Positions 1-64,000 of a stretch of DNA of 64,000 nt are shown one piece after another. A program made the position numbers and the translations under genes. The notes beneath the pieces were generated by a model. The model did no database searches. It saw only the letters and a program-made list of their open reading frames with translations, and was not told the origin of the DNA. The stretch is from positions 2,572 through 66,571 of the forward strand of contig JAYPIL010000002.1 in assembly GCA_038127845.1 (NCBI GenBank), in the 5' to 3' direction. This stretch comes from Poseidonia sp. (GTDB taxonomy: Archaea > Thermoplasmatota > Poseidoniia > Poseidoniales > Poseidoniaceae). Each line of letters begins with the position of its first letter. Positions within the stretch are counted from its first letter, which is position 1.

Positions 1-4072
<4,072 letters not shown>

Positions 4073-4171
4073 TCAAGTGGAGGGTTTTGGGGGTCAAAAA
4101 CGAAGAACTGCGAACCGATTTCAAACCGAACGAATCTCTTGCCCCCCTCCACTATTTTACCCCCTGCGACA

Positions 4172-4187
4172 GGGTATAAACATACCC
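4172..4187. promoter_or_regulatory. Palindromic TATA-like element GGGTAT-AAAC-ATACCC in the gyrB/aroD divergent spacer
   Basis: Read directly: 6-bp inverted arms around AAAC, containing GTATAAAC. It lies 109 nt upstream of the gyrB ATG and 173 nt upstream of the aroD ATG. The function is inferred only. Confidence 0.2.
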
Positions 4188-4359
4188 CTTTGCAAGGCTC
4201 AAAAACGCGTGATTGCGCCACATTTTGTGAGCCTCAGCGACCTCTCAAAAAACCCTTTTCTGAAAACCCAAGAATCGACTCCATCCCAGACGGTGCTGCG
4301 GGTGAGTTTGAGGACAACGGAGGCGTGAGCGTTAAGAACAAAGGTCAGGTGGCGCATTC

Positions 4360-5157
4360 ATGCCTGAACCAAAAGTGTGCGTTTCACTTGACGGAACCAC
4401 GGTGAAATCAATGGCCGACGAGGCTGCAAGAGCCAACCTCGCTGGCGCCGATTTCGTTGAGGTTCGTTTTGACCGATTGTACCTCAAGAAACCCGAACCC
4501 ACTGAGATTGAGGGCGAGGATGGGGAAATCAAGCGGGTGATGCCCGATGAATCCGAATGGCCGGCAAAGGATGTCACCGAAGTTGACGTGGAAGCCTCCA
4601 TTCAATCGTTGAAGGAAAGCATCCCCCTCCCTGTGATCTTCACGGCTCGCCCGGTCAGTGAAGGTGGATTTTTCCCCGGCAGTGAAGAAGAGCGCCTCAA
4701 TGTCCTCACAGAGGCCATTAACTCCGGTGTGAACAGCATCGATCTGGAACTGTCCATCGGCGAGAGCGAACGGTCTAACCTGGCCGAAATGGCATCAAAA
4801 GCCAATGTCCGCGTCATCTCCTCCATCCACAACACCACCACCACCCCGAGCGCTGAAGAATTGGTATCCATGGTGAAAGAGCACGGGGCTGATGGAAATC
4901 TCTTCAAATTCTGTGGAACCGTCAACGACCACCAAGACGCACTGCAAATTGTCGAAGCAAGCTATGTACTCAAGGATGGCAAGTTCACCTTTTCGTTGAT
5001 GGCCCTCGGCAACGGTGGCGACTGGGCTCGTCTGCACGCCCCCGTTCTCGGTCAGTCAATGGTCTACGCAACGCTGCGCTCAGAGCACAAACTTTCCAAC
5101 AAAGGCTTGGTGAACGTGCGCGACCTCAAGAATGCATGGACCTTGATGGAATATTGA
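4360..5157 (+). CDS. aroD: 3-dehydroquinate dehydratase, type I
   Basis: 265 aa. N-terminal VCVSLDG...GADFVEVRFDRL, SSIHNTTTTPS, LFKFCG (Schiff-base Lys region) and MALGNGGDWARLHAPVLGQSMVYA match the type I DHQase pattern. Confidence 0.8.
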   Translation: MPEPKVCVSLDGTTVKSMADEAARANLAGADFVEVRFDRLYLKKPEPTEIEGEDGEIKRVMPDESEWPAKDVTEVDVEASIQSLKESIPLPVIFTARPVSEGGFFPGSEEERLNVLTEAINSGVNSIDLELSIGESERSNLAEMASKANVRVISSIHNTTTTPSAEELVSMVKEHGADGNLFKFCGTVNDHQDALQIVEASYVLKDGKFTFSLMALGNGGDWARLHAPVLGQSMVYATLRSEHKLSNKGLVNVRDLKNAWTLMEY

Positions 5158-5159
5158 AG

Positions 5160-6206
5160 TTAACCCTCTGGTGGTTCTTTGGTTGCCTCTGCAGAGGCCT
5201 GTTCGAGGTGAGGAACCGAGGTTGCCTTCTCATTTGAAGAAGATCCGAGTCCCGATTCCATGTACCGCTTGTTCAACAGCACCGGAGCAACCACAAGGCC
5301 AACGATCAAGCCGAACAGCACAAGCGGGACGGTCCATGGTGGGAAAATCGCAGTTCGTTCCTCGGCGAGGATGGTCACATCAGCGACAACGACATTGCTC
5401 AACGGTTGAGCATCGTTGTCTCGTGTGTTGTCCCAGGTGTCAATCACGAGGTAGAAATCTTCCCATTCGTCATCACCAAAGAACGAAGAGTACACCTCTG
5501 GACCGTCCAGCGAAAGCGAAAACGTGGCTTGAGAGCGTGCTTCGTACTGATGGACATCACGGTAGGATTGCCAACCCAACGGATTGAAACTACGCCACTC
5601 AGGAGGGATGTCACTCAACACATCGCTGTCACCACCTGCGACATCGATGTCGTCCCACCACCATCCTCCATGCATCATCCAATACGCCTCTTCGTAGCGA
5701 GTATACTGCGAGCTCGTCATCAGGTAAATGTCACCGTTCGCTGGCACCTGCTCGCCGTTCTCGGTTGAGAAAAGCGACACACAAAACGTCGTGCGGTGGG
5801 CGCTTGAAAGGTTCAGACGGAGGGCCCCCACGCTATCGTTGCCGATTTCCATGGTGATGTAATGCCCTTCTCGAAGCGGCCGGAGGGCCGTCAGCGGGCC
5901 GTTGGGCGTGTACATCCAAGGCTCTTCTGGATGAAGCGCTTCGTCCCATTCGTTGTTTTCCCCAACGCCAACGGGCCCATCGTCTTCGTCTATTTTTTCT
6001 CGACCATCCTCCTCATACACCCACATTGACTGCCAAGGTCGGTCAAACGGCACCAGTGCATGGCGTTGGACGGTGCTGTTCCATTCGGTGTTGACGATGT
6101 CACCCTCACAACCCGTGGCGGCTTGAGCCGGCAGTGTGGCCGGGCCAGCAACGACAAGAAGAGGAACGAGGAGAAGCCAAACGAGGAGAATCGGCCTCAA
6201 ACGCAT
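5160..6206 (-). CDS. Secreted, C-terminally membrane-anchored acidic protein of unknown function
   Basis: 348 aa. Signal peptide MRLRPILLVWLLLVPLLVVAGPATLPAQA. Trp/Asp-rich ectodomain. C-terminal TM segment PLVLFGLIVGLVVAPVLL followed by a short tail. No family recognised. Confidence 0.5.
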   Translation of the reverse strand: MRLRPILLVWLLLVPLLVVAGPATLPAQAATGCEGDIVNTEWNSTVQRHALVPFDRPWQSMWVYEEDGREKIDEDDGPVGVGENNEWDEALHPEEPWMYTPNGPLTALRPLREGHYITMEIGNDSVGALRLNLSSAHRTTFCVSLFSTENGEQVPANGDIYLMTSSQYTRYEEAYWMMHGGWWWDDIDVAGGDSDVLSDIPPEWRSFNPLGWQSYRDVHQYEARSQATFSLSLDGPEVYSSFFGDDEWEDFYLVIDTWDNTRDNDAQPLSNVVVADVTILAEERTAIFPPWTVPLVLFGLIVGLVVAPVLLNKRYMESGLGSSSNEKATSVPHLEQASAEATKEPPEG

Positions 6207-6251
6207 ACCTCCACCAAGTCGCCTGTTGACATGACGGTTTTAGGAGATTGC

Positions 6252-9200
6252 TCACCTTCGGCGCAGCGGGCGGATGTAACCGCTGTCATCGTTGCGTCGT
6301 TCGTCCTTTGACAGAATTTTTGGCGCTGGAGGAGGTTGGTGGTGATCCATTCCCAACAATCCCCCTTGTGATTCGACAAGCTCGATGTCGGTGTATGTTT
6401 CAGCCGCCTCTTTCGCTTCTTCCTCGAGTTGACTTGGCTCTCGCATCACCAACCAGCCCAAAATCAGTGCAACAACGATGAGCGCCACAAAGGTCGCAAG
6501 TTCGGAGCCTGCTTCAGCGAGCCATGATTTCCATTCCTCAGCACTGAAATCGGAAAGTGAAGGTGGTCCTTCAGGTTCGGGAACAACCTCAATGTCCTCG
6601 GTGAGTTGGGCGCATTGCCCCATCCCGTCGCACACTTCAACCAGGATGGTGTAGTATCCCGTGGCCTCCCACGTGTGAATAGCACGGGTTGATGAACCTG
6701 CAAGGGGCGAGACCCAATCGTCCATGGAATTCCCGTTTTCATCCGCATCAACTTCAATGTCGAAATCCCAACGCACGGTGAATTCCGTGAGGATTCGTTC
6801 GTCTCGCTCGCTGATGGAGCCGTCTTCAACATCCAAATCCCGATAAATCTCCATGGCCGTCCCTGCTTCCATGTCCGAAATTTCAGCATCGAACGACACG
6901 GAGGAGCCAACAAAGATGCTCTCTGGTACGAAAATGGTGCTCACCTCGGGCGGATGGTCGACCACAACGGTGAACGTACTGCGGGTCACATCGCCCGTTC
7001 CAAACCCATCCCGAACCGTCAACGACACGGTGTATGTACCGGGCAAGTCATAGGCGTGCCATGGTGATGCTGTGTGGTCGAGAGGAGTGGCGTCTCCGAA
7101 ATCCCACGTGTATTCGACCAAACCGTTCCATTCTGGCGATTCGGCCTCGAATGGAAGGTACTTGCCCTCAAACTGGCGGTCACCATCTCGGGTTCCGGCC
7201 GAGTCAAAATAGAGCAGGCGATGTGGGGCGGTGACCACCGCTCCATCCTCGTTGAAGGTATGCGACCAGTCTTCTGGTAGCGACCCCTCTGGGAACACCG
7301 TTGATGTGGAGATCAGTTCCCCATCAATCCAGCCGTCGAGAATCCGGACGTTGATGATGGGAAGTGGATTTGCAATTTGAACGGTCATCGTTCGAGGGAA
7401 GCTCTGCTCTCCTTGTTTGTCCGTCACCACCAAGGTCACCGTGTGGATACCTGGTGTGGTGAAGGTATGGGTGGCTTGGGGGCGGTCACCAAATGTGCCG
7501 TCGGAGAAGGTCCAATTCCACGTCTCAATGTCGCTTGAATCGCCGACCAAGCCATCCGGGTCGATGCTGTCAAGCCCATCGAAGACGTAGGCTGTGTCGA
7601 CCTCACCGTCTTCCTCTCGGAAATCAATTTCCCTTGAGCCCATGGAAGAGAGCGTACGAACATCAAACGTTGCAACTGGAATCTGGTTGAGGACAACGAC
7701 GCTGAGGACTGCGGTTGCTTGGCTGCCATCATCATCGGTCACCGTGAGCGTGACCGTTTTGTTGCCGGGCGTGTCCCACGCAACCAACGGGTTTTCATCC
7801 GTGCTGGAGACGGTGGAGAAATCATCGCCTCTCATGGGCATGCCCGTACCGAGACGAACGCCATCCGGGAAGGACCATGCATAGGCAACAAGTTCGCCAT
7901 CATCGTCCTTGAACACGTCCGGCATCACCAAGGTCGTGTAGGTCATCGTGGTCATCGTTTCTGCAAAGATTTGGACAGGGACACGGTTGTTGACGTGAAC
8001 CAGGATGGTCTTGACACCGGTGTTGATTCCGTCCGAAACGGTGAGGGTGAGGTTGAACGTGGTGTTTTCCCCTTCCACGTCCTCCCATTCATGCTGTTGA
8101 GCGTACACACCGACACCACCGCTTGAGGTACCGTCACCCCAATCCCATTGGAATTCGAGGTATTCCAGCGGAACGTTGTCGGCGGTTCGACCCGCAGAAA
8201 ACAGGATGCGTTGACCGGTCAGCAGGGTCATCTCTTGGTCGATCACCACATTGTTGACGGTGATGATCGGCACGGGTTCCGAAACATCAGAGACATTGAC
8301 CACGTGAACTTGGGTTTCCGACCAAGCACCACCCCGATCCTCAACCCTGAGGGTTGCGTTGAACGAGCCAACCTCCGTGTAAGATCGCAACGGAGATTTG
8401 AGGTTCGAAGAACCGTTGTCTCCGAAGACCCAAGCGTATGCGGTCGGTGTGTCAAGGTACGGAAGGGTGTTGTTGTCAAGCGAAAGGCCCCAGGCATCAA
8501 AACCACCGCCGAGGAACTGGATGTTTTCCCAGGTCTGAACGTCGTTCGTGGAGACCGTGCCGTTTGCAACCGGTTTCATGTTGTTGAGAACCTGCGGGGA
8601 GGTCTGGAGTGTGTCCACCACATCACCAAGCATGTCTTTCATGACCATGTCAAAGGAATACTGATCGGTGAGCGGGGCGGTGAAATGAACCTCCCCTGGC
8701 GCGTCAACCCCACCGCCTGCAGCGATTCTGTCGGTGATGGTGTCGACGACTTGACCGGTGCTGTCTTTGACACTGATTTCAACATCGAGATCCTCAAAGA
8801 AGGCGTTTGAGAGAACACCGTAGTTGATGTTCACGGTATCGTCAAGCCCGTCACCGTCACGGTCGCCCAAGACGGTGTTGTTCAGCGAGAGGGTGGCGGG
8901 CGAGGTGATGCGAGCGGCCTCGATGTCCACCACGCCGGTGGGATACGACGGGCCGCAGGAAGTGTAGTCGCAATCAGCGACGGTGCTGGCGTACCACGTG
9001 ATCACCCAGACCTCGTCGGTAAGATTGCCGAATCCGGGAACAAGGCCGGTGGCGACGTTGTTCACGAAGTCAAGTTCGGAAACCGACCACAAGCCATCGG
9101 TGGTAGCTTTGGTTGCGATCACGCCTTCAAACTGACTCTTGTCAGCCGTGAGGCGGAGCGTCAATGGAGCGGGTGAGGCGGCACCGGGTGTGAATTTGAA

Positions 9201-10484
9201 GGAGCGAAGGCCCCAGCCTTCCAGCGTGTTGCCCGTCGAAGACCACGGTCCGGACCAATCGCTGTTGGTTTCCGTTGCCTGTGCCCGACAGAACGCGCCC
9301 CCCGTGCAAACGGGATTCAAGTCAAGGTTTGGATATCCGTAGATGCCTTGGTCAGAATCCAAGGTGACGGCCACGCTGAAATTCGCAAAGGCTTCGTTCA
9401 TGGTGCGGCCAAGAAGCCCTACCTGACCTGCTTGAGGCGAGAGAAGAAGATTTTCCACGCCGCGCCCGCCAGTTGCGGAATCTTGAACCAATTGACGAAC
9501 GGCAGGCCCGCCTCCCAAGTGTTCTGCGAGGTACATCGTGAAGAGATATCCTGCGCCGTAGTCTGCAATGCGTTGGTTCCACCAACGAACCGATTGTTCA
9601 GGGGAGCCCGTCCAGGCATTGACGTGGCCACGGAGTGTGGAGTCTGCACCAAAGCAGAGGTAGATGGCCACGTCTGCGTTGCCTTCGTCAATCCAGAGAT
9701 TCTCGTAAGGATCCAAGGCATTGTGCAAGAGATGTTCAAGCTCGTGAGCCAAAATGGATTTGCCCCAACTCAGCGTGATGTCTGCAAAATCGACGAACAC
9801 GGCTTCCCGTGAACTCGCAAAGGAAGGAGCGAAGTAGCCTCCGGTGTTGTAGGCGCCATCGATGTCGTAGATGATGATCTGCACCTGGCAGTTGTTGTCA
9901 ACATCGGGCGGCGCCAAGCCTCGTCCATCTTGGTAGTCTTTCCCGTAGTAGGTGGTCATGGTCGGATAAATGGTGGAATCCCACGTGCTCGCAAGGTTGT
10001 TGAGGACGGTTGAACTCAAGGTTCGGCCGCTCTGAACGATGAACGCCACCGTGGTGGTGGTTTTGGCGACGTAGGCGGAGATTTGCCCCCCCGCGGTGTT
10101 GACATTGAGGCTGTCTCCGACTGAATGGGGCGTGCAGGCTCGGCCAGATGACCGGCCCATGGAAGGTTCAACCACCATGGAATCAACGCCCGGTCGACCG
10201 GCATCAATCCACGCCTGGCGCATGAAGGATGTGGCCGAAACGACGGGTTCGTCTTCATGAATAAACAAATACTCACTTCCTGTACTCGGGTCGAATTCAT
10301 CCAAATCTCCGATGACAATACCACCCGCCTGATAGGGGGATGTCTCGCTGGATGTTTCGGTTTGGCTGGCACCCACCGAAAGCAGAAGCGGGCCCGTGCT
10401 GGCGAAGAGCATGATGAGCACGAAGAAAAAGGCTGGACTAGAACGGCGTTCCGACAAAAATTTCACCTGCGAGAATCGTAGCAC
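6252..10484 (-). CDS. Giant secreted HExxH metallopeptidase (gluzincin, M30/M6-like) with multiple PKD-like domains and a C-terminal membrane anchor
   Basis: 1410 aa. N-terminal hydrophobic signal FFFVLIMLFASTGPLLLSVGA. ILAHELEHLLH...WIDEGNAD (HELEH encoded at 9732-9746). At least five PKD-type signatures: WVFGDNGSS, WDWGDGTSS, WSFPDGV, WNWTFSDGTFG, WDFGDATP. TM segment ATFVALIVVALILGWLV plus a tail of about 70 aa. The track start at 10484 is GTG. Confidence 0.8.
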   Translation of the reverse strand: MLRFSQVKFLSERRSSPAFFFVLIMLFASTGPLLLSVGASQTETSSETSPYQAGGIVIGDLDEFDPSTGSEYLFIHEDEPVVSATSFMRQAWIDAGRPGVDSMVVEPSMGRSSGRACTPHSVGDSLNVNTAGGQISAYVAKTTTTVAFIVQSGRTLSSTVLNNLASTWDSTIYPTMTTYYGKDYQDGRGLAPPDVDNNCQVQIIIYDIDGAYNTGGYFAPSFASSREAVFVDFADITLSWGKSILAHELEHLLHNALDPYENLWIDEGNADVAIYLCFGADSTLRGHVNAWTGSPEQSVRWWNQRIADYGAGYLFTMYLAEHLGGGPAVRQLVQDSATGGRGVENLLLSPQAGQVGLLGRTMNEAFANFSVAVTLDSDQGIYGYPNLDLNPVCTGGAFCRAQATETNSDWSGPWSSTGNTLEGWGLRSFKFTPGAASPAPLTLRLTADKSQFEGVIATKATTDGLWSVSELDFVNNVATGLVPGFGNLTDEVWVITWYASTVADCDYTSCGPSYPTGVVDIEAARITSPATLSLNNTVLGDRDGDGLDDTVNINYGVLSNAFFEDLDVEISVKDSTGQVVDTITDRIAAGGGVDAPGEVHFTAPLTDQYSFDMVMKDMLGDVVDTLQTSPQVLNNMKPVANGTVSTNDVQTWENIQFLGGGFDAWGLSLDNNTLPYLDTPTAYAWVFGDNGSSNLKSPLRSYTEVGSFNATLRVEDRGGAWSETQVHVVNVSDVSEPVPIITVNNVVIDQEMTLLTGQRILFSAGRTADNVPLEYLEFQWDWGDGTSSGGVGVYAQQHEWEDVEGENTTFNLTLTVSDGINTGVKTILVHVNNRVPVQIFAETMTTMTYTTLVMPDVFKDDDGELVAYAWSFPDGVRLGTGMPMRGDDFSTVSSTDENPLVAWDTPGNKTVTLTVTDDDGSQATAVLSVVVLNQIPVATFDVRTLSSMGSREIDFREEDGEVDTAYVFDGLDSIDPDGLVGDSSDIETWNWTFSDGTFGDRPQATHTFTTPGIHTVTLVVTDKQGEQSFPRTMTVQIANPLPIINVRILDGWIDGELISTSTVFPEGSLPEDWSHTFNEDGAVVTAPHRLLYFDSAGTRDGDRQFEGKYLPFEAESPEWNGLVEYTWDFGDATPLDHTASPWHAYDLPGTYTVSLTVRDGFGTGDVTRSTFTVVVDHPPEVSTIFVPESIFVGSSVSFDAEISDMEAGTAMEIYRDLDVEDGSISERDERILTEFTVRWDFDIEVDADENGNSMDDWVSPLAGSSTRAIHTWEATGYYTILVEVCDGMGQCAQLTEDIEVVPEPEGPPSLSDFSAEEWKSWLAEAGSELATFVALIVVALILGWLVMREPSQLEEEAKEAAETYTDIELVESQGGLLGMDHHQPPPAPKILSKDERRNDDSGYIRPLRRR

Positions 10485-10544
10485 GAGTTCCTATTTTCAC
10501 GAAACAAAAGGAGGTATTTAAGAGTCCGTGGTCAAGGCGTCATC

Positions 10545-11765
10545 ATGCATCACGTCAAGTCTCGTGTGCAGAGGCGACATCGGCCGCTCATATGGCTGCT
10601 GCTCACCGCCTTGGTGATGCCATTTCTGCCCGGAGATGCGGCTTCGGTTCCTTGGGACGACGCCGACGCCGCCCTGTGCAGCCAACTCGACAATCTGGCC
10701 TTCAACGGCACCTTGGCAAACGAATCGGTGCAGTGGCAAGTTTCTCTGGGCCCGAGGATTCCTGAATCCACCGCTTCGCAAGAATTTCGCGACACCATCA
10801 CCACTGATTTGGCCGCAAAAGGCTGGATCATCACCCAAACCGTCCACGAGCGTCACGGCATGAACTTGACCAACGTCGAGGCACGTTGGGTTTCGAGCGA
10901 ACCTCAATACGGCCAGGTGGTCCTCTCCGCTCACTACGACTCACGAAACATCGCCGACCGAGATCTCAACGAAACAAACCAAACCTTACCCGTTCCTGGC
11001 GCCAACGACGGGGCAAGCGGTACGGCGGTTTTGCTGGAAATGGCACGTCATATTCCCAACATGTCCCTCCCCTACGACGTGGTGTTGTTTTGGAACGATG
11101 CTGAAGACCAAAACTCGAACTACACCGTTGGGGCCGAGGCGTGGGCGGAAAATCTCTCGGAAACCGAAGTGGCGACCACGGAATCCTTCGTTCTACTCGA
11201 CATGGTTGGCGATGCGGATTTGCAGTTGCAGAACATCATGCCGGGCAACGACACCCTGAAGCAACGCATTATCAGGTTGGGACAATCGCTTGGCATGGTG
11301 AACGGTTCAGCAGATTGCAACGGAGCAGTTGGATCCGACATCATTCAGTACGATGTGAAGGTCCACGTACTCGACGATCACGTGCATCCACACGAACTGA
11401 ACATTCCAAGCATCGACATCATGGACCCCGTCTACGGAGAAGAGAAGACGTGGAGCTTCGGAACCCTATGGCACACGATGGAAGATACACCGGACAAAGT
11501 CAGCGCTGAGTCGTTGGGAAGTGTTGGCCAGTTGGTTGAACTTGGCCTGCGAACCAATGCGTTTGTTGGAATTATCGAGCCCTCTTCGCAAACCGAGACC
11601 AACGAAGGCGAAGGCACAGAGGTCAACCAAAGCGAAGGCGCTGAAGTTGAACCTTCGTCTTCCGATGACAATTCAGGATCTCCCCGGTTGACGTTGCTTG
11701 CCAGCGTCGCCTTGGGTACAGTCCTGCTTGGACTGATATTTGCTGAATGGAAGTTGCGACCATGA
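10545..11765 (+). CDS. M28-family metallopeptidase / glutaminyl-cyclase-like, secreted and membrane-anchored
   Basis: 406 aa. Signal LIWLLLTALVMPFLPG. SAHYDSRNIADRD, PGANDGASGTAVLLEMARH and VLFWNDAEDQ match M28 metal-ligand blocks. C-terminal TM segment LLASVALGTVLLGLIF. Confidence 0.75.
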   Translation: MHHVKSRVQRRHRPLIWLLLTALVMPFLPGDAASVPWDDADAALCSQLDNLAFNGTLANESVQWQVSLGPRIPESTASQEFRDTITTDLAAKGWIITQTVHERHGMNLTNVEARWVSSEPQYGQVVLSAHYDSRNIADRDLNETNQTLPVPGANDGASGTAVLLEMARHIPNMSLPYDVVLFWNDAEDQNSNYTVGAEAWAENLSETEVATTESFVLLDMVGDADLQLQNIMPGNDTLKQRIIRLGQSLGMVNGSADCNGAVGSDIIQYDVKVHVLDDHVHPHELNIPSIDIMDPVYGEEKTWSFGTLWHTMEDTPDKVSAESLGSVGQLVELGLRTNAFVGIIEPSSQTETNEGEGTEVNQSEGAEVEPSSSDDNSGSPRLTLLASVALGTVLLGLIFAEWKLRP

Positions 11766-11834
11766 CCATCGTGCGCGGTAAAATATGGAAGAGGTCATAT
11801 CCGCGCATGTCATCGCACGACTGGAGGGGCTACT

Positions 11835-12692
11835 GTGGACGATGACCGTGAACGGCGAATGGAAGCCCTTCGGGCCCGGGTGCAAGCCAAGAAGGCGGCT
11901 GGTGCTTTGCCCGTTCAAAACGAAGAATTGGTGGTGACGTCTGCCGATGTGCAACACGACGGGGCGCTTGGAGAGGTGAGTCGGTCTGACGATTGGTTGG
12001 AGATGATCGATCGAGATGCGGATCGTTGGCGGAATCTCGCTGCAGCCTTGATTTTCATTGGGAGTATCCTCGGCATCATCAGCGGCGCATTGATTCTTCA
12101 AGGCAATCCGAGTGAATTGCTCAACACCTCCTTGTTTGCTGAGCAGGACACCGTTGACATATCGGGTTCAGCGCTGGAAGATGTCGACGGTTCAGGCGTT
12201 GCGAACGTCACCGTTGAATTGTTTGAGGACGGTTCGGGGGCGCTGTTACAAACCACCCTTACGGACCAGTTCGGGTACTACTCGATGGACAACGTGAAGC
12301 AAGAAATCCACGTGATTGTCTTCACCAAAGACGGCTATGTTACCGTTGAACGAACGTTTGTCCCCGACAACGTCGGCCTCGACCCCGTGACCATGAAATC
12401 CGGGAACGGAACTCGGACAGAAAGCGACGAACAATCCATTTCAGGATGGACGCTTGACAATGCCGTGGGCCTTTCCAGTGCTATTGGGCTCATCACGATT
12501 GTATCGGCGTTCTTCGGCATCCAATCAGCGGTAGAAATTCGGCGTGGTAAGCACTACCGTCGAAGCCAATACCTTGCAGGCATTTCTCTCTTTAGCCGAG
12601 GGCTGATCATCGTCGGCCCTGCCCTCATTTTGTTTGGCATGGTTGTCAACGTCTTTGCCCGGGATGATTTTGAGGACCGCCGCGAGGATTGA
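11835..12692 (+). CDS. Membrane protein with a carboxypeptidase-regulatory-like (CarboxypepD_reg-type) beta-sandwich ectodomain
   Basis: 285 aa. GTG start preceded by GGAGGGG (11823-11829). TM segments flank VTVELFEDGSGALLQTTLTDQFGYYSMDNV...VFTKDGY, a CarboxypepD_reg-like pattern. The stop overlaps the TTG of the next ORF. Confidence 0.5.
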   Translation: MDDDRERRMEALRARVQAKKAAGALPVQNEELVVTSADVQHDGALGEVSRSDDWLEMIDRDADRWRNLAAALIFIGSILGIISGALILQGNPSELLNTSLFAEQDTVDISGSALEDVDGSGVANVTVELFEDGSGALLQTTLTDQFGYYSMDNVKQEIHVIVFTKDGYVTVERTFVPDNVGLDPVTMKSGNGTRTESDEQSISGWTLDNAVGLSSAIGLITIVSAFFGIQSAVEIRRGKHYRRSQYLAGISLFSRGLIIVGPALILFGMVVNVFARDDFEDRRED

Positions 12693-12694
12693 CC

Positions 12695-14062
12695 ATGTAC
12701 CTGATATCGGTTGAAGGTGGAGACGGTTCAGGGAAAGGCGAGGCGGCTCGCATCCTTGGCGAACTGTTGAGTGAATTTCCATTCCCTGAAGTCATCATGA
12801 CCCACGAACCACGTCGCCACAGTGAACTTGGAAAGTTGGCCCTTTCCTCTGTGAAATTGGGCAACAAGACGCCGCTGGAAGAAGCCGGTTTGTTCGCAGC
12901 AGACCGCTTGGATCACTCCCACACCTTCATCCGACCTCATCTTGAAAACGGTGCCGTGGTCGTATCGGACAGGAACATTCACTCTTCGCTGATTTACCAG
13001 GGCGTCGTGGGTGAACTGGGATTGGAGCAAGTAGCGAGCATGAACAGTGCAGCCATGATTCCAGACCTTGTGTTCTGGATCGACTGTGACCCGGAGAAAG
13101 CGATGAAGCGCATCAAATCCGGCACCTTGCGAATGACCAGCCAAAAACAGGAGTATTTTGAGACCGAGGAAATTCAAACCACCATCCGCAAAGGCTTTCA
13201 TGACCTCTTTCAAGGCACCTATTCCATTCCGCAACCCTTCCGCCAGTGCAGTGTTGTTGGGCCCATCATGAACGAAGGAGGACTCGATGACCTGAAATCC
13301 AACCTTCGACGTGAATTGCGTCGCTTCTTTAATCGAAAGCCTGAGCCGTTGAACGTTGATCGAGACAAGGTTGACAGAGCACTGCTCAGCGCACTGGTTC
13401 ACGATGTCAAAAAACAACGCAGGCTTCCTGGGGCACCTCAGGAAAAAACCGCTATCCACCTCGGTTGGTTGGGCGGAAAATCTCCCGCTCAATGGATGCA
13501 GGATGCTGAGGACAATTGGCCGGTTACCTCCGCACAGGACAACGATGTACCCGCATCACCGCTCGCTCATTCATGCTGGTCCATCCTCGGGACACTCTCC
13601 TTGATGGTTGGCTCCAGTGAAGTCCCTCGCCTTCACGCGTCTTTGGGGCCGGTTCGCATGGTCACACAACGGCACACTCAACGCTTGATCAAGTGGATGC
13701 TGATGGAAAATTGGGTCCACAAGCAACAGAATCACACACCCTTTACCGACGCACAATTGTTCAAACTTCGTGACGAGCGAATCGGTTTTGCAAGGCTGAC
13801 CCTGGCCATGTGGCCGCTCCGTTCGGCACTGGCATCGTGGAGACGAGCCAACCCTCTGGGTGCTTGGGAAAATGCACTTGACGAACTCTTTCACGTCGAG
13901 GATGGAAAAGAATTGCAGGGTGCGCTCGTCAAGGCGGTAAACGATATTCACGAACGCTTATCCATCCTCACCAGTGGTCATGAGGGATGTCCTCTTCCAA
14001 CCAACGCTGCTGAACTGCAGGTTTGGTGGTCACTCCCACCACCTCCTCACTCCGACTCTTGA
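12695..14062 (+). CDS. tmk: Thymidylate-kinase-like domain fused to a C-terminal region of about 250 aa of unknown function
   Basis: The track ORF starts at TTG 12689. ATG at 12695 gives MYLISVEGGDGSGKG, 2 nt after the upstream stop. The P-loop region and DRLDHSHTFIRPHLENGAVVVSDRNIHSSLIYQG resemble dTMP kinase. The P-loop reads GSGKG rather than GxGK[ST]. Residues from about 210 to 455 match no family I recognise. Confidence 0.65.
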   Translation: MYLISVEGGDGSGKGEAARILGELLSEFPFPEVIMTHEPRRHSELGKLALSSVKLGNKTPLEEAGLFAADRLDHSHTFIRPHLENGAVVVSDRNIHSSLIYQGVVGELGLEQVASMNSAAMIPDLVFWIDCDPEKAMKRIKSGTLRMTSQKQEYFETEEIQTTIRKGFHDLFQGTYSIPQPFRQCSVVGPIMNEGGLDDLKSNLRRELRRFFNRKPEPLNVDRDKVDRALLSALVHDVKKQRRLPGAPQEKTAIHLGWLGGKSPAQWMQDAEDNWPVTSAQDNDVPASPLAHSCWSILGTLSLMVGSSEVPRLHASLGPVRMVTQRHTQRLIKWMLMENWVHKQQNHTPFTDAQLFKLRDERIGFARLTLAMWPLRSALASWRRANPLGAWENALDELFHVEDGKELQGALVKAVNDIHERLSILTSGHEGCPLPTNAAELQVWWSLPPPPHSDS

Positions 14063-14841
14063 GGGTTGTCTGGCTTTGCGAGGACAAACGAAGCGTTGCC
14101 GGGAAGAAGGACCTGTCCGGCTCCAACAAACGCCTCGGCCCTTGCCGCAAACATAGCGCACGTCAACACGCCCAGACCAAGGCCGAAGGGGATGCCCGTC
14201 AGCACCCGCTTGAGATTCGTCGATTCATAAGCGGTCAAGAGCTGCAAAAATCCGTCAAACAACAACGGCGCGCAGAGAAGCACTCCCACACCCATCCAAA
14301 CCATGGTCCTTCGGTTGCGCTTGTAGGTTGTGTGAAGCCAATCATCGGGAATCAGTGACAGACATGTGTCGCGAACCGTCCACCGATTCCAACCGCGTCT
14401 TGTAAAGAAAAGACCTCCCAAAAACATCCCCAGGAAGATCCCCACGTCACGGGTGCATACGGGAAGTTGGTTGTTATTTACTTCCCAAGAGCGTTCGTGT
14501 TTTTGGTGGCAGTTGACATCACCAAAGCCATAGATGAGGGCCGCATAGGGGTTCAATTCTGTCCAAGCAAGGTTGCCGTGCACATGTTCCACGCTGTCGT
14601 GCTCGTGAGGGGGTATCGGCGTGTTTCCCTGGGAGCCCCAGCCCTCATCGTTGGCGTAATCGAAAGCGTTGGCACGGGCCCCCAAATCTTGGACGGTACC
14701 GGGCTCCATGGTCAAAGGAGCGAGAAAAAACGAAACGAGAAAGAATCCAGAAACACCGGCAACCCACCAACCAATTTTGGCTTCTCGGTCTCTGCCGTCA
14801 AGGCCATTGGGCTCCACATTTCCGCCAGCCAATGCAGTCAC
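14047..14841 (-). CDS. DUF2085-family integral membrane protein
   Basis: 264 aa. CHQKHERSWEVNNNQLPVCTRDVGIF is the characteristic DUF2085 motif, and there are several TM segments. The start is GTG. Its 5' end overlaps the track start of the divergent ORF, so the start is uncertain. Confidence 0.6.
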   Translation of the reverse strand: MTALAGGNVEPNGLDGRDREAKIGWWVAGVSGFFLVSFFLAPLTMEPGTVQDLGARANAFDYANDEGWGSQGNTPIPPHEHDSVEHVHGNLAWTELNPYAALIYGFGDVNCHQKHERSWEVNNNQLPVCTRDVGIFLGMFLGGLFFTRRGWNRWTVRDTCLSLIPDDWLHTTYKRNRRTMVWMGVGVLLCAPLLFDGFLQLLTAYESTNLKRVLTGIPFGLGLGVLTCAMFAARAEAFVGAGQVLLPGNASFVLAKPDNPQESE

Positions 14842-14876
14842 TTGATTGTTTTCACAGCATCCAAGCCTTCAATGCC

Positions 14877-15530
14877 ATGAGGCTCCACCACAACATCATG
14901 GCAGAGGCGTTGCCCCCCCGTATCGGGCTGCGGACAGGCCTCCAGGCGGGGGCCTTCATCGGGTTGTTCCTCGGCTTCTCCCTCGCTGTCGTTTCTGCCC
15001 TAACAGAGCCCGACGCCTTGGTACGACTGGTGCAACTGATGTGCTTGACGCCGTTGGTCTGCGCCGTTCTGCTCGGGCCGTTTTTGGCCTGGCGACGAGC
15101 CCCCGTTGTCGCCAGTGAGGACCCCCTCGAAGAGGTCCGACAGGTCTTGAACCCCTACAACGAGGGCCAAGGGAAATGGAGGGCGCTGAGCCATGTTCGC
15201 AGCGACGGACGCACCGTTCGTGTCGACTTGCACAATTCAACGCAGGCCCTCGGCATCGTCGCAGCGACCCTATCGTTCACGGAACGCTTCCCGATTCGCT
15301 ACATCGTGGGCCGGGGTGAAGCAAGAAGCCGTGAGCCCATGCTTCGCGGCCAGGTGCTGGCCTACATTGAACAACACGTTGACCTCAACCGGCGTCGCCG
15401 GACGGCATCATCGATTGAAGTCCTCCCTGCGTCCATCATTGAGCATATGGAAGCCACGCACAGGATGCATCGAAGGTTGTTCTACCTCCTGCCCATTATC
15501 CTGTTTTTCGCCTGGTTGGAAATGCGATGA
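14877..15530 (+). CDS. Membrane protein with an Smr-like (small MutS-related) domain
   Basis: Two N-terminal TM segments and one C-terminal TM segment. The core VRVDLHNSTQALGIVAATLSF...RYIVGRGEARSREPMLRGQVLAYIEQH resembles the Smr pattern (DLHG...A...iIhGkG.hS...L). The start was moved from 14832 to ATG 14877 to remove overlap with the divergent gene. Confidence 0.45.
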   Translation: MRLHHNIMAEALPPRIGLRTGLQAGAFIGLFLGFSLAVVSALTEPDALVRLVQLMCLTPLVCAVLLGPFLAWRRAPVVASEDPLEEVRQVLNPYNEGQGKWRALSHVRSDGRTVRVDLHNSTQALGIVAATLSFTERFPIRYIVGRGEARSREPMLRGQVLAYIEQHVDLNRRRRTASSIEVLPASIIEHMEATHRMHRRLFYLLPIILFFAWLEMR

Positions 15531-15572
15531 GCAAACGCAACAGGCTATGAGGGGGGAGCCATTCCCACATCC

Positions 15573-16559
15573 ATGGCCAACGATATCGGACGGGCGATGG
15601 CTCGCTTGAGCCACCGGGACATTCGCACTCGGCGGCGGGCTGTGCGGACCTTGTTCGAACACGACGACCCATCGACGCTCGAGGCTTTTGAGGTGCTCCT
15701 CGACGACGAGGACCCTTGGTTTGTCTCAAAGGCGCTCGATGCCTACCGACAGTGGGCTCCCCTTACGGGACCCGAAGATGTGGCCACGTTGTTGCAACAT
15801 CCAAACCTCGATGTCCGTCGTGCTGGGGCGAACCTGCTGGCAACCCTCGGCCGTGGAGGAAGAGCCTTAGCCCTTCAGGCCCTCAACGACGACGACGGTG
15901 TGGTCCAAAAGAAGGCTTCGCAAGCCTTGCTGCGCGTTGCTCAAGAAGGGGATGTTGACACACTCGCATCGCACCCCTCCCCAACCATTCGGGGATTGGC
16001 CATGCAACATGGTGATCTTTCTGCAACCCTGGTGCTGAAGGGGTTGGAAGATGAGGCAGAAACGGTTCGGGGCCACGCTTTGTACGCCACCCTTCAACGA
16101 AATTTGGACATCTCCATTGAAGCTCTGGAACCCTTTTTCGCTGCAGATATTCATGCTGTTTCCATTCTGACATGGGCGTCAGAGAACCAGCCCGATCGAC
16201 TCTCTTCGTTTGCCTCACGCATGAAACCCTCCCACGTGAAAGCCCTCTCTGACCACCTCCGGGAACATGTTTCAACCAGCGAAGATCCCCTCATCAACGG
16301 GCTGACGGAGGCCAATGTGTTGGAGCCCGTTGCAAGGTGGGTTCTTCGGCAGGGGGCTGAAGAAGACGCCCTTCGTTGGTCCCTCATCGAAAACAGAGAC
16401 CTTGCCCTTATTGAACGAAGCAAATTACTGGAGCGTTTGATTGGACGAGCGGGTGAACCAGAAGTGCAAGCCAAAGTTCGCTCATTCATAGAACAGACCA
16501 CCGATGAACTGTTGAAAGTGGCGTGCGAGAACCTATCAACCGCCGCATCTGAACTTTGA
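15573..16559 (+). CDS. HEAT-repeat protein
   Basis: 328 aa. Repeated helical units of HEAT/PBS-lyase type: DIRTRRRAVRTLFEHDDP, DPWFVSKALDAY, NLDVRRAGANLLATLG, DGVVQKKASQALL, SPTIRGLAMQH, ETVRGHALYA. Confidence 0.6.
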   Translation: MANDIGRAMARLSHRDIRTRRRAVRTLFEHDDPSTLEAFEVLLDDEDPWFVSKALDAYRQWAPLTGPEDVATLLQHPNLDVRRAGANLLATLGRGGRALALQALNDDDGVVQKKASQALLRVAQEGDVDTLASHPSPTIRGLAMQHGDLSATLVLKGLEDEAETVRGHALYATLQRNLDISIEALEPFFAADIHAVSILTWASENQPDRLSSFASRMKPSHVKALSDHLREHVSTSEDPLINGLTEANVLEPVARWVLRQGAEEDALRWSLIENRDLALIERSKLLERLIGRAGEPEVQAKVRSFIEQTTDELLKVACENLSTAASEL

Positions 16560-16561
16560 CC

Positions 16562-18370
16562 ATGAGCCGAATCTCCTCGGGGTTTTGCTTTCGCATCAAC
16601 GCCACCCACGGACAAGAACATCGCCTTGAGGCGGGCCTGACCATCGCAGGGCCGTTCACGAGCCGTTCACTGGTCCTGCGCTTCCCCAGATGGGTGCCGG
16701 GCTCGTACTTTCTTCGAGAGCCTATTCAGCACATGTTTGATTTTGAAGCACGTGACCAAGAAGGCCAACCGCTGAAATGGAAACGGGTCGGCGTGGATGG
16801 CATCACGGTTCGTCTCAAGCGCGAAACCAGCGAGGTGGCGGTTGATTACAGCCTGTTTGCAAAAGAGCTGACGGTCCGTTCCAATCATCTTGACGCCACC
16901 CACTTGCACATGATGCCGCCGTTTACGTGGTTCTGGCCAGAAAAAGGTGTGGAAACGGAGCGCCTGGCGCATGACCATGTTGTAGAATTGACAGCCCCTC
17001 AGTCTTGGAGTCCAGCAACGCAACTTGAACAGACGGCTTCAAACCACCACGGAAATGCAACAACATGGACGTTTTCTGCCCGAGGGCGAGACCACCTCTT
17101 GGATAGCATCATGGAAGTGAATCCCAACGCGCCCATCACCCACGTGGTCGATGGCAGAACACATCACCTCAAGTGGTGGGACAGCGGCGGTCACGTCCCC
17201 GATGAAGAACGACTGAACGCGTTCGTCGCTGACATGGAAGCTATCATCAGGGAACATCATGCGCTCTTTGGCGTGCCTGATTGGCCCGATTACACGACGG
17301 TTTTGCACCTCACAGAAACGGGCCGAGGGGGACTTGAGCACATGAATTCACAAACGTCCATGATGCCACGCCAGTGCTTGTTTCCCAACCATGAAGACGA
17401 ATACCGCGATTTGGTGAGTTTGTTTTCTCATGAATATCTCCACCAGTGGAACGTCAAGCGACTTCGACCCAAGTGCTTCCTTGATTACGATCTTCAATCA
17501 GAAACGCATACGGATTTGTTGTGGTGGTTCGAAGGAGGCACCTCGTGGCTCGGTGACATGATGTGTGTGCGCTCGGGAGCATGGACCGAAAAAGACTGGC
17601 GATTGGACTTTGAACGCAAAATGAAGCGCCATACCCAAGGAAATGGCATGCACCGAGAATCCTTGGCTGAATCAAGTCACGATGCGTGGATACATCTCTA
17701 TAGAAGCGGCCCTTACACAAGAGAAAGTCAAATTTCCTACTATCTCGAAGGCGAATTGGCCATGCTCTGTCTCGATGTTGAATTGCGTCGGCGAAACAAA
17801 GGGGTGTTTGGCGCATGTGATCTCATGGCAGAAGTGGTGCGTCGCTTCGCCCTGCATTCGGATGAAGCGGAATCCCATGGCGTTGACTATCGAGACATTC
17901 GGGATGCCCTGAAAGCGTGCCCCGGAGGCTCCAGCATGGGCCCCTTCCTGGACCGCCTTGTCAAGGGCAGGGCACTGCCCAACATCAAGAAGGCCCTGTC
18001 CTACTTCCGCCTGCGGTTGGACCCTCATGCCAAAGACACTGAGGGCCATGGATGGCTGGGCGTCAACCTTCGTGACCAAGGAGGAACGATTCAGATTTCG
18101 ACCTTCCACGCCGGCTCCCCGCTCCGAATGCACTTGCAGGTCGGCGATGAACTGCTGGCCGTCGACGGTGTTCGGTTGAAATCATCACAGCACCTTGCAA
18201 AACTCATTTCAGGAAAAACCGGGCAGCAAATCCAACTTGAGGTTGCTCATGAGGGCATTCTCAACACGGTTGACGTTGAAGTCGTTGCATCCCCTCAACA
18301 CGGTGTCAGGCTTTCAGGCCGTGGAAACCAACATTGGAAAGACTGGATCATGACGCGTCAGGACCCGTGA
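16562..18370 (+). CDS. M61 glycyl-aminopeptidase-family metallopeptidase with a C-terminal PDZ domain
   Basis: HEYLHQWNVKRLRP and WWFEGGTSWLGD are the M61 signatures. The C-terminal GDELLAVDGVRLKS is PDZ-like. The track start is TTG 16556; ATG 16562 follows the upstream stop by 2 nt. Confidence 0.85.
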   Translation: MSRISSGFCFRINATHGQEHRLEAGLTIAGPFTSRSLVLRFPRWVPGSYFLREPIQHMFDFEARDQEGQPLKWKRVGVDGITVRLKRETSEVAVDYSLFAKELTVRSNHLDATHLHMMPPFTWFWPEKGVETERLAHDHVVELTAPQSWSPATQLEQTASNHHGNATTWTFSARGRDHLLDSIMEVNPNAPITHVVDGRTHHLKWWDSGGHVPDEERLNAFVADMEAIIREHHALFGVPDWPDYTTVLHLTETGRGGLEHMNSQTSMMPRQCLFPNHEDEYRDLVSLFSHEYLHQWNVKRLRPKCFLDYDLQSETHTDLLWWFEGGTSWLGDMMCVRSGAWTEKDWRLDFERKMKRHTQGNGMHRESLAESSHDAWIHLYRSGPYTRESQISYYLEGELAMLCLDVELRRRNKGVFGACDLMAEVVRRFALHSDEAESHGVDYRDIRDALKACPGGSSMGPFLDRLVKGRALPNIKKALSYFRLRLDPHAKDTEGHGWLGVNLRDQGGTIQISTFHAGSPLRMHLQVGDELLAVDGVRLKSSQHLAKLISGKTGQQIQLEVAHEGILNTVDVEVVASPQHGVRLSGRGNQHWKDWIMTRQDP

Positions 18371-18809
18371 ACGATGGCAACTCTCGAAGCCGTTCCAGTG
18401 GAACGAAAATGGGTGGCGTGTCCTCAGCGATCGTGTGTTTACTCGTTTTCGGAGGGAAGAGGGAGTCTGAGAGACTCTTCTCAATCACGTCGTGTTTCGT
18501 AAGCGATGTTCGCCCGCAGTTGGGCCAAACGTCAACGTGGATGCGTTCATCGCTCAGATAATTCACGCAAATGGCAGGCACTCGCTTCAACCCGAGCAGG
18601 CGAGCGATGGAATGGCGGTGATGACCATCGAGGATGGACCCCGTCTTGCTGTCCACAATGAGCGGTTTCGTGTAGCCTCCCCACCGCTTGGTCATCTCGA
18701 GGAGTTTGTCCCGATTTCGCTCCTTGATCTCCTCGTGCGGTTTGAGCCAATCAAGCGGAACCAGGGTCACGTCGTCCTCGGTCCACTCCATGCTGTTTCG
18801 AAGCATCAT
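18348..18809 (-). CDS. ParB/sulfiredoxin-fold (ParB N-terminal-like) domain protein
   Basis: WLKPHEEIKERNRDKLLEMTKRWGGYTKPLIVDSKTGSILDGHHRHSIARLLGLKRVPAICVNY matches the ParB-like nuclease-domain pattern. The 333-aa track ORF was trimmed to the ATGATG at 18809, because the upstream part overlaps the divergent cca gene and looks non-protein-like. Confidence 0.6.
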   Translation of the reverse strand: MMLRNSMEWTEDDVTLVPLDWLKPHEEIKERNRDKLLEMTKRWGGYTKPLIVDSKTGSILDGHHRHSIARLLGLKRVPAICVNYLSDERIHVDVWPNCGRTSLTKHDVIEKSLSDSLFPPKTSKHTIAEDTPPIFVPLERLRELPSFTGPDAS

Positions 18810-18932
18810 TGTCCCATAATGCTTTTTCACACCTAGCCCTGCAAACCACCAGAGGCCGCCCAAATGGAAAGCGAAGGTAAACCGTTCTTGGGTATCGAGG
18901 CCGATATCGAAGGTGAGCCTCTGCCTCCTCAG

Positions 18933-20222
18933 ATGCATCGGTGGGTTGCATCGCTTGCCCCTCCACTCATGGACATCATCACGACGCTGGCCAGCCACGG
19001 GCACGGCGTTTGGTTGGTCGGAGGTGCCGTTCGGGACGCCTGGTTGGACCAGACAGCAAACGTTCCCGATATCGATCTCGCCACCACGTGCGAACCTCAA
19101 GAAACTCTTCGCCTCTTCGGCGAGAACGCCATCGCTACCGGCGTAGAATTCGGTACCGTCACGGTCAAGGCTGGCGATCACCAATACGAGGTCACCACAC
19201 TCCGCACAGAATCGCTGTATAGGGACGGTAGAAGACCGGACCATGTCGCTTGGGGGCAATCGCTCCGAGAGGACTTGAGCCGAAGAGATTTCACCTTCAA
19301 CAGCATGGCCATCGATCCTTTGAGGGGCCTTTTCTACGACCCGTTCCACGGGTTGAAAGACCTGAAGGGACGTACGGTAAGGGCAGTTGGCCTGGCTGAA
19401 GAGCGCTGTCGTGAAGATGCGTTACGCATGCTGAGAGCCTACCGTTTCCTCAGTCGGGATGACGAAGGTGTTTGGACAATGGAAGCATCCCTTCACGACG
19501 CCGTTAAGCGATTGGCTTCTCGCTTGAAGGTTGTTGCCATCGAGCGCATTTGGGTCGAACTCCGCAAAATACTGGCCAACAAACACACCGGTGCAGTGCT
19601 TGAGAGAATGAAAGCGGACGGCGTTTTCGAAACCATCCTTCCGTCATGCACCGGCATTGATGACGCCGTGTTCCATGCCTTGGACGACGTGTCCCTTGCC
19701 GCCTTAACCGCAGAGCAATCCTTTGCAGTGTTGATGTTTGAACGGCCAACGAAAACACTGATTCAACAAATGCAACACCTTCGTACTTCCAAAGACTTCC
19801 AAAGGAAGGCGGCTGTATTCCACGAGTCTTTACAGCACCTCCCCTCGACGGATACCCCGTCATTGCGGGTCTTCGACCACATCCTTGGCGCAGAGGCAAG
19901 AGCGCATTTAGCGGTGCGAACGGTCCTTGAAAAGGTGCAAATTGGCGGGACAAACTCAACACCCTCCGCCCAGCAAGTACAGGTTGCGTGGTCAAACCTC
20001 CCGAGCCGAAAATCACCAGAGCATTGTCTGGTCGACGGCCATTGGTTGATGCAACGAACGGGCATTGCGCAGGGAATACGCCTCGGCCGGTTAAAACAAT
20101 GGCTGCACCGTCTCCAAATTGAACAAGACCTTACCACCACGAACGAAATGGAATCCGTCTTGAGTCGCCTGGCGTTTGAGCATGGCGAACATGAGTCATG
20201 GCCGAGACTCACCTTTCCCTGA
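18933..20222 (+). CDS. cca: Class II (bacterial/eukaryotic-type) tRNA nucleotidyltransferase, CCA-adding-like
   Basis: LVGGAVRDAWLD...DIDLATT, TGVEFGTVTV, TLRTESLYRDGRRPD and EDLSRRDFTFNSMA are class II Pol-beta nucleotidyltransferase motifs. The start is either ATG 18933 or ATG 18864. Confidence 0.8.
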   Translation: MHRWVASLAPPLMDIITTLASHGHGVWLVGGAVRDAWLDQTANVPDIDLATTCEPQETLRLFGENAIATGVEFGTVTVKAGDHQYEVTTLRTESLYRDGRRPDHVAWGQSLREDLSRRDFTFNSMAIDPLRGLFYDPFHGLKDLKGRTVRAVGLAEERCREDALRMLRAYRFLSRDDEGVWTMEASLHDAVKRLASRLKVVAIERIWVELRKILANKHTGAVLERMKADGVFETILPSCTGIDDAVFHALDDVSLAALTAEQSFAVLMFERPTKTLIQQMQHLRTSKDFQRKAAVFHESLQHLPSTDTPSLRVFDHILGAEARAHLAVRTVLEKVQIGGTNSTPSAQQVQVAWSNLPSRKSPEHCLVDGHWLMQRTGIAQGIRLGRLKQWLHRLQIEQDLTTTNEMESVLSRLAFEHGEHESWPRLTFP

Positions 20223-20266
20223 TGTGACGGCATCAAATTGATGACACAAGACTCCTTGGACACGGC

Positions 20267-21322
20267 ATGGTCGAGATTCTGCTGCCAGAAAAAGAGGTGT
20301 TCGACTCGAATGTTTCCGAGATCAGCAAGCGCATCGACAGCATGAGCGAAAGCAACACGATGGCAAGGTTGCTGCACTCGAATTTCAAAAACTGGCTCTC
20401 GAGCTCGTCCATGTCTCCCGTAAAACTGACACAAGACCTTGATGCGGACAAGAACGGTGTTATTTCGGGCGATGAATTTGCCGAATTGCTTGGAAAAATG
20501 ACCGGTGAACGGCCTCCTGAATGGGTGGTAGAACTGGTGTTTTCCTTCGTGAAGGCAGATGTCAATCGTGGCATTCCCATCAGCGATTGGATGGCTTTCC
20601 TCGCAGCGAGCGGACTTGAAGTTCCAGACGAAATGTTCGCAGTTCCCGTGATCATTACCGGCTCAATGCTCATTGACCCGCTTCACGCAATCTCCGGCCA
20701 AAGCATCACCATCACTGCGTCGTTTAACGAACCCGTCGACGCCTATGAAATCCGGGTAGCGAACATGGAAAAGGGAACGTCCGAGTCGTTCACCACCGCG
20801 CAAGCGGACATGGATGCACCCGTGCTCGATGAGTTCATTCTTGAAGCGGATGAAGCAGGAGAATACCGTATTGAGCTCTTGCACCTGGGCGTTCGATTGG
20901 ACGAAGGCGTCTTCCAAGTGGAAGCCCTGCCCGAGCCAGAGGAATCACCCGAAATTGAACTTGAAGAAGACGAGGTGGATGAAGAATCCGAGCCGATGCC
21001 ACCCCCGTCCACCACTGGATTTCAAACACTGGTTGACACACTGCACGGTGCCCGTCTCCGCAGCGAGACGCAACACATCATCGAACAGGAAGGGCATCAT
21101 CACGTGCGATGCACGGTTCTTTCCTCTGCCCGAACGTTGTTGGGTGAAGGGCCCTACAGGAACGGTTCCACCCTGACCTGCTTGAGCGAAGAAGGAACCC
21201 GGTTTGAATTGATGATGCTCGCTGACGAGCGAGAGTTCGACGACAACAGCGTTCTCGAAGCGGCTGTTGCACCCCACCAGTGGTCCCTTGCACTCCGCCA
21301 GTTGGTGTGTCGAGAAGTGTGA
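20267..21322 (+). CDS. Acidic EF-hand-containing protein of unknown function
   Basis: 351 aa. Canonical 12-residue EF loop DADKNGVISGDE encoded at 20441-20476, followed by FAELL. The remainder is acidic and Ig-like/unknown. Confidence 0.55.
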   Translation: MVEILLPEKEVFDSNVSEISKRIDSMSESNTMARLLHSNFKNWLSSSSMSPVKLTQDLDADKNGVISGDEFAELLGKMTGERPPEWVVELVFSFVKADVNRGIPISDWMAFLAASGLEVPDEMFAVPVIITGSMLIDPLHAISGQSITITASFNEPVDAYEIRVANMEKGTSESFTTAQADMDAPVLDEFILEADEAGEYRIELLHLGVRLDEGVFQVEALPEPEESPEIELEEDEVDEESEPMPPPSTTGFQTLVDTLHGARLRSETQHIIEQEGHHHVRCTVLSSARTLLGEGPYRNGSTLTCLSEEGTRFELMMLADEREFDDNSVLEAAVAPHQWSLALRQLVCREV

Positions 21323-22492
21323 TCACTTGAGGGCTCGAGCAATCACAATCCGCTGAACTTCCTGGGTTCCTTCGTAAATCTGCGTGATTTTTGCATCACG
21401 GAAGAAGCGTTCCACGGGGAATTCCTTGGTGTAGCCGTAGCCGCCGAGAACTTGGATGGCCCTCTCGGAAACCCACATTGCCGTGTCGCCTGCAAACAGC
21501 TTGGCCATGCTGGCTTCTTTCGAGTGCCGTGGGCCATCGGCATGGTAGTGCTGTTCTTTGGTCCACGCTGCTTTGTAGACCAGCAAGCGGGCCGCCTCAA
21601 TTTGTGTGGCCATGTCGGCGAGGTACGCCATGATCATTTGGTGGTAAGCAATGGGTTTGCCAAAGGCTTCTCGCTCGTGGGCGTACTTGAGCGCAGACTC
21701 GTAAGCGCCCTGCGCAATGCCCAAGGCTTGAGCAGCAATGCCGATGCGGCTGTTGTCCAAGGCGTTCATGGCGATCGGGAAGCCGTTGCCTACCCCTTTG
21801 ATGGCGTTTTCAATGGGCACTTTGCAGTTGTTCAAAACCAAGGTGCACGTGTCCGAGGAACGAATACCGAGTTTGTCTTCTTTCTTTCCGACAGAAAACC
21901 CTTCGTAGTCTGCATCGACGATGAAAGCCGTCGTTCCCCCGTGCTTCTTTGTGCCGTAATCGGGGTGGTCCACGTCTTTTGCAAACAGAACGATGATCTT
22001 CGCCTGGGCGCCGTTGGTGACCCACATCTTCTCACCGTTGAGAACATAGTGCGTTCCATCTTCGGAAAGTTTTGCCTTACAGGCCATGGCAGCGGCATCG
22101 GTCCCAGCGCCAGCTTCAGAAAGTGAGTATGCACCAACTTCGCCTGCTGCAAGGCGGGGAAGAAACGTTGACTTCTGGTGTTCGTCCCCGTGAAGGGCGA
22201 TGGTCATGGAGCAAAGGCCGACATGAACACAGTACATCACGGCAAAGGAAGGATCGACCCGCGCGAGTTCTTCGATGATGATGGCCTCGGAGACATCGTC
22301 GATAGGTGAGCCCCCGTAGGCTTCGGGAATGGTGATGCCGTGCAGACCGTATTCGAGAAAGGCCTCCCATTCTTCTGCGGGCGGCAGTTGGTTTTGGTCC
22401 CGGTGTTCTACCGTGGGTGCAAGAACCGTTTCTGCAAAGTCCCTTACCAATTCACGAATCATTTGCTGTTCGTCGGTTTCGCCAAAATTCAT
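21323..22492 (-). CDS. Acyl-CoA dehydrogenase (short/medium-chain type)
   Basis: MNFGETDEQQMIRELVRDF, LSEAGAGTDAAAM, YKAAW and IYEGTQEVQRIVIARAL are typical ACAD blocks. The start was trimmed to ATG 22492. Confidence 0.9.
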   Translation of the reverse strand: MNFGETDEQQMIRELVRDFAETVLAPTVEHRDQNQLPPAEEWEAFLEYGLHGITIPEAYGGSPIDDVSEAIIIEELARVDPSFAVMYCVHVGLCSMTIALHGDEHQKSTFLPRLAAGEVGAYSLSEAGAGTDAAAMACKAKLSEDGTHYVLNGEKMWVTNGAQAKIIVLFAKDVDHPDYGTKKHGGTTAFIVDADYEGFSVGKKEDKLGIRSSDTCTLVLNNCKVPIENAIKGVGNGFPIAMNALDNSRIGIAAQALGIAQGAYESALKYAHEREAFGKPIAYHQMIMAYLADMATQIEAARLLVYKAAWTKEQHYHADGPRHSKEASMAKLFAGDTAMWVSERAIQVLGGYGYTKEFPVERFFRDAKITQIYEGTQEVQRIVIARALK

Positions 22493-22607
22493 ACGCTCAC
22501 CGACCCTCCCAACAAGCACAGTTTCTTAACCCGTTGGTTGGGTGAAAAAAACACTTTCTTCCTCAGTCTTCATATACCACCTGTGGAAGGCGCGAACAGG
22601 AGGAGAG

Positions 22608-23036
22608 ATGATGGATGACGAAATCGTTGAATTTGTAATCGCACAGGACCGAAAATACTCCATGGACCACTTGTGGTTTCAGCAAAAAGACCAGAAATTG
22701 ATGGTGGGCGTGAGTGAATTCATGCGCGTCGAAATCGGCGACATCCTTCGCGTGATTTTGCCACAGGCAGAAACCGAAGTGGATGAGGGGGGCAGCTTGT
22801 TTTCCCTTTGGAGCGCCGACGAAAAGGTCTCCCTTTCCTCTCCGTTCTCCGGCGTGATCTCCGATGTCAACGGTGAAGTTGAGATCAACCCCGACCTCGT
22901 GAACGATTCCGCCTACAACGACGGATGGGTGATTCTTCTCGAACCGCACGAGTTGCAAATCAATCCCGAAGACAAGCAACTTCTCGAGAACCTGATGGAA
23001 CACGACGAATACGTTGAGTACCTCGCAGAACTTTGA
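22608..23036 (+). CDS. Glycine-cleavage-system H-like protein
   Basis: YSMDHLWFQ...VGVSEF...PFSGVISDVNGEVEINPDLVNDSAYNDGWVILL follows the GcvH fold pattern. ATG 22608 is preceded by AGGAGGAG (22598-22605). The lipoyl-Lys position appears shifted (see findings). Confidence 0.65.
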   Translation: MMDDEIVEFVIAQDRKYSMDHLWFQQKDQKLMVGVSEFMRVEIGDILRVILPQAETEVDEGGSLFSLWSADEKVSLSSPFSGVISDVNGEVEINPDLVNDSAYNDGWVILLEPHELQINPEDKQLLENLMEHDEYVEYLAEL

Positions 23037-23095
23037 GGCGAATCCCCATTCGCTGGCCCCTCAAGGATGATTAAGCCAAACCTGCTCCACGCTCC

Positions 23096-23668
23096 ATGAG
23101 CGACGCCATGCAGCAACTTCGTGAGAGCCTCAAGGCTGCTCCAGTCATTTGGAAAGGCGATTACCCTTACTTCATCCACCCCATCACCGACGGCGTTCCA
23201 CGCATGCATCCCGATGTGCTATCGGCCATCACCGAACTTGTTGTGGACAGGGTCGATTGGAAAGAAATTGACCTGCTGCTCGGCATCGAAGCCATGGGAC
23301 TGCCGCTGACCGCTCCACTGAGCATGGCCACCGGCATTCCACTGGTGATCGCACGAAAACGATCCTACGGCCTCGAGGGAGAGGTGGAAATCGACCAGTC
23401 CACCGGCTACTCAAAGGGAGCGATGTACCTCAACAACCTCAACCAAGGCGAACGCATTGCCATTCTCGACGATGTCCTTTCAACCGGTGGAACACTGGAA
23501 GCCGTTGTTGAAGGCGTTCGCAGGGCCGGTGCAGACGTTACGGACATCATCGCCGTGGTCGAGAAAGGGGCGGGTCTGCGAAGGCTGCAGCAGCGTTATC
23601 CCGACATCAACATTCAATCCCTCGTTCGCCTGGAAATGGACGGCGACAAAGTGGTTCTTCTCGACTGA
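23096..23668 (+). CDS. hpt: Hypoxanthine/guanine phosphoribosyltransferase, archaeal type
   Basis: KGDYPYFIHPITDGVP, GIEAMGLPL, IARKRSYGLEGEVEIDQSTGYSKG and ILDDVLSTGGTL match the archaeal Hpt family nearly block for block. Confidence 0.85.
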   Translation: MSDAMQQLRESLKAAPVIWKGDYPYFIHPITDGVPRMHPDVLSAITELVVDRVDWKEIDLLLGIEAMGLPLTAPLSMATGIPLVIARKRSYGLEGEVEIDQSTGYSKGAMYLNNLNQGERIAILDDVLSTGGTLEAVVEGVRRAGADVTDIIAVVEKGAGLRRLQQRYPDINIQSLVRLEMDGDKVVLLD

Positions 23669-23723
23669 GCCGCAATGGGTGCCTTGATGAGGGAGTGGCG
23701 CTGCCGATGAGGTGAGGCAGAGT

Positions 23724-24833
23724 ATGGATCTGGACCGTCATGATTTCGAATTGGACGAGTTGATGGAGCGGATTCGCGCCAACGACAACCGATTGATTGC
23801 GCTGCAGGTTCCGGAGGGTCTGAAGATGCAGGCCCTCGAGATGATGGACACCATCGAAACCGAAACCAGCGCTCAGGTCGTTCTCGCTGCTGACCCATGC
23901 TACGGTGCTTGCGACCTCGTCCACGACAAGATGCAGTTGATGGGGGTGGAGTTGGTCGCCCACATGGGCCATTCTCAAATGAACATCGATTCCGGTATGC
24001 CAACCCAATTCATCAACGTCACCTATGACGGCGACCCTGAACTCAGTCCCGTCCTGCCGTGGCTCGAACAGCACCGTGCCATGGCGCAAGCAAGGCTCGC
24101 TGAACAAGGTCAAACCGATGAACTGACCGAAGAAGAGGCCCAAGAGAAATTCATGGATGCCGTGGGACGATTGGCGCCCCTCACCGATACAAAACTGGGC
24201 CTGGTTGGTTCAATTCAGCACCTTCATCTCCTGCCAGACTTCCACGACAGGTTGGAGAAAGCAGGCTTTGACGTCACCATTCCCATCGGCGGAGCTCGTC
24301 TCTCCTTCCCCGGACAAGTTTTGGGATGCAATTACTCCGGAGACGACCCTTCTATAGGACACTACTTGTTCCTCGGAAGCGGTGATTTTCATCCGATTGG
24401 CCTGGTGTTGCACACGGGCAAACCCCTGGCCATGCTCGACCCGTACACGGGTGAGGCCGAAGAGATGTCACTGGAGCGCATTGAGCGCATCTTGCGCCAA
24501 CGCTTTGGCCTCATCATGAGCGTTCAAGACGCCCAATCCTTTGGCATCCTCATCGGTGAAAAGCCCGGCCAGATGCGGCGCACGCTCGCCCTTCGCATGA
24601 AGCGCATGCTGGCTCAGCACGGCAAGAAAGGGTACCTCCTCGCCCTGGAGCACGTTGGTCCAGAACTGATTGACTTTTACCCCGTGGACGCCTTTGTCAA
24701 CACCGCTTGCCCCCGAATCGCCATCGATGACGCCGTCAAATACCGCAAGCCACTGATCACGCCGTTTGAACTTGAAGTGGCGCTCGGAGAGAAACAATGG
24801 GAAACCGGATATCAGTTCGATGAGATCCCCTGA
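23724..24833 (+). CDS. dph2: Diphthamide synthesis protein Dph2 (2-(3-amino-3-carboxypropyl)histidine synthase)
   Basis: HDFELDELMERI...LIALQVPEGLK, DPCYGACD and NTACPRIAIDD are Dph2 patterns. The track start is GTG 23712. ATG 23724 is preceded by GAGGTGAGG. Confidence 0.8.
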   Translation: MDLDRHDFELDELMERIRANDNRLIALQVPEGLKMQALEMMDTIETETSAQVVLAADPCYGACDLVHDKMQLMGVELVAHMGHSQMNIDSGMPTQFINVTYDGDPELSPVLPWLEQHRAMAQARLAEQGQTDELTEEEAQEKFMDAVGRLAPLTDTKLGLVGSIQHLHLLPDFHDRLEKAGFDVTIPIGGARLSFPGQVLGCNYSGDDPSIGHYLFLGSGDFHPIGLVLHTGKPLAMLDPYTGEAEEMSLERIERILRQRFGLIMSVQDAQSFGILIGEKPGQMRRTLALRMKRMLAQHGKKGYLLALEHVGPELIDFYPVDAFVNTACPRIAIDDAVKYRKPLITPFELEVALGEKQWETGYQFDEIP

Positions 24834-24922
24834 GTCGTGGAGTTGAGCCTGTCAAAACAAGCGTTGAGGTCCGTTTGAACAACCACATCTTTTAGAACGG
24901 TTGACATCAGCATTCCCTTGAT

Positions 24923-26125
24923 ATGACGGGATACTTGGACCGCATCGGCGCTGGGCTCATCATCGCCCATCCAGAGATGCTGGATTTTGACCATGTGCCA
25001 GAAGAACTGGTGGGTCGAGAAGACATCCAAACGGCCTTGGCGTCCAAGTTCACCACCGTTGGCTCACCCGAAGGAGCGGCCAGAGCGGTCATCACCGGAC
25101 CGGTTGGAAGCGGCAAAACGGTGCTTGCCAAAACCTTCTGTCGCGATCTTCAACGCCACCTTTCGGGAAAACGAGAAATCACGGTTGCTCATGTCAATTG
25201 TCGCAATGCCTCAACGAGCATGCGTGTTGCACAGCGCATTTTGCACCAGTTTGACCCGGGCCACCCTGACCGTGGCCTCTCGATGGGCGAATTGTTGCTG
25301 AGTTTGCGAAAAATGCTGCGTCGGACCTCAACCCATTTGATCGTGGTGTTGGATGAAGTGGATCACATGCTCCGACGTTCGGGCGATGAGTTGCTCTACC
25401 AACTGCTTCGTATCGACGAAGATCAGGAAGGTTCGGGAACCGTTTCCCTCATCCTCATCAGCCAAGAGCAGGTGCTTGACGTTCTGGAGACCGCTGTGCT
25501 CTCAAAGTTTGGACAATCCAACCACGTTCGCGTACCTTCGTATACCGTTGATGGGCTTGAGGCCATCGCACGCCAACGAGCCGAAATGGCCCTTGTCCCG
25601 GGCACGTGGAATGAGGGTTTGATTCGGTTGGTGGCCGAACGGGCTGGCGATAGCGGCGATGCTCGTCGCGTCATTGAGTACCTCAGCAGTGCGGCAGAAC
25701 GGGCAGAATTCCGACAGGACGGTCATACCGAGCAGATCATCACCGTAGAGGACCTCCATGCAGTCAACGAGCAATTGGCCAGCGATACGTCAAATCGTCT
25801 TGAAATCGTTGATGATTTGGCACCGCAGGGCATGTTGGTGCTCTTGGCCATGTGCCGAAGATTGCGCACGCAAGATTCGATGACCATGGGGGATGTTGAA
25901 CAACTCTATGCCGTGGTCTGTGAAGAATACGAACAAAAGCCGAAAAGCCACACCACGCTGTGGAAATACGCAAAACACATCGAGCAAGAAGGCATCATCT
26001 CGACGAGGGTTGCTACGGTGCCCGGAGGGCGAGGGCGAACGACCCATTTGAGCATGCCACACTTCCTCCCAGCCGACCTTGCAAACCGACTTGAATTGCT
26101 TCTCCCAAAGCGTTTACGCCGATGA
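24923..26125 (+). CDS. cdc6: Orc1/Cdc6 replication initiator
   Basis: 400 aa. HVPEELVGREDIQ, Walker A ITGPVGSGKT, Walker B VVLDEVD and a C-terminal winged helix (LWKYAKHIEQEGIISTRV...GRGRT). Confidence 0.9.
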   Translation: MTGYLDRIGAGLIIAHPEMLDFDHVPEELVGREDIQTALASKFTTVGSPEGAARAVITGPVGSGKTVLAKTFCRDLQRHLSGKREITVAHVNCRNASTSMRVAQRILHQFDPGHPDRGLSMGELLLSLRKMLRRTSTHLIVVLDEVDHMLRRSGDELLYQLLRIDEDQEGSGTVSLILISQEQVLDVLETAVLSKFGQSNHVRVPSYTVDGLEAIARQRAEMALVPGTWNEGLIRLVAERAGDSGDARRVIEYLSSAAERAEFRQDGHTEQIITVEDLHAVNEQLASDTSNRLEIVDDLAPQGMLVLLAMCRRLRTQDSMTMGDVEQLYAVVCEEYEQKPKSHTTLWKYAKHIEQEGIISTRVATVPGGRGRTTHLSMPHFLPADLANRLELLLPKRLRR

Positions 26126-26195
26126 TTCAGCCTCCGTTGCAGACGATGGGGCTAAATACGGGTCATCAGTCGGACAAATCCCGAGAGGTGCTCAC

Positions 26196-26672
26196 ATGGC
26201 AGAATTCATCGCAGTGGTCAACGATACCGACCCGAAGAATGGCGGCAAGTCGTACGCCCTCAAAATCACTGGAAACAACCACGCACAGATGCTTGGAAAG
26301 CGCATTGGCGATGTGGTGGACGGATTGTTCGTTGGCGAGGGCGACAAGACCCTTTCTGGATACAAACTCGAAATCACCGGTGGCTCCGACAAAACGGGCA
26401 CACCCATGCGTCGTGACCTTGAGGGCGGCAACCGACAATCCATCCTCGTGACCCAATCAACGGGATACAAGGGCCAAGTGGTCGTTCACAAGGAAAAGGG
26501 CGGTGGCAAGAAGCGCTTCCGCTACAAGCCCGACGGGCTTCGAAAGCGCCGAAATTTCCGCGGCAACACGATCACACAGGACACGCGACAAATCAACCTC
26601 CGAGTCGTTGAGGCTGGAAAGAAGTCGCTTGACACCATCCTCGCAGCAGAGGCTGAGGAAGCATCGGAGTGA
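26196..26672 (+). CDS. rps6e: 30S ribosomal protein S6e
   Basis: From ATG 26196, preceded by GAGAGGTG: MAEFIAVVNDTD...GKRIGDVVDG...GYKLEITGGSDKTGTPMRRDLEG...RKRRNFRGNTI. The track ORF 26079 carries a spurious 5' extension. Confidence 0.9.
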   Translation: MAEFIAVVNDTDPKNGGKSYALKITGNNHAQMLGKRIGDVVDGLFVGEGDKTLSGYKLEITGGSDKTGTPMRRDLEGGNRQSILVTQSTGYKGQVVVHKEKGGGKKRFRYKPDGLRKRRNFRGNTITQDTRQINLRVVEAGKKSLDTILAAEAEEASE

Positions 26673-26709
26673 ACCCGAGAGGGCATTCGTAGGACAAGGG
26701 AGAGGGAGC

Positions 26710-27948
26710 ATGGCACGAAAGCTTCCCGCCCAACCCGAAGTGAACATCGGCCTTGTTGGCCATGTCGACCACGGAAAGACCACGTTAACGCAAGCGCTCT
26801 CGGGCGTTTGGACCGACACGCACTCCGAAGAACGAAAGCGCGGTATTTCGATCAAGCTCGGGTACGCCGACACGGCGTTTTACCAGGACGACAACGGCCA
26901 ATTCTATGCAACAGGCAAGCGACCTGACGGTGGCGATGACCACGAAAAAGAACTGAAGCGAGTGGTTTCCTTTGTTGACGCCCCCGGTCACGAGACGCTC
27001 ATGGCCATCATGATCACGGGCGCTTCGATCATGGATGGAGCGATGTTGATGGTGGCAGCCAACGAAACCTGTCCGCAACCTCAGACACGCGAACACCTGA
27101 TGGCCCTCGAGATTGCTGGCATTCAAAACATTGTCATCGTGCAAAACAAAATCGATCTCGTATCAAAGGAGCGTGCATTGGCGTCGCATCAAGAGATCAA
27201 AGCCTTCCTCAAAGGAACGATTGCTGAAAACGCTCCTATCATTCCAGTCTCGGCTCACCACGACGTGAACCTTGATGTGTTGATTGAAGCCATTGAGGCC
27301 ACCATCCCCACGCCAGACCGCTCAAAGGACAAGCGCTCCATCATGCACGTTGCCCGTTCCTTCGACATCAACCGCCCCGGCACACGCCCTTCGAAACTGC
27401 GAGGGGGTGTCATCGGAGGCAGCATCGTTGAAGGTGAGTTTTCGGAAGGCGATGCCATCGTTATCGGGCCGGGAAGAAAAATTGAGAAAGGGAACAAAGC
27501 CACTTGGGAGCCGATTGAAGCCGTCGTTAGCAGCATGCAAGGCGGCGGATTGAACTTGAAAACCATGCACGCTGGTGGTCTTTGCGGTATGGCCACGTTC
27601 CTCGATCCTTCCATCACCACCTCAGACAACCTCTCCGGCCAAGTGGTGGCACGAAAGGGAGACCTCCCAGAGGTCCATGCAAGTGTCTCCATCAGTGTTA
27701 ATTTGATGACCCACATGGTTGCCGGCGATGGTGAATCACCGGAAAAAATCCAACCACTCCGCAACAACGAGATGTTGATGCTCAACGTGGCGACTGCCAC
27801 CTCCGTCGGCGTGACGAAAAATGCAGAAAAAACCCGAACGGACCTTGATTTGAGACTGCCGATCTGTGCCGACAAAGGGCAACGCATTTCGCTCTCACGA
27901 CGCATTGGTTCTCGATGGAGACTGATCGGCTACGGTACCATCGAGTGA
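26710..27948 (+). CDS. eif2g: Translation initiation factor aIF2 gamma subunit
   Basis: From ATG 26710: MARKLPAQPEVNIGLVGHVDHGKTTL, DAPGHE and NKIDL GTPase motifs, plus a zinc-knuckle-free domain II/III. The track ORF 26503 is a 5' extension overlapping rps6e. Confidence 0.95.
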   Translation: MARKLPAQPEVNIGLVGHVDHGKTTLTQALSGVWTDTHSEERKRGISIKLGYADTAFYQDDNGQFYATGKRPDGGDDHEKELKRVVSFVDAPGHETLMAIMITGASIMDGAMLMVAANETCPQPQTREHLMALEIAGIQNIVIVQNKIDLVSKERALASHQEIKAFLKGTIAENAPIIPVSAHHDVNLDVLIEAIEATIPTPDRSKDKRSIMHVARSFDINRPGTRPSKLRGGVIGGSIVEGEFSEGDAIVIGPGRKIEKGNKATWEPIEAVVSSMQGGGLNLKTMHAGGLCGMATFLDPSITTSDNLSGQVVARKGDLPEVHASVSISVNLMTHMVAGDGESPEKIQPLRNNEMLMLNVATATSVGVTKNAEKTRTDLDLRLPICADKGQRISLSRRIGSRWRLIGYGTIE

Positions 27949-27957
27949 GGAAGGGCG

Positions 27958-28335
27958 ATGCAGCGCGTGCTCATCGACGCTTGCGGCTGGGTCGCCTGTA
28001 TGGATGCCCAACTCAACGTTGAACGAGAACTCGAAGCGCTGTTCGGTCCGTGTGAATGGATGTTGTTGTCGGCGGTTGAAGAGGAATTGTCGCAACTTCG
28101 GCATGAGCGACCACGAGCAAAACCGCTCCTGCTTGCCATGCTGCAGCAAAAATCCTCGGTGATAACGACCGAAGAGGGCGTGCACACCGACGATGCCATT
28201 TGGTCACTTGCGTCCGAACACGGTTGGGCGACCTTGACGGTAGATACCGCCCTCAAACATCGCCTGTTTGAAGCCAATCTGCCCGTGGTTGAAGTTCGTC
28301 AAAACAACCACCTCTACCTGATAGATTCGCTATAG
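27958..28335 (+). CDS. Small PIN-domain protein (conserved partner downstream of aIF2-gamma in archaea)
   Basis: 125 aa. N-terminal VLIDACGWV (first acidic PIN residue context). Position immediately after eif2g, with a GAGGAAGGG ribosome-binding site. The assignment rests on context plus a weak motif. Confidence 0.5.
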   Translation: MQRVLIDACGWVACMDAQLNVERELEALFGPCEWMLLSAVEEELSQLRHERPRAKPLLLAMLQQKSSVITTEEGVHTDDAIWSLASEHGWATLTVDTALKHRLFEANLPVVEVRQNNHLYLIDSL

Positions 28336-28340
28336 AACGG

Positions 28341-28640
28341 CTAAGGAAGCGTAAACAAGACGTCGTCACCGTGGCCGTCAAGCCAACCTATTTTGACACC
28401 GGCATCAATCCAAGCATGGGCGTAATTGATGGCACCAAATGCCCGAACCAAATCACCAGTTTCAAGGAAGTGCCGAGCATCAGATGCATAATCATCGGCC
28501 ATGCGCAACATGATCGCAAGATGGCGCTGTTCATCGCTGCCCTCCTCGACCAGCGATGTTGCCTTGGCTCTGGCTCGTTTGGTGATGTCAAGGTACTTTT
28601 CAACACGCTGCGTGGTGACGACCTCGTGTTCGCTGGTCAC
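28341..28640 (-). CDS. DUF357-family protein
   Basis: 99 aa. KYLDITKRA...DDYASDARHFLETGDLVRAFGAINYAHAWIDAGVKIGWL matches the DUF357 helical pattern. The GTG start overlaps the upstream stop (GTGA at 28637-28640). Confidence 0.55.
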   Translation of the reverse strand: MTSEHEVVTTQRVEKYLDITKRARAKATSLVEEGSDEQRHLAIMLRMADDYASDARHFLETGDLVRAFGAINYAHAWIDAGVKIGWLDGHGDDVLFTLP

Positions 28641-29689
28641 TCCCCTCCCTCCTTTTGACGACGTAAAAGACGACGTGCGTCCTCGGTTCGCCCGAGGGCT
28701 TCGTAAAGTTCGATGGCCAGTGAAAGTTTGCCGAGGTCTTCGGCTTCCTGTGCCCGCAGGAACATTTGACGACGCTCTTCCCAGCTCCTTGCCATGGCCG
28801 CTTCTGCAACGGCCTTGTAACGACCCTCACGCTCTGCCTCGGCAAGATGGGGTGCTGTCCAGCGTCGCACCAAACCGCTTCGATCGGCGGTTGCCATGGC
28901 GTCGGGCGTGCAAAGAACGAGAAGATCTCCGAGGTTCATGCGTTGTGTCAACGGTGGCTCCTCTTCATCGTTCAACCGGGGATTGGTCATGGAAACAAGA
29001 TGGCCTTCGATGCCCAGAACCCACCAACCATCTCCGCTGCGTACAGCGTTCATTGGCTCGAGCGAGTCGCTTTCTATTCGCTCAAGACTGTCCCAACCAA
29101 AAGGATGGGGCACCCCTTCCCATAAGCCGCCGTCGCCGCTCTGGAGGAGGAGCCTGCCGTCCTTGAGCGTCGAGCACCAACTCCAGGACCGGTCCTCAAT
29201 GCTGCGTTTCTTATCATCCCCCGTTAATCGGCCACACCAAAGCACACCCGATGGGTCCTGCCAAAGGAGATGCTCGCGGTCCAACCAGCCGACCAAACGC
29301 CTTACCGGTCCGCTCTCAACGCGACGAATGCCCCTGCCTTCCTGAGAAAACAGGTGAATTTGGCCGGCGCGGCCTGCAAGGGCCCAACCTCCGCCGGGTC
29401 GTACGGAAAGGTCGCTGAATCCACCCGGCGTACTCCTGCCTTCGTTCATCAACGAGCCGTCGGACGAGTTCATCAAGTAGAAACCGTGGGCGGCGAGGAC
29501 GCCGATGGTCCCTTGTACGACCTGAGCGGCATGAACTTTGAACGGAACTTCAACCTCCCAGCGAACGCCACCATCGGCTTCGAGGAGAATCATTTCCAAT
29601 CCGGCGCTTACAAGCACACCACCTTCGGCAGCAGCGATGGTGGCAATCCGAGCCTTTGCTTGCCAAGACCAAGCGATGTTCCAGGTCAT
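28637..29689 (-). CDS. Beta-propeller-like (PQQ/WD-like repeat) protein with a C-terminal helical, TPR-like tail
   Basis: Repeated units of about 40 aa with G-x-hydrophobic-W/L patterns (DGGVRWEV, DGSLMNEG, GGGWALAG, SGVLWCG, DGGLWEG, GDGWWVLG), then an Arg/Glu-rich helical tail. ATG 29689 shares 1 nt with the upstream TGA (TGATG). Confidence 0.45.
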   Translation of the reverse strand: MTWNIAWSWQAKARIATIAAAEGGVLVSAGLEMILLEADGGVRWEVEVPFKVHAAQVVQGTIGVLAAHGFYLMNSSDGSLMNEGRSTPGGFSDLSVRPGGGWALAGRAGQIHLFSQEGRGIRRVESGPVRRLVGWLDREHLLWQDPSGVLWCGRLTGDDKKRSIEDRSWSWCSTLKDGRLLLQSGDGGLWEGVPHPFGWDSLERIESDSLEPMNAVRSGDGWWVLGIEGHLVSMTNPRLNDEEEPPLTQRMNLGDLLVLCTPDAMATADRSGLVRRWTAPHLAEAEREGRYKAVAEAAMARSWEERRQMFLRAQEAEDLGKLSLAIELYEALGRTEDARRLLRRQKEGGE

Positions 29690-31542
29690 CAAAGACCACC
29701 TCCATCCAAGGCTCCCCATGCAACCAGTTGGGCACGAGCCGTTTGAGTGAGTGAATAATTACGAGAACGACCGGATTGCCGCACCTGTAGAATGCCGTGT
29801 TTCAAGAGGCGATTGCTGATTTGAGAAAGCCGGGCGCGTTTGACCTTGAGATGCTGGAGCATAACGCGGTCGGAAGGCGAGAAGGGCCGGTCGTTCGCAA
29901 CGCCCACAACATAGGCTTCCACCGAATTCAAGGAGCCAAGCAGATGCTTGTCAAGGGGGAAGATTTCCTTTGGCCCAACTTTGCTTTGCGCTCTCGCCTC
30001 GAAAAAAGCCATCAATCGCTCGTGAACGGGCGAGACGCCTTTTGAAGAAGGCCCCATGGTCGTGAGCAGAGCTTCCAAGAGTTGCATCGTTTGTTCATGA
30101 TCAACGGCTTGGTGTGGAGGTGTTGGCGCCTCGAGAGATGGAGATGGCGTGCTTTCTGGCGCATCAAAAAGTGGTTCCTCAATGGCGGGCATCTCCTCGT
30201 GAATTGGTTCAGGCAAACCAATCTCATCATGAATCAACGCTGCCGACTCATCTTCTGAAACGGGTTCTGGAGCTGCTTTAGGGAGACTGGCTTCATCGAC
30301 CCAGAGTTGGGACGAGGCAGAGGCTTCCTGCAACGTACCTTGCCGGTTTTTTGCCTCAGCCCTGAATTGATCCTTCACACCAAGGAAGTCCTTGTTTCGG
30401 TCAGCAAGACGGCCAAATGGGCCACTGGTGGGGAAGGAACGGGACAGGGATGGGTCGGAAGCATCGATGATGGAGGATGGAAAAGGAGGCGGCTGAAGCG
30501 GCTCATCGTTTGATTGCGCTTCATCCAAGGCACCGATATCCAAATCGAACAGCGACATTGGAGACAATTCCTCCTCGTCATCGCCATCAACCGCCAAACC
30601 ATCCTCGTCACGTTGGTCCCATGGAATCGAAGCATCGATGATTTCGGATTCATCCTCAACACGGTCGGACAAAGGAAGGAGGTCATCCGTTCCTTCAGAA
30701 GAGACTTCATCCAAAACCGGAGTCATCAGTGACCCAAGTTGGTGGGGTTCTTCCCTCGGCTGGGGTTTGGCGCTCGAGTCGAAATACGGCTGGTACGAGG
30801 CATTGGACTGTTGCATCCGCAGGGTATCGACGGCGTCACGAAGCATGGCGATAACGGACGCAGGATAACCATCGCAAGCATCGAGGATGGTGTTGGCATC
30901 ATGAAGTGTAAATTGGCTCTCGATGACACCAACCTCTCGCAAGCGCTGCTCGACCAGTTCCAACACGTCCGGGGCAGAAAATGGACGAAGTTTGAAGGGT
31001 TCAAACCCGTTGACGACGGTAGCAGGCAGTTGATGACGTTCTTTGACATCGCATACAAGCACCACCAGGGCTTTCAAGCGCTCAAGAGATGAATGGGCAT
31101 CTCTAAGGGCAACTTCAACCACAGAAAGGTCACTGGCAGGCACGTCGATAACCACGAGCGGAAGTTTGTCGGAGTAGCCATACATTTCCGTTACGAGGCG
31201 GTTCACCAACTCGTTTCTCCCAAGAGGCGGCTCCCCTCCAATGAGTTGCTCGTAGCACATCTCCAACATCGCCTGGGCTGGAGCGCTGGCTGGGAGGTGA
31301 TCGATGGAAATGTAGGCTCCAGCATAGGGTTTGAGGCAGCGAACAAGCGATGTTCTCCCCGAGCCCAACGGACCTGTGAGCATGACACGGCGAGCAGTCC
31401 CAAGTCGCAAATAGCTCCTTAGCAGTGCGAACTGATCTTTTCTGCCCACCAGTTTTGTGGCGTCCCCTGATTCAAGCGGGCGACTTGAGAATGGATTCAC
31501 ATCCAACAACGGTAAGCCGAAAGCGTGGGTCTCTTTCACCAT
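29689..31542 (-). CDS. AAA+/STAND-like ATPase with a long acidic linker and a C-terminal winged-helix DNA-binding domain (Orc1/Cdc6-like architecture)
   Basis: 617 aa. NPFSSRP...LVGRKDQFALLRSYL, Walker A LTGPLGSGRTSL and Walker B-like LPLVVIDV. About 250 aa of Asp/Glu/Pro/Ser-rich low complexity. The C-terminal RARLSQISNRLLKHGILQVRQSGRSRNYSLT is MarR/wHTH-like. Confidence 0.6.
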   Translation of the reverse strand: MVKETHAFGLPLLDVNPFSSRPLESGDATKLVGRKDQFALLRSYLRLGTARRVMLTGPLGSGRTSLVRCLKPYAGAYISIDHLPASAPAQAMLEMCYEQLIGGEPPLGRNELVNRLVTEMYGYSDKLPLVVIDVPASDLSVVEVALRDAHSSLERLKALVVLVCDVKERHQLPATVVNGFEPFKLRPFSAPDVLELVEQRLREVGVIESQFTLHDANTILDACDGYPASVIAMLRDAVDTLRMQQSNASYQPYFDSSAKPQPREEPHQLGSLMTPVLDEVSSEGTDDLLPLSDRVEDESEIIDASIPWDQRDEDGLAVDGDDEEELSPMSLFDLDIGALDEAQSNDEPLQPPPFPSSIIDASDPSLSRSFPTSGPFGRLADRNKDFLGVKDQFRAEAKNRQGTLQEASASSQLWVDEASLPKAAPEPVSEDESAALIHDEIGLPEPIHEEMPAIEEPLFDAPESTPSPSLEAPTPPHQAVDHEQTMQLLEALLTTMGPSSKGVSPVHERLMAFFEARAQSKVGPKEIFPLDKHLLGSLNSVEAYVVGVANDRPFSPSDRVMLQHLKVKRARLSQISNRLLKHGILQVRQSGRSRNYSLTQTARAQLVAWGALDGGGL

Positions 31543-31610
31543 AGACTTCCAACGGACTTCAAGTATTTGATGTTTGATTCAACTGCGCCGCCTTCAAGAC
31601 CTGTTACAAA

Positions 31611-31706
31611 CCGTTAGAATGGAAGCCGCCATTGATTCTAATGTGGAGTTAACGGCTGCTTAACGCATAATTAACGCGTTAGAGAAGGTGTTAATTTCCG
31701 TTAACC
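31611..31706. promoter_or_regulatory. Cluster of palindromes and TTAAC(G) repeats in the spacer between the ATPase-wHTH operon and hmgA
   Basis: Read directly. TTAGAATGG-N6-CCATTGATTCTAA at 31614-31641. TTAACG at 31649, 31660 and 31671. A perfect 10-bp palindrome TAACGCGTTA at 31672-31681. GTTAATTTCCGTTAAC at 31690-31705. This is the most AT-rich non-coding stretch in the window. The function is inferred. Confidence 0.3.
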
Positions 31707-31771
31707 TTCACCTCCAACAAGGGCGATTGGTTCAAGGAAGGCCTACGCCACCCCTCCACAAGGGGAAGGTT

Positions 31772-33070
31772 ATGCCTGTGGAAAACAGTCGAATTTCTGG
31801 CCTGTACAAAATGACGGTTGAAGAACGCCGGAGATTGGTCAGTGAGGCGGCTGGCTTGAGTACGGACCAGATCGCAGCCCTCGCACATTACGGAGAATTG
31901 GACGAACAGGCCGCCGACAGGATGATCGAGAATGTCATCGGCACCATGTCCCTGCCCGTGGGAGTTGCGACCAATTTCATCGTTGATGGAAAACACTACC
32001 TCATCCCCTTTTGCGTCGAAGAATCAAGCGTTGTGGCCGCTGCATCCAACATGGCAAAGCGTTGCTTGAGCAAAGGAGGATTCTCTACAAACAACGATCC
32101 CCCCGTGATGATCGGTCAACTTCAAGTCCTCGAGATCGAAGACATGGAACGCGCCATGAAAGCGATTGATGGAGCAAAGGACGAATTGTTGGCCTTCTGC
32201 AACGACGTCCCCTCCAGAATGATTGCCCTTGGAGGTGGATGCAAGGACATCCTCACTCGTCGACTCACAACGGAACTTGGCGAGATGCTGGTGATGCACT
32301 TGCTGGTAGACTGCAGAGATGCTATGGGCGCCAATGCCGTTAACACCATGGTGGAGCGAGTCGCTCCAACCATCGAAGAATTGACCGGAGGAAGAGCACA
32401 CCTCCGCATTCTTTCCAACCTGGCAGGCCATCGCTTGGCGAGGGTAAAGGCCACCTTTACCCCCGAAGAAATGGCCTCTGATGGCACCCGAGAGGACGGT
32501 CTTGTGACCATCAAAGGCATCCTCGAGGCACACACGTTTGCAGTTGAGGACCCCTACAGGGCGACAACGCACAACAAAGGCATCATGAACGCCATCAGCA
32601 GCATTGCGCTCGCCTGTGGACAGGATTGGCGTGCGATTGAAGCAGGGTGCCATGCTTGGCCCACGCTGCAGCATGGCAAGTACACCTCGATGTCGCATTG
32701 GGAACAAGACGACGACGGCAACCTCGTCGGGAGCATGGAGCTCCCGATGGCCGTAGGCATTGTCGGAGGTGCTTCCAAAGTCCATCCAGCCGCACAGGCC
32801 AACCTTGCTATCCTCGGTGTTGAGACTGCACAGGAACTTGCAGGAATCATGCTCTGTGCGGGGTTGGCCCAAAACCTTGGTGCGCTCAGAGCGCTTTCAA
32901 CCAAAGGCATTCAAGCAGGTCACATGAAATTGCACGCCAAAAACATGGCCGTCAGCGCAGGTGCTGTTGGTGGAGAAATTGACCTTCTCGCATCCCGTCT
33001 ACAAGCCTTTGAAGGCCACCGTTCACAAACGCTGGTTGAGCAATGGCTCAAAGAGCTTCGAGAGGGCTGA
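31772..33070 (+). CDS. hmgA: HMG-CoA reductase, class II
   Basis: From ATG 31772, with an AGGGGAAGG ribosome-binding site: MPVENSRISGLYKMTVEERRRLV, ENVIGTMSLPVGVATNFIVDGKHYLIPFCVEESSVVAAASNMAK, DAMGANAVNT and GIQAGHMKLH are class II HMGR blocks. The track ORF starts at GTG 31688. Confidence 0.9.
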   Translation: MPVENSRISGLYKMTVEERRRLVSEAAGLSTDQIAALAHYGELDEQAADRMIENVIGTMSLPVGVATNFIVDGKHYLIPFCVEESSVVAAASNMAKRCLSKGGFSTNNDPPVMIGQLQVLEIEDMERAMKAIDGAKDELLAFCNDVPSRMIALGGGCKDILTRRLTTELGEMLVMHLLVDCRDAMGANAVNTMVERVAPTIEELTGGRAHLRILSNLAGHRLARVKATFTPEEMASDGTREDGLVTIKGILEAHTFAVEDPYRATTHNKGIMNAISSIALACGQDWRAIEAGCHAWPTLQHGKYTSMSHWEQDDDGNLVGSMELPMAVGIVGGASKVHPAAQANLAILGVETAQELAGIMLCAGLAQNLGALRALSTKGIQAGHMKLHAKNMAVSAGAVGGEIDLLASRLQAFEGHRSQTLVEQWLKELREG

Positions 33071-33072
33071 CT

Positions 33073-33681
33073 TCACTCTTCCTCAGGTAGCGGGAGTGAA
33101 GCCTGAACGGTCCCCCCTTCGGCCCCTTCATCACGCAACACATCGTTTGCTGCCAATTCATCGAGCAGGCCAGAGGCTTGCACTTGTTCACGGAACCAAG
33201 CTTTGACCTTCTTGCGGTCCGTATGTGGGCAACCAAAGGCCTCCGAGAAGCGCCGCGTCGTTGCAAGCCGCCGAGTGTTGCCGTCTTTGCGTCGGTCAAC
33301 CATGCCCAACTGGGCAAGTTCACGGACGTAATCGTAGGCTTTCTGCCCCAAAAGTTCAACCAACCTCGATTGAGGCATGGGCTGGTGGTAGGCAATCAAG
33401 GCTGCAGCCTTGAGAAGTTTCGGCGGCATGTCTGTCTTGGTTTCCTTTGGGAGATGGGAAGCGATCGCCGGTTTGACTTCCAAGGCCCACCGGTCGCCAA
33501 CTTCAGCCAACTGGAGAGCACCTCCTTTGCGCCGGCGTAGGGTTGCCTGAAGAGAACCAAGACAATCGAGCATTTCGTCCTCATCGTAGCCCAGCGCTTC
33601 AGACAGTTCATGAACGGACATGGATTTACCTGAACTGAAGAGCGTGGCTTCAATCAGCGTTTCAAGAGGCGTTTCCGACAT
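33073..33681 (-). CDS. scpB: Segregation and condensation protein B
   Basis: LETLIEATLFSSGKSMSVHELSEALG plus tandem winged-helix organisation, directly downstream of scpA. ATG 33681 is preceded by GGAGGTG. The track start is GTG 33687. Confidence 0.8.
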   Translation of the reverse strand: MSETPLETLIEATLFSSGKSMSVHELSEALGYDEDEMLDCLGSLQATLRRRKGGALQLAEVGDRWALEVKPAIASHLPKETKTDMPPKLLKAAALIAYHQPMPQSRLVELLGQKAYDYVRELAQLGMVDRRKDGNTRRLATTRRFSEAFGCPHTDRKKVKAWFREQVQASGLLDELAANDVLRDEGAEGGTVQASLPLPEEE

Positions 33682-33693
33682 CACCACACCTCC

Positions 33694-34890
33694 TCATTCC
33701 ACCAGCCAGTCGTGTTCGCCCAGGCCATCCTGGGTTTCGGTAGGCTGGGAAACCTCCGCAGCAGCAACCTCTGCCTCAAGCTTCGCTTGACGCCGTGCTT
33801 CGCGTTCTTCGGCTCGTCGGGCTCGCTCAGCAAGCGCCTCCATCCTGTGGTCTGAACCGGTGCTCTCACCTTCGAGCCCCTCTGCATCCTCGGCCATGAC
33901 CGCTTCAACAGCGTCCAACACATCCGTGAACACGTTGATTTCTGGCCACAAATCTTCAATCATGATGTTCGAGACGGCCTCGCCTTCCTGTGAAATACTC
34001 GCCATACGCCGATGCGTAAGGAACAATCCTGCGATGAAGGAAGCGACGAAAGCCTCGCTGTCTGCATCGTCAAGCCCATTTCCAAACAGGGAAATCAACA
34101 TGGGTTTGAGTTTCTCCATCACCGCCATCAAGGGCACTGTGGATGACCGCTGTTCCGCACAGGTTTCCTTCAGCGCGTTCCAACAGCGTTCGATGTCGCC
34201 CTCAAGGTCTTCGTTGTGCATTCGACCACCAACGTTGTCGAGGTACTCGCTCAGTTCACGCTCATGCTCCAAGCGATTGATTTCACGCTGTTTGAGATTT
34301 TCAGCATCGTCAGCTGCATCTTTGAAGGCAGAAAGCAACTCGGCAAGCGTGACTGGTCGACCTTCATCTCGTCGAACACGCTCGTCAAACAGCGTCGGTA
34401 GAACATCATCTGCGGCGCCGTCCAGGACGGATTGCGTGAAGAAAAAGGCCTCATCGTCGTAGTCCTGCTCCCATCCAAAGGAGAGGTCGTCACCCCACTC
34501 TTCCTCTTGTTCGGGTGGCTGGATTTTCTCAAACAAAACAACAGACTGATGGTGAAGCACTTCCCAAGAGAGTCGTATGAGACGTCCACATGCAGGCAGG
34601 TCGAGGTTTTCTTCTTCCTGCACGCGTTTTGAAAAGACCGTCAAAAAGGTGGACAAATCGACGTTCCACGGGTTGAATTCCTCTTCCCGGACCAACGAGA
34701 GGACCAAAGCCACCGAGCGGTCAAACGGGTCGTGGAGGCTCTGATGTTCGGCTTCCTCTGTTGCGGCAATGTTCGCAATACGCTGACCAAACAATTCAGC
34801 GTCAATGTGGTCCTCACCGTGCGCGAGAAGCTCGTCGATGATTTCCTGCTTCAGAAACCATCGGTCCAAAGCACCTTGCTCTTCTGCCAC
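33694..34890 (-). CDS. scpA: Segregation and condensation protein A (kleisin)
   Basis: 398 aa. EEFNPWNVDLSTFLTVF (ScpA N-terminal motif), an acidic middle and a C-terminal wHTH-like region. GTG start 9 nt after the smc stop, with a GGTGGA ribosome-binding site. Confidence 0.75.
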   Translation of the reverse strand: MAEEQGALDRWFLKQEIIDELLAHGEDHIDAELFGQRIANIAATEEAEHQSLHDPFDRSVALVLSLVREEEFNPWNVDLSTFLTVFSKRVQEEENLDLPACGRLIRLSWEVLHHQSVVLFEKIQPPEQEEEWGDDLSFGWEQDYDDEAFFFTQSVLDGAADDVLPTLFDERVRRDEGRPVTLAELLSAFKDAADDAENLKQREINRLEHERELSEYLDNVGGRMHNEDLEGDIERCWNALKETCAEQRSSTVPLMAVMEKLKPMLISLFGNGLDDADSEAFVASFIAGLFLTHRRMASISQEGEAVSNIMIEDLWPEINVFTDVLDAVEAVMAEDAEGLEGESTGSDHRMEALAERARRAEEREARRQAKLEAEVAAAEVSQPTETQDGLGEHDWLVE

Positions 34891-34899
34891 GCTTCCACC

Positions 34900-37800
34900 T
34901 CACTCGTCCATTTGTTCAACCGTGGTTGATTCCGCCTCAGTTGGTCCCTCAACTTCTGCTTCGATGACTTGAGCAGCCACTTCAGCACGTTCGTTGATGT
35001 CTTCCGTCGTTTCTTGCGTTCGTTCCATCAAGTTCCCGAGGCTCGGTGCCTCCAGTTCACCCTCAGAGGATTGGAGATGTGGAAGCAGACCTCCCAGACT
35101 GCGAGGCACATCCAATTCATCGGGCACTTGAGGCATGTCTTCAGCAGCAGCCACCGCATCCATGATTCGGGATTCGTTCTTGGCCGCGTCTTTCTGAGCC
35201 TCTTTGAGGGCAGCCTCACCGAGGGCGATGGCATGTTCTCGGTCAAAGTCGAGGATGCGACGGCTGCAACCATCGCCGCCGTGGGTAATGCCGATGTGGT
35301 GGTCGGCCAGTTTCAACGACACCTTGCGGAGCGTGACCATGATGAATTGCGCTCGTTTGCTGCGTTGACGGCACATTTTTGCGATTCTCTCGGCGTTGTA
35401 GGCATCCAGGTTTTGGTCCACCTCGTCGAAGTAATAGAACGGGCTCGGGTCGTAATCTTGGATGGCGAAAATGAGGGCAAGTGCGGCCATGGATTGCTCG
35501 CCGCCGGACAATTGTTGACGGCTGACTTTGGAGGACTTTCCTCGCGGTTGCGCCCAAAGTTCCAATCCTCCCTTGAAGGGTTCATCGGGATTTTCAAGGA
35601 ACAATTCGCCCCGGCCACCGTCCGAGAGTTCGTTGTAGGATTTCTTGAAATTCTCGTTGACCTTCTCCAACACATCGAGAAGCCGCTCTTTTCGTTGCGT
35701 TTCGAGTTGTTCCGTGATCTCGATGAGATGTTTGCGTCGCGTTTGGAGGGTAGCAAACTCGTCCTTCATCAAATCGAGACGAGCCTCGCATTCATCGTAT
35801 TGCTGAATGGCCATCATGTTGACGTTGCCAAAGTCTTCGAGCCTGCGTTGAAGACGGCGGAGTTTACGCTCCAGTTCACCCACGTTTTCGAGGTTGTCAG
35901 GCATGTCGTGCAGGGAGAGATTGGCGTCGATGAGTTCCTGAGCCATCAACTGCACCTCTTGTTCTTTCTCTGCGATGGTACGACCGAGTTCGTGAGCCAA
36001 TCGGCGGTGGTTTTCGGATTGCGCAAGCCGCTCTTCGTTGCGAACTCGCAATGTGGCTCGCTGGTCGGTGAGTTCTTGCCGTTCGTCCTCCAAGCCTTGG
36101 TTTTCTTCGAGATAAACGGCCTGTTCATCCTTTTTCGCTTTCAATTCCATACGGTCGGATGCCAACGTGGCCTCGAGTTCATCAACCCGCTCGATGCGTG
36201 CCTCTTTGTTGGCTTTCAGCGCAAGGATTCGTGCCTCGATGTCGTCAACCCGTCGCTGCAGAACGGCTTGATGGTTCGCCCCGTTCGCAATCGTTTCTTC
36301 CGCTTTTTCTTGCTCGCCTTGGGCCGTCACCCGCTTCAAGTTTGCAGCGTGCATGCGGTCTCGGAGGTGTTCGGGACTGGCGGCTTCAAGGGCGTGTTTT
36401 GCGGTTTCTTTTGCATCGAAAGAGACCTGGTAAACCCGTTCGGCTGCATCAAGGGCCCGCAAAGAATCCTGTGCTTCAAGGCGTACTTCATCGAGTTTGG
36501 TTTCGAGGGCTCCAGCCACATCTGAGGCCTTTTTGTGCGAGGCGGTGACCTGTCGCTTTTCGGCCTGCAACTCACGAAGTTGTGAAGCATGCGAATCATC
36601 GACAAGGGCGTTGATCTTGTTGCGAATGGTTTGTTGATTTTGCCGTGCCTCTCTCAAGGCCTCGTTGACCGTGGTCTCTGCGAGCATGTACTGCTGGACT
36701 TGAGCCGTGTATTTCTCAACCTCCGATGCGCCCTGAATCCGGCCGCCAAAGGAAATCGACATCTTTCGTTGAGCGCCTCCGACCATGGCACCACCTGCCT
36801 CAACAACGTCACCACGTAGCGTCACGAAGCGAACACCGCCCATGTATCGGCGAGCAGTAGCCATGTTTTCGACAACAAGCGTGTTTCGCAAAACAAACCG
36901 AACCGCCCCGTCAATGCGAGGGTCGAAGTCCATCATCTCATGAGCAAAACCGAGGACGTCGTCCTTTCGAGCCGTCATCATGGCTTTCCCGGCCGGTCGT
37001 GTGTTCGTGAGCTTGTTGAGCGGCAGGAACGTTGCGCGACCTGCTCGGTTTTCTGCGAGCCAGCGAATCGCCTTGGCTGCATCCTCATCGGTGTCCACGA
37101 CCACGGAAGCCATTCCAGCCCCAATGGCGGTGGCCAAAGCCACCTCGTGGGTAGCATCCTTGGGAGCGCACAACTCGGCAATCGTCCCGATGATGCCATC
37201 GAGTTCACCTCGGTCACGAGCCCCAATCACTGCACTTGCGCCACCTGCAAGGCCCTTGGCACCTGACTTCTGCTCCATCTCTGCCTTCGCCAGGCTCAAC
37301 GAACGTTCAGCCTCTCGGAGTTTGACCTCAACACGACTCCGGTCCTCGCTCAATTGGGACTCGGCTCGCTGAGCATCTACCAGCGCCTTTGCAAGGGCTT
37401 CACGGTCAAATTCGGGAGCCTCGTCGTTCATGGCCTCGATTTGTAGGTCAAGTTCACCCAACGAAAGTCGAATGCGCTCTTGTTCTTCCTGAGCATCCGC
37501 AAGTTGCTTGCCGATGAGTTCTGCCTCAACGGCCAGGCGGTCCACATCGGATTGGGCTTGGGCTTTGTTGGCGAGGTCGCTCTCGACCTTTTCTTCGGCC
37601 TTGGTGAGGGCCTCACTCAAGGCTTGGTTCTGCTCACCAGCTGATTCGAGCGCCAGCCGCACCTGTTCCTCTTCTTGCTGGGCTTCTTGAAGCGAGTTGA
37701 GGGCCTCTTGCAAGGCGGCGTTGGCCGTCTCAAGGTTTGACTTGAACGTGTTCAATTCCTCCGTGGCTTCTTCGAGTTGAGCGTTGGCTGCGTCAAATTC

Positions 37801-38799
37801 AACACCCTCTTCCTGTTCTTCTTTCGCTGCGTCAGCAATGCGATCGGAGTTCAACTCGATGGCGACTTGGAGGGCTTGAATGGCTTGGCCAAGTTCAGAT
37901 GTTTCACCACCGGTGAGTTTGTTGATTTCTGCTTGCAACTCAGCGATTTTATCGTCAAGTTCGAGCAGCGTTTTCTCGGTCACTTTGTGATCGTCGAGCA
38001 GTCGTTGACTGTCGTCGAGGTATTTTTGCCGTTGCTCGATGTGAAATTGGAGTTCGTTCTTCATGGTTGCATAACGGGATTGGAGCAACAAGGCGTTTGT
38101 CAAGGTGATGGAATCCGTGACCTCTTTGGCTTTCTGGGCCACATGCCGTTCCTTGGCCAGGGTTGACAAACGCTCGAGCTGCTCTTTCTCGAGCATGCCA
38201 ATCCGCTCAAGATAGCTCTCAACCTTCTCTTTTTGCTTGGTCGCTTTGCGAATCTCATCGTCGTAGGAGGTGACGCCTGCCACGTTGTCAAGGACTTTTC
38301 TTCGTTCATTTGCGGTCATTTTTGCGAGGCTCGTGACGTCGCCCTGCAAGACGATGTTGTAGCCGTCAGGCCGGGCATTCGCAGCGCCAAGCAGACGATG
38401 AAACACCTTCTGGCTGCTGTCTTCCCCATTCAACATGTACGTCGTCACGGGGTTGTTGGAAGATGTGAGGCGAATTCGGCGAGACATGCGAATTTCTTCT
38501 TTGTCAAGCGGCAGACGGCGGCGACCGTTGGCCATGACAGGATTCGCGAACACCAGCGTGACCGAACAATCTCGAGCTGGTTTGGAATTCTTTCCGCCGT
38601 TGAAGATGAGGTCCGTCGAGTTTTGGGCGCGAATCACCCGATTTGACTTCGGGCCGAGAACAAATTGAATGGCATCGCCACAGTTTGATTTCCCGGACCC
38701 GTTCGGACCTGTGATAGCTGTAAAACCACGGTCGAGGGGGACCGTCACCTCGCCCTTGAACGATTTGAAATTGAGCATTTCAAGTGATTTTAGATACAT
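34900..38799 (-). CDS. smc: Chromosome segregation ATPase SMC
   Basis: 1299 aa. FKSFKG...ITGPNGSGKSN (Walker A), long coiled coils, a hinge (GTIAELC...AIGAGMASVVVD), LSGGEQSMAALALIFAIQ (signature motif) and YYFDEVD (Walker B). Confidence 0.96.
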   Translation of the reverse strand: MYLKSLEMLNFKSFKGEVTVPLDRGFTAITGPNGSGKSNCGDAIQFVLGPKSNRVIRAQNSTDLIFNGGKNSKPARDCSVTLVFANPVMANGRRRLPLDKEEIRMSRRIRLTSSNNPVTTYMLNGEDSSQKVFHRLLGAANARPDGYNIVLQGDVTSLAKMTANERRKVLDNVAGVTSYDDEIRKATKQKEKVESYLERIGMLEKEQLERLSTLAKERHVAQKAKEVTDSITLTNALLLQSRYATMKNELQFHIEQRQKYLDDSQRLLDDHKVTEKTLLELDDKIAELQAEINKLTGGETSELGQAIQALQVAIELNSDRIADAAKEEQEEGVEFDAANAQLEEATEELNTFKSNLETANAALQEALNSLQEAQQEEEQVRLALESAGEQNQALSEALTKAEEKVESDLANKAQAQSDVDRLAVEAELIGKQLADAQEEQERIRLSLGELDLQIEAMNDEAPEFDREALAKALVDAQRAESQLSEDRSRVEVKLREAERSLSLAKAEMEQKSGAKGLAGGASAVIGARDRGELDGIIGTIAELCAPKDATHEVALATAIGAGMASVVVDTDEDAAKAIRWLAENRAGRATFLPLNKLTNTRPAGKAMMTARKDDVLGFAHEMMDFDPRIDGAVRFVLRNTLVVENMATARRYMGGVRFVTLRGDVVEAGGAMVGGAQRKMSISFGGRIQGASEVEKYTAQVQQYMLAETTVNEALREARQNQQTIRNKINALVDDSHASQLRELQAEKRQVTASHKKASDVAGALETKLDEVRLEAQDSLRALDAAERVYQVSFDAKETAKHALEAASPEHLRDRMHAANLKRVTAQGEQEKAEETIANGANHQAVLQRRVDDIEARILALKANKEARIERVDELEATLASDRMELKAKKDEQAVYLEENQGLEDERQELTDQRATLRVRNEERLAQSENHRRLAHELGRTIAEKEQEVQLMAQELIDANLSLHDMPDNLENVGELERKLRRLQRRLEDFGNVNMMAIQQYDECEARLDLMKDEFATLQTRRKHLIEITEQLETQRKERLLDVLEKVNENFKKSYNELSDGGRGELFLENPDEPFKGGLELWAQPRGKSSKVSRQQLSGGEQSMAALALIFAIQDYDPSPFYYFDEVDQNLDAYNAERIAKMCRQRSKRAQFIMVTLRKVSLKLADHHIGITHGGDGCSRRILDFDREHAIALGEAALKEAQKDAAKNESRIMDAVAAAEDMPQVPDELDVPRSLGGLLPHLQSSEGELEAPSLGNLMERTQETTEDINERAEVAAQVIEAEVEGPTEAESTTVEQMDE

Positions 38800-38932
38800 C
38801 CCTATCCCTCATGCGATGGAACAAATCTCCACCACATTCTGAACACCCGTCTGTTACAGGATTTAAACCATACGAAGAATGAGGGTTCAGTGCCACGATT
38901 TTGAAGGGGATGTTTCGACCGCCGAAGTCCCT

Positions 38933-39703
38933 TCAAAACACACCGTTGTCGTTGCATTTTTTACATCCGGCACCTTGGCAATACGGGCAGGTCGCCATAA
39001 CCAACAACTTGCTTCTTCGTTTGCTCATGGCCAGGTTCTGATCGGCCTTCAAAAAGCGGGAACTTTCCGAACGGCCCAAATGCTTGTCGTCATGGGCTTC
39101 CTTGTGGAAAAACGAACGCCGGAAACTGCCTGCTTTTTCCCGGCGGCGTTCAAGTTTCTCCCTTGTTTGAACCACGGCTTCGGCCTCCCAGTATTTCGGT
39201 CCACGAATCATCAACGCCCCGAGAATTGCAAACAGAATCTGAATTACCCACGGCTGAACGGGAACGGGCGACAGGTCGGCCAACCCTTGTGAACTTGCAG
39301 ACGATGGCAACCATCCCAACCGATCGAAAACAGCAAGACCGCAAAGCACACTGCCCATAATGAAGCCAGCTTTCCGCAGCCGTTTCGCCCAGGCTTTGTT
39401 TTGTGGAAGTTCGAAACCGTACACAAACAGGAACAATCCTTCCATCAGCATGAGGACGTCTGCACCGGACCACTGCCCAACTTCACCCAGACAGTAGGAT
39501 GTCCCGCTGTCCCGTAATTCTTGTTCCACCAAAGACGGCGAGCACGACGGTTCAAACATCAGCATGGCATCAAGTTTGTAGCCGTCAGCACCGTCAATGA
39601 CCCTGGGTGCGACCTCGCCAAACTGGACATTCGCAATCACGAAAAGGAGCATGGCGGCGCCCACCAGCGTCATGATTTTCCGAACAGAGAGTCCAAGCAC
39701 CAT
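38933..39703 (-). CDS. Multi-pass membrane protein with a C-terminal CxxCxGxGCxxC zinc-ribbon
   Basis: 256 aa. About 4 TM segments, a basic cytoplasmic linker, and the terminal CPYCQGAGCKKCNDNG (DnaJ-type zinc-finger spacing). Confidence 0.5.
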   Translation of the reverse strand: MVLGLSVRKIMTLVGAAMLLFVIANVQFGEVAPRVIDGADGYKLDAMLMFEPSCSPSLVEQELRDSGTSYCLGEVGQWSGADVLMLMEGLFLFVYGFELPQNKAWAKRLRKAGFIMGSVLCGLAVFDRLGWLPSSASSQGLADLSPVPVQPWVIQILFAILGALMIRGPKYWEAEAVVQTREKLERRREKAGSFRRSFFHKEAHDDKHLGRSESSRFLKADQNLAMSKRRSKLLVMATCPYCQGAGCKKCNDNGVF

Positions 39704-39821
39704 GCGGGGTCCTCATCCTTTCGAGCCGCAAGGGATTGATAGTGCTTTTGAGCAACGCAGCGGGAACCTGCCCTCCACTATCGTCAAGAAGGGGTGATGT
39801 GAGGACAACACGGGAGCGGTT

Positions 39822-41459
39822 ATGGCCCATATCGTCATCATCGGAAGCGGCATTGCGGGCCTTTTCGCAGCGTCAAGGCTTGCGGATGCGGGACATGACG
39901 TTACCGTCGCCACCAAACAACGGACCAAAGACTCCTCCACCAACTGGGCGCAGGGGGGTATTGCTGCCATTCTTGACAAGACCAATGAAGAAGGGAAAGA
40001 GGCCCACGTTCAGGACACGCTTCTCTCGGGCGACGGTCAATGCGACGAAGCCGTGGTTCGAAGCGTCATCGAGGAGGCTGGAGAGCGAATACAGGATTTG
40101 ATTGCTCTCGGCGTGAACTTCCAGAAAAAAGACGACGGAACCTATGCCATGGCCCGTGAGGGCGGGCATTCTGCCAAACGAATCCTGCATGCCAAAGACG
40201 CCACCGGGCGTGAGATTGAACGCGCGCTCTCAACCTATGCAGAACAACATGCGCAGATTCTCCTGCGCCCGAACACCCTTGCCATCGACCTCATTCAACG
40301 GCATCATGGCGACCCTTCTCAGGGCGTTGCTGGCGTCTGGTGTTTGGATCAGCAAACGCAACAGGTCATCACCCTCGAAGCGGATGCGGTGATCCTCGCT
40401 ACGGGAGGGGTTGGACGCCTTTGGAAGCAAACCACCAACCCTGGTGTTGCGACAGGCGATGGTTTAGCCATGGCCTATAGAACGGGAGCATGCGTTGATA
40501 ATCTCGCCTTCATTCAATTTCATCCGACCTCACTTTCCACCAACGCGCAGCGCCCGTTTCTGATTTCAGAAGCCCTCCGTGGCGAGGGTGCGGTCCTCTT
40601 GGACGATGAGGGGATGGCCGCATGGCAACAAGCCTGTAAGCAGGTAAAGGGCACCGGGCAGGACGCCCCCCTACCTGACATCTATTCATTCACGCTCAAG
40701 CACACGCCAGCAGGGTCAATGGCCACACGCGATATCGTGGCCAGAGCCATTGACCAGCAACTGAAAACGACCGGGAGAGGTCACGTTCATTTGGTGACCA
40801 GTCATCTTCATCAAGCGACGCTCGAGGAGAAATTTCCAACGATCGCTCGCCGGCTCAAAGCCGAAGGGTTAACCCTCGGCGTCGACCCCATACCCGTGGT
40901 TCCCGCCGCTCATTACATGGTTGGCGGCATCCGTGTGGACCGTGTCGGACGTGCGTTCCAACAACAAAACAACGAACCGATGCCACACCTGTTCGCCATT
41001 GGAGAAGTCGCCTGCACCGGGATGCATGGGGCAAATCGGCTGGCATCAAACAGCCTTCTCGAGGCCGTCGTGTATGCACACCGTGTCGCACAGCACCTCA
41101 TCGATCAACCGCCCGAAACCTACACAGGAACCCACCCCTCGTGGCGAGCTGAAGGACTGCACTCTCTGCGCGAGCACGCCCCCATCGTTCATGATCGAAC
41201 CAGCCTTGTGGCGACCATGTCGCAAGAAGTGGGCATCGTGCGCTCAAACCAACGGCTTCGAAGAGCACAACGGAGATTGATGTTGCTCAACGAAGAAATT
41301 GACCGGATTTGGAAAGCATCCTTGCCCTCAAGAGCCATCATTGAACTTCGGAATTTGGCGTTAATTGGGCATTTGGTGGTCAGGAACGCGTTGGAACAAA
41401 CGGCGAATGCAGGCCTGCACTACAACGTTGATTTGGTCAAGGGCGACACGACCGAATAA
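39822..41459 (+). CDS. nadB: L-aspartate oxidase
   Basis: 545 aa. IVIIGSGIAGL (FAD dinucleotide fold), AQGGIAA, HPT.L, HYMVGGI and GANRLASNSLLE. Confidence 0.9.
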   Translation: MAHIVIIGSGIAGLFAASRLADAGHDVTVATKQRTKDSSTNWAQGGIAAILDKTNEEGKEAHVQDTLLSGDGQCDEAVVRSVIEEAGERIQDLIALGVNFQKKDDGTYAMAREGGHSAKRILHAKDATGREIERALSTYAEQHAQILLRPNTLAIDLIQRHHGDPSQGVAGVWCLDQQTQQVITLEADAVILATGGVGRLWKQTTNPGVATGDGLAMAYRTGACVDNLAFIQFHPTSLSTNAQRPFLISEALRGEGAVLLDDEGMAAWQQACKQVKGTGQDAPLPDIYSFTLKHTPAGSMATRDIVARAIDQQLKTTGRGHVHLVTSHLHQATLEEKFPTIARRLKAEGLTLGVDPIPVVPAAHYMVGGIRVDRVGRAFQQQNNEPMPHLFAIGEVACTGMHGANRLASNSLLEAVVYAHRVAQHLIDQPPETYTGTHPSWRAEGLHSLREHAPIVHDRTSLVATMSQEVGIVRSNQRLRRAQRRLMLLNEEIDRIWKASLPSRAIIELRNLALIGHLVVRNALEQTANAGLHYNVDLVKGDTTE

Positions 41460-42366
41460 GCGTGGCCAACAATTGGTTGACAGGCAACGACAGTCCGTGC
41501 TCCTCTCCCTTGTTGACCACCGCTTGGTTCAGCGCCTCAATCTCCGTCGAGCGTCCTTCTTTGATGTCTTGGAGCATGCTGCATTCGTTGTTCGCCGTGG
41601 CCTCCAAAACGACTCGCAAGCGTTGTTCAAATTCAACTTCGTTTGGAATCTCAATTCGTTCGAGTTGGGCGACCTTGGCCGCCTCTCTGTAAACCGTCAT
41701 GCATGAACTGAACAGTCCGGGTTCCAACAACTCACCGTTTCGCAAACCAGCCAGTGCTGCGATAGGGTTGATGCTCACGTTGAGAAGCACCTTCTCCCAG
41801 ACCATCGAGGCTGGGTCCGCTTCAGGTTGAGGAGACAACCCCGCGGCTGCCATGACCTTCAAAAGCGAGGAAAAGGCTTCATCAGAAGGACCCAGCGAAG
41901 TTTTTGCAAGACGCAAGTTGCCTTTTCCGGCCCAGACAACTTCGCCATTCGGTTGGGTAAAGGCACCGTGCGTCGTCGTGGAGGAAACCACCCGTTTTGT
42001 TCCAAGCACACCGTTCAGCGTTTCTGCATGGCCCAGGCCGTTGGAGACGGCGAAGGCAATTCCATCGGTTTTCAAAAAGAACGAAGCAGCCCTCGATAGC
42101 GAGGGAACATCATAGGATTTGCATGCGAGGATGACAATATCGGACTGGGCTTTGAATTCTGACGGCGTATCCAACTCTTCACACGTGAACAAAAAACGGT
42201 CTGCGGGAACGGGAGCCATGCTCTGCCCCGTCACGCTGAGGCCCTCAAGGATGGCTTGAGCTCCCCGTTCACCCCGAACATGCAGATGGACCTCATGCGG
42301 CGTTGAGGCCATGCACGAAGCAAACACTCGGCCGAGCGAACCGACGCCGAGAACGGTGATCCTCAT
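41437..42366 (-). CDS. panE: 2-dehydropantoate 2-reductase (ketopantoate reductase family)
   Basis: 309 aa. MRITVLGVGSLGRVFA (Rossmann fold), ILACKSYD, NGLGH, and a C-terminal MLQDIKEGRSTEIEALN typical of the ApbA/PanE C-domain. GAGGTGGAG ribosome-binding site. Confidence 0.8.
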   Translation of the reverse strand: MRITVLGVGSLGRVFASCMASTPHEVHLHVRGERGAQAILEGLSVTGQSMAPVPADRFLFTCEELDTPSEFKAQSDIVILACKSYDVPSLSRAASFFLKTDGIAFAVSNGLGHAETLNGVLGTKRVVSSTTTHGAFTQPNGEVVWAGKGNLRLAKTSLGPSDEAFSSLLKVMAAAGLSPQPEADPASMVWEKVLLNVSINPIAALAGLRNGELLEPGLFSSCMTVYREAAKVAQLERIEIPNEVEFEQRLRVVLEATANNECSMLQDIKEGRSTEIEALNQAVVNKGEEHGLSLPVNQLLATLIRSCRP

Positions 42367-42375
42367 GACTCCACC

Positions 42376-44940
42376 TCACTGGTAACTCGCAAGATGGAGC
42401 ACAACCGTTCCGGCCTCCAAGCTCAACCACATGGTCGCCAGCGGTGATTCGGGAGGGATGAGAGAAAACGAAGTGGCGCCCGAAGGTAAGTCGGTGCCGT
42501 TCCAATTGTGCTGCCATTCGTCACCAAAACTCCCTTCTCTGGTCAGCCGGAAGGGCACAGGTTCATCGCTCGGATTGGTGATGGTGAAGGTCGCCATTTC
42601 GGTGTTCAACAGCGTCCCGTTTGATGCAATCGCCCAAGGTGTGGACCAGAACCGGGTGCTGGTCCCCATCCAGGAAATCAGCAATTCAGGCCCTTCCTCA
42701 ACAGCGAAGGCAACACGAGGGTACGGAGAAAAGAGATCGTCGCAAAGTGAAACGTTGGTGCCATCAACCATGAGAAGCGTGAGGTTCTGTTCAGCCTCTA
42801 CCAGCGGGAGATAGCCCGAGGAACGAACGGTTGTGTCCCAAACCCACGCTCCACCGTCCATCGGTCGCGGGGGTGTGCTCAGGCTTGCGTTCAACGGACA
42901 TTGGTCTTCGTTGGCGAGAAGGATTCCTCCCTCTGCAAGCAACGCCCCCCATCCGAAGTCGGGATCCGAGGTGATGGTCCACCCGCTTACAGGAACATAC
43001 GCTGTGACCGGCCTGCGTTCGGGAAGAAGTGGGGTAAAGGTGTCGTTGTTGAGATGAAGCGTGGCCATGGATGGTTGGAAGACCAACGGGTCGAGTCCTG
43101 AAAGGCAGACTCGGTCGGGAACATCGGTGTAGTTAGCCTTGAGTTCCTGAGAGCCGTCCATCAGCACAAGCGGGGTCTGGACGTGTTCGAGGCCCGTTGC
43201 ATCGATTTCAATGGAAAGCCACGAGGAATTGACCAGTGCTCCTTGCAAGTCAACGCAACGAAGAACGGTTGAGCCGTCAAGGTCGTCGTACCAGCGCTGA
43301 GAGGGAACCACTTCGAGGGCGGGGCGAACGCTGAACGGAACCGTTTCGTAGCCGTCGTTGATTTCCAGCATGTAGGTGCCCGTTGCCATGGTCGGCTGCA
43401 CGGTGCCGTCCCATGTGAGGTTCAGCCAGAAAAACGCCGTTCGCTGGGGCAACAGGTCAGCACCGCATCCCTCTCCGTTGAACGTACGTGTGTCCTCACC
43501 ATCACAGTCCCATTCCACGTTCCAATCGTGCTCATCGTATGCAAACGAAGCGTGAATGGCATAGGGTTGACGCAAGGAAGATGGATTGGTGATTTTGACC
43601 ATCGTTCTCGAAAGCCAAGAACCGTCTTCCTGGAGAACGGCCACCTCAGGTGCTTGCAACTCAAAGGTGAGGTCAGCATTCCAATCATCGTCGTGAACAA
43701 CCGGTTGGGATGCAGGCAACATCAACACGAAGACAACCAACAGCAACATGCCCATGCGGCGGTGGTCCTCCTCGCGCAGGCCCGTGGTTTCGTTGAGAAT
43801 CAACGGTATACGGAGATCGTTTCCAAAGAAAAACAACAACGGCAACAACAAGGCGAACACGAGGAACCACAGTGAGAACGCTTCGAACACGCCGAAGACA
43901 TAGGCACAGAACAGCACGATAACGAAGATCAAACTCTGTGTGCTTGAGCTTCTCGCTTCCAACATTCCCATTCGAGCAATCAACAAACGACCACCGGGGA
44001 ACGTTGGTATGGGAAGAATCGAGATCCAAGCGAAGAGCATCAACATGCCCCCAGCGTGAACCCACGGGTGCGCCCAAATCAAGCGGACCCACGCATCCTC
44101 ACCAACCAGTTCAAGGGCAAGTAAACTGAGGAACACGGGCGGCTCGGTGAACAACGGCATCACCGTAGAGGCCAGATATTCAGGGGTCATCCTCAATCCC
44201 GACAAAAAGAGGACGGCTCCAAAGATGCTCAGCACCACGGGGACGGCCAAAGCCGTGAATCCCAAAGATGCACGGTCAGGCCAAGGGCGAGCGTCCATCC
44301 TCGGGAGTGTTGGCAGTAAGAGAAGGCCAAAAGGCCAAAACAACCAGTTTGAGGGGAACAAACCAATGGCGTAGAGGGCGATGGTAAAATCCGGCACCGG
44401 AAGAATATGGCCGCATCGCACACCGTATCGTGCGGCGAGACGCTGTTGAACGAAGGAGGCGACGATGAGAACGCCGAGAATGGGGAGGGTGTAGCCCAGC
44501 AGGGCATCGAGCAGCGAGGACGTGTGGAGCCATCCTTCCGTGGGCCGGCTCGACGTCATCCAAAAATGACCGGCGAGGGTCAACGTTAATGCCGAAAGCC
44601 CCCAGAAGATCAGCAAGGTGTTGAAACGAGGAAATTGGCGCTCGGGTGTCGGGAAAACGGTGATGACCCAACCTTCGTTTCTGGTGAGTTTTGCCATCCA
44701 GCCAAGCCGATCCAAGTGCCTGTTGAGTTCTTTCAGGTCATCGTGAACATCGTCTGACTTCGGGCTGATGGACCATGCTGGCCATCGGCCTCCGTTTTCT
44801 CCGTGAACCTCCACGTATTGCGCAAGCGCTGAAGCCAACAAATCATGTTGCGACCAAGCATGACGGTGGTGAGGAAGGGGAGTTTGGTCAAGTGATTCGT
44901 CGCTCACGCACGTTCCCCCTACCGTGTTGGTACGACCCAT
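42376..44940 (-). CDS. Site-2-protease (M50)-like polytopic membrane protein lacking both catalytic motifs, fused to a C-terminal extracellular domain of about 450 aa
   Basis: 854 aa. LIVASFVQQRLAARYGVRCGHILPVP aligns to the M50 hhhHExxHxxxArxxGv block, with SFVQQ (44443-44457) replacing HExxH. ISILPIPTFPGGRLL (43990-44022) aligns to NLLPxxPLDGG with both N and D replaced. The C-terminal half is non-membrane, Trp/Asn/Thr-rich and has several N-x-S/T sites. Confidence 0.55.
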   Translation of the reverse strand: MGRTNTVGGTCVSDESLDQTPLPHHRHAWSQHDLLASALAQYVEVHGENGGRWPAWSISPKSDDVHDDLKELNRHLDRLGWMAKLTRNEGWVITVFPTPERQFPRFNTLLIFWGLSALTLTLAGHFWMTSSRPTEGWLHTSSLLDALLGYTLPILGVLIVASFVQQRLAARYGVRCGHILPVPDFTIALYAIGLFPSNWLFWPFGLLLLPTLPRMDARPWPDRASLGFTALAVPVVLSIFGAVLFLSGLRMTPEYLASTVMPLFTEPPVFLSLLALELVGEDAWVRLIWAHPWVHAGGMLMLFAWISILPIPTFPGGRLLIARMGMLEARSSSTQSLIFVIVLFCAYVFGVFEAFSLWFLVFALLLPLLFFFGNDLRIPLILNETTGLREEDHRRMGMLLLVVFVLMLPASQPVVHDDDWNADLTFELQAPEVAVLQEDGSWLSRTMVKITNPSSLRQPYAIHASFAYDEHDWNVEWDCDGEDTRTFNGEGCGADLLPQRTAFFWLNLTWDGTVQPTMATGTYMLEINDGYETVPFSVRPALEVVPSQRWYDDLDGSTVLRCVDLQGALVNSSWLSIEIDATGLEHVQTPLVLMDGSQELKANYTDVPDRVCLSGLDPLVFQPSMATLHLNNDTFTPLLPERRPVTAYVPVSGWTITSDPDFGWGALLAEGGILLANEDQCPLNASLSTPPRPMDGGAWVWDTTVRSSGYLPLVEAEQNLTLLMVDGTNVSLCDDLFSPYPRVAFAVEEGPELLISWMGTSTRFWSTPWAIASNGTLLNTEMATFTITNPSDEPVPFRLTREGSFGDEWQHNWNGTDLPSGATSFSLIPPESPLATMWLSLEAGTVVLHLASYQ

Positions 44941-44980
44941 CCTCCATGAATCCCTCGTTGCAGAGGTTCAACGAGCAACT

Positions 44981-45598
44981 TCACTTGTTCTTGAAGCGCT
45001 TCAGGCGGAAGGTCTCTTCTCGCTCCATTTCTTCCAAACGCAATTGGATGAAGACCTTGGCTTCTTCAAGTTCGGGAATGACCTTGAACTCGAGTGCGTT
45101 CACACGGCGTTTGGTGGCTTCAATTTCCGCCAACAATCGCTTGAGGGTGGCTTCCATTTCCGACGCCTTGACGATTTTCTCAATCAATTCGCTGAACGAA
45201 TCGCTGGCTTCGTCAATGTACGGTGATGAGCCGATGAATCCAATACCCCGCTCAGCAAAGGTGGATTTGAGATTGCTTCCACTGACGCTGGGAACGACGA
45301 CACCCATGATGTTGCGTCGCTCAACTTCGACTTCGGGATGGGCTGAGTTGGCGATGGCTGCTGCGCGAACAGCAAGACCACCTTCAATGGCGTTGGCCAA
45401 ATCGATGCGGGTTTTCGCCAAACGATAGGCTTCGGTCAAATCCCGCTTTGCCTCAATCATTTCTGAAAGAAGGGTTCGAAATTCGTGAAACAAACCGTCC
45501 CGCTTCATCTTCAGCAACTTGTACCCGTTCTTGGTCTGCTTGATACGACCCTTCAACTTGATGAGTTCGCTTCGGGTTGGTTTGATGTCCAATGCCAT
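44981..45598 (-). CDS. atpD: A-type ATP synthase subunit D
   Basis: 205 aa. MALDIKPTRSELIKLKGRIK...RRVNALE is the typical AtpD/NtpD coiled-coil central stalk. Last gene of the operon. Confidence 0.9.
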   Translation of the reverse strand: MALDIKPTRSELIKLKGRIKQTKNGYKLLKMKRDGLFHEFRTLLSEMIEAKRDLTEAYRLAKTRIDLANAIEGGLAVRAAAIANSAHPEVEVERRNIMGVVVPSVSGSNLKSTFAERGIGFIGSSPYIDEASDSFSELIEKIVKASEMEATLKRLLAEIEATKRRVNALEFKVIPELEEAKVFIQLRLEEMEREETFRLKRFKNK

Positions 45599-45637
45599 GC
45601 TTTCTCACCTCCTTGGTCGTCGTATTTCGCTTCCACA

Positions 45638-47023
45638 TCATGCTTGGTTGTCTGGGTGGTACTTTGCGATGAGCTCCTCATCCAATCGAACGAGGTACTT
45701 CGTGTCAATGCTCGCCATCAATTGCCAGCAGAGATTGAGCGTTTCGTCAATGGTTCGGTCTTCGTCCCGAGATTGGCGAAGGAACTTGTCCTCAAACACA
45801 CCCGAGAAGTCCAGGAGTTGCTTGTCACGTTCGTTCAATGCGTCTTCACCGACGATGGCCACCAAACCGCGCAATTCACGGCCTTGTGCATAGGCAGCGT
45901 ACATCTGGTCACTGACCTTCTTGTGGTCGTCACGGGTGGTTTTCTCACCGATACACGAACCCATGAGCCGAGAGAGCGATGGCAACACGTTGATCGGCGG
46001 ATAGATGCCTTGTTGGTGCAACTCACGGCTGATCACGATTTGACCTTCCGTAATGTAACCGGACAAATCCGGAATCGGGTGAGTGATATCGTCACCGGGC
46101 ATGGTCAAAATCGGGAACTGTGTGATGGACCCTTTCTTGCCCTTCACGATACCTGCACGCTCGTAGAGCATGGCCAAGTCGGTGTACATGTAACCGGGGT
46201 AACCACGACGACCAGGCACTTCTTCACGAGCAGCACCGATCTGACGGAGTGCGTCACAATAGTTGGTCATGTCCGTGTAGATGACGAGCACGTGGTAATC
46301 TTTCTCGAAGGCAAGGTACTCGGCAGCCGTCAGGGCGAGACGTGGGGTGATGATTCGCTCAACGGCTGGGTCGTCGGCAAGGTTGACGAACAACACAGCG
46401 TTTTCGAGCGCACCGGTTCGCTCCAAGTCAGAACGGAAGAAGTTGTACTCTTCAGCGGTGATACCCATGGCGCAGAACACCACAATAAACTCCTCATCGG
46501 AGTCCTTGAGTTTGGCCTGGCGAGCGATTTGCAATGCGATATCGTTGTGTGGCAAACCCGATGCTGAGAAAATGGGCAACTTTTGTCCACGAACAAGGGT
46601 GGTACAGCAGTCAATGGCCGAAATTCCCGTCTGAATGAAGTCGTGGGGAGATTGTCGGCTGTACGGGTTGATGGCCGCACCGATGATGTCAGCCTTTTCA
46701 TCAGCGACGATTTCCGGACCACCGTCACGTGGGCGTCCTGCACCGTCGAGAATACGTCCGACAAGGTCGGTGCTCACGGGCAGCTTGAACACATCGCCCA
46801 TGAAGGTCACACCGGTTTCTCGGTTGATTTTGGCCGTTCCTTCAAACACCTGGACAATGACGAGATCTTCGGAGGTGTCGAGGACTTGCCCGTTTTTGAT
46901 GTCCCCGTTCGCCAAGCGAAGGGTCACGATTTCACCAAATGCAACAGGCTCTGTTTTGTTCAAAAAGACCAGTGGGCCTTTGACGTCGGTAATGGTTCGG
47001 TATTCTTTTCCTGTCATCTTCAT
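45638..47023 (-). CDS. atpB: A-type ATP synthase subunit B
   Basis: [36 protein letters not shown] and [32 protein letters not shown]. The start was trimmed to ATG 47023, directly after GGAGAGG and 7 nt from the atpA stop. Confidence 0.95.
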
Positions 47024-47030
47024 CCTCTCC

Positions 47031-48770
47031 TCAGTTGGCCTCCACAGCGTTGCCAATTTGTTCGTTCATCTCCTTGACCATGGCTTCAATGCGGTCGATG
47101 TAACCTTCTTCGAAGCGAGCGCGCATCAAGTTGGAGCGAGCGGGAACGTTGACCACATCGTTGAGCAATGCACCGTCGGCCATAGCCGCCTTGGCAGCGT
47201 CTTGGAACGAAAGGATGGCTTTGGCCATCTCGTATTGCAACTTGATGTCACAGTAAGCGTCCACGGGGTCAAAGCCGTTCTGTTGAAGGAAGAACTCACG
47301 AATCATACGAGCGACTTCTAGCGTCAATTGCTGGTCCACCGGCAGAGCGTCGGAACCGACGAGCTGTACAATCTCTTGCAGTTCGGCTTCAACCTGAAGC
47401 AATCCGCTGATTTGGGTTCGAATTTCGGGGAAGTCCTGAGCGATGTTGTCGCGGAACCATTGGTCCAAACTCTGTGGGTAGAGCGAATAGGAATTCAACC
47501 AGTTGATGGCAGGGAAGTGACGTTGTCGTGCCAAACCTGCGTCAAGACCCCAAAACACCTTCACGATTCGGAGGGTCCCTTGGGACACTGGTTCGGAGAT
47601 GTCACCACCGGGCGGCGACACAGCACCGATAACCGTGACCGAGCCGTCGTCGCCATTGAGCGTCTCAACACGGCCGGCTCGTTCGTAAAATTCTGCGATA
47701 CGAGAGGAAAGGTACGCAGGGTAACCCTCCTCACCGGGCATTTCTTCCAAACGGGATGAAATTTCACGCATGGCCTCAGCCCAACGAGAGGTCGAGTCAG
47801 CCATGAGGGCAACGTCGTACCCCATGTCGCGGAAGTACTCTGCAATGGTGATCCCTGTGTACACCGAAGCCTCACGAGCAGCCACAGGCATGTTGGAGGT
47901 GTTGGCGATCATGACCGTACGGTTCATGAGCGGCTTTCCGGTGTTCGGGTCGATCAAGTGAGGGAACTCGTCCAACACTTCGGTCATCTCGTTTCCACGC
48001 TCACCGCATCCGATGTAAACCACGAGCTGGGCGTCGGAATACTTGGCAAGGGATTGCTGTGTCACCGTTTTTCCTGAACCGAACGGTCCAGGAATACCAG
48101 CCGCACCGCCCTTGGCAAGCGGGAACAGGAAGTCAAGAATGCGCATTCCTGTCACGAGAGGCGTGTCGGGTGCGTACTTCTGCGTGTAGGGGCGGGGGGT
48201 ACGAACAGGCCACTTCTGCATCATGGCGAGTTCGGTGCCATCGTCGAGAACACACACGGTTTGTGTGACGTTGAAGTCACCGGATTCAATGGACTTCACC
48301 TTACCACCTTTGCCGGGTGGAACCATGATCTTGTGAATGATGGTCTCGGTTTCTTGGACGTGACCAATCACTTGACCGCTCACGACATCGTCGCCCTTCG
48401 CAACCTGAGGCTCAAAGGTCCAGACCTTTTCCATGTCAAAGGCATCTGCGTCAACACCACGGGTGATGAACACACCCATCACTTCCTCGAGCGTTGCAAG
48501 AGGGCGCTGAATTCCGTCGTAAATCTGGGTCAGGAGGCCGGGGCCCAATGCGACGGACAGCGTTTCTTCGGTGTTCAGCACAGGTTCGCCAGGACGAATA
48601 CCCGAGGTGTCTTCGTACACCTGAATAACGGCCTTGTCGCCGTGCAGTTCAATCACTTCGCCCATCAGACCTTCATGGCCAACGCGTACCACGTCATACA
48701 TCGCAGCGTTCATCCCAGTGGCGGTCACGACAGGTCCCGAAATTCGGTAGATTACTCCTTCATTGCTCAT
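47031..48770 (-). CDS. atpA: A-type ATP synthase catalytic subunit A
   Basis: 579 aa. [12 protein letters not shown]-loop [35 protein letters not shown]. The length is normal (no intein). Confidence 0.96.
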
Positions 48771-48800
48771 TTTTTCTTCCTCCTTGTTTTGGTTGGAACT

Positions 48801-49100
48801 TCACTTCCACAAATCGACTCCTATGGCCTTGCGAATGGTATCTCGCAGGGTGTTGTCTTCCTCCGTACCAATCCCGAGGACGGTCGGAGATACAGACGCC
48901 GATAGTTGGTCTCGCAATCTATCGGGCAGTGTAGCCATCACGGCGGAGTCGACCACCATGATACCCACTGATTTGTTGTTGAGTAGGCTTCGAAGGGTGG
49001 AGTGCAATTCATCCTCCCCTTCAGGATTGTAAAGGTCGGACAAACCAGCGAGCTGGAAGCCCAAGGTAAACGCAGGAGAACCAACGACTGCAATCTCCAT
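48801..49100 (-). CDS. atpF: A-type ATP synthase subunit F
   Basis: 99 aa. MEIAVVGSPAFTLGFQLAG...VGIMVVDSAV is the AtpF/NtpG pattern, in the expected operon slot. Confidence 0.8.
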   Translation of the reverse strand: MEIAVVGSPAFTLGFQLAGLSDLYNPEGEDELHSTLRSLLNNKSVGIMVVDSAVMATLPDRLRDQLSASVSPTVLGIGTEEDNTLRDTIRKAIGVDLWK

Positions 49101-49109
49101 AGTATCACC

Positions 49110-50150
49110 TCAAAGAACGTGGGCCTCCAACACTTCAGCGGACAGGCCCGCAAGACGGCCACGAACGATCAATCGCAAATCCATGACTTCCTGAACTTTC
49201 ATGGCAACATAGTGAATGATAGGGAGCGCCGATACAGGATGGAGGTAGCTCATCCGTTGCATCATCGCATATTCTCTCGCTTTCATCCACGTCACCACGG
49301 CGTCAAGACTGCGGCTTTCCTCTGCTTCCGACAACGTTGTTTCAAAGGCAGCCATATCGAACTTGTCGCCTGCTCGAAGCAGGTCCATCATGCCGTCACG
49401 GCCGCTGGTTGCGATGGTCGAGAAGGCACGCTTTGGAATCAATCGGCCACCAGGAATCAACAGCGAAACCAATTGTTCGTTGGAAATACCAACGGCACTG
49501 GCCTCGAGAATGTTGACGATGTTCTTGTGGTCGATTTCAGCAGCAAACAAGCGGGAAAGGAACCGTGCCGGGGCGCCTTTTGATTGAAGCAGGGCTCGCT
49601 GAGCCGACGCGTAGTAGTGTCGGTCAAGGGCATCTTCGTATTCAGAAAGCGTACCGTTTTCGGGGACTTTCGCCAGCGCTGAGCCAAACGATTTCCTGCG
49701 CATCAGCGTTGCAGCCGATTTGAGGTCGTCGCAACTTTCCACCACTTTGAGCCACGGCGTGTTCACGTCGTTGATTTCCGGGAGAATGGAGTTGCCCACC
49801 TCTTCCACGGAAACTTCGTTGTGAATCGCACGCAACACGGCTTTGGCGTTTTGGTACTCAAAGCGGGAGGTGTAAATCTCAATCAGTGGACGAATCGTGG
49901 AGTTGGCCATGTTGACGATTTCGGTTAACTCGGCCTCAAGATTGTGCGTGAGGGCCGCTTCAACGAGGTCGCCACCGGTCAGTTTGCCTGCGTAGAGGTC
50001 GATCTCGTTGCGATAGCCGATGTCGGCAACAGCCACGGTGAGTTGGTCCACGGACTGGTTGATGAGTTGGCGAAGGCGTGCTCGGTCTGCCAACTTTTGC
50101 CGTCGTGCCTTGGCACGTGAGACGACATAAGGGGTGTTTCCGAGCATCAT
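49110..50150 (-). CDS. atpC: A-type ATP synthase subunit C
   Basis: All-helical protein of about 346 aa in the C slot (d-subunit family): YVVSRAKARR...DLVEAAL. The track start is TTG 50171. ATG 50150 is preceded by AAGGTGA. Confidence 0.8.
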   Translation of the reverse strand: MMLGNTPYVVSRAKARRQKLADRARLRQLINQSVDQLTVAVADIGYRNEIDLYAGKLTGGDLVEAALTHNLEAELTEIVNMANSTIRPLIEIYTSRFEYQNAKAVLRAIHNEVSVEEVGNSILPEINDVNTPWLKVVESCDDLKSAATLMRRKSFGSALAKVPENGTLSEYEDALDRHYYASAQRALLQSKGAPARFLSRLFAAEIDHKNIVNILEASAVGISNEQLVSLLIPGGRLIPKRAFSTIATSGRDGMMDLLRAGDKFDMAAFETTLSEAEESRSLDAVVTWMKAREYAMMQRMSYLHPVSALPIIHYVAMKVQEVMDLRLIVRGRLAGLSAEVLEAHVL

Positions 50151-50163
50151 GTGTTCACCTTCT

Positions 50164-50727
50164 TCATCCAAACAGTGTTTCGTTCACAGCAGACAGCTGG
50201 TTTGACCAGGCACGCTCAAGCATGTTGTCAAAGCGCATGTCAAACGACACGGACCCGTCTTCGGCCTCGAGGATAAATCCTCCAAGACCATCCACGCTTT
50301 CGCCCATTTTTCGGTCACCGGCTTCCTTGGAAATGGCAGCGCGGTCAATTTCAACAGGGCGAATCACGAACTTGCCTTTTGCCAATTTCTTGGACTCACC
50401 AAGCAAGGACTTCAACAAGGCTGCTCGGCCCTTCATGCCGGGGTCGGCGATGTGTTGGCGTGCAGCATCCAATGTTGCATCGAGCACCTTTCGGCGTGCG
50501 ATGAGGATGTCCTTTTGGTTGGACTGCCGGGCGCTCGCCACGGTTTCTCGGGCGATTTGTACGGCTTCTTTTTCAGCACGCTGCTGGGCTTCGTCACGGA
50601 GGGTGTTGGCTTTGGCTTCAGCGTCGGCCAAAAGGGTCTTGGCTTCGGCCTTCGCATCAGCAATCAACGCCTTGGCTTCGTTTTCCGCCGCTGCAGCGAT
50701 GTCGTTCGCAAGTGTTTCTAGGGTCAT
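50164..50727 (-). CDS. atpE: A-type ATP synthase subunit E
   Basis: 187 aa. N-terminal Ala/Glu/Lys-rich coiled coil (AENEAKALIADAKAEAKTLLADAEAKA) plus a globular C-terminus, in the operon slot between K and C. Confidence 0.75.
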   Translation of the reverse strand: MTLETLANDIAAAAENEAKALIADAKAEAKTLLADAEAKANTLRDEAQQRAEKEAVQIARETVASARQSNQKDILIARRKVLDATLDAARQHIADPGMKGRAALLKSLLGESKKLAKGKFVIRPVEIDRAAISKEAGDRKMGESVDGLGGFILEAEDGSVSFDMRFDNMLERAWSNQLSAVNETLFG

Positions 50728-50786
50728 GATATCGTCTCCAATGTTTATCGTTCAATTGGGTAGAACCCAACGGACAACCGTCGTCC

Positions 50787-51104
50787 TCAGTTGAGGAAGA
50801 GCGGAAGGGCACCGAGAATCACAATGGATTCTGGGAGAGCGGTGAAGATCAAAGCGACACCGAACTTGCTGCCGTCTTCGGCGAGCATGCCGACAGCAGC
50901 GCTGCCGATGGCGGCTTGGGAGAAACCTGCACCGATGGCAGCAAGGCCAAGGGCAAGTCCGACACCAACGTCGCCGGTCATTCCGTCAGTTGCACTCGAA
51001 TCGGTTGTGGTTGTCTCTTCAGCAGCAACACCTTGGGCGACCAAGGCGAGCGTTGCCAAAACGATCAGCGTGCGTAGGCTCATTTTCAGGGTATTCTTGT
51101 TCAT
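50787..51104 (-). CDS. atpK: A-type ATP synthase proteolipid subunit K (c subunit), single hairpin with an N-terminal signal-like extension
   Basis: 105 aa. AGGAGGT ribosome-binding site. GLALGLAAIGAGFSQAAIGSAAVGMLAED...ALIFTALPESIVILGALPLF is a single c-subunit hairpin carrying the carboxylate in PES. Confidence 0.85.
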   Translation of the reverse strand: MNKNTLKMSLRTLIVLATLALVAQGVAAEETTTTDSSATDGMTGDVGVGLALGLAAIGAGFSQAAIGSAAVGMLAEDGSKFGVALIFTALPESIVILGALPLFLN

Positions 51105-51135
51105 ATTTTCTACCTCCTATTTTGTGTCCAGGGGA

Positions 51136-53187
51136 CTATGATTGCCCCTCCGTATGGAGGGTGCGACCGCCAATCGGGGTAAAAACCCGACCGGAGCCGT
51201 CGTAGAACTTGCCCATCCACTCAACGAAGTGGAGACGGGCTGCGTGGATGCTCGGGGAGAGCAAACCAAGCGCGAGTGCGAATGCTTGAATGAAGAGGAA
51301 CAACACAAGGCCGAGGACAATGGAAACGATGCCGCTTCCCGACCACATCAGATCCCATCCCATCGTGATGGACACTTCTGCGATTTTGACACCGGCAACG
51401 CCGACGCCCATGACACGCAGGTAGGACAGCGTATTGGCGAGCAATCCGAATGTTTCGATAGGGCCCATGATGAAGCCGCCCGCCCATCCAAACTTCTCAA
51501 AGACGGCCAAGCCGATGATAAGGCAGCCGACGCCAGCGAGGGTGGCAATTGCATAGGGCGTCAAGTCAAACACACCTTGGTCGGTGGTGAGGAAGCCATA
51601 GATGTGGAGCGTTCCAGCGGCCAAAATGATGATCCAACTTCCCTTTTCGAAGAAGGCTGCTACAACGCCGTGTGCTCGTGCCACGTTGATGAAGCCGAGA
51701 ATAAAACCGAACATCAGGTGGGCAACGCCGAGGTAGACCGAGAGCAGAACGTATTCGCTGAGCGACGAGGTGGCTCGATGGAAGGGGATTTTGGTGTAAC
51801 TCATGTTGAGCGTCTCCGTAACGAAGGCAGGGAAGTGGATGTTGTTGTACGTCCACGTGTAGAACGCAGCCAGCGGAGAGGCATCGCCCATCTGACCGGT
51901 ATTGTCCCAGACAAACCCGAAGCCTTCGGCGAATAAGAAGCCCCAAATCATGCACCAAACGCCCATCCACTTGAGAATGGTGATGCCGTTCTTGGCGACC
52001 GGGTCAGCAGCGAAGGGTTTCGTGCCGAGCCAAAGCGCAAGAAGGAAGATGACGAATCCGTAGCCAAAGTCACCCAAAATCAACCCGTAAATCATCGGGA
52101 AGGTCAGCATGAGGAAGAAGGTGGGATCAAAGGTGCCGTAGGTCGGGCGACCGACCAAACCAACCATCAGCTCAAACGGCCGAGACACCGCATCGTTCTC
52201 CAAAGCCACGGGAGGTGTAGGCTCTTCGTGGTGGTGGTCGTCGTGGTCGTCGTCGTGATGGTGATGATGGTCGTTCACAAAAGCCTCGATTTCAATGTGA
52301 GAGGCCATGGAGTCGAGTGCTTGGCGCACATCAGCACCCTTTGAAGTCGGCACCCATGCATCAAGCGCAAAGGCTTGACCGGTGACGGCGAGTTGCGTTG
52401 GAGCGGTGTGAATTTCGTCTTCCTTGGAGAGGTACTCGTGGATGGCGAGGATGTTGCGTCCGTTGTTGCGGGCCCAGCGAGTTGCGTCTTCTGAAGCAGA
52501 GTACATTGTCCCTTCAACTTCCTTCCGCTTCGCCACCAGACCTTTCAGGGCTTCAGAAGCAGACCCGTCAATTGCGGGCACCTGCACGGGTTTCCCGCCG
52601 AGTTCACCAAGTGCCATCTGCACTTCGGCCCCTTCGCTTGGAAGGCAGGCAACAGCCACGATACCGGGTGCGGAAGCGAGTTGGACTTTGGAAGCCAAGG
52701 CGCCGAAAACGCCTCGTGCTTTGCTCGCCTTCTTGGTTTCGGAAACATACACTTCCACACGGTCGGAGCCGGCGAGGAGGTCGAGATCCATGTTCAACGG
52801 GGCGAGGCGTTGCAACAGGTGAATCTGTTCATCGAGCGAGGCGAGTTCGGCCTCTGCATCCCGTTGGGTGTCAAGCAGGTCAAGGCCCTTCTGAAGTTCC
52901 TCGGAAAACGTGCCGTCAAGCAGTTCTTTGACACGCTGAAGCGGAACGGGGCCGTCGCCGTTGACGGGCTTGAACGCTGAGACGGCTGCTCGGACCTTGG
53001 CCAGAAGCGAGCTCACGTGGTTGGCTTCATCGGATTCAGCGGAGCGACCCACCTGTACGCCGTCCTCAAAGTTCGTGTACGACTCGATGTGAACGCATCC
53101 TAGGTTGGTGCATGTTCGCAAGACGTCCGCCATACGGTCCACGGGGGCAGCCACGGTCAGTCGTGACATGGCTACCGTGTCAAACAT
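51136..53187 (-). CDS. atpI: A-type ATP synthase subunit I (a-subunit homologue)
   Basis: 683 aa. N-terminal cytoplasmic domain plus about 7-8 TM segments. The C-terminal LSYLRVMGVGVAGVKIAE contains the conserved stator Arg context. Confidence 0.85.
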   Translation of the reverse strand: MFDTVAMSRLTVAAPVDRMADVLRTCTNLGCVHIESYTNFEDGVQVGRSAESDEANHVSSLLAKVRAAVSAFKPVNGDGPVPLQRVKELLDGTFSEELQKGLDLLDTQRDAEAELASLDEQIHLLQRLAPLNMDLDLLAGSDRVEVYVSETKKASKARGVFGALASKVQLASAPGIVAVACLPSEGAEVQMALGELGGKPVQVPAIDGSASEALKGLVAKRKEVEGTMYSASEDATRWARNNGRNILAIHEYLSKEDEIHTAPTQLAVTGQAFALDAWVPTSKGADVRQALDSMASHIEIEAFVNDHHHHHDDDHDDHHHEEPTPPVALENDAVSRPFELMVGLVGRPTYGTFDPTFFLMLTFPMIYGLILGDFGYGFVIFLLALWLGTKPFAADPVAKNGITILKWMGVWCMIWGFLFAEGFGFVWDNTGQMGDASPLAAFYTWTYNNIHFPAFVTETLNMSYTKIPFHRATSSLSEYVLLSVYLGVAHLMFGFILGFINVARAHGVVAAFFEKGSWIIILAAGTLHIYGFLTTDQGVFDLTPYAIATLAGVGCLIIGLAVFEKFGWAGGFIMGPIETFGLLANTLSYLRVMGVGVAGVKIAEVSITMGWDLMWSGSGIVSIVLGLVLFLFIQAFALALGLLSPSIHAARLHFVEWMGKFYDGSGRVFTPIGGRTLHTEGQS

Positions 53188-53196
53188 GGAATCGCC

Positions 53197-53514
53197 TCAA
53201 GCAGATGTCAGTGCGTCAACAACCATTTGGACAGCCTTGTCCTGGTTGCTTGCGGAGTTGGATTCGATGGCTGCCACTTCTTTGGCACCGGAAGACTTGA
53301 CGCCAACGGCTTCGCCTTGAGCCTTTGACCGGGCTTCGTCGAGAATGGACTGCGTCATCGCAACTGTCTCGTCAGCCGCTTTTTGGACAAGTTCCGTTGA
53401 CTGGCGGCGGGCATCGGAGAGGATCTTCGACGCTTCTTCTTGTGCGTCAGAGAGCCGTTTCTCCGCATCTTGCTCTGCGGTTTTGATGCTTCGGAGGACT
53501 TCGGACATACCCAT
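53197..53514 (-). CDS. atpH: A-type ATP synthase subunit H
   Basis: Helical protein of about 105 aa (LRSIKTAEQDAEKRLSDAQEEASKILSDARRQ) in the first operon slot. The track start is GTG 53523. ATG 53514 is preceded by AGGTG. Confidence 0.6.
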   Translation of the reverse strand: MGMSEVLRSIKTAEQDAEKRLSDAQEEASKILSDARRQSTELVQKAADETVAMTQSILDEARSKAQGEAVGVKSSGAKEVAAIESNSASNQDKAVQMVVDALTSA

Positions 53515-53550
53515 CAAGAACACCTGTTGATTTCCCCACCTAAGGAGGGT

Positions 53551-54327
53551 TTATGAGTCTAACGAACCGCCTTGCTGGGCTCTTTCCTTCGGTTTCGTGC
53601 CACGGAAGCGGCTTGCCATCCCAAATGGATACAACAATCGCCCCTGAACATCCTCAAAACCAACCCTTCGCATCATCGTTCGATAGTATCCATTGGTGCC
53701 ATAGTGCGTGTAGCTCTTTGCCAAGCCTTTCCACGGGTGATTTTTCTCCCGGGTGATGATTCGAGCGAGCAATTGAACAACCGTGTTCATCCAAAGGTAG
53801 CCGAAGAAGCCGTGGAGTTTGTTGGCTTTACCGGCGTCGCACATCACCAAGCGCCCGCCCGGTTTCAGTACGCGGTATATCTCCCGTAGACCTTGCTCTT
53901 TATCCTTGAAATCTCGGAAGGAAAACAGGCAGAACACCATGTCGTAGGTTGCGTCCGGAAGCGGGATGTCCTCCGCAATGGCTTCCACGTAGGTTGCAGG
54001 CCCTTCGCCTCGGGCTGCTCGCGCTGCATCCACTCGGGGTTGGGCTGTAGCAAGCATTTCGGGAGAGGGGTCAAGACAGGTCACATCGAGTCCAACCAAG
54101 TCCTCGGCAAACGAGCCAGGGCCACACCCGACCTCGAGCACCTTCATCCCGGCCGTGGCATGGTTGCGAACATTCCGTCGCCAACGCTTGTCTTGCCCGA
54201 AGGTCATCCACGTGTTGACGCGATCGTAATTCGGGATGGTGGCCTCAAGTTGGCCTTCCAATTCCTCCCAAGCGTCCGTGTCGATGCCCGACGGGTCAAA
54301 TCCACCGGTCGCTGAACGCTTGCCCAT
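53551..54327 (-). CDS. ubiE: UbiE/MenG-family (demethylmenaquinone/ubiquinone) SAM-dependent methyltransferase
   Basis: 258 aa. YDRVNTWMTFGQDKRWRR (UbiE N-terminal motif), VLEVGCGPG (SAM motif I), FRDFKDKEQGLREIYRVLKPGGRLV. Confidence 0.75.
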   Translation of the reverse strand: MGKRSATGGFDPSGIDTDAWEELEGQLEATIPNYDRVNTWMTFGQDKRWRRNVRNHATAGMKVLEVGCGPGSFAEDLVGLDVTCLDPSPEMLATAQPRVDAARAARGEGPATYVEAIAEDIPLPDATYDMVFCLFSFRDFKDKEQGLREIYRVLKPGGRLVMCDAGKANKLHGFFGYLWMNTVVQLLARIITREKNHPWKGLAKSYTHYGTNGYYRTMMRRVGFEDVQGRLLYPFGMASRFRGTKPKERAQQGGSLDS

Positions 54328-54381
54328 GGTGGTGCCGAGCCCCCGACTTTTTTGGACATGTCGTTGTGTCCACGACGACCA

Positions 54382-55185
54382 TCAAGCGATACGTTCCACG
54401 GTCTCCGGGGTGATCCCTTCCTCGGGCGTCACCCGGAACACGAGGATTTTCAGGTTCTCCGGAGCGTTTCGGAATTTGGAGACGATCATTGAATTTTCAA
54501 AATCCGTACCGATGGTTCGAACTTTGAACGACAGCACCATGTCGGCAATGGACGAGAGTTCTTGCTTGATCGATGGGTCTAATCCGTCGGTTGAAACACT
54601 GATCATCAGCAGCCCACGAACCATCTGAGCGTGCGCTTGAAGCATACGAACCATGGACACAACCCGTGCTGGGTCTTCACGCTGAAGGAAGAAATCCAGG
54701 TTGTCCAAAACGGCTCTGAAGTACGGACCAAGCCCCATGATCTCATTCGTGACTTCGGTGAGGTAATCCTGGTTGTTGTCATCAACAAACCGCGTTTGAG
54801 CGAGGCGCTGAATATCGGCGAGTTGGAATCCCTCGAGTCGGTAGCGACTGGCGAGCAGTTCGCGCTCGAGGACGTTGGCGTTGTATTCTTCACCGATGGT
54901 ACGGACATTGATGTCCAGCGGCCACCCGTATTTTTGGAAGATGCGAACAATCTCTTGTTGCCCTTCATCGGTTGCGATGTAGAGGGTGTTGTCGGGCTCC
55001 TCGGCAGGAGAGGTAAACTGCTTGGCAAACAATTCGCTTCCCGACCCGGTCTCGGTGAAAGCGATCATGGTGAACCCTCGGGGAACACCACCGCGCATTT
55101 CGCTGTCGAACTTCGGCACACCGAAAGAGCCGACGCTACCGAAAAATTCCTCATCCTCGGGGTCAAAGGTCATCTTTCTTGCCAT
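54382..55185 (-). CDS. KaiC/RecA-superfamily paralogue with a degenerate Walker A
   Basis: 267 aa. GGVPRGFTMIAFTETGSGSELFAKQF aligns to the KaiC-like GGlPxGsxxLixGxpGtGKTxfaxQF, but GKT is replaced by GSE. A RecA-like core follows (AVLDNLDFF...MISVS). Perfect GAGGTGAT ribosome-binding site. Confidence 0.6.
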   Translation of the reverse strand: MARKMTFDPEDEEFFGSVGSFGVPKFDSEMRGGVPRGFTMIAFTETGSGSELFAKQFTSPAEEPDNTLYIATDEGQQEIVRIFQKYGWPLDINVRTIGEEYNANVLERELLASRYRLEGFQLADIQRLAQTRFVDDNNQDYLTEVTNEIMGLGPYFRAVLDNLDFFLQREDPARVVSMVRMLQAHAQMVRGLLMISVSTDGLDPSIKQELSSIADMVLSFKVRTIGTDFENSMIVSKFRNAPENLKILVFRVTPEEGITPETVERIA

Positions 55186-55196
55186 GCATCATCACC

Positions 55197-55796
55197 TCAG
55201 AGAAGAACCACCTGACCCCGGTCGATGAGGTCGGTGCAGTACGTGTCCAAGTTCGCTAACACCAACGGTGGCGTTTGGTCTGGAACGTTGAGAATCACGG
55301 ACAGAACCTCGCGTTGTCGGAAGGTGTTGATGAAGGTGTGGAGGTACTCTGCAAGCATTCGGTCGTCGTTGTAAATGGCGAGCGCATTGACGCTGTCGAG
55401 GAAGACAAAGTTTCGCTGGTTGTTCACCGTACGAAGGGTGTAGAGGGTGCGCAAAAGAATGCTCTCCAGCATGATGGGGCTGTCAATGAACGTGATGTTG
55501 GGGTAGGGCACATCGGTCCCACCGAGCACACCAGAAGAGACAAGGTCGAGGAAATGAATGCCAGAAACATCAACGCCAACCGCTTCAAAGGCCTGAATGA
55601 TTTCGACAGCACCTCTGCTTGCTGAGATGTACACGCCACCCATCTCAAACATCTGCATGAGCGGCACCATGGTGCTGGCCGTGACGGCGAAGGTGTTGGC
55701 TGCGCTCATCCGAACCTGAACGGAACTGCTCAGGGAGACTTGGGTCAGTTGTTCTGCGATTCGCTGATCGAGTTCAAACATGTTCACTGCCCCCAT
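55197..55796 (-). CDS. Short KaiC/RecA-like paralogue lacking the P-loop
   Basis: 199 aa. No Walker A. FVFLDSVNALAIYNDDRMLAEYLHTFINTFRQREVLSVILNVP resembles the Walker B/beta-strand core of KaiC-like proteins. It overlaps the upstream gene by 13 nt (alternative ATG at 55781). Confidence 0.45.
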   Translation of the reverse strand: MGAVNMFELDQRIAEQLTQVSLSSSVQVRMSAANTFAVTASTMVPLMQMFEMGGVYISASRGAVEIIQAFEAVGVDVSGIHFLDLVSSGVLGGTDVPYPNITFIDSPIMLESILLRTLYTLRTVNNQRNFVFLDSVNALAIYNDDRMLAEYLHTFINTFRQREVLSVILNVPDQTPPLVLANLDTYCTDLIDRGQVVLL

Positions 55797-56566
55797 CTGG
55801 ATGTTTTGTCACCCGAAGCGCCCCATTTCAGCATGGGAATGAGCATCACGCCCAAGGGTGTGAGTTCGATTGCATGCTTGGCCCGACTGTGCGACGTACC
55901 TCTCATCTTGACGACTTGCAAGAATCGAAGCAAGTGCCCCATGCGCTCAGCATCACCCATGACAATGATGCCGTCGGCGATGGCTTCTTCCACACCAAAC
56001 GACGACCAGTGCGCGTTCTCCGTAGCCGAAGTGATTTCGGAAATCAGAATGGTCGTGCACCCGAGTGTCGCCAACTTCTTCCCGAGGGTAAAGAGGAAAT
56101 CTCGAATCAATTGTTCGGATTTAATCTTGTAACAGAGCGTGGTGACTGAATCGATGACCAACCGGGTGACACCGATGGTGTTCACGATGTCCACGATGGA
56201 TTTGATGAGTGCGTGCACGTCGTCAAGGTCGAAGGAGGCTTTCTCCAATCCGAGCCACGAATACAACACGTCCATGTCAAACACGTTGATGAGACCCGAA
56301 TCGACCATGTTCATGTCAAAGAACGCATACTGACGGATGTTCTCAAGCAGTTTCACCGAGGGTTCCGTGGCGGTAAAGTGGGCACAAGCCTCACCGGCCA
56401 GCGCACCCCGAACGAGGAATTCCATGCCGAGCGTGGTTTTTCCGGAACCGCAGGTCCCAGCAGCGAGAACCGTTGACCCGTAAGGAATGCCGCCTCGCAA
56501 AATCTCATCCAATCCGTGGATGCCCGTTACGCATCGATCTCGTGTGTAAACGCTGCTAGGCTGCAT
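55784..56566 (-). CDS. KaiC-like RecA-superfamily ATPase (intact Walker A and B)
   Basis: From ATG 56566: VTGIHGLDEILRGGIPYGSTVLAAGTCGSGKTTLGMEFLVRGA, RLVIDSVTTL, TTILISE, VVKMRGTSH. This is the canonical single-domain archaeal KaiC/Rad55-like pattern. Confidence 0.8.
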   Translation of the reverse strand: MQPSSVYTRDRCVTGIHGLDEILRGGIPYGSTVLAAGTCGSGKTTLGMEFLVRGALAGEACAHFTATEPSVKLLENIRQYAFFDMNMVDSGLINVFDMDVLYSWLGLEKASFDLDDVHALIKSIVDIVNTIGVTRLVIDSVTTLCYKIKSEQLIRDFLFTLGKKLATLGCTTILISEITSATENAHWSSFGVEEAIADGIIVMGDAERMGHLLRFLQVVKMRGTSHSRAKHAIELTPLGVMLIPMLKWGASGDKTSRWGQ

Positions 56567-56632
56567 GGGACCAAACAGGAGGAGAGGCCGCAGGTTGATG
56601 AAGTGTTTGCAACACACCAATCAGAACCGAGG

Positions 56633-57718
56633 TCAAGACGAGGGATGGTCTCCCGGAGATGACGTGTCCTCCACGCTCCACGACGACGAATCAAATCGGT
56701 CATCTCCGTCCCACACAAGGGATTGGCCGGTACTCATGAACAAACCCGTCTGCCCGCCCCACGCGACCTTGAAGACATCAGCGGGAGCGACCTCGTCAAG
56801 TTGCGTGTATCTTAGACGGAGCACGCCCTGACCGTCAGCAAGTCCGTTGAGTTGTCCCACACCGAGAAAACCTGCTTGACCAAGGTCGACGATGTGCGTG
56901 GCATTGCCCTGTTCTTGGTTGGTTGGATCTCCCGTAAAAATGGAGAGGGATTGACCGGAAAGGACACCTTCCTGCAGCAAGACATTGGATGATGTTGAGC
57001 CGGAAGTGTGGTTGAGCGACCATCCCTTAAGGGCAACAGCGAAGTCGTTTGGATTGAACACTTCAACCCACTCTGGACCGTTCGCAGATGGGCGAGTCAT
57101 CACCTCCGTCAAGTGGAGTTGGTTGGCTTTTCGGCCACCGTCGTGAACTTCGAGAACCACTCGAATCAGCTCTCCTTCCTGTTGGAACGAACGGTAGGAC
57201 GTGGAGGAGGATGGTGCGGATGTTCGGTCGGTCCCACCACGGAACAGGAGTTCACCGACCCGAGAAGCATTGTTGCTTTCAACCACTTGAATGGTCAAAT
57301 GCAGCGACATGTCGTCGGCCAAACCAAGTCCTTGCGCCATGCCTTCCTCCGTAACGTTGTGAAGGGCCTCAATTCGGTCCATATCAAGCCGATGCGCGAG
57401 AAGCAAACCCGGCTGAACCCGGCCGTTGTCGAGGGATGCTGCATCGTGAAGATGCCAATCCTCCGTGGCGTTGCCGTAGTCAAGCCCTCCGTCCATGGGA
57501 ACGAACCAGCCCGGCCCCGAAGTCAATCGGTCCAATCCAACCGCAGCCGCACGGTCGAGACGGTCAACGTCAGGGTCGTTGGAACCCATTTGCAATTGGG
57601 CCAACGAGAGAAAGGCGGTGAGGATCATCAAAAACAAGGTAAATGCAGAAAGAAATTCAATCACGGCGGTGAGACCTCCCTCATCCCGTTCGGTTTGAGC
57701 GAACGAGGGGTTCCGCAT
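56633..57718 (-). CDS. TadE/pseudopilin-like N-terminal anchor protein with a C-terminal lamin-tail domain (LTD)
   Basis: 361 aa. The N-terminus ERDEGGLTAVIEFLSAFTLFLMILTAFLSL resembles TadE/class III signal-peptide pilin N-termini (G-x-x-A-V-I-E-F followed by a hydrophobic helix). The C-terminal EWVEVFNPNDFAVALKGWSL...VLRL matches the LTD pattern. Confidence 0.6.
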   Translation of the reverse strand: MRNPSFAQTERDEGGLTAVIEFLSAFTLFLMILTAFLSLAQLQMGSNDPDVDRLDRAAAVGLDRLTSGPGWFVPMDGGLDYGNATEDWHLHDAASLDNGRVQPGLLLAHRLDMDRIEALHNVTEEGMAQGLGLADDMSLHLTIQVVESNNASRVGELLFRGGTDRTSAPSSSTSYRSFQQEGELIRVVLEVHDGGRKANQLHLTEVMTRPSANGPEWVEVFNPNDFAVALKGWSLNHTSGSTSSNVLLQEGVLSGQSLSIFTGDPTNQEQGNATHIVDLGQAGFLGVGQLNGLADGQGVLRLRYTQLDEVAPADVFKVAWGGQTGLFMSTGQSLVWDGDDRFDSSSWSVEDTSSPGDHPSS

Positions 57719-57875
57719 GGACCTACCAAGCCCTTGCGCTTCATGAGGTTGTTGCTGACGAAGAGCACGTCAACGGCGTCTGATGAAAACGAGGCTCGCT
57801 CCTGATGCCTTAAACACGATAAAAAAGGGCCTCCAAAGCGATGAGTCTTTGAAGCACGGATGCGAGGGAGTCTTG

Positions 57876-60824
57876 ATGAGCGAGCGAAAGCAATGCAACA
57901 AATCGCAGAAACGAGCGGGTTTGGGCTTCGTGCTCATGCTTCTTCTTTCATCGCTCGGGGCACTGGCCGTGTCTCCGACAGCGAGCGCTGCCGTATCGGG
58001 TTCTCTCGGTATCACGACGAGTTCCAGCCCGGCCCCCGACGGATGGTACAACTCCATGGACGCCATCGAATTCACCGCAGAGGTGACCAACCACTACCTC
58101 TCACCATCTGGAGCCACCCGGACCTTGACATGGTATGCTTGCTCAGGAGAAGTGGACGAGGCGGACTGCAGGTCCGTCTTCTCTGCCACCGGTTCATTTG
58201 CGATGCAAAACATCAACGGAAACAGCACGCTTACCGTCCCATCGCCCAGTTCATGGACACCGGGTGGCTCTGCAAATGGCATCTTCACCATCCTGTATTC
58301 GTTCTCCAACAACGACCAAGACGCCACCGATGACGTGTTGTTGTTCAACATCAACCTCACGCCCAACTACGTCGATGCAACCGTTCAGAAGAACCACAAC
58401 CCCCTCGAACACCTCGAAAACCTCTCCACCTACGCCAACGAACGGGTCTTGAACACCGGGACCGATTATGTCCTCAAAACCAAAGGCGAAGCCACCATTT
58501 GCTCCGTGTGTGCGTTCACCGGGGAATTTGGATGGCAGCTTTGGGATCTGGACGAAACGATGTTGCTGAAAGAAGCCTATCGCTCGGTGAGCAACCTGCC
58601 GGCTTGGGGCGGCCCCTCGCCGTTCAACATGAATCTGCCCGAATTCAATTTTAACCAAGAAGGGCGATTCCTGCTCAAGCACGGCTTGTTCAACAGCACA
58701 GGAAACCCCTACGGCGACCTCAATCCAAACAACGACCTCGCAACGTTTGAACTGGTCCTCAACGACAGCATTGACTTGAAGGTCGTCAATGTCTATCCGA
58801 GCCACAGCGCTCAATCCTCCTCGTTCTATTACGGCACAGAACGCATCGTCGCCGAAATCGCCAACGTTGGCAACACGACGGTTGAATCGATCACGGCGTC
58901 CTTCCAAGTCTACGACCAACAGTACGAGTTGGAAGTTTCCGATTCCTGTGACATTGACATCATGCACCCCGGCGCAACCGAAACATGTCGCTTCAACTTG
59001 ACCACCACCGGAGCCTCACGTTTGCTACGGGTCCAACTCCCGACGATTTACACCATCGGCGAAGACGTACGGATGGGAGACAACCTCTACTCCATCACCA
59101 CCAACGTGGACGTCGGCCCCATCAACGCCAACATCCAGATCAATTCCGACGAAAAGGTGTTCTTGAGCACAGACCATGTTGAGTTGGTGGGCCGATTCAG
59201 TGACGTGGCATCTCAGCCGCTCAATTACACGTGGAGAGAAGGATTCTACACTTGGGGCCACGGACAAATACTCAACCTCACCGGGGAGACCTTCGGGCTC
59301 GGGCCGCACAACATCTCCGTTCAAATCCAAGACCCTTGGGGCAACACCGATTACGCCTACGTTGAATTTGATGTTCTCAATTCCGTCAACATCAGCCATG
59401 AGCCTTATTGGACCGGTACGGCAACAACCGACAAAGAAGTGACCTTTGCACACGAAATCATGTTGCCTCACCTTGGCGTCTCGTACAACATCGGACAAGG
59501 GAAATCCCCTCTGATGCTCATCGATCTGGCGCTCGAAGGCACCAACGGAGAGGACAACGGCCTGCGGGCCATGAACCTCGACCTCAATCTCTCAGCCATC
59601 CTCCCGGACAACATCGACCTCTCAACCGTCGACCTTCGCTACCTTCCCGACACGGAAAGCCAACTTTGGACCTACATCGAAGGCGAGGATTCCTTCACCT
59701 ACGACCCGTTCGCTGAAACGATGTCGTTGACGATGACCAAAGACGGTGTCATCCTCATCATCGGCGTCCTCCCCGACGCCAACGTGACGGCCACGAACTT
59801 TGAGTGGACACAACGCAAAGGCGGCCAAATTCAACTTGATTGGGAGACACAAGGGGACATCACCAACCCTTACGTCGGCGGCTGGAAGATGTTCAAGATT
59901 CAAGGCATTGCAGGAACGACGGTTTTCCCAGACCCCGCTCTGGGCGTAAGCGATGCCATTTGGGAAGAACTTACGCTCAACACCTTGGTCGATACGCTCG
60001 AGCTCTCCTCGACGCAATGGATTGACCCTGCCTTCCTCGAAACGGGCATCTGCGCCTCCTATGCCATTGCGCCCATCGACCGGGAAGGTCTGCCAAACTA
60101 CGACATGATCAACATCACACGGGTCAACGGAGCGGCAGGGCTGCTGTGTGGGGACGCCATTCCTCCGTCCACCAGCGTTGAGCAATTTTCCCATACGTGG
60201 TTGTTTACCAACAGCACAGCGTGCTTTGACCTCTACAAAGATTGGTCGTCCTGCTACGAGGTCACCCTCTCGTGGACGTGGCCGGACCACGAGGCCCAAG
60301 GAAACGTCACGTGGAACTTGTACAGAATAGAATATGCCCCAGACAATGTGAATTTGAAATTCATTGAGCCCATTGCAGAAGGCCTCACGGGTGTGCCGGG
60401 TGAGTCCGGTACGTTCTCGCAGGACGGCATGGAAACCGATGGCATCCGCCCCTACCGGACCTACTACTACATCCTCGCCCCAATCGACAGCGTCGGAAAC
60501 GAATTGTTGCTGGCCAGTTACCCGTCTCCCAACATCGAACGCGTGCACATCGACGATGACTGGTGGACATACAACCAGCACGTGATTCCTCCAGAGCCGG
60601 AACCACCGGAGCCACCCCTTGGCATTCCTTGGTTGCAGAAATTGAACGATGCAACGCAGGTTTCTGAATTCCAGTTGGCTGGCGTGGTCATGTTGGCGAC
60701 CATTTTGCTGAACTTCATCCTCTTGCCACTCATTCTGAAAAAGCGTAAGCGATTGAAGCGTATCATGGAAGCACGCAAGCGAAACGTGGCTGCTTCGACG
60801 GAGTTTGACGACTTCTTTGAGTGA
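57876..60824 (+). CDS. Large secreted surface protein (CARDB-like and FN3-like modules) with a C-terminal TM anchor
   Basis: ATG 57876 gives MSERKQCNKSQKRAGLGFVLMLLLSSLGALAVSPTASA (signal peptide); the track start is 57783. IDLKVVNVYP...IVAEIANVGNTTVESITASFQVY is CARDB-like. VTLSWTWPD...WNLYRIEY...YRTYYYILAPIDSVGNE is FN3-like. The terminal LAGVVMLATILLNFILLPLILKKRKRLKR is a TM anchor plus basic tail. Confidence 0.6.
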   Translation: MSERKQCNKSQKRAGLGFVLMLLLSSLGALAVSPTASAAVSGSLGITTSSSPAPDGWYNSMDAIEFTAEVTNHYLSPSGATRTLTWYACSGEVDEADCRSVFSATGSFAMQNINGNSTLTVPSPSSWTPGGSANGIFTILYSFSNNDQDATDDVLLFNINLTPNYVDATVQKNHNPLEHLENLSTYANERVLNTGTDYVLKTKGEATICSVCAFTGEFGWQLWDLDETMLLKEAYRSVSNLPAWGGPSPFNMNLPEFNFNQEGRFLLKHGLFNSTGNPYGDLNPNNDLATFELVLNDSIDLKVVNVYPSHSAQSSSFYYGTERIVAEIANVGNTTVESITASFQVYDQQYELEVSDSCDIDIMHPGATETCRFNLTTTGASRLLRVQLPTIYTIGEDVRMGDNLYSITTNVDVGPINANIQINSDEKVFLSTDHVELVGRFSDVASQPLNYTWREGFYTWGHGQILNLTGETFGLGPHNISVQIQDPWGNTDYAYVEFDVLNSVNISHEPYWTGTATTDKEVTFAHEIMLPHLGVSYNIGQGKSPLMLIDLALEGTNGEDNGLRAMNLDLNLSAILPDNIDLSTVDLRYLPDTESQLWTYIEGEDSFTYDPFAETMSLTMTKDGVILIIGVLPDANVTATNFEWTQRKGGQIQLDWETQGDITNPYVGGWKMFKIQGIAGTTVFPDPALGVSDAIWEELTLNTLVDTLELSSTQWIDPAFLETGICASYAIAPIDREGLPNYDMINITRVNGAAGLLCGDAIPPSTSVEQFSHTWLFTNSTACFDLYKDWSSCYEVTLSWTWPDHEAQGNVTWNLYRIEYAPDNVNLKFIEPIAEGLTGVPGESGTFSQDGMETDGIRPYRTYYYILAPIDSVGNELLLASYPSPNIERVHIDDDWWTYNQHVIPPEPEPPEPPLGIPWLQKLNDATQVSEFQLAGVVMLATILLNFILLPLILKKRKRLKRIMEARKRNVAASTEFDDFFE

Positions 60825-60825
60825 T

Positions 60826-60912
60826 TGGCGCGGCAGGGGAGATTCGAACTCCCGAGGTGAGACACCACCGGATTAGCAATCCGGCGCAATGGCCAGGCTA
60901 TGCGACTGCCGC
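60826..60912 (-). tRNA. tRNA-Ser (anticodon GCU), class II with a long variable arm, 3' CCA encoded
   Basis: The reverse complement folds by hand: acceptor GCGGCAG/CTGCCGC, D-arm GCA-TAGCCTGGCCAT-TGC, anticodon stem CCGGA/TCCGG with loop TTGCTAA (GCT), variable arm TGGTGTCTCACCTC (GGTG/CACC stem), T-arm GGGAG-TTCGAAT-CTCCC, discriminator G, then CCA. Confidence 0.9.
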
Positions 60913-60985
60913 TTGTAACTGGGCGACCTGTGAACTTCACATGAACATGACGGTGGCGAACGCAGCTCAAAAGCGCCGAGTGAGC

Positions 60986-61996
60986 CTACAGTGGGCCAAG
61001 GAAACCAAGCCATTCCTCGGGGATGAAAATGATCAGAACCAACGACAAGAACATCCAGCCGAGATAGAAGAGACTTCTGAAGAAGGACGTCGCTGCTTTC
61101 GGCATGCGACCGTTTTCATCGAAGGGCTCCAACGGGTCAATGGCCCAGACCGATTGAGCGTACCACAACGTGAGGCCACCGGAGACGAAGGCCCAGAGCA
61201 AGGGGAGACCCGATTCTGGCCAAAAACAAGGCACGGAGCCCAGCATAAACAGGAAAACACAGTACATCTTGGATTGCTTGACGGTGTATTCAGGCCCCTT
61301 CACCTCGTTCATCATCGGGATGTTGACTTTACCATACTCACCAGACCTGTACAGGGCCAGCGCCCAAAAGTGTGGGGGGGTCCAGAGGAAAATGAGGAAA
61401 AACAGCATCCACGGGATGGGCGACCCGAGATCAAACATGTTGGCGTTGGCAATGGATGGCCCTGCTGCTGCAGCCCAGCCAATCAAGGGAGGTGTTGAGC
61501 CAGCAATACCGCCGATGACGATGTTTTGAGGGGTGCGACGCTTCAACCAAATGGAATAAATGAACACGTAAAACAACACCGAAAACGCTGACCAAAAGGC
61601 TGCCTTCACGCTCACGAGGAGGAACAACGCCGAGCCCAAAACAGCGATGATGGAGCCAAACACCAAGGCAAACATTGGTGTGGCATGCCCGAGAGGAATC
61701 GGCCGGTTCATCGTTCGACGCATGTGAGGGTCAATGTCCGCATCGTACCACATGTTGATGGCGTTCGATCCTCCAGCGGAAAGGGTCCCACCTACCAGGG
61801 TGATGCAGGCCACATAGAGTGTATCCCCCCACGTTCGCTGGACATCAATGGCACCGTACCTTGCCAGCGTGTCATGGACGATAATGGCGCACAGAGCCGT
61901 GATCTGGAGCAGAACGATGACCCTCAATTTCATCAATTGCGTCATAACCTTGAGCAGGCCGGGTGATGCGTTTGATGGAGCGACGGTTTCGCTCAT
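60986..61996 (-). CDS. ctaB: Protoheme IX farnesyltransferase (heme O synthase)
   Basis: 336 aa. GGSNAINMWYDADIDPHMRRTMNRPIP, multiple TM segments, and WTPPHFWALAL typical of CyoE/CtaB. ATGA overlap with the ctaA stop. Confidence 0.9.
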   Translation of the reverse strand: MSETVAPSNASPGLLKVMTQLMKLRVIVLLQITALCAIIVHDTLARYGAIDVQRTWGDTLYVACITLVGGTLSAGGSNAINMWYDADIDPHMRRTMNRPIPLGHATPMFALVFGSIIAVLGSALFLLVSVKAAFWSAFSVLFYVFIYSIWLKRRTPQNIVIGGIAGSTPPLIGWAAAAGPSIANANMFDLGSPIPWMLFFLIFLWTPPHFWALALYRSGEYGKVNIPMMNEVKGPEYTVKQSKMYCVFLFMLGSVPCFWPESGLPLLWAFVSGGLTLWYAQSVWAIDPLEPFDENGRMPKAATSFFRSLFYLGWMFLSLVLIIFIPEEWLGFLGPL

Positions 61997-63099
61997 TCCT
62001 GCTCAACCCCTACGCTTGAAGCCGTGGAATGCGAGTCCAGTGTGCCCATAACATCCAGCCCGAATCGAGCAAATCGAGCGCTGAATGTCGTGTGAACGGC
62101 TGCCAAAAACGCGGACACGCCCACCACGAGGTGCATGAGTGAAAGCCATTCTGGGAAGTCACCCACTTTCGCAAACACAACGTAAGAGCCACCGACGACG
62201 ACGTTGAGCATCCAAAGCCCGGTGGTGATTTCTGCTGACCGCAGGATGGCCGCAGTGCCCGCTTGGTTCTCGGAGGACATTCGCATGTTGCTGATGCTCA
62301 GCACCAAGACAAGCCCAACGACGAGTGCTCCAAATCGATGAATCATTTGAATGAAAATACCCGGGCCATCCAACGACGGAAGGAAGGAACCTTGGCACTT
62401 TGGCCAGCCGTTCGGGAAACCAACCGAACAGCTCTGGTTGTATTGTCCTCCGGCAGATGAAGACACCCATGCGCCCAAGACCAACAACAGGCCAACCGCA
62501 GCGGTGATGCCGTAAATTCGCTTCATGTGGGCTTCAAGAAAACGAACCGGTGTGGCCATCATTTCCCACTGTGCGCCCTCTCGGAGGCGCATGGCCATGT
62601 ATTGCCACATCAAGCCGGCCGTGAAGATACAGGCCAAGGACAGGTGAAGGGCAACCGTCCAGTCAGCGTTGTCAAAAACGACGGTGATGAAACCTGCCGC
62701 CCCCTGAATCAACAACATCACGGCAGAAAACACAGCTGCTCTCGAGATGGGAATGCCGTAGACCTTCTGTTGCCGCCGAGTCATGAGCACGTTGAGAAGG
62801 ATGGGAATCGCAATGATTCCGACAAGCAAACGGTGAAACCACTCAACAAAAATCTGGAAAATCGTGTACCGGTGGTCGGGGCCCCTCGAGTCAACCTGTT
62901 CGGGGTTGTCCGCCCAGTAGGCTGCTTGGTCGTCTTCGGACACCACGAAGTGCCATGTACCGAAGCATGTGGGCCACTCGGGGCACGACTCGCCAGCATC
63001 GTTGATTCGAATCGAACCACCGACAACAACGATGAGCAGGGCCATCACAACAAGAAGCAAAGGCAACGCGGACGGCCGACGCCACCATGAAGCCTCCAT
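61993..63099 (-). CDS. ctaA: Heme A synthase (CtaA/COX15 family)
   Basis: GESCPEWPTCFG (Cys pair), conserved His residues in TM helices (EWFHRL, MIHRFGA, LMHLVVG). The track start is TTG 63162. ATG 63099 (MEASWWRRPSALPLLL) leaves a 75-bp divergent spacer. Confidence 0.8.
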   Translation of the reverse strand: MEASWWRRPSALPLLLVVMALLIVVVGGSIRINDAGESCPEWPTCFGTWHFVVSEDDQAAYWADNPEQVDSRGPDHRYTIFQIFVEWFHRLLVGIIAIPILLNVLMTRRQQKVYGIPISRAAVFSAVMLLIQGAAGFITVVFDNADWTVALHLSLACIFTAGLMWQYMAMRLREGAQWEMMATPVRFLEAHMKRIYGITAAVGLLLVLGAWVSSSAGGQYNQSCSVGFPNGWPKCQGSFLPSLDGPGIFIQMIHRFGALVVGLVLVLSISNMRMSSENQAGTAAILRSAEITTGLWMLNVVVGGSYVVFAKVGDFPEWLSLMHLVVGVSAFLAAVHTTFSARFARFGLDVMGTLDSHSTASSVGVEQE

Positions 63100-63174
63100 G
63101 GAAGGATGTGAGAGCAGACCCCTTTTGAACAAATGCCTCGCCCCCTGTGCATGGGTTCCCAACGGTGGAAGACG

Positions 63175-64000
63175 ATGGTAGCCCTCATCGTCCTCATGAT
63201 GTTCTCCAGCACGACGCTGGCTGAAACGGGACAGGATGGCCTTGTAGAAGGCAATGATGGTTCCCTTCTCGATGTCCGGATTGTCTCCTCATCATGTTTC
63301 ATGAACGCCTCGTGCACCATCAGCCAACCCGTCCACTTGGTGGAGTATTTCAGCGCCGATTGGTGTGAGCCTTGTGAAGAGGTCTCAGCCCAACTTCAGA
63401 CGCTGGACGCCAACCAAACGACGATCTTGCAACATCACGCTTCTCCAGCGGATGAAACCTTCCTCTCCGCCTCCAAAATACGGTTTGAACAAGAATACAG
63501 GTTGCTGTTCATTCCTTCGTTGGTGGTCGATGGAACCCACCTCTTCACCGGCACACGGCAAGCCATGGACGTGAACACCGTGTTGAACAACACCACGGAA
63601 CCGAACACGTCGCTCGATTCACTCTCGGTTTCGGGACACAATCTGTCGTGGAACGATGAGTTGGGAGGTGAAATTCGCGTGTGGTATGCCGAACCAACCC
63701 CCCATACAGAACGGGATGCTGTTCACCCATCGTTGGCTCGAACCATGCTTCAGGTCAACGCATCTGCGGGTACACTCTCGGTCGAATCCATCGACATCAC
63801 GAACGAGGGTTTCTTTGTGGTCATGCTCGAGCAGCCTGGGGTTAAACCGCTGACTGTGGCGTCGCAAGCACCGACGGGTTCAATGGATTTGAGTGAAAAC
63901 GAGGCGACAACCCTCCCCAGCGAATCGACCTCTGCAGCACCTGGGGCGCTCATTCTCGTCGTCACCCTTGCGTTGGTGCTGATGGTGCTTCCCGCGCTCG
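63175..64000 (+). CDS. Secreted thioredoxin-fold CxxC protein, probably C-terminally anchored (partial; runs off the right edge, absent from the ORF track)
   Basis: Manual translation from ATG 63175 (GGTGGA ribosome-binding site): MVALIVLMMFSSTTLAETGQ...PVHLVEYFSADWCEPCEEVSAQL...FIPSLVVDGTHLF...SAAPGALILVVTLALVLMVLPAL. It has a signal peptide, a WCxPC redox motif and a terminal hydrophobic segment. The frame is open to position 64000. Confidence 0.55.
   Translation, partial: MVALIVLMMFSSTTLAETGQDGLVEGNDGSLLDVRIVSSSCFMNASCTISQPVHLVEYFSADWCEPCEEVSAQLQTLDANQTTILQHHASPADETFLSASKIRFEQEYRLLFIPSLVVDGTHLFTGTRQAMDVNTVLNNTTEPNTSLDSLSVSGHNLSWNDELGGEIRVWYAEPTPHTERDAVHPSLARTMLQVNASAGTLSVESIDITNEGFFVVMLEQPGVKPLTVASQAPTGSMDLSENEATTLPSESTSAAPGALILVVTLALVLMVLPAL

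What the first reader, a model, noticed from the sequence alone, without database searches (positions are those of the whole stretch)
28341..31542. Translationally coupled trio: AAA+ ATPase-wHTH with a giant acidic linker, a beta-propeller-like protein and DUF357
The three minus-strand genes are stitched together by overlapping stop/start signals: TGATG at 29687-29691 and GTGA at 28637-28640. This argues for stoichiometric co-expression. The first protein has Orc1/Cdc6-like logic (an N-terminal P-loop NTPase with LVGR...E...L, Walker A GPLGSGRTS, a VVID Walker B and a C-terminal winged helix), but the two ends are separated by about 250 residues of Asp/Glu/Pro-rich disorder. The second combines propeller-like repeats with a TPR-like helical tail. 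The third belongs to a family of unknown function. I know of no described system with this composition. It lies directly beside the palindrome-rich spacer at 31543-31771, which could be the wHTH target.
Basis: partly seen in the sequence, partly recalled or inferred. Interest (0 to 1): 0.6.

Follow-up and report, generated by a model that had tools for sequence, protein, structure and literature searches.

The report
Conserved Poseidoniales ATPase-wHTH operon with operator array
Marine Group II archaea carry a deeply conserved, uncharacterised three-gene operon: a DNA-binding, probably non-hydrolysing ATPase with a long acidic disordered middle, a beta-propeller protein, and the pan-archaeal unknown DUF357, all preceded by a unique array of TTAACGC repeats that is probably the ATPase's own binding site.

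Summary
Three minus-strand genes (29689-31542, 28637-29689, 28341-28640) overlap by TGATG and GTGA, and each internal start has a Shine-Dalgarno motif. The organism is a Poseidoniales (Marine Group II) archaeon.

ORF1 has a confident AAA+ base and lid, a 275-residue acidic linker (pI 4.05) and a basic ArsR/MarR-like winged helix. Its key motifs are degenerate: Walker A Lys is Arg and the Walker B Glu is missing. It is only remotely Orc1/Cdc6-like. Its nearest relatives are compact 400-residue PF01637/AAA_16-wHTH ATPases that lack the linker.

ORF2 is a beta-propeller with a four-helix tail and has no Pfam family. ORF3 is DUF357, a near-universal archaeal gene of unknown function.

The operon and its overlaps are kept in about 160 loci. 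ORF2 is missing in Thalassarchaeaceae, where the ATPase runs directly into DUF357.

A new result is a unique array of six TTAACGC half-sites at 10-12 bp spacing (31649-31704). It is conserved across both families and stays with the ATPase gene when another gene separates it from HMG-CoA reductase.

Best reading: an autoregulated nucleotide-switch DNA-binding complex. Its function is unproven. I rate it a new variant of a known kind, of moderate to good interest.

The parts
29689..31542 (-). ORF1, 617 aa: AAA+/STAND-like P-loop domain, acidic disordered linker, C-terminal winged helix-turn-helix
   Evidence: The ORF is listed. AAA_16 matches 39 of 40 family members, all below the curated cut-off. 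The AF2 model is and the Foldseek result. Only 179 relatives turn up among 1.84 billion representative proteins.
30808..31542 (-). ORF1 residues 1-245: N-terminal 'LPLL..NPF..RP' motif, VGR, Walker A GPLGSGRTS (Arg in place of Lys), Walker B VVID-V (no Glu), and a lid with invariant G225-x-P227
   Evidence: pLDDT is about 90. Invariant columns are. hhalign gives 94.6% against Orc1/Cdc6 and 98.5% against the compact relatives P0380/P0386. The top Foldseek hit is 2qby_A, an Orc1/Cdc6.
29983..30807 (-). ORF1 residues 246-520: acidic, Pro-rich, disordered linker with conserved short motifs (IIDAS.PW..R twice, LFDLD..AL.EAQ..DEPLQP.PF, G.FG.L..R, YWV, ALIHDE[IV]GL)
   Evidence: It has 58 acidic and 16 basic residues and pI 4.05. 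pLDDT is mostly below 50 for residues 247-480. The motifs are visible. The linker is absent from the 400-aa relatives.
29692..29982 (-). ORF1 residues 521-617: basic ArsR/MarR-like winged helix, with recognition helix KRARLSQISNRL and wing GILQVRQSGRSRNYSL
   Evidence: pLDDT is 88-96 and pI is 10.97. Columns R569, R571, L572, S573, Q574, I575 and N577 are invariant family-wide. There are weak ArsR and MarR_2 hits. hhalign gives 97.1% against the P0380 wHTH.
28637..29689 (-). ORF2, 350 aa: beta-propeller (residues ~1-279) plus four C-terminal helices (280-347); no Pfam family
   Evidence: AF2 mean pLDDT is 88.1. Foldseek finds only generic BamB and WD40 propellers, E 2e-13, TM 0.5-0.6. None of 35 members matches any Pfam family. 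Homologues were found only in Poseidoniales.
28341..28640 (-). ORF3, 99 aa: DUF357 (arCOG01224), a small helical bundle
   Evidence: Pfam PF04010 matches at E 1.9e-20. PDB relatives are 2oo2 and 2pmr. It is a near-universal archaeal gene of unknown function (PMC6393860; PMC12680538).
29687..29691 (-). TGATG overlap of the ORF1 stop and the ORF2 start
   Evidence: Read directly. A 1-nt or 4-nt overlap is kept in 79 of 80 loci.
28637..28640 (-). GTGA overlap of the ORF2 stop and the DUF357 start, preceded by GGAGGGAGGGGA
   Evidence: Read directly. A 4-nt overlap is kept in 72 of 75 loci.
31649..31704 (.). Array of six TTAACG(C/G) half-sites. Three are forward (starts 31649, 31660, 31671). Three are reverse (GTTAG or GTTAA at 31678, 31690, 31700). 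Spacing is 10-12 bp and the centre is the palindrome TAACGCGTTA (31672-31681).
   Evidence: Seven of the 31 TTAAC/GTTAA words in the 64-kb window fall in this 80-bp stretch. The array is conserved in Poseidoniaceae and Thalassarchaeaceae and stays with the ATPase gene in L167.
31603..31618 (.). Two further degenerate half-sites (GTTAC at 31603, CGTTAG at 31612), 10 bp apart, between the array and the ORF1 start
   Evidence: Seen. They appear as 'gatTAACg..Tc.TAACg' in the Poseidoniaceae spacer consensus.
31563..31575 (-). Conserved BRE/TATA-like block AAACATCAAATAC, ending 20 nt before the ORF1 ATG. It is the likely core promoter of a leaderless or short-leader operon transcript.
   Evidence: The block 'TgAAAcATgAtATAC' is conserved in 77 spacers and in the alignment. 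The promoter role is inferred from its position and composition only.

Best explanation
ORF1 is a sequence-specific DNA-binding nucleotide switch. It descends from the roughly 400-residue archaeal PF01637/AAA_16-wHTH ATPases, which are themselves distant kin of Orc1/Cdc6 and STAND NTPases. In Poseidoniales it gained a 240-residue (up to about 650 in some lineages) acidic disordered insert between the AAA+ lid and the winged helix, and it lost the residues needed for fast ATP hydrolysis.

I propose the following mechanism:
1. The basic ArsR/MarR-like winged helix binds the TTAACGC half-sites.
2. The nucleotide-bound AAA+ modules oligomerise. This fills the one-helical-turn-spaced array about 100-170 bp upstream of the protein's own leaderless promoter.
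3. Binding sets transcription of the operon. In most lineages it may also affect the divergent HMG-CoA reductase gene.
4. The acidic linker acts as an intramolecular DNA mimic or inhibitor, or as a docking platform through its conserved short motifs.
5. The co-translated beta-propeller/helical protein ORF2 is the likeliest partner or sensor. DUF357 is a further co-expressed partner.

Shown: gene structure, folds, degenerate motifs, conservation of the operon and of the array, and linkage of the array to the ATPase gene. Inferred: DNA binding at the array, oligomerisation, the regulatory outcome, and the ORF2 and DUF357 contacts.
For: Architecture and folds:
- AF2 models the AAA+ base and lid and the winged helix confidently, with a disordered middle.
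- Structural neighbours are Orc1/Cdc6, Cdc6, MuB, TnsC and RFC, all DNA-associated AAA+ proteins.
- hhalign against PF01637/AAA_16-wHTH relatives gives 98.5% for the N domain and 97.1% for the C domain. Those relatives have only about 20 residues where ORF1 has its linker.
- The recognition helix is almost invariant across the family.

The array:
- It is unique in the 64-kb window.
- A Poisson estimate from those counts gives well below 1e-6 for six sites in 80 bp.
- In about 1.7 Mb of related loci, more than half of all TTAAC/GTTAA words lie in the 320 bp upstream of the ATPase gene: 491 of 880 in Poseidoniaceae loci and 601 of 917 in Thalassarchaeaceae loci.
- The distance from array centre to start codon is fixed. 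It is 138-139 nt in 72 of 79 Poseidoniaceae loci and 161 nt in most Thalassarchaeaceae loci.
- In L167 an AhpC gene sits between HMG-CoA reductase and the ATPase. The array is on the ATPase side, and none lies next to the reductase.

Charge: the linker has pI 4.05 and the wHTH has pI 10.97.

Operon: overlaps and SD motifs are conserved in about 160 loci. In L166 the downstream Orc1-S6e-eIF2gamma-PIN block is inverted, yet the trio stays intact.
Against: - There is no direct evidence of DNA binding, oligomerisation or regulation.
- The half-site and the recognition helix are both invariant, so there is no covariation to tie them together.
- Another regulator could use the array.
- The compact relatives P0380 and P0386 show no comparable array upstream of their genes.
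- ORF2 is dispensable in Thalassarchaeaceae.
- DUF357 is linked to other genes in other archaea. It may simply share a transcript in a 97%-coding genome.
- The whole region is syntenic across the order, which weakens any inference from synteny.
- The Arg-for-Lys change and the missing catalytic Glu could mean the domain no longer binds nucleotide at all.
- No transcript data could be recovered.
Confidence: 0.45

Rival explanations
1. The array is an origin-of-replication or iteron-like element, or another chromosome-organising site. ORF1 would then be a degenerate Orc1/Cdc6-type initiator or accessory factor that nucleates on it. The locus lies 5.4 kb from the canonical orc1/cdc6 gene and 1.4 kb from the smc-scpA-scpB operon.
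For: The best structural match of the N domain is Sulfolobus Orc1/Cdc6 bound to origin DNA. hhalign gives 94.6% against the window's own Orc1/Cdc6, including the lid motif. The model has two helices between beta2 and beta3, as in the initiator-specific motif. Half-sites repeated at helical periodicity in inverted groups next to the gene of an initiator-like protein resemble ORB or iteron layouts. In the AT-rich Thalassarchaeaceae locus L165, five sites and two further sites flank a stretch of about 60 nt that is very AT-rich. Canonical orc1/cdc6 has only an 89-bp upstream gap, so it has no obvious origin of its own. Orc1, SMC and ScpAB are conserved neighbours.
Against: The winged helix shows no detectable similarity to the Cdc6 WHD (probability 0.2%). 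No Cdc6_lid or Cdc6_C Pfam hit is found. The nearest relatives are non-initiator PF01637 ATPases in variable contexts. In the window there is no AT-rich unwinding element between the inverted half-site groups. Cumulative GC skew shows no inflection at 31.6 kb within the 64-kb window. The half-site does not resemble known ORB consensus sequences (my own knowledge). MGII was already reported to have recognisable Orc1-1 and Orc1-2 genes (PMC3914693).
Confidence: 0.15
2. The array and ORF1 primarily regulate the divergent HMG-CoA reductase gene, and so isoprenoid lipid synthesis. ORF2 and DUF357 would be unrelated passengers.
For: The array lies closer to the reductase start (about 95 nt) than to the ORF1 start (about 135 nt). 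The reductase-array-ATPase arrangement is kept in nearly all loci. A conserved promoter-like block sits between the array and the reductase start.
Against: In L167 the reductase is separated from the array by AhpC and has no array of its own, while the ATPase keeps it. The distance from the array to the ATPase start is the one that is fixed. The distance to the reductase start varies from 90 to 134 nt.
Confidence: 0.15
3. There is no dedicated three-protein system. The three genes are functionally unrelated and share one transcript only because the genome is streamlined. Overlapping stop/start junctions, once formed, are hard to undo.
For: The window is 97% coding, and about a fifth of same-strand neighbour pairs could overlap. 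DUF357 is a universal housekeeping-type gene that is linked elsewhere to DUF555 and a cytidylyltransferase. ORF2 is absent from a whole family. The whole 15-kb region is frozen.
Against: The ATPase-DUF357 adjacency survives both the loss of ORF2 and an inversion of the downstream block. ORF1 and ORF2 are both lineage-restricted and always adjacent where both exist, including the divergent L166 and L167 lineages. SD motifs are maintained at both junctions.
Confidence: 0.2
4. It is a STAND/AAA+ anti-virus defence or other accessory module.
For: There are weak nSTAND1 and AAA_16 hits. A GxP-type lid motif is present. The compact relatives sit beside toxin-antitoxin genes and HerA-like ATPases.
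Against: The gene is single-copy, sits at a fixed core-genome position among housekeeping genes in every species examined, and shows no PADLOC match of note.
Confidence: 0.03

Closest known systems
PF01637 (ATPase_2, 'archaeal ATPase') / AAA_16 proteins with a C-terminal MarR-like winged helix, here represented by P0380 and P0386
   Same: They share the N-terminal NPF...P motif, the VxR-Walker A layout, the G-N-P lid motif and the RPRxSQIxNxL recognition helix. hhalign gives 98.5% for the N domain and 97.1% for the C domain. These were the only non-Poseidoniales-type full-length proteins recovered by the exhaustive HMMER search.
   Different: They are about 400 aa, with only about 20 residues between the lid and the wHTH. 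They keep the canonical Walker A Lys and a DD Walker B. They are coupled to a HerA/DUF87-like ATPase in variable contexts rich in toxin-antitoxin genes. No TTAACG array lies upstream of them. Their function is also unknown.
Archaeal Orc1/Cdc6, including the non-initiator Orc1-2 that acts as a DNA-damage transcription regulator in Saccharolobus (PMC6061795, PMC9738581)
   Same: The order of AAA+ base, lid and C-terminal winged helix is the same. ORF1's best structural neighbour is an Orc1/Cdc6 (2qby_A). Remote sequence homology spans the whole AAA+ module. Orc1-2 is a precedent for an Orc-like protein used as a promoter-binding regulator.
   Different: ORF1 has no Cdc6_lid or Cdc6_C signature and no detectable WHD similarity. 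A 275-aa acidic insert is present. Walker A Lys is replaced by Arg and the Walker B Glu is lost. The sensor-2 Arg of GDAR is replaced in Poseidoniaceae (G-Y-P-A) but retained as G-N-P-R in Thalassarchaeaceae.
STAND signalling NTPases (MalT/AfsR-type, AAA_16) with WD40 or TPR sensor domains
   Same: ORF1 gives AAA_16 and nSTAND1 hits and has a GxP lid motif. It carries an HTH effector in the same protein, and a beta-propeller plus TPR-like protein is encoded next door.
   Different: The putative sensor is a separate polypeptide and is dispensable in one family. No STAND-type WHD or arm follows the lid. All Pfam matches fall below the curated thresholds.
DUF357 / arCOG01224 (PDB 2OO2, 2PMR)
   Same: ORF3 is a clear member (73 bits).
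   Different: In other archaea it is reported as linked to DUF555 and a TagD-like cytidylyltransferase. Here it is translationally coupled to ORF2 or directly to the ATPase-wHTH gene.

Membership tests
Orc1/Cdc6 | Passes the Cdc6 lid (PF22703) and Cdc6_C winged-helix (PF09079) models | tested here: not met
   ORF1 gives no such hits, while the window's true Orc1/Cdc6 (24923-26125) hits both. hhalign of the C domain against an Orc1 profile gives probability 0.2%.
Orc1/Cdc6 | AAA+ module homologous to the initiator clade (Walker A/B, ISM, lid) | tested here: inconclusive
   hhalign gives 94.6%, E 7e-8, over residues 29-245. The Foldseek top hit is 2qby_A. The model has two helices between beta2 and beta3. 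RFC and other AAA+ proteins score similarly.
Orc1/Cdc6 | Catalytic residues: Walker A GK[TS], Walker B D[DE], sensor-2 Arg (GDAR) | tested here: not met
   The sequence reads GSGRTS and VVID-V, and G-Y-P-A stands in place of G-D-A-R. Arg is the majority Walker A residue, and Lys occurs in a few lineages.
PF01637 ATPase_2 / PF13191 AAA_16 with wHTH (archaeal ATPase) | Pfam score above the gathering threshold | tested here: not met
   AAA_16 scores 29.0 bits against a cut-off of 32.6 for ORF1. It is matched at E<=1e-3 by 39 of 40 family members. ATPase_2 is not hit by ORF1.
PF01637 ATPase_2 / PF13191 AAA_16 with wHTH (archaeal ATPase) | Homology of both the ATPase and the wHTH modules to bona fide members | tested here: met
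   P0380 and P0386 pass the ATPase_2 and AAA_16 thresholds. ORF1 family profiles align to them at 98.5% (N) and 97.1% (C).
STAND NTPases | NBD-HD1(GxP)-WHD core followed by a repeat sensor in the same chain | tested here: not met
   The GxP-like motif is present (invariant G225 and P227). The lid is followed by a disordered linker. The propeller is a separate protein.
DUF357 (PF04010, arCOG01224) | Pfam score above the gathering threshold, with similarity to 2OO2 and 2PMR | tested here: met
   ORF3 scores 73.1 bits against a cut-off of 29.4. PDB matches are E 3.4e-9 to 2oo2 and 2.1e-5 to 2pmr.
Beta-propeller fold (BamB/PQQ/WD40-like) | Closed multi-blade four-stranded beta-sheet propeller | tested here: met
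   AF2 gives pLDDT 88 with about 28 strands. More than 1,700 Foldseek matches are propellers, the best being BamB at E 2e-13 and TM 0.53-0.63. This is fold resemblance only. No sequence family matches.
ArsR/MarR-type winged helix regulators | Significant match to an ArsR, MarR or related HTH model | tested here: inconclusive
   Only weak hits are found: NCBIfam BigR and ArsR at E 0.13-0.39, PDB ArsR at E 0.02 with the family profile, and MarR_2 at E 3.5e-4 to 1e-3 in some relatives. The topology in the model fits ArsR.
Known anti-phage defence systems (PADLOC) | Match to a defence-system protein model | tested here: not met
   The only hit is IetA at E 0.0085, 13.5 bits, over the P-loop.

The most novel reading that the evidence does not exclude
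The operon encodes a previously unknown archaeal nucleoprotein machine. A hydrolysis-dead, Orc-like ATPase polymerises on an iteron-like array beside orc1/cdc6 and smc-scpAB. Through its acidic motif-bearing tether it recruits a beta-propeller adaptor and the universal DUF357 protein. If so, it would give the first functional handle on DUF357 as a DNA- or chromosome-associated factor, and would mark a chromosome landmark (an origin, centromere-like site or master regulatory site) in the most abundant planktonic archaea.
Probability: 0.12. Interest if true: 0.85.

Novelty: new variant of a known kind. Interest (0 to 1): 0.55.

Why it matters
Poseidoniales (Marine Group II) are among the most abundant archaea in the surface ocean. 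They have never been cultured, so conserved lineage-specific genes are the main clue to their cell biology.

This operon is single-copy and held at a fixed position in every lineage sampled. It pairs a new architecture with a sharply defined cis-element that can be tested directly in vitro. The architecture is an AAA+ switch, a long acidic tether with conserved short motifs, and a basic winged helix.

The operon also physically couples a DNA-binding protein to DUF357. DUF357 is one of the few near-universal archaeal proteins that still lacks any function and is listed as a top-priority target (PMC6393860). If the proteins interact, this would be a rare lead on that family.

The linker insertion into a compact ATPase-wHTH ancestor is also a clean natural example of how a disordered regulatory tether is acquired.

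Tried and rejected
- Transcript evidence. Three metatranscriptome runs from a study that holds this genome gave zero coverage, so co-transcription and start sites are untested.
- Known RNA in the spacer or region. Rfam at E<=1 found nothing.
- Defence system. PADLOC gave nothing meaningful.
- Array elsewhere. A scan of viral contigs for TTAACGC-N3-5-TTAACGC returned only scattered single matches consistent with chance.
- A linker motif specific to ORF2-bearing lineages. The IIDAS motifs are specific to Poseidoniaceae, but the ORF2-bearing L166 and L167 lineages lack them. No ORF2-docking motif could be assigned.
- A TTAACG array upstream of the compact relatives P0380 and P0386. None was found.
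- Origin test by GC skew. The window shows no inflection at the spacer, but 64 kb is too short to decide.
- Orc1-2 identity. This is rejected, because MGII already has recognisable Orc1-1 and Orc1-2 genes and the WHD is unrelated.
- ORF2 start at 29719. This is rejected in favour of 29689, from the N-terminal conservation.
- An apparent absence of ORF2 in L167 was a gene-calling error. The full 346-aa ORF is present with a 4-nt overlap.
- Structure prediction was capped at two jobs. No complex (multimer) model and no separate fold search of the wHTH domain could be run.

Full report
**Observation.** The region holds three minus-strand ORFs exactly as described.
- ORF1 (29689-31542, 617 aa) ends with TGA at 29691-29689. 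The ORF2 ATG at 29689-29687 overlaps it, giving TGATG at 29687-29691.
- ORF2 (28637-29689, 350 aa) ends with TGA at 28639-28637. The GTG start of ORF3 (28341-28640, 99 aa) overlaps it, giving GTGA.
- GGAGGTG and GGAGGGAGGGGA lie just upstream of the two internal starts.
- Homologues of ORF2 all begin M-[TS]-W-x-[IV]-x-W-S-W-Q, so 29689 and not 29719 is the true start.
- The window is about 97% coding. Roughly 7 of 34 same-strand neighbour pairs could overlap in this way, so an overlap on its own is ordinary here.

**Organism and neighbourhood.** Named homologues are all Candidatus Poseidoniales, Poseidoniaceae or Poseidonia, that is Marine Group II archaea. The local gene order is smc-scpA-scpB (33073-38799, minus), HMG-CoA reductase (31772-33070, plus), the trio (minus), then PIN_9, eIF2-gamma, S6e and a canonical Orc1/Cdc6 (24923-26125).

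**ORF1.**
- Pfam gives only a sub-threshold AAA_16 match (29 bits against a cut-off of 32.6) and a faint nSTAND1 match. AAA_16 is matched by 39 of 40 family members.
- AlphaFold2, run with a 40-sequence alignment, models residues 10-245 (P-loop alpha/beta base plus helical lid) and 482-610 (helices plus winged helix) at pLDDT about 90. Residues 247-480 are largely below 50.
- Foldseek places the N domain nearest to Sulfolobus Orc1/Cdc6 on origin DNA (2qby_A, E 4.5e-8). Human Cdc6, RFC subunits, MuB, ORC and TnsC follow.
- Profile-profile comparison with an Orc1/Cdc6 profile built from about 100 Poseidoniales sequences gives 94.6% probability (E 7e-8) over residues 29-245. This includes the lid, where G-Y-P-A-S-V-I-A-M-L aligns with G-D-A-R-R-V-I-E-Y-L. 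The C-terminal domain shows no similarity (0.2%).
- The catalytic set is degenerate. Walker A is GPLGSGRTS, with R63 invariant in Poseidoniaceae. Arg is the majority residue family-wide, and Lys occurs in a few lineages. Walker B is VVID-V, with no acidic residue after D133. The sensor-2 position is Ala in Poseidoniaceae, whereas Thalassarchaeaceae keep G-N-P-R.
- The linker (residues 246-520) has 58 acidic and 16 basic residues, 11% Pro and pI 4.05. The C-terminal 97 residues have pI 10.97.
- The linker is less conserved than the domains (majority fraction 0.48 against 0.75-0.78). It still carries conserved short motifs: IIDAS.PW..R twice, LFDLD..AL.EAQ..DEPLQP.PF, G.FG.L..R, YWV and ALIHDE[IV]GL. 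G.FG.L..R and two Trp positions are kept family-wide.

**How restricted is the ORF1 family?** An exhaustive HMMER search of 1.84 billion representative proteins with the family profile found only 179 proteins at E<=1e-3. Generic AAA+ proteins are not among them.
- The full-length hits share one architecture: the N-terminal LP.L..NPF..RP motif, VGR, G..GSG[R>K][TS], an acidic middle, and the C-terminal SPSD..L...L.V.R.RLSQI.N.L...GIL.VR..GR.R.F.LS.
- Two hits, P0380 (397 aa) and P0386 (440 aa), are different. They have the same N-terminal motif, the G-N-P lid motif and the RPRxSQILNxL recognition helix. They also have a canonical Walker A Lys, a DD Walker B and only about 20 residues between lid and winged helix.
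- Both pass the Pfam thresholds for ATPase_2 (PF01637) and AAA_16, and both hit MarR_2.
- They align to the ORF1 family at 98.5% (N) and 97.1% (C).
- They sit in variable neighbourhoods with toxin-antitoxin genes and are coupled to HerA/DUF87-like ATPases.
- ORF1 is therefore best described as a derivative of the compact archaeal ATPase-wHTH family. It acquired a long acidic disordered insert and lost its hydrolysis residues. Orc1/Cdc6 is a more distant relative.

**ORF2 and ORF3.**
- ORF2 has no Pfam, NCBIfam or PDB sequence match.
- Its AF2 model (mean pLDDT 88.1) is a beta-propeller followed by four helices at residues 280-347.
- Foldseek returns only generic propellers such as BamB, WD40 proteins and coatomer, with TM 0.5-0.63.
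- ORF3 is a clear DUF357 (73 bits) and is related to PDB 2OO2 and 2PMR.
- DUF357 is arCOG01224. It is present in 463 of 524 archaeal genomes and is listed as a top-priority uncharacterised protein. It is described as tightly linked to DUF555 and a TagD-like cytidylyltransferase (PMC6393860). It is one of 76 archaeal single-copy marker genes (PMC12680538).

**Conservation of the operon.**
- In 79 species-level genome loci the order is invariably ScpB, reductase (opposite strand), ATPase, ORF2, DUF357, then PIN_9, eIF2-gamma and Orc1 on the opposite strand. This holds down to 32% ATPase identity.
- In 80 metagenome loci of the second family, ORF2 is absent, and the ATPase gene overlaps or abuts DUF357. 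Names identify this family as Thalassarchaeaceae (MGIIb).
- Two divergent lineages keep the full trio. In L166 (Poseidoniales, ATPase of 507 aa) the Orc1-S6e-eIF2gamma-PIN block is inverted while the trio and its overlaps are intact.
- In L167 (ATPase of 1012 aa) the gene caller had truncated ORF2, but the full 346-aa ORF is there with a 4-nt overlap.
- Junction statistics:
  - ATPase to ORF2: overlap of 1 or 4 nt in 79 of 80 loci.
  - ORF2 to DUF357: overlap of 4 nt in 72 of 75 loci.
  - ATPase to DUF357 in the ORF2-less family: overlap of 4 nt in 46 of 81 loci, and nearly all the rest lie within 9 nt.
  - SD-like motifs at about 96% of the Poseidoniaceae junctions.
- ORF2 is thus old but dispensable. 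The ATPase-DUF357 link is the constant.

**The spacer.**
- The 229-bp spacer holds six TTAACG(C/G) half-sites. Three are forward (31649, 31660, 31671). Three are reverse (31678, 31690, 31700). Spacing is 10-12 bp, around the palindrome TAACGCGTTA.
- TTAAC and GTTAA are rare in the window (31 occurrences against about 91 expected), and 7 of them fall in this 80-bp stretch.
- The array is conserved while the surrounding spacer diverges.
- The median number of half-sites within 80 bp is 6 in Poseidoniaceae and 7 in Thalassarchaeaceae.
- More than half of all such words in about 1.7 Mb of loci lie in the 320 bp upstream of the ATPase gene.
- The distance from array centre to the ATPase start is 138-139 nt in 72 of 79 Poseidoniaceae loci and 161 nt in most Thalassarchaeaceae loci. 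The distance to the reductase start varies.
- In L167 an AhpC gene separates the reductase from the ATPase. The array lies on the ATPase side, and none lies beside the reductase.
- L165 has five perfect 11-bp-spaced ACGTTAA repeats.
- A conserved BRE/TATA-like block (AAACATCAAATAC, 31563-31575) ends 20 nt before the ORF1 ATG. This suggests a leaderless first gene, with SD-led internal genes (inference).

**Interpretation.** The most economical reading is an autoregulated DNA-binding switch.
- The basic winged helix recognises the half-sites.
- The nucleotide-binding but probably non-hydrolysing AAA+ modules drive cooperative filling of the helically phased array.
- The acidic tether either masks the winged helix or presents docking motifs.
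- The co-translated propeller protein and DUF357 are the candidate partners.

None of these biochemical steps is shown. The evidence is anatomical and comparative. Rivals remain open:
- an origin-like, iteron-like or chromosome-organising role, suggested by the Orc-like fold, the array layout and the orc1 and smc neighbours;
- primary control of HMG-CoA reductase, which the L167 arrangement weakens;
- an operon of unrelated genes in a streamlined genome.

A defence role is unlikely.

**Novelty.** I found no description of this protein family, of the ORF2 family or of the array in Pfam, NCBIfam, PADLOC, PDB or the searchable literature. I rate it a new variant of a known kind, namely an archaeal ATPase-wHTH regulator. 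It has a new architecture, new partners and a defined cis-element, and it occurs in an ecologically dominant, uncultured lineage.

Noticed in passing
window, whole 64 kb: TTAAC and GTTAA are strongly under-represented: 14 and 17 occurrences against about 46 expected per orientation. GTTAAC occurs only 7 times. This may reflect avoidance of a restriction site (HpaI-type) or selection against stray binding sites for the array-binding protein.
   Followed up: no
window 28333-28343: The stop codons of the convergent genes DUF357 (minus strand) and PIN_9 (plus strand, 27958-28335) are only 5 nt apart. The transcripts must therefore end inside or overlap the opposite gene.
   Followed up: no
window 24834-24922 and 24923-26125: The canonical Orc1/Cdc6 gene has only an 89-bp upstream gap and no obvious repeat-rich intergenic region beside it. 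The replication origin is therefore not evident next to orc1 in this window.
   Followed up: partly
L166 5654-9157: In one divergent Poseidoniales lineage (GCA_002715545.1) the Orc1-S6e-eIF2gamma-PIN_9 block is inverted relative to all other loci. The ATPase-ORF2-DUF357 trio is untouched.
   Followed up: partly
L167 7214-7678 and 8001-11039: In another lineage an AhpC/peroxiredoxin gene is inserted between HMG-CoA reductase and the ATPase. The ATPase there is 1012 aa, the extra length lying between the N-terminal domain and the wHTH. Family members range from 507 to 1012 aa, and the differences lie mainly in the linker.
   Followed up: partly
L168 5538-9072; L170 56-7971: The compact 400-aa relatives of ORF1 are translationally coupled to a HerA/DUF87-like ATPase of about 770 aa. 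In L170 they lie next to PRTase-CE and 'ORC-CDC6-like' (PF24389/PF24390) genes, in neighbourhoods rich in PIN and MazE genes. This may be a separate, mobile or defence-type module.
   Followed up: partly
L005 11029-11299: In a 1-Mb long-read contig, DUF357 is called as a 49-aa fragment plus a 37-aa antisense ORF. This is probably an assembly indel rather than a true pseudogene.
   Followed up: no
window 31614-31641: A 7-nt perfect inverted repeat (TTAGAAT ... ATTCTAA, with a 14-nt loop) lies between the array and the auxiliary half-sites. I did not check whether it is conserved in relatives.
   Followed up: no
window 30520-30570 (ORF1 residues ~325-345): The linker motif SLFDLDIGALDEA resembles the acidic-hydrophobic pattern of eukaryotic and viral acidic activation domains, for example the VP16-type DFDLDML. 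That comparison rests on my own knowledge. It is conserved in Poseidoniaceae only.
   Followed up: no

Follow-up and report, generated by a model that had tools for sequence, protein, structure and literature searches.

Inactivated KaiC homologues in archaeal signaling are said to have been described already by Makarova in mBio in 2017, where archaeal KaiC-like proteins reportedly appear as signaling 'hubs' with expanded families and inactivated paralogues. ArlH (FlaH), a protein of about 230 aa with a single-domain KaiC/RecA fold, forms a ring with ArlI, a type IV filament ATPase, and gates assembly via nucleotide binding and autophosphorylation (PMC10983859). Unphosphorylated ArlH is hexameric and associates with ArlI, and phosphorylation weakens this association (PMC10983859). 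CirA from Haloferax volcanii is a KaiC-like ATPase that affects the regulation of pilin-dependent motility and is tied to membrane type IV pilins via the hydrophobic H-domain and to surface-structure control (PMC10983859); cirA lies in the arl cluster, not beside pilin genes, no pseudo-ATPase partners have been described for it, and its mechanism appears transcriptional. According to the text of a 2016 census by Makarova (PMC4858521), archaeal T4P loci repeatedly have KaiC-family ATPases associated with them, which are predicted to regulate these systems.

The initial annotation of the locus studied here knew of no described system of its composition, which holds only in part. The association of KaiC-family ATPases with T4P was already known from that census, and what is new to its text is the fixed operon. 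It describes no operon composed of KaiC, a P-loop-less paralogue of 190 aa, an optional paralogue lacking the P-loop K/T and a pilin; nor does it describe a near-universal ATPase block in Poseidoniales, or the LTD protein, giant glycoprotein and invariant 15-mer reported below. DUF7090, DUF7504, and DUF7125, three families matched by the proteins of the locus or their relatives, are unmentioned in the literature we searched.

The host is a Poseidoniaceae archaeon of Marine Group II (MGIIa). Within the window, the whole 64-kb stretch of DNA that was analyzed, all four ORFs of the block lie on the minus strand where the initial annotation had placed them, opposite a divergently transcribed gene:

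57876..60824, plus strand: large surface glycoprotein (from the ORF; orthologues are divergent to the LTD gene in Poseidoniales)
57839..57853, minus strand: invariant 15-mer TTCAAAGACTCATCG (intergenic alignment A9)
57739..57752, minus strand: semi-conserved motif (G/A)CAACCTCATGAAG (intergenic alignment A9)
56633..57718, minus strand: LTD361, a bitopic membrane protein (Pfam LTD; alignments A2 and A5; AF2)
55784..56566, minus strand: KaiC260, a single-domain KaiC-like (CI-like) ATPase (Pfam KaiC; PDB matches)
55197..55796, minus strand: p199, a KaiC-fold pseudo-ATPase (AF2, Foldseek, alignment A7)
54382..55185, minus strand: p267, a KaiC-domain pseudo-ATPase (Pfam KaiC; PDB profile; alignment A1)

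The ORF positions agree with the tight packing first annotated (spacings of 66, −13, and 11 nt). The LTD stop codon is separated by 66 nt from the start of KaiC260, whose ATG sits within a longer TTG ORF. The ORF of p199 overlaps the KaiC260 stop by 13 nt when read from 55796, and its better conserved, probable ATG start at 55781, which gives a protein of 194 aa in place of 199 aa, lies 2 nt past that stop. An 11-nt spacer with the Shine–Dalgarno-like site GAGGTGAT then leads into p267. With this 13-nt overlap or 2-nt spacer followed by the 11-nt spacer carrying GAGGTGAT, the three ATPase-type genes appear to be translationally coupled, and distant loci show equally tight spacing or overlaps in the ATPase block.

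The three proteins differ in the state of their nucleotide sites, in agreement with the proposal of one active KaiC-like ATPase and two degenerate paralogues. KaiC260 (260 aa) is the canonical member, with a Pfam KaiC match of 178.7 bits (1.5e-52), PDB matches to KaiC CI and PH0186/PH0284, and intact motifs (Walker A GTCGSGKTT, catalytic Glu in TATEPS, Walker B LVIDSV, and a KMRG finger strand). Judged by sequence identity, it is extremely conserved: 89 to 99% within MGIIa, where AtpI ranges from 43 to 92%, and 77% in the deepest Poseidoniales lineage. The P-loop of p267 (267 aa; Pfam KaiC, 55.8 bits) has indeed decayed to TETGSGSE, and in every Poseidoniales member of the family (alignment A1) it follows the pattern G-x-x-G-[SA]-G-x-[ED], the Lys and Ser/Thr being gone. 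Still present are the catalytic Glu (Glu74), a Walker B-like VLDNLDFF with its Asp, and a K-F-R-N finger strand; of ten p267-like genes elsewhere, none encodes a canonical Walker A and nine encode K[VL]RN. A PDB profile alignment of p267 with SSO2452 and KaiC, together with the Pfam match, supports its RecA fold. Its C-terminal half is ArlH-like, residues 158 to 260 matching the NCBIfam ArlH model with an E-value of 8.6e-13, far under the cutoff.

The remaining paralogue, p199, had been annotated as a 199-aa RecA-core fragment without Walker A. Walker A is absent, as are the catalytic Glu and the Arg-finger strand, but the protein is no fragment: its AF2 model (pLDDT 91.3) matches 2dr3, 4yds, and KaiC in Foldseek with TM scores of 0.6 to 0.68 over 177 to 200 of 199 residues, the matched folds including PH0284, FlaH, and KaiC. 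On this model, p199 is predicted to be a full-length KaiC/RecA fold stripped of its nucleotide-site motifs. A Walker B-like FLDSVNAL is kept, and so are DSP-MLE and Y-N, two motifs of its family (alignment A7). Its own Pfam KaiC score (20.5 bits) lies below the gathering threshold of 26.6, which two relatives, P0381 and P0385, pass. Relatives number 564 among 1.84 billion representatives, and p199-type domains are found fused to Cache–HAMP, TPR, and DUF835 modules, fitting the hub picture of KaiC signaling. DUF7090 (weakly) and DUF7504 are matched by p199 and its relatives and DUF7125 by p267; the window proteins fall below the gathering thresholds of all four DUF families, DUF835 included, none of which has a known function.

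LTD361 (361 aa) carries the C-terminal lamin-tail domain first proposed for it (Pfam LTD; 36.9 bits against a gathering threshold of 34.3). A short N-terminal tail is followed by the invariant hydrophobic helix TAVIEFLSAFTLFLMILTAFLSLAQL, an alpha/beta domain (residues ~49–193), and the lamin-tail Ig-like domain. The AF2 model shows an N-terminal helix (residues 13–43), then a domain of helix (49–66) and beta sheet, with pLDDT about 90 over residues 50 to 190. Only the lamin Ig fold was matched by Foldseek (probability 1.0); the N-terminal globular domain had no structural match to pilins. The annotated resemblance of the N-terminus to TadE was not upheld, Pfam returning no TadE or Pilin_N match and TadE being absent even at E ≤ 10, and the class III signal is a resemblance at the level of motif. 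Across the family, an acidic residue at −2 or −3 and a conserved Gly/Ala at −1, immediately before the helix, precede an invariant, Glu-containing hydrophobic helix of ~30 residues. The FlaFind-type pattern, in the form we take it to have, is fitted by only about half of the LTD orthologues (alignments A2 and A5).

The divergent neighbor is a surface protein, as annotated, although its CARDB match (19.6 bits) stays below the threshold of 22.7. Its ORF opens at 57783 (1013 aa), and the real start is likely the ATG at 57876; homologue alignments start near residue 23 to 35. The protein's N-terminus resembles a signal peptide, its C-terminus carries a transmembrane anchor, and it has a Pro/Glu-rich linker and 17 N-x-S/T sequons. 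Wherever a Poseidoniales locus extends far enough, an orthologue (25–70% identity) stands divergent to the LTD gene. Between the two genes, TTCAAAGACTCATCG lies 22 to 37 nt upstream of the likely glycoprotein ATG, immediately ahead of a GAGGGAG Shine–Dalgarno-like site. It occurs once in the 64-kb window and is exact, at the same position, and present once per locus in 73 MGIIa loci, with one mismatch in 3 others; it was not found in MGIIb or other loci. We regard it as a candidate operator or 5′UTR element common to both transcription units. The motif (G/A)CAACCTCATGAAG, which precedes the LTD start codon by about 20 nt, has one mismatch in the window and occurs at ≤2 mismatches in 54/80 MGIIa loci.

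The expected co-occurrence of the four genes is seen within Poseidoniales: block and divergent glycoprotein gene stand together in 80/80 related MGIIa loci, the four genes recur in MGIIb loci, and the deepest lineages retain all of them (KaiC 77%, p199 53%, p267 52%, and LTD 30%). The ATP synthase genes noted beside the block are present in MGIIa, but comparison with MGIIb loci marks this as MGIIa-specific synteny outside the module. In MGIIb, a canonical archaeal type IV pilin gene usually lies directly downstream of the block, a Pilin_N gene immediately following p267 in four MGIIb-type lineages. Outside Poseidoniales, we surveyed 80 metagenome loci, of which 57 were evaluable for the pilin and 61 for the upstream KaiC. 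In these other Thermoplasmatota, KaiC is followed by a p199-like gene, sometimes by a p267-like gene as well, and last by the pilin; a pilin gene lies within 400 nt downstream in 57/57 loci, KaiC is adjacent upstream in 59/61, and 72 of 78 pilins bear the canonical signal A|VSPVIATILMVAITV. One locus (L179) combines the KaiC trio with two pilins, and two (L180 and L098) have the trio without an adjoining pilin. The operon is also present in a Methanomassiliicoccales MAG (L094) and in soil, sediment, and methanogen-related lineages. From these pilin and KaiC counts and the MGIIb pilins, the KaiC and pseudo-KaiC core emerges as a widespread pilin-linked operon, and the type IV filament link suggested at the outset gains real support from the Pilin_N genes that come after the ATPase genes in the majority of sampled MGIIb lineages and in the other Thermoplasmatota. 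The idea of a single four-gene module needs dividing: the ATPase genes form the older core, to which the LTD gene and the divergent surface glycoprotein appear, from their distribution, to be Poseidoniales-specific additions. The Poseidoniaceae locus, and with it that of the window, has no pilin gene, and so the T4P link there rests on the LTD N-terminus.

Search of the 64-kb window revealed no FlaI/PilB, FlaJ/PilC, or A24 peptidase gene, as first reported, and the flanks of the loci examined contained no FlaI/PilB, FlaJ/PilC, or peptidase gene either. In loci L081-83, an A24-type peptidase-like gene with a GGADAK motif and a sub-threshold Arc_PepC_II score (26.7 bits) adjoins the block. The trio shares the single-domain fold of ArlH, p199 has solved FlaH structures among its best fold matches, and the ArlH model matches p267 in its C-terminal half. 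However, all three proteins score 35 to 48 bits against ArlH/FlaH cutoffs of 215, they are encoded outside the archaellum operon beside a pilin or LTD protein rather than ArlI/ArlJ, and ArlH is a homo-oligomer whereas here there are three paralogues, two without a functional P-loop. With CirA, the likeness is the pairing of a KaiC-like ATPase with type IV pilins, made here by gene adjacency.

With moderate confidence, we read the trio as an ArlH/CirA-like cytoplasmic KaiC hetero-oligomeric complex that serves specifically a type IV pilin-like surface system. Beyond the observed gene content, motifs, folds, conservation, and neighborhood, we infer that the proteins hetero-oligomerize, act close to the membrane, and take part in controlling pili or adhesion. 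KaiC260 would be the sole subunit that binds and hydrolyzes ATP. With the Lys and Thr of its P-loop gone, p267 would be unable to do either and may lend its Lys/Arg finger strand, acting in trans, and its catalytic Glu to a neighboring site; p199 would be a pure scaffold or adaptor, its family doubling as an output domain in fusions. The complex would act on the cytoplasmic side of the membrane, much as ArlH does on ArlI or CirA with the Haloferax membrane pilins, and may gate the assembly, display, or expression of surface proteins with class III-type signals. In relatives, the client would be the adjoining pilin; in Poseidoniales, the LTD protein, whose N-terminal helix is invariant and pilin-like, and the co-regulated giant glycoprotein would join or replace it. 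The genes for filament ATPase, platform, and peptidase would lie at other sites in the genome; Poseidoniaceae are reported to carry an archaellum operon (PMC6461757).

A different, unlikely reading is a cell-envelope module without type IV filament machinery, in which the glycoprotein is an S-layer-like protein or adhesin, LTD361 its anchor or organizer via an uncleaved signal-anchor helix, and the KaiC trio a general signaling hub that tunes the envelope. In all Poseidoniales loci, the glycoprotein and LTD genes are divergent and conserved strictly together, with the 15-mer between them in MGIIa; the glycoprotein's signal peptide, many sequons, and C-terminal anchor suit such a role, as do the LTD N-terminus lacking a pilin or TadE HMM match, the large extracellular proteins that flank the trio in L180, and the p199-type domains in generic sensor fusions. 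It leaves unexplained, however, both the invariable pilin adjacency to KaiC/p199 outside Poseidoniales and the MGIIb pilin after p267, and invariance of the whole LTD361 helix, buried Glu included, is seen more typically where pilin-like subunits pack than in a simple anchor. Less probable again is that the KaiC/pseudo-KaiC ring is itself a motor that extracts or assembles the pilin and LTD protein, replacing a PilB/FlaI-type ATPase at least where one is missing. Near-invariant ATPase–pilin operon coupling, the lack of PilB/PilC within 6- to 10-kb flanks, and the extreme constraint on KaiC260 point this way, as does the operon in L094, since Methanomassiliicoccus genomes are without any secretion ATPases in the text of the 2016 census (PMC4858521). 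Against it, no membrane platform partner was found at these loci, the KaiC-like proteins studied to date (ArlH, CirA, GvpD, and KaiC) are regulators and not translocation motors, and an archaellum operon with FlaI/FlaJ, for which an adhesion role has been proposed, is present in all Poseidoniaceae genera (PMC6461757).

We consider it very improbable that the three are RadA paralogues forming a Rad55–Rad57-like recombination or repair mediator on DNA, their surface neighbors being coincidental. Homologues carry database names such as 'RAD55 family ATPase', MutS/MutL and gyrase genes lie <10 kb away in MGIIb loci, and weak or dead RecA-fold subunits paired with an active one recall the Rad51-paralogue complexes. 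That likeness does not go beyond architecture: the RadA, RadB, and RecA models reach 13 to 22 bits against cutoffs of 172 to 361, compared with 110 to 179 bits for KaiC models, the MutS/MutL and gyrase genes belong to other transcription units and are missing from the MGIIa locus, the gene context carries no hints of DNA transactions, and those partners that persist are pilin and membrane proteins. Equally hard to credit is a minimal timer, a clock or hourglass based on KaiC, that would drive daily surface-protein changes in these proteorhodopsin photoheterotrophs. KaiC260 finds its best sequence matches in cyanobacterial KaiC CI domains, but it is one domain of 260 aa versus the double-domain ~500 aa, it scores 130.6 bits against a KaiC equivalog cutoff of 408, and, in a by-eye alignment, the positions that we take to be the CII Ser/Thr phosphosites read Glu-Glu/Ala, which is CI-like. 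No KaiA- or KaiB-like gene occurs at the locus, and the soil, sediment, and methanogen-related lineages with the operon also speak against a timer; in its favor, Haloferax cirA transcription oscillates with light and dark (PMC10983859).

Gene adjacency fits 'regulates', 'assembles', or merely 'is co-expressed with' alike and cannot separate them for an ArlH/CirA-like complex serving a pilin-like surface system. Since a pilin gene almost always stands beside the cluster in related archaea, the probable role of the cluster is to control an adhesion structure on the cell surface or to help build one.

The four genes of the block are co-directional open reading frames on the minus strand, as the initial annotation had placed them:

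56633-57718, minus strand: LTD361, an ORF for a membrane protein with a lamin-tail domain (LTD)
55784-56566, minus strand: KaiC260, an intact KaiC-like ATPase, its ATG lying within a longer TTG ORF; the LTD361 stop codon is 66 nt before it
55197-55796, minus strand: p199, a degenerate KaiC-fold paralogue, with a 13-nt overlap with the KaiC260 stop
54382-55185, minus strand: p267, a second degenerate KaiC-fold paralogue, preceded by an 11-nt spacer that holds GAGGTGAT

For p199, we favour a conserved ATG at 55781, 2 nt past the KaiC260 stop codon, as the more likely start. Through the overlap and short spacers, the three KaiC-fold genes are tightly coupled in translation. On the 3′ side of the block, a UbiE-type methyltransferase gene is followed by the A-type ATP synthase operon; upstream, a 1013-aa surface glycoprotein is encoded divergently.

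Of the parts that make up a complete type IV filament system, namely a secretion ATPase, a polytopic platform protein, and a prepilin peptidase, none was found in the window. A Pfam scan across the rest of the 64 kb detected no secretion ATPase, platform protein, A24 peptidase, or pilin, in agreement with the initial annotation, which had seen no FlaI/PilB, FlaJ/PilC, or prepilin peptidase. Genes of the T2SSE and T2SSF families were found neither in the 64-kb window nor in the flanks of related loci. When pilins and an A24-like peptidase from loci of other Poseidoniales lineages (MGIIb) were used as tblastn queries, no match was obtained in the window, and tblastn identified no pilin in the 80 loci from Poseidoniaceae (MGIIa; L001-L080). 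An Rfam search of the window returned nothing except the tRNA. A defence role was considered and rejected: PADLOC gave no defence-system signature and only a weak mad8 match on KaiC260 (21.9 bits).

The surroundings hold several further features. In A-type ATP synthase subunit I (51136-53187), an insertion rich in His and Asp, HHHHHDDDHDDHHHEE, separates the cytoplasmic from the membrane part; its best tblastn match in some of the MGIIa loci begins about 1.3 kb deeper in the gene, and the N-terminal part of the subunit is accordingly very variable. Directly 3′ of the ATP synthase D-subunit gene, positions 42376-44940 encode an 854-aa protein with no Pfam match, in which many transmembrane segments in the first half precede a large, extracellular-looking C-terminal half. 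Two overlapping genes at 28637-31542 (minus strand) are nearly devoid of annotation; one encodes a 617-aa protein with a weak AAA_16 match at the N-terminus only and a long, acidic, Pro-rich middle, and the other a 360-aa protein with no match.

KaiC260 scores 178.7 bits on the Pfam KaiC model (PF06745; gathering threshold 26.6 bits) and is the only one of the three KaiC-fold proteins with a functional nucleotide site (Walker A GxxGxGK[ST], catalytic Glu, and Walker B Asp). Its Walker A (GTCGSGKTT), catalytic Glu (TATEPS), and Walker B (LVIDSV) are all intact, which bears out its initial description as canonical, and a KMRG strand is present. In PDB it is matched best by KaiC CI domains and by PH0186 and PH0284, two KaiC-like proteins of Pyrococcus, and by NCBIfam it falls among archaeal KaiC-domain families. 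p267 also passes the Pfam threshold (55.8 bits) and aligns over its full length with KaiC-like proteins. Its P-loop reads TETGSGSE, and 14 of 14 diverse family members share the motif G-x-x-G-[SA]-G-x-[ED], without the Lys and the Mg-binding Ser/Thr; the decay first seen in this one protein is thus a property of the family. Glu74, a Walker-B-like VLDNLDFF strand, and a K-F-R-N strand are conserved, the last of these aligning with KMRG/KMRQ. The KMRG/KMRQ strand bears the trans-acting finger in KaiC-type rings.

p199 has no P-loop, catalytic Glu, or finger strand, and a Walker-B-like FLDSVNAL remains. It scores 20.5 bits, under the Pfam KaiC threshold, which two members of its family exceed (P0381, 33.5 bits; P0385, 30.3 bits). 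A PDB profile search recovered KaiC at E 0.0034. HHalign comparisons of p199 with KaiC and with p267 were uninformative on thin orthologue alignments (Neff ~1.6), and a deeper family alignment gave E 0.002 at a probability of 13%; in the homologue search, all of the matches listed were >92% identical. An AF2 model built on a 40-sequence family alignment (pLDDT 91.3, pTM 0.88) had as its top Foldseek matches PH0284 (2dr3; E 1.5e-6, TM 0.67), FlaH (4yds), and KaiC CI, covering 177-200 of the 199 residues. On the basis of this model and this coverage, p199 is a complete KaiC fold without a nucleotide site, and not the RecA-core fragment originally proposed. The RecA fold expected of both degenerate proteins was thus recovered, for p199 by AF2 and Foldseek and for p267 by alignment to KaiC-like proteins. 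Among relatives, a canonical Walker A is present in 62 of 75 KaiC proteins, in 0 of 10 p267-like proteins, and in 0 of 80 p199-like proteins.

A full HMMER search with p199 returned 564 relatives, mostly stand-alone proteins of 185-200 aa, some occurring at the C-terminus of fusions with Cache-HAMP, TPR, or DUF835 modules. The P-loop-less domain forms the C-terminal module of P0462, P0413, P0443, P0415, and P0431, in which its partners are dCache-HAMP sensors, long TPR/SNAP-like proteins (one of them 1776 aa, from an Altiarchaeota MAG), and DUF835. These fusions suggest that the p199-type domain serves archaeal signalling in general, as an output or adaptor domain. Two seemingly strong matches, P0364 and P0412, were discarded as translations of a tandem DNA repeat with a unit of about 50 residues, their scores being sums of 36 and 11 weak repeated matches. 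In a published MG-II genome (L053, CM001443.1, ~9414-9989), a few consecutive bases of the p199 orthologue are masked or unknown and translate as X, and its annotation may be broken.

The lamin-tail domain initially assigned to the C-terminus of LTD361 was recovered both by Pfam (36.9 bits; gathering threshold 34.3) and by Foldseek, with Ig-fold matches to lamin B1 and lamin A/C (probability 1.0, E 1e-3) in a region of moderate model confidence. In the AF2 model (mean pLDDT 71.8), a 31-residue helix (13-43) is followed by a helix (49-66) that packs on a confident alpha/beta domain reaching about residue 193, beyond which lies a beta-sandwich of lower confidence. The lamin Ig fold was the sole Foldseek match, none being obtained for the N-terminal alpha/beta domain.

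The N-terminus had been read as a TadE/class III pilin signal. In an alignment across Poseidoniales (to 36% overall identity), the N-terminal segment is invariant and the remainder diverges, the family sequence being [DE]-x-[GA]-[LIM]-[TI]-AVIEFL-AF-LFL-I--AF, with Gly or Ala at position -1 and an acidic residue (Asp/Glu) at -2 or -3 in 21 of 21 aligned orthologues. A FlaFind-type pattern fits about half of the orthologues and not the window protein (E-G-G-L-T-A). Pilin_N (PF07790), TadE (PF07811), and related pilin models gave no match to LTD361, either in full or as N-terminal fragments, even at E<=10, and a neighbouring MGIIb pilin serving as positive control scored 39.8 bits on Pilin_N. 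By HMM, LTD361 belongs to no pilin family. Since these models find no match, the Gly/Ala at -1, the preceding acidic residue, and the early helix Glu are best described as a resemblance to a class III signal.

The intergenic region between LTD361 and the glycoprotein gene contains two conserved motifs:

57839-57853 (~7311-7384 in L001-L080): invariant 15-mer TTCAAAGACTCATCG, between the glycoprotein gene and the LTD operon
57739-57752: (G/A)CAACCTCATGAAG, a semi-conserved element some 20 nt 5′ of the LTD start codon

Of the MGIIa loci, 73 carry the 15-mer exactly and three more with one mismatch, at a constant position, and the proteins on either side are only 30-70% identical in MGIIa loci. 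It is absent from MGIIb loci, and no conserved hairpin was found around it. It lies just 5′ of a likely Shine-Dalgarno site and the start codon (57876) of the glycoprotein gene, and is a good candidate for a shared operator or 5′UTR element; in this role, it supports the view that the glycoprotein gene and the LTD-KaiC operon are regulated together. When <=2 mismatches are allowed, the second motif is present in 54 of the 80 MGIIa loci. The start of the mechanical 1013-aa ORF is probably set too far 5′ (the 57783-57875 stretch), because alignments of glycoprotein homologues begin near residue 23-35 and Met32 (57876) is preceded by GAGGGAG and followed by a signal-peptide-like segment. The first 31 codons, which hold the 15-mer and an AT-rich stretch, ACGATAAAAAAGG (~57816-57828), are likely to be 5′UTR or promoter. 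A tRNA-Ser (GCT) gene (60826-60912, minus strand) begins 2 nt beyond the glycoprotein stop codon, and the heme O/A synthase genes CtaB and CtaA (60986-63162) come after it, an arrangement kept in MGIIa loci.

Homologues of the block bear source names indicative of Poseidoniaceae and Thalassarchaeaceae. A genome scan for p267 relatives yielded 302 loci, of which the best 80 were all MGIIa. Wherever the contig allows, the gene order in 80/80 MGIIa loci is CtaA, CtaB, surface protein (divergent), LTD, KaiC, p199, p267, methyltransferase, and ATP synthase. MGIIb-type loci keep the surface protein, LTD, KaiC, p199, and p267, and the four genes thus co-occur in both groups of related genomes. Since the genes 3′ of the block differ in MGIIb, the ATP synthase neighbourhood lies outside the unit; the adjacency to ATP synthase and the UbiE-type methyltransferase remarked on initially is synteny confined to MGIIa. 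Across the 80 MGIIa loci, identity is 89-99% for KaiC260, 43-92% for AtpI, and 44-78% for the LTD protein; to the deepest Poseidoniales lineage, it is 77% for KaiC, 53% for p199, 52% for p267, and 30% for LTD. The cluster is present in every Poseidoniales locus examined, and its ATPase (77-99% identity) is among the most constrained proteins of the region. One complete Poseidoniaceae locus, with full synteny and 96% identity in p267, occurs in a MAG labelled 'Verrucomicrobiales bacterium' (L025, NZEQ01000091.1), where it is most likely a binning contaminant.

Four separate MGIIb-type lineages have, directly after p267, a gene for a 164-192-aa protein with a canonical archaeal class III signal (…A|VSPVIATxLLLAITV…), which passes the Pilin_N threshold for three of the four lineages tested, with scores of up to 39.8 bits; in L087, the orthologue was recognized through tblastn alone. 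Three loci of a Thalassarchaeaceae lineage (L081-83) have no pilin. Their convergent neighbour is an A24-type peptidase-like polytopic membrane protein (L081:10825-11841) that scores 26.7 bits on Arc_PepC_II, slightly below threshold, and carries GGADAK, a motif typical of A24 prepilin peptidases. Outside Poseidoniales, the following arrangements were found:

L093 and L098: KaiC, p199-like, p267-like
L096: KaiC, p199-like, pilin
L094, a Methanomassiliicoccales MAG: KaiC, p199-like, and a pilin 1.4 kb off
L179: the trio and two pilins
L180: the trio beside a beta-helix surface protein

A metagenome scan with the non-Poseidoniales p199 family gave 498 relatives, from which 80 loci were retained and annotated with custom HMMs. 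Of the loci evaluable for each feature, 59 of 61 have KaiC as the gene directly upstream and 57 of 57 have a pilin gene no more than 400 nt downstream; a canonical signal is present on 72 of 78 pilin matches, and a p267-like third gene occurs in 10/80. Together with the MGIIb gene contexts, these loci show the ATPase/pseudo-ATPase core to be an operon linked to pilins that is both old and widespread in Thermoplasmatota. On the same comparative grounds, the LTD gene and the divergent glycoprotein gene are Poseidoniales additions to this core, and the pilin gene was then lost from this position in Poseidoniaceae.

By curated cutoffs, none of KaiC260, p199, and p267 is an ArlH, a true KaiC, or a RadA/RadB protein, and the closest known systems are ArlH-ArlI, CirA with PilA pilins, and KaiC-family signalling hubs. 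On the ArlH/FlaH model (NF052589, cutoff 215), KaiC260 reaches 35 bits and p267 48.5 bits, and p199 has no match; ArlH/FlaH sits in the archaellum operon by arlI/arlJ, whereas the block here has no T2SSE/T2SSF genes nearby. A clock seems to us very improbable. Circadian KaiC has tandem CI and CII domains in ~500 aa, whereas KaiC260 has one domain in 260 aa and misses the circadian cutoffs (NF006799, 130.6 versus 408 bits; TIGR02655, 97.3 versus 546), and Pfam found no KaiA or KaiB partner families in the window or related loci. A Rad55-like repair complex is just as hard to credit: on RadA/RadB models, KaiC260 scores 13-22 bits against cutoffs of 172-361, and p199 and p267 have no match. A module of the envelope or S-layer type, served by a generic KaiC hub, is a better prospect than either, albeit an unlikely one.

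We give about an even chance to a hetero-oligomeric KaiC-type ring acting at the membrane on a type IV pilin-like system, a reading in keeping with the persistent gene-neighbourhood link of the KaiC-fold core to membrane proteins with class III signals. KaiC260, p199, and p267 would assemble into the ring, with KaiC260 as the ATP-hydrolysing subunit, p267 donating finger residues without hydrolysis, and p199 as an adaptor. The ring might work at the membrane as an ArlH-like partner for a filament ATPase encoded elsewhere, or as a CirA-like regulator sensing the membrane pool of pilin-type helices (cf. PMC10983859); the archaellum operon reported for Poseidoniaceae (PMC6461757), elsewhere in the genome, would supply ATPase, platform, and peptidase. 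A bolder and distinctly improbable alternative is that, in Thermoplasmatota, the KaiC/pseudo-KaiC hetero-ring is itself the energizing ATPase of a PilB-independent display or assembly of pilin and LTD protein. In every type IV filament machine known to us, this job is done by secretion-ATPase hexamers, which a RecA-fold ring would here replace. The operon is present in a Methanomassiliicoccales MAG, and Methanomassiliicoccus genomes are reported to have no secretion ATPases (PMC4858521); such a motor would explain why the pilin gene is locked to the operon in these lineages.

Work by Makarova from 2017 reportedly treats KaiC-family ATPases and their inactivated homologues as archaeal signalling hubs. 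The operon is a clean natural case of an active KaiC enzyme fixed beside two differently eroded pseudo-enzymes and is useful for asking how such KaiC-type 'hubs' operate. KaiC-family ATPases have been proposed to be often encoded near T4P loci (PMC4858521). The searchable literature contains no mention of DUF7125, DUF7090, or DUF7504, nor of Poseidoniales with KaiC, and we found in it no description of the fixed operon, its near-universality in Poseidoniales, or the LTD and glycoprotein additions.

To our knowledge, no member of Poseidoniales has been cultured to date; some Methanomassiliicoccales-related archaea have been. Among the planktonic archaea of the surface ocean, Poseidoniales are the most abundant, and Poseidoniaceae are reported to have an archaellum operon, read as an adhesion device (PMC6461757). 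The attachment of Poseidoniales to particles and algae has so far been inferred from that operon alone. Because of its presence in every Poseidoniales locus examined, the constraint on its ATPase, and its tie to a type IV pilin gene in 57 of 57 evaluable loci of relatives, the cluster is a concrete candidate, open to testing, for a system that controls or assembles surface adhesion structures in Poseidoniales and Methanomassiliicoccales-related archaea.
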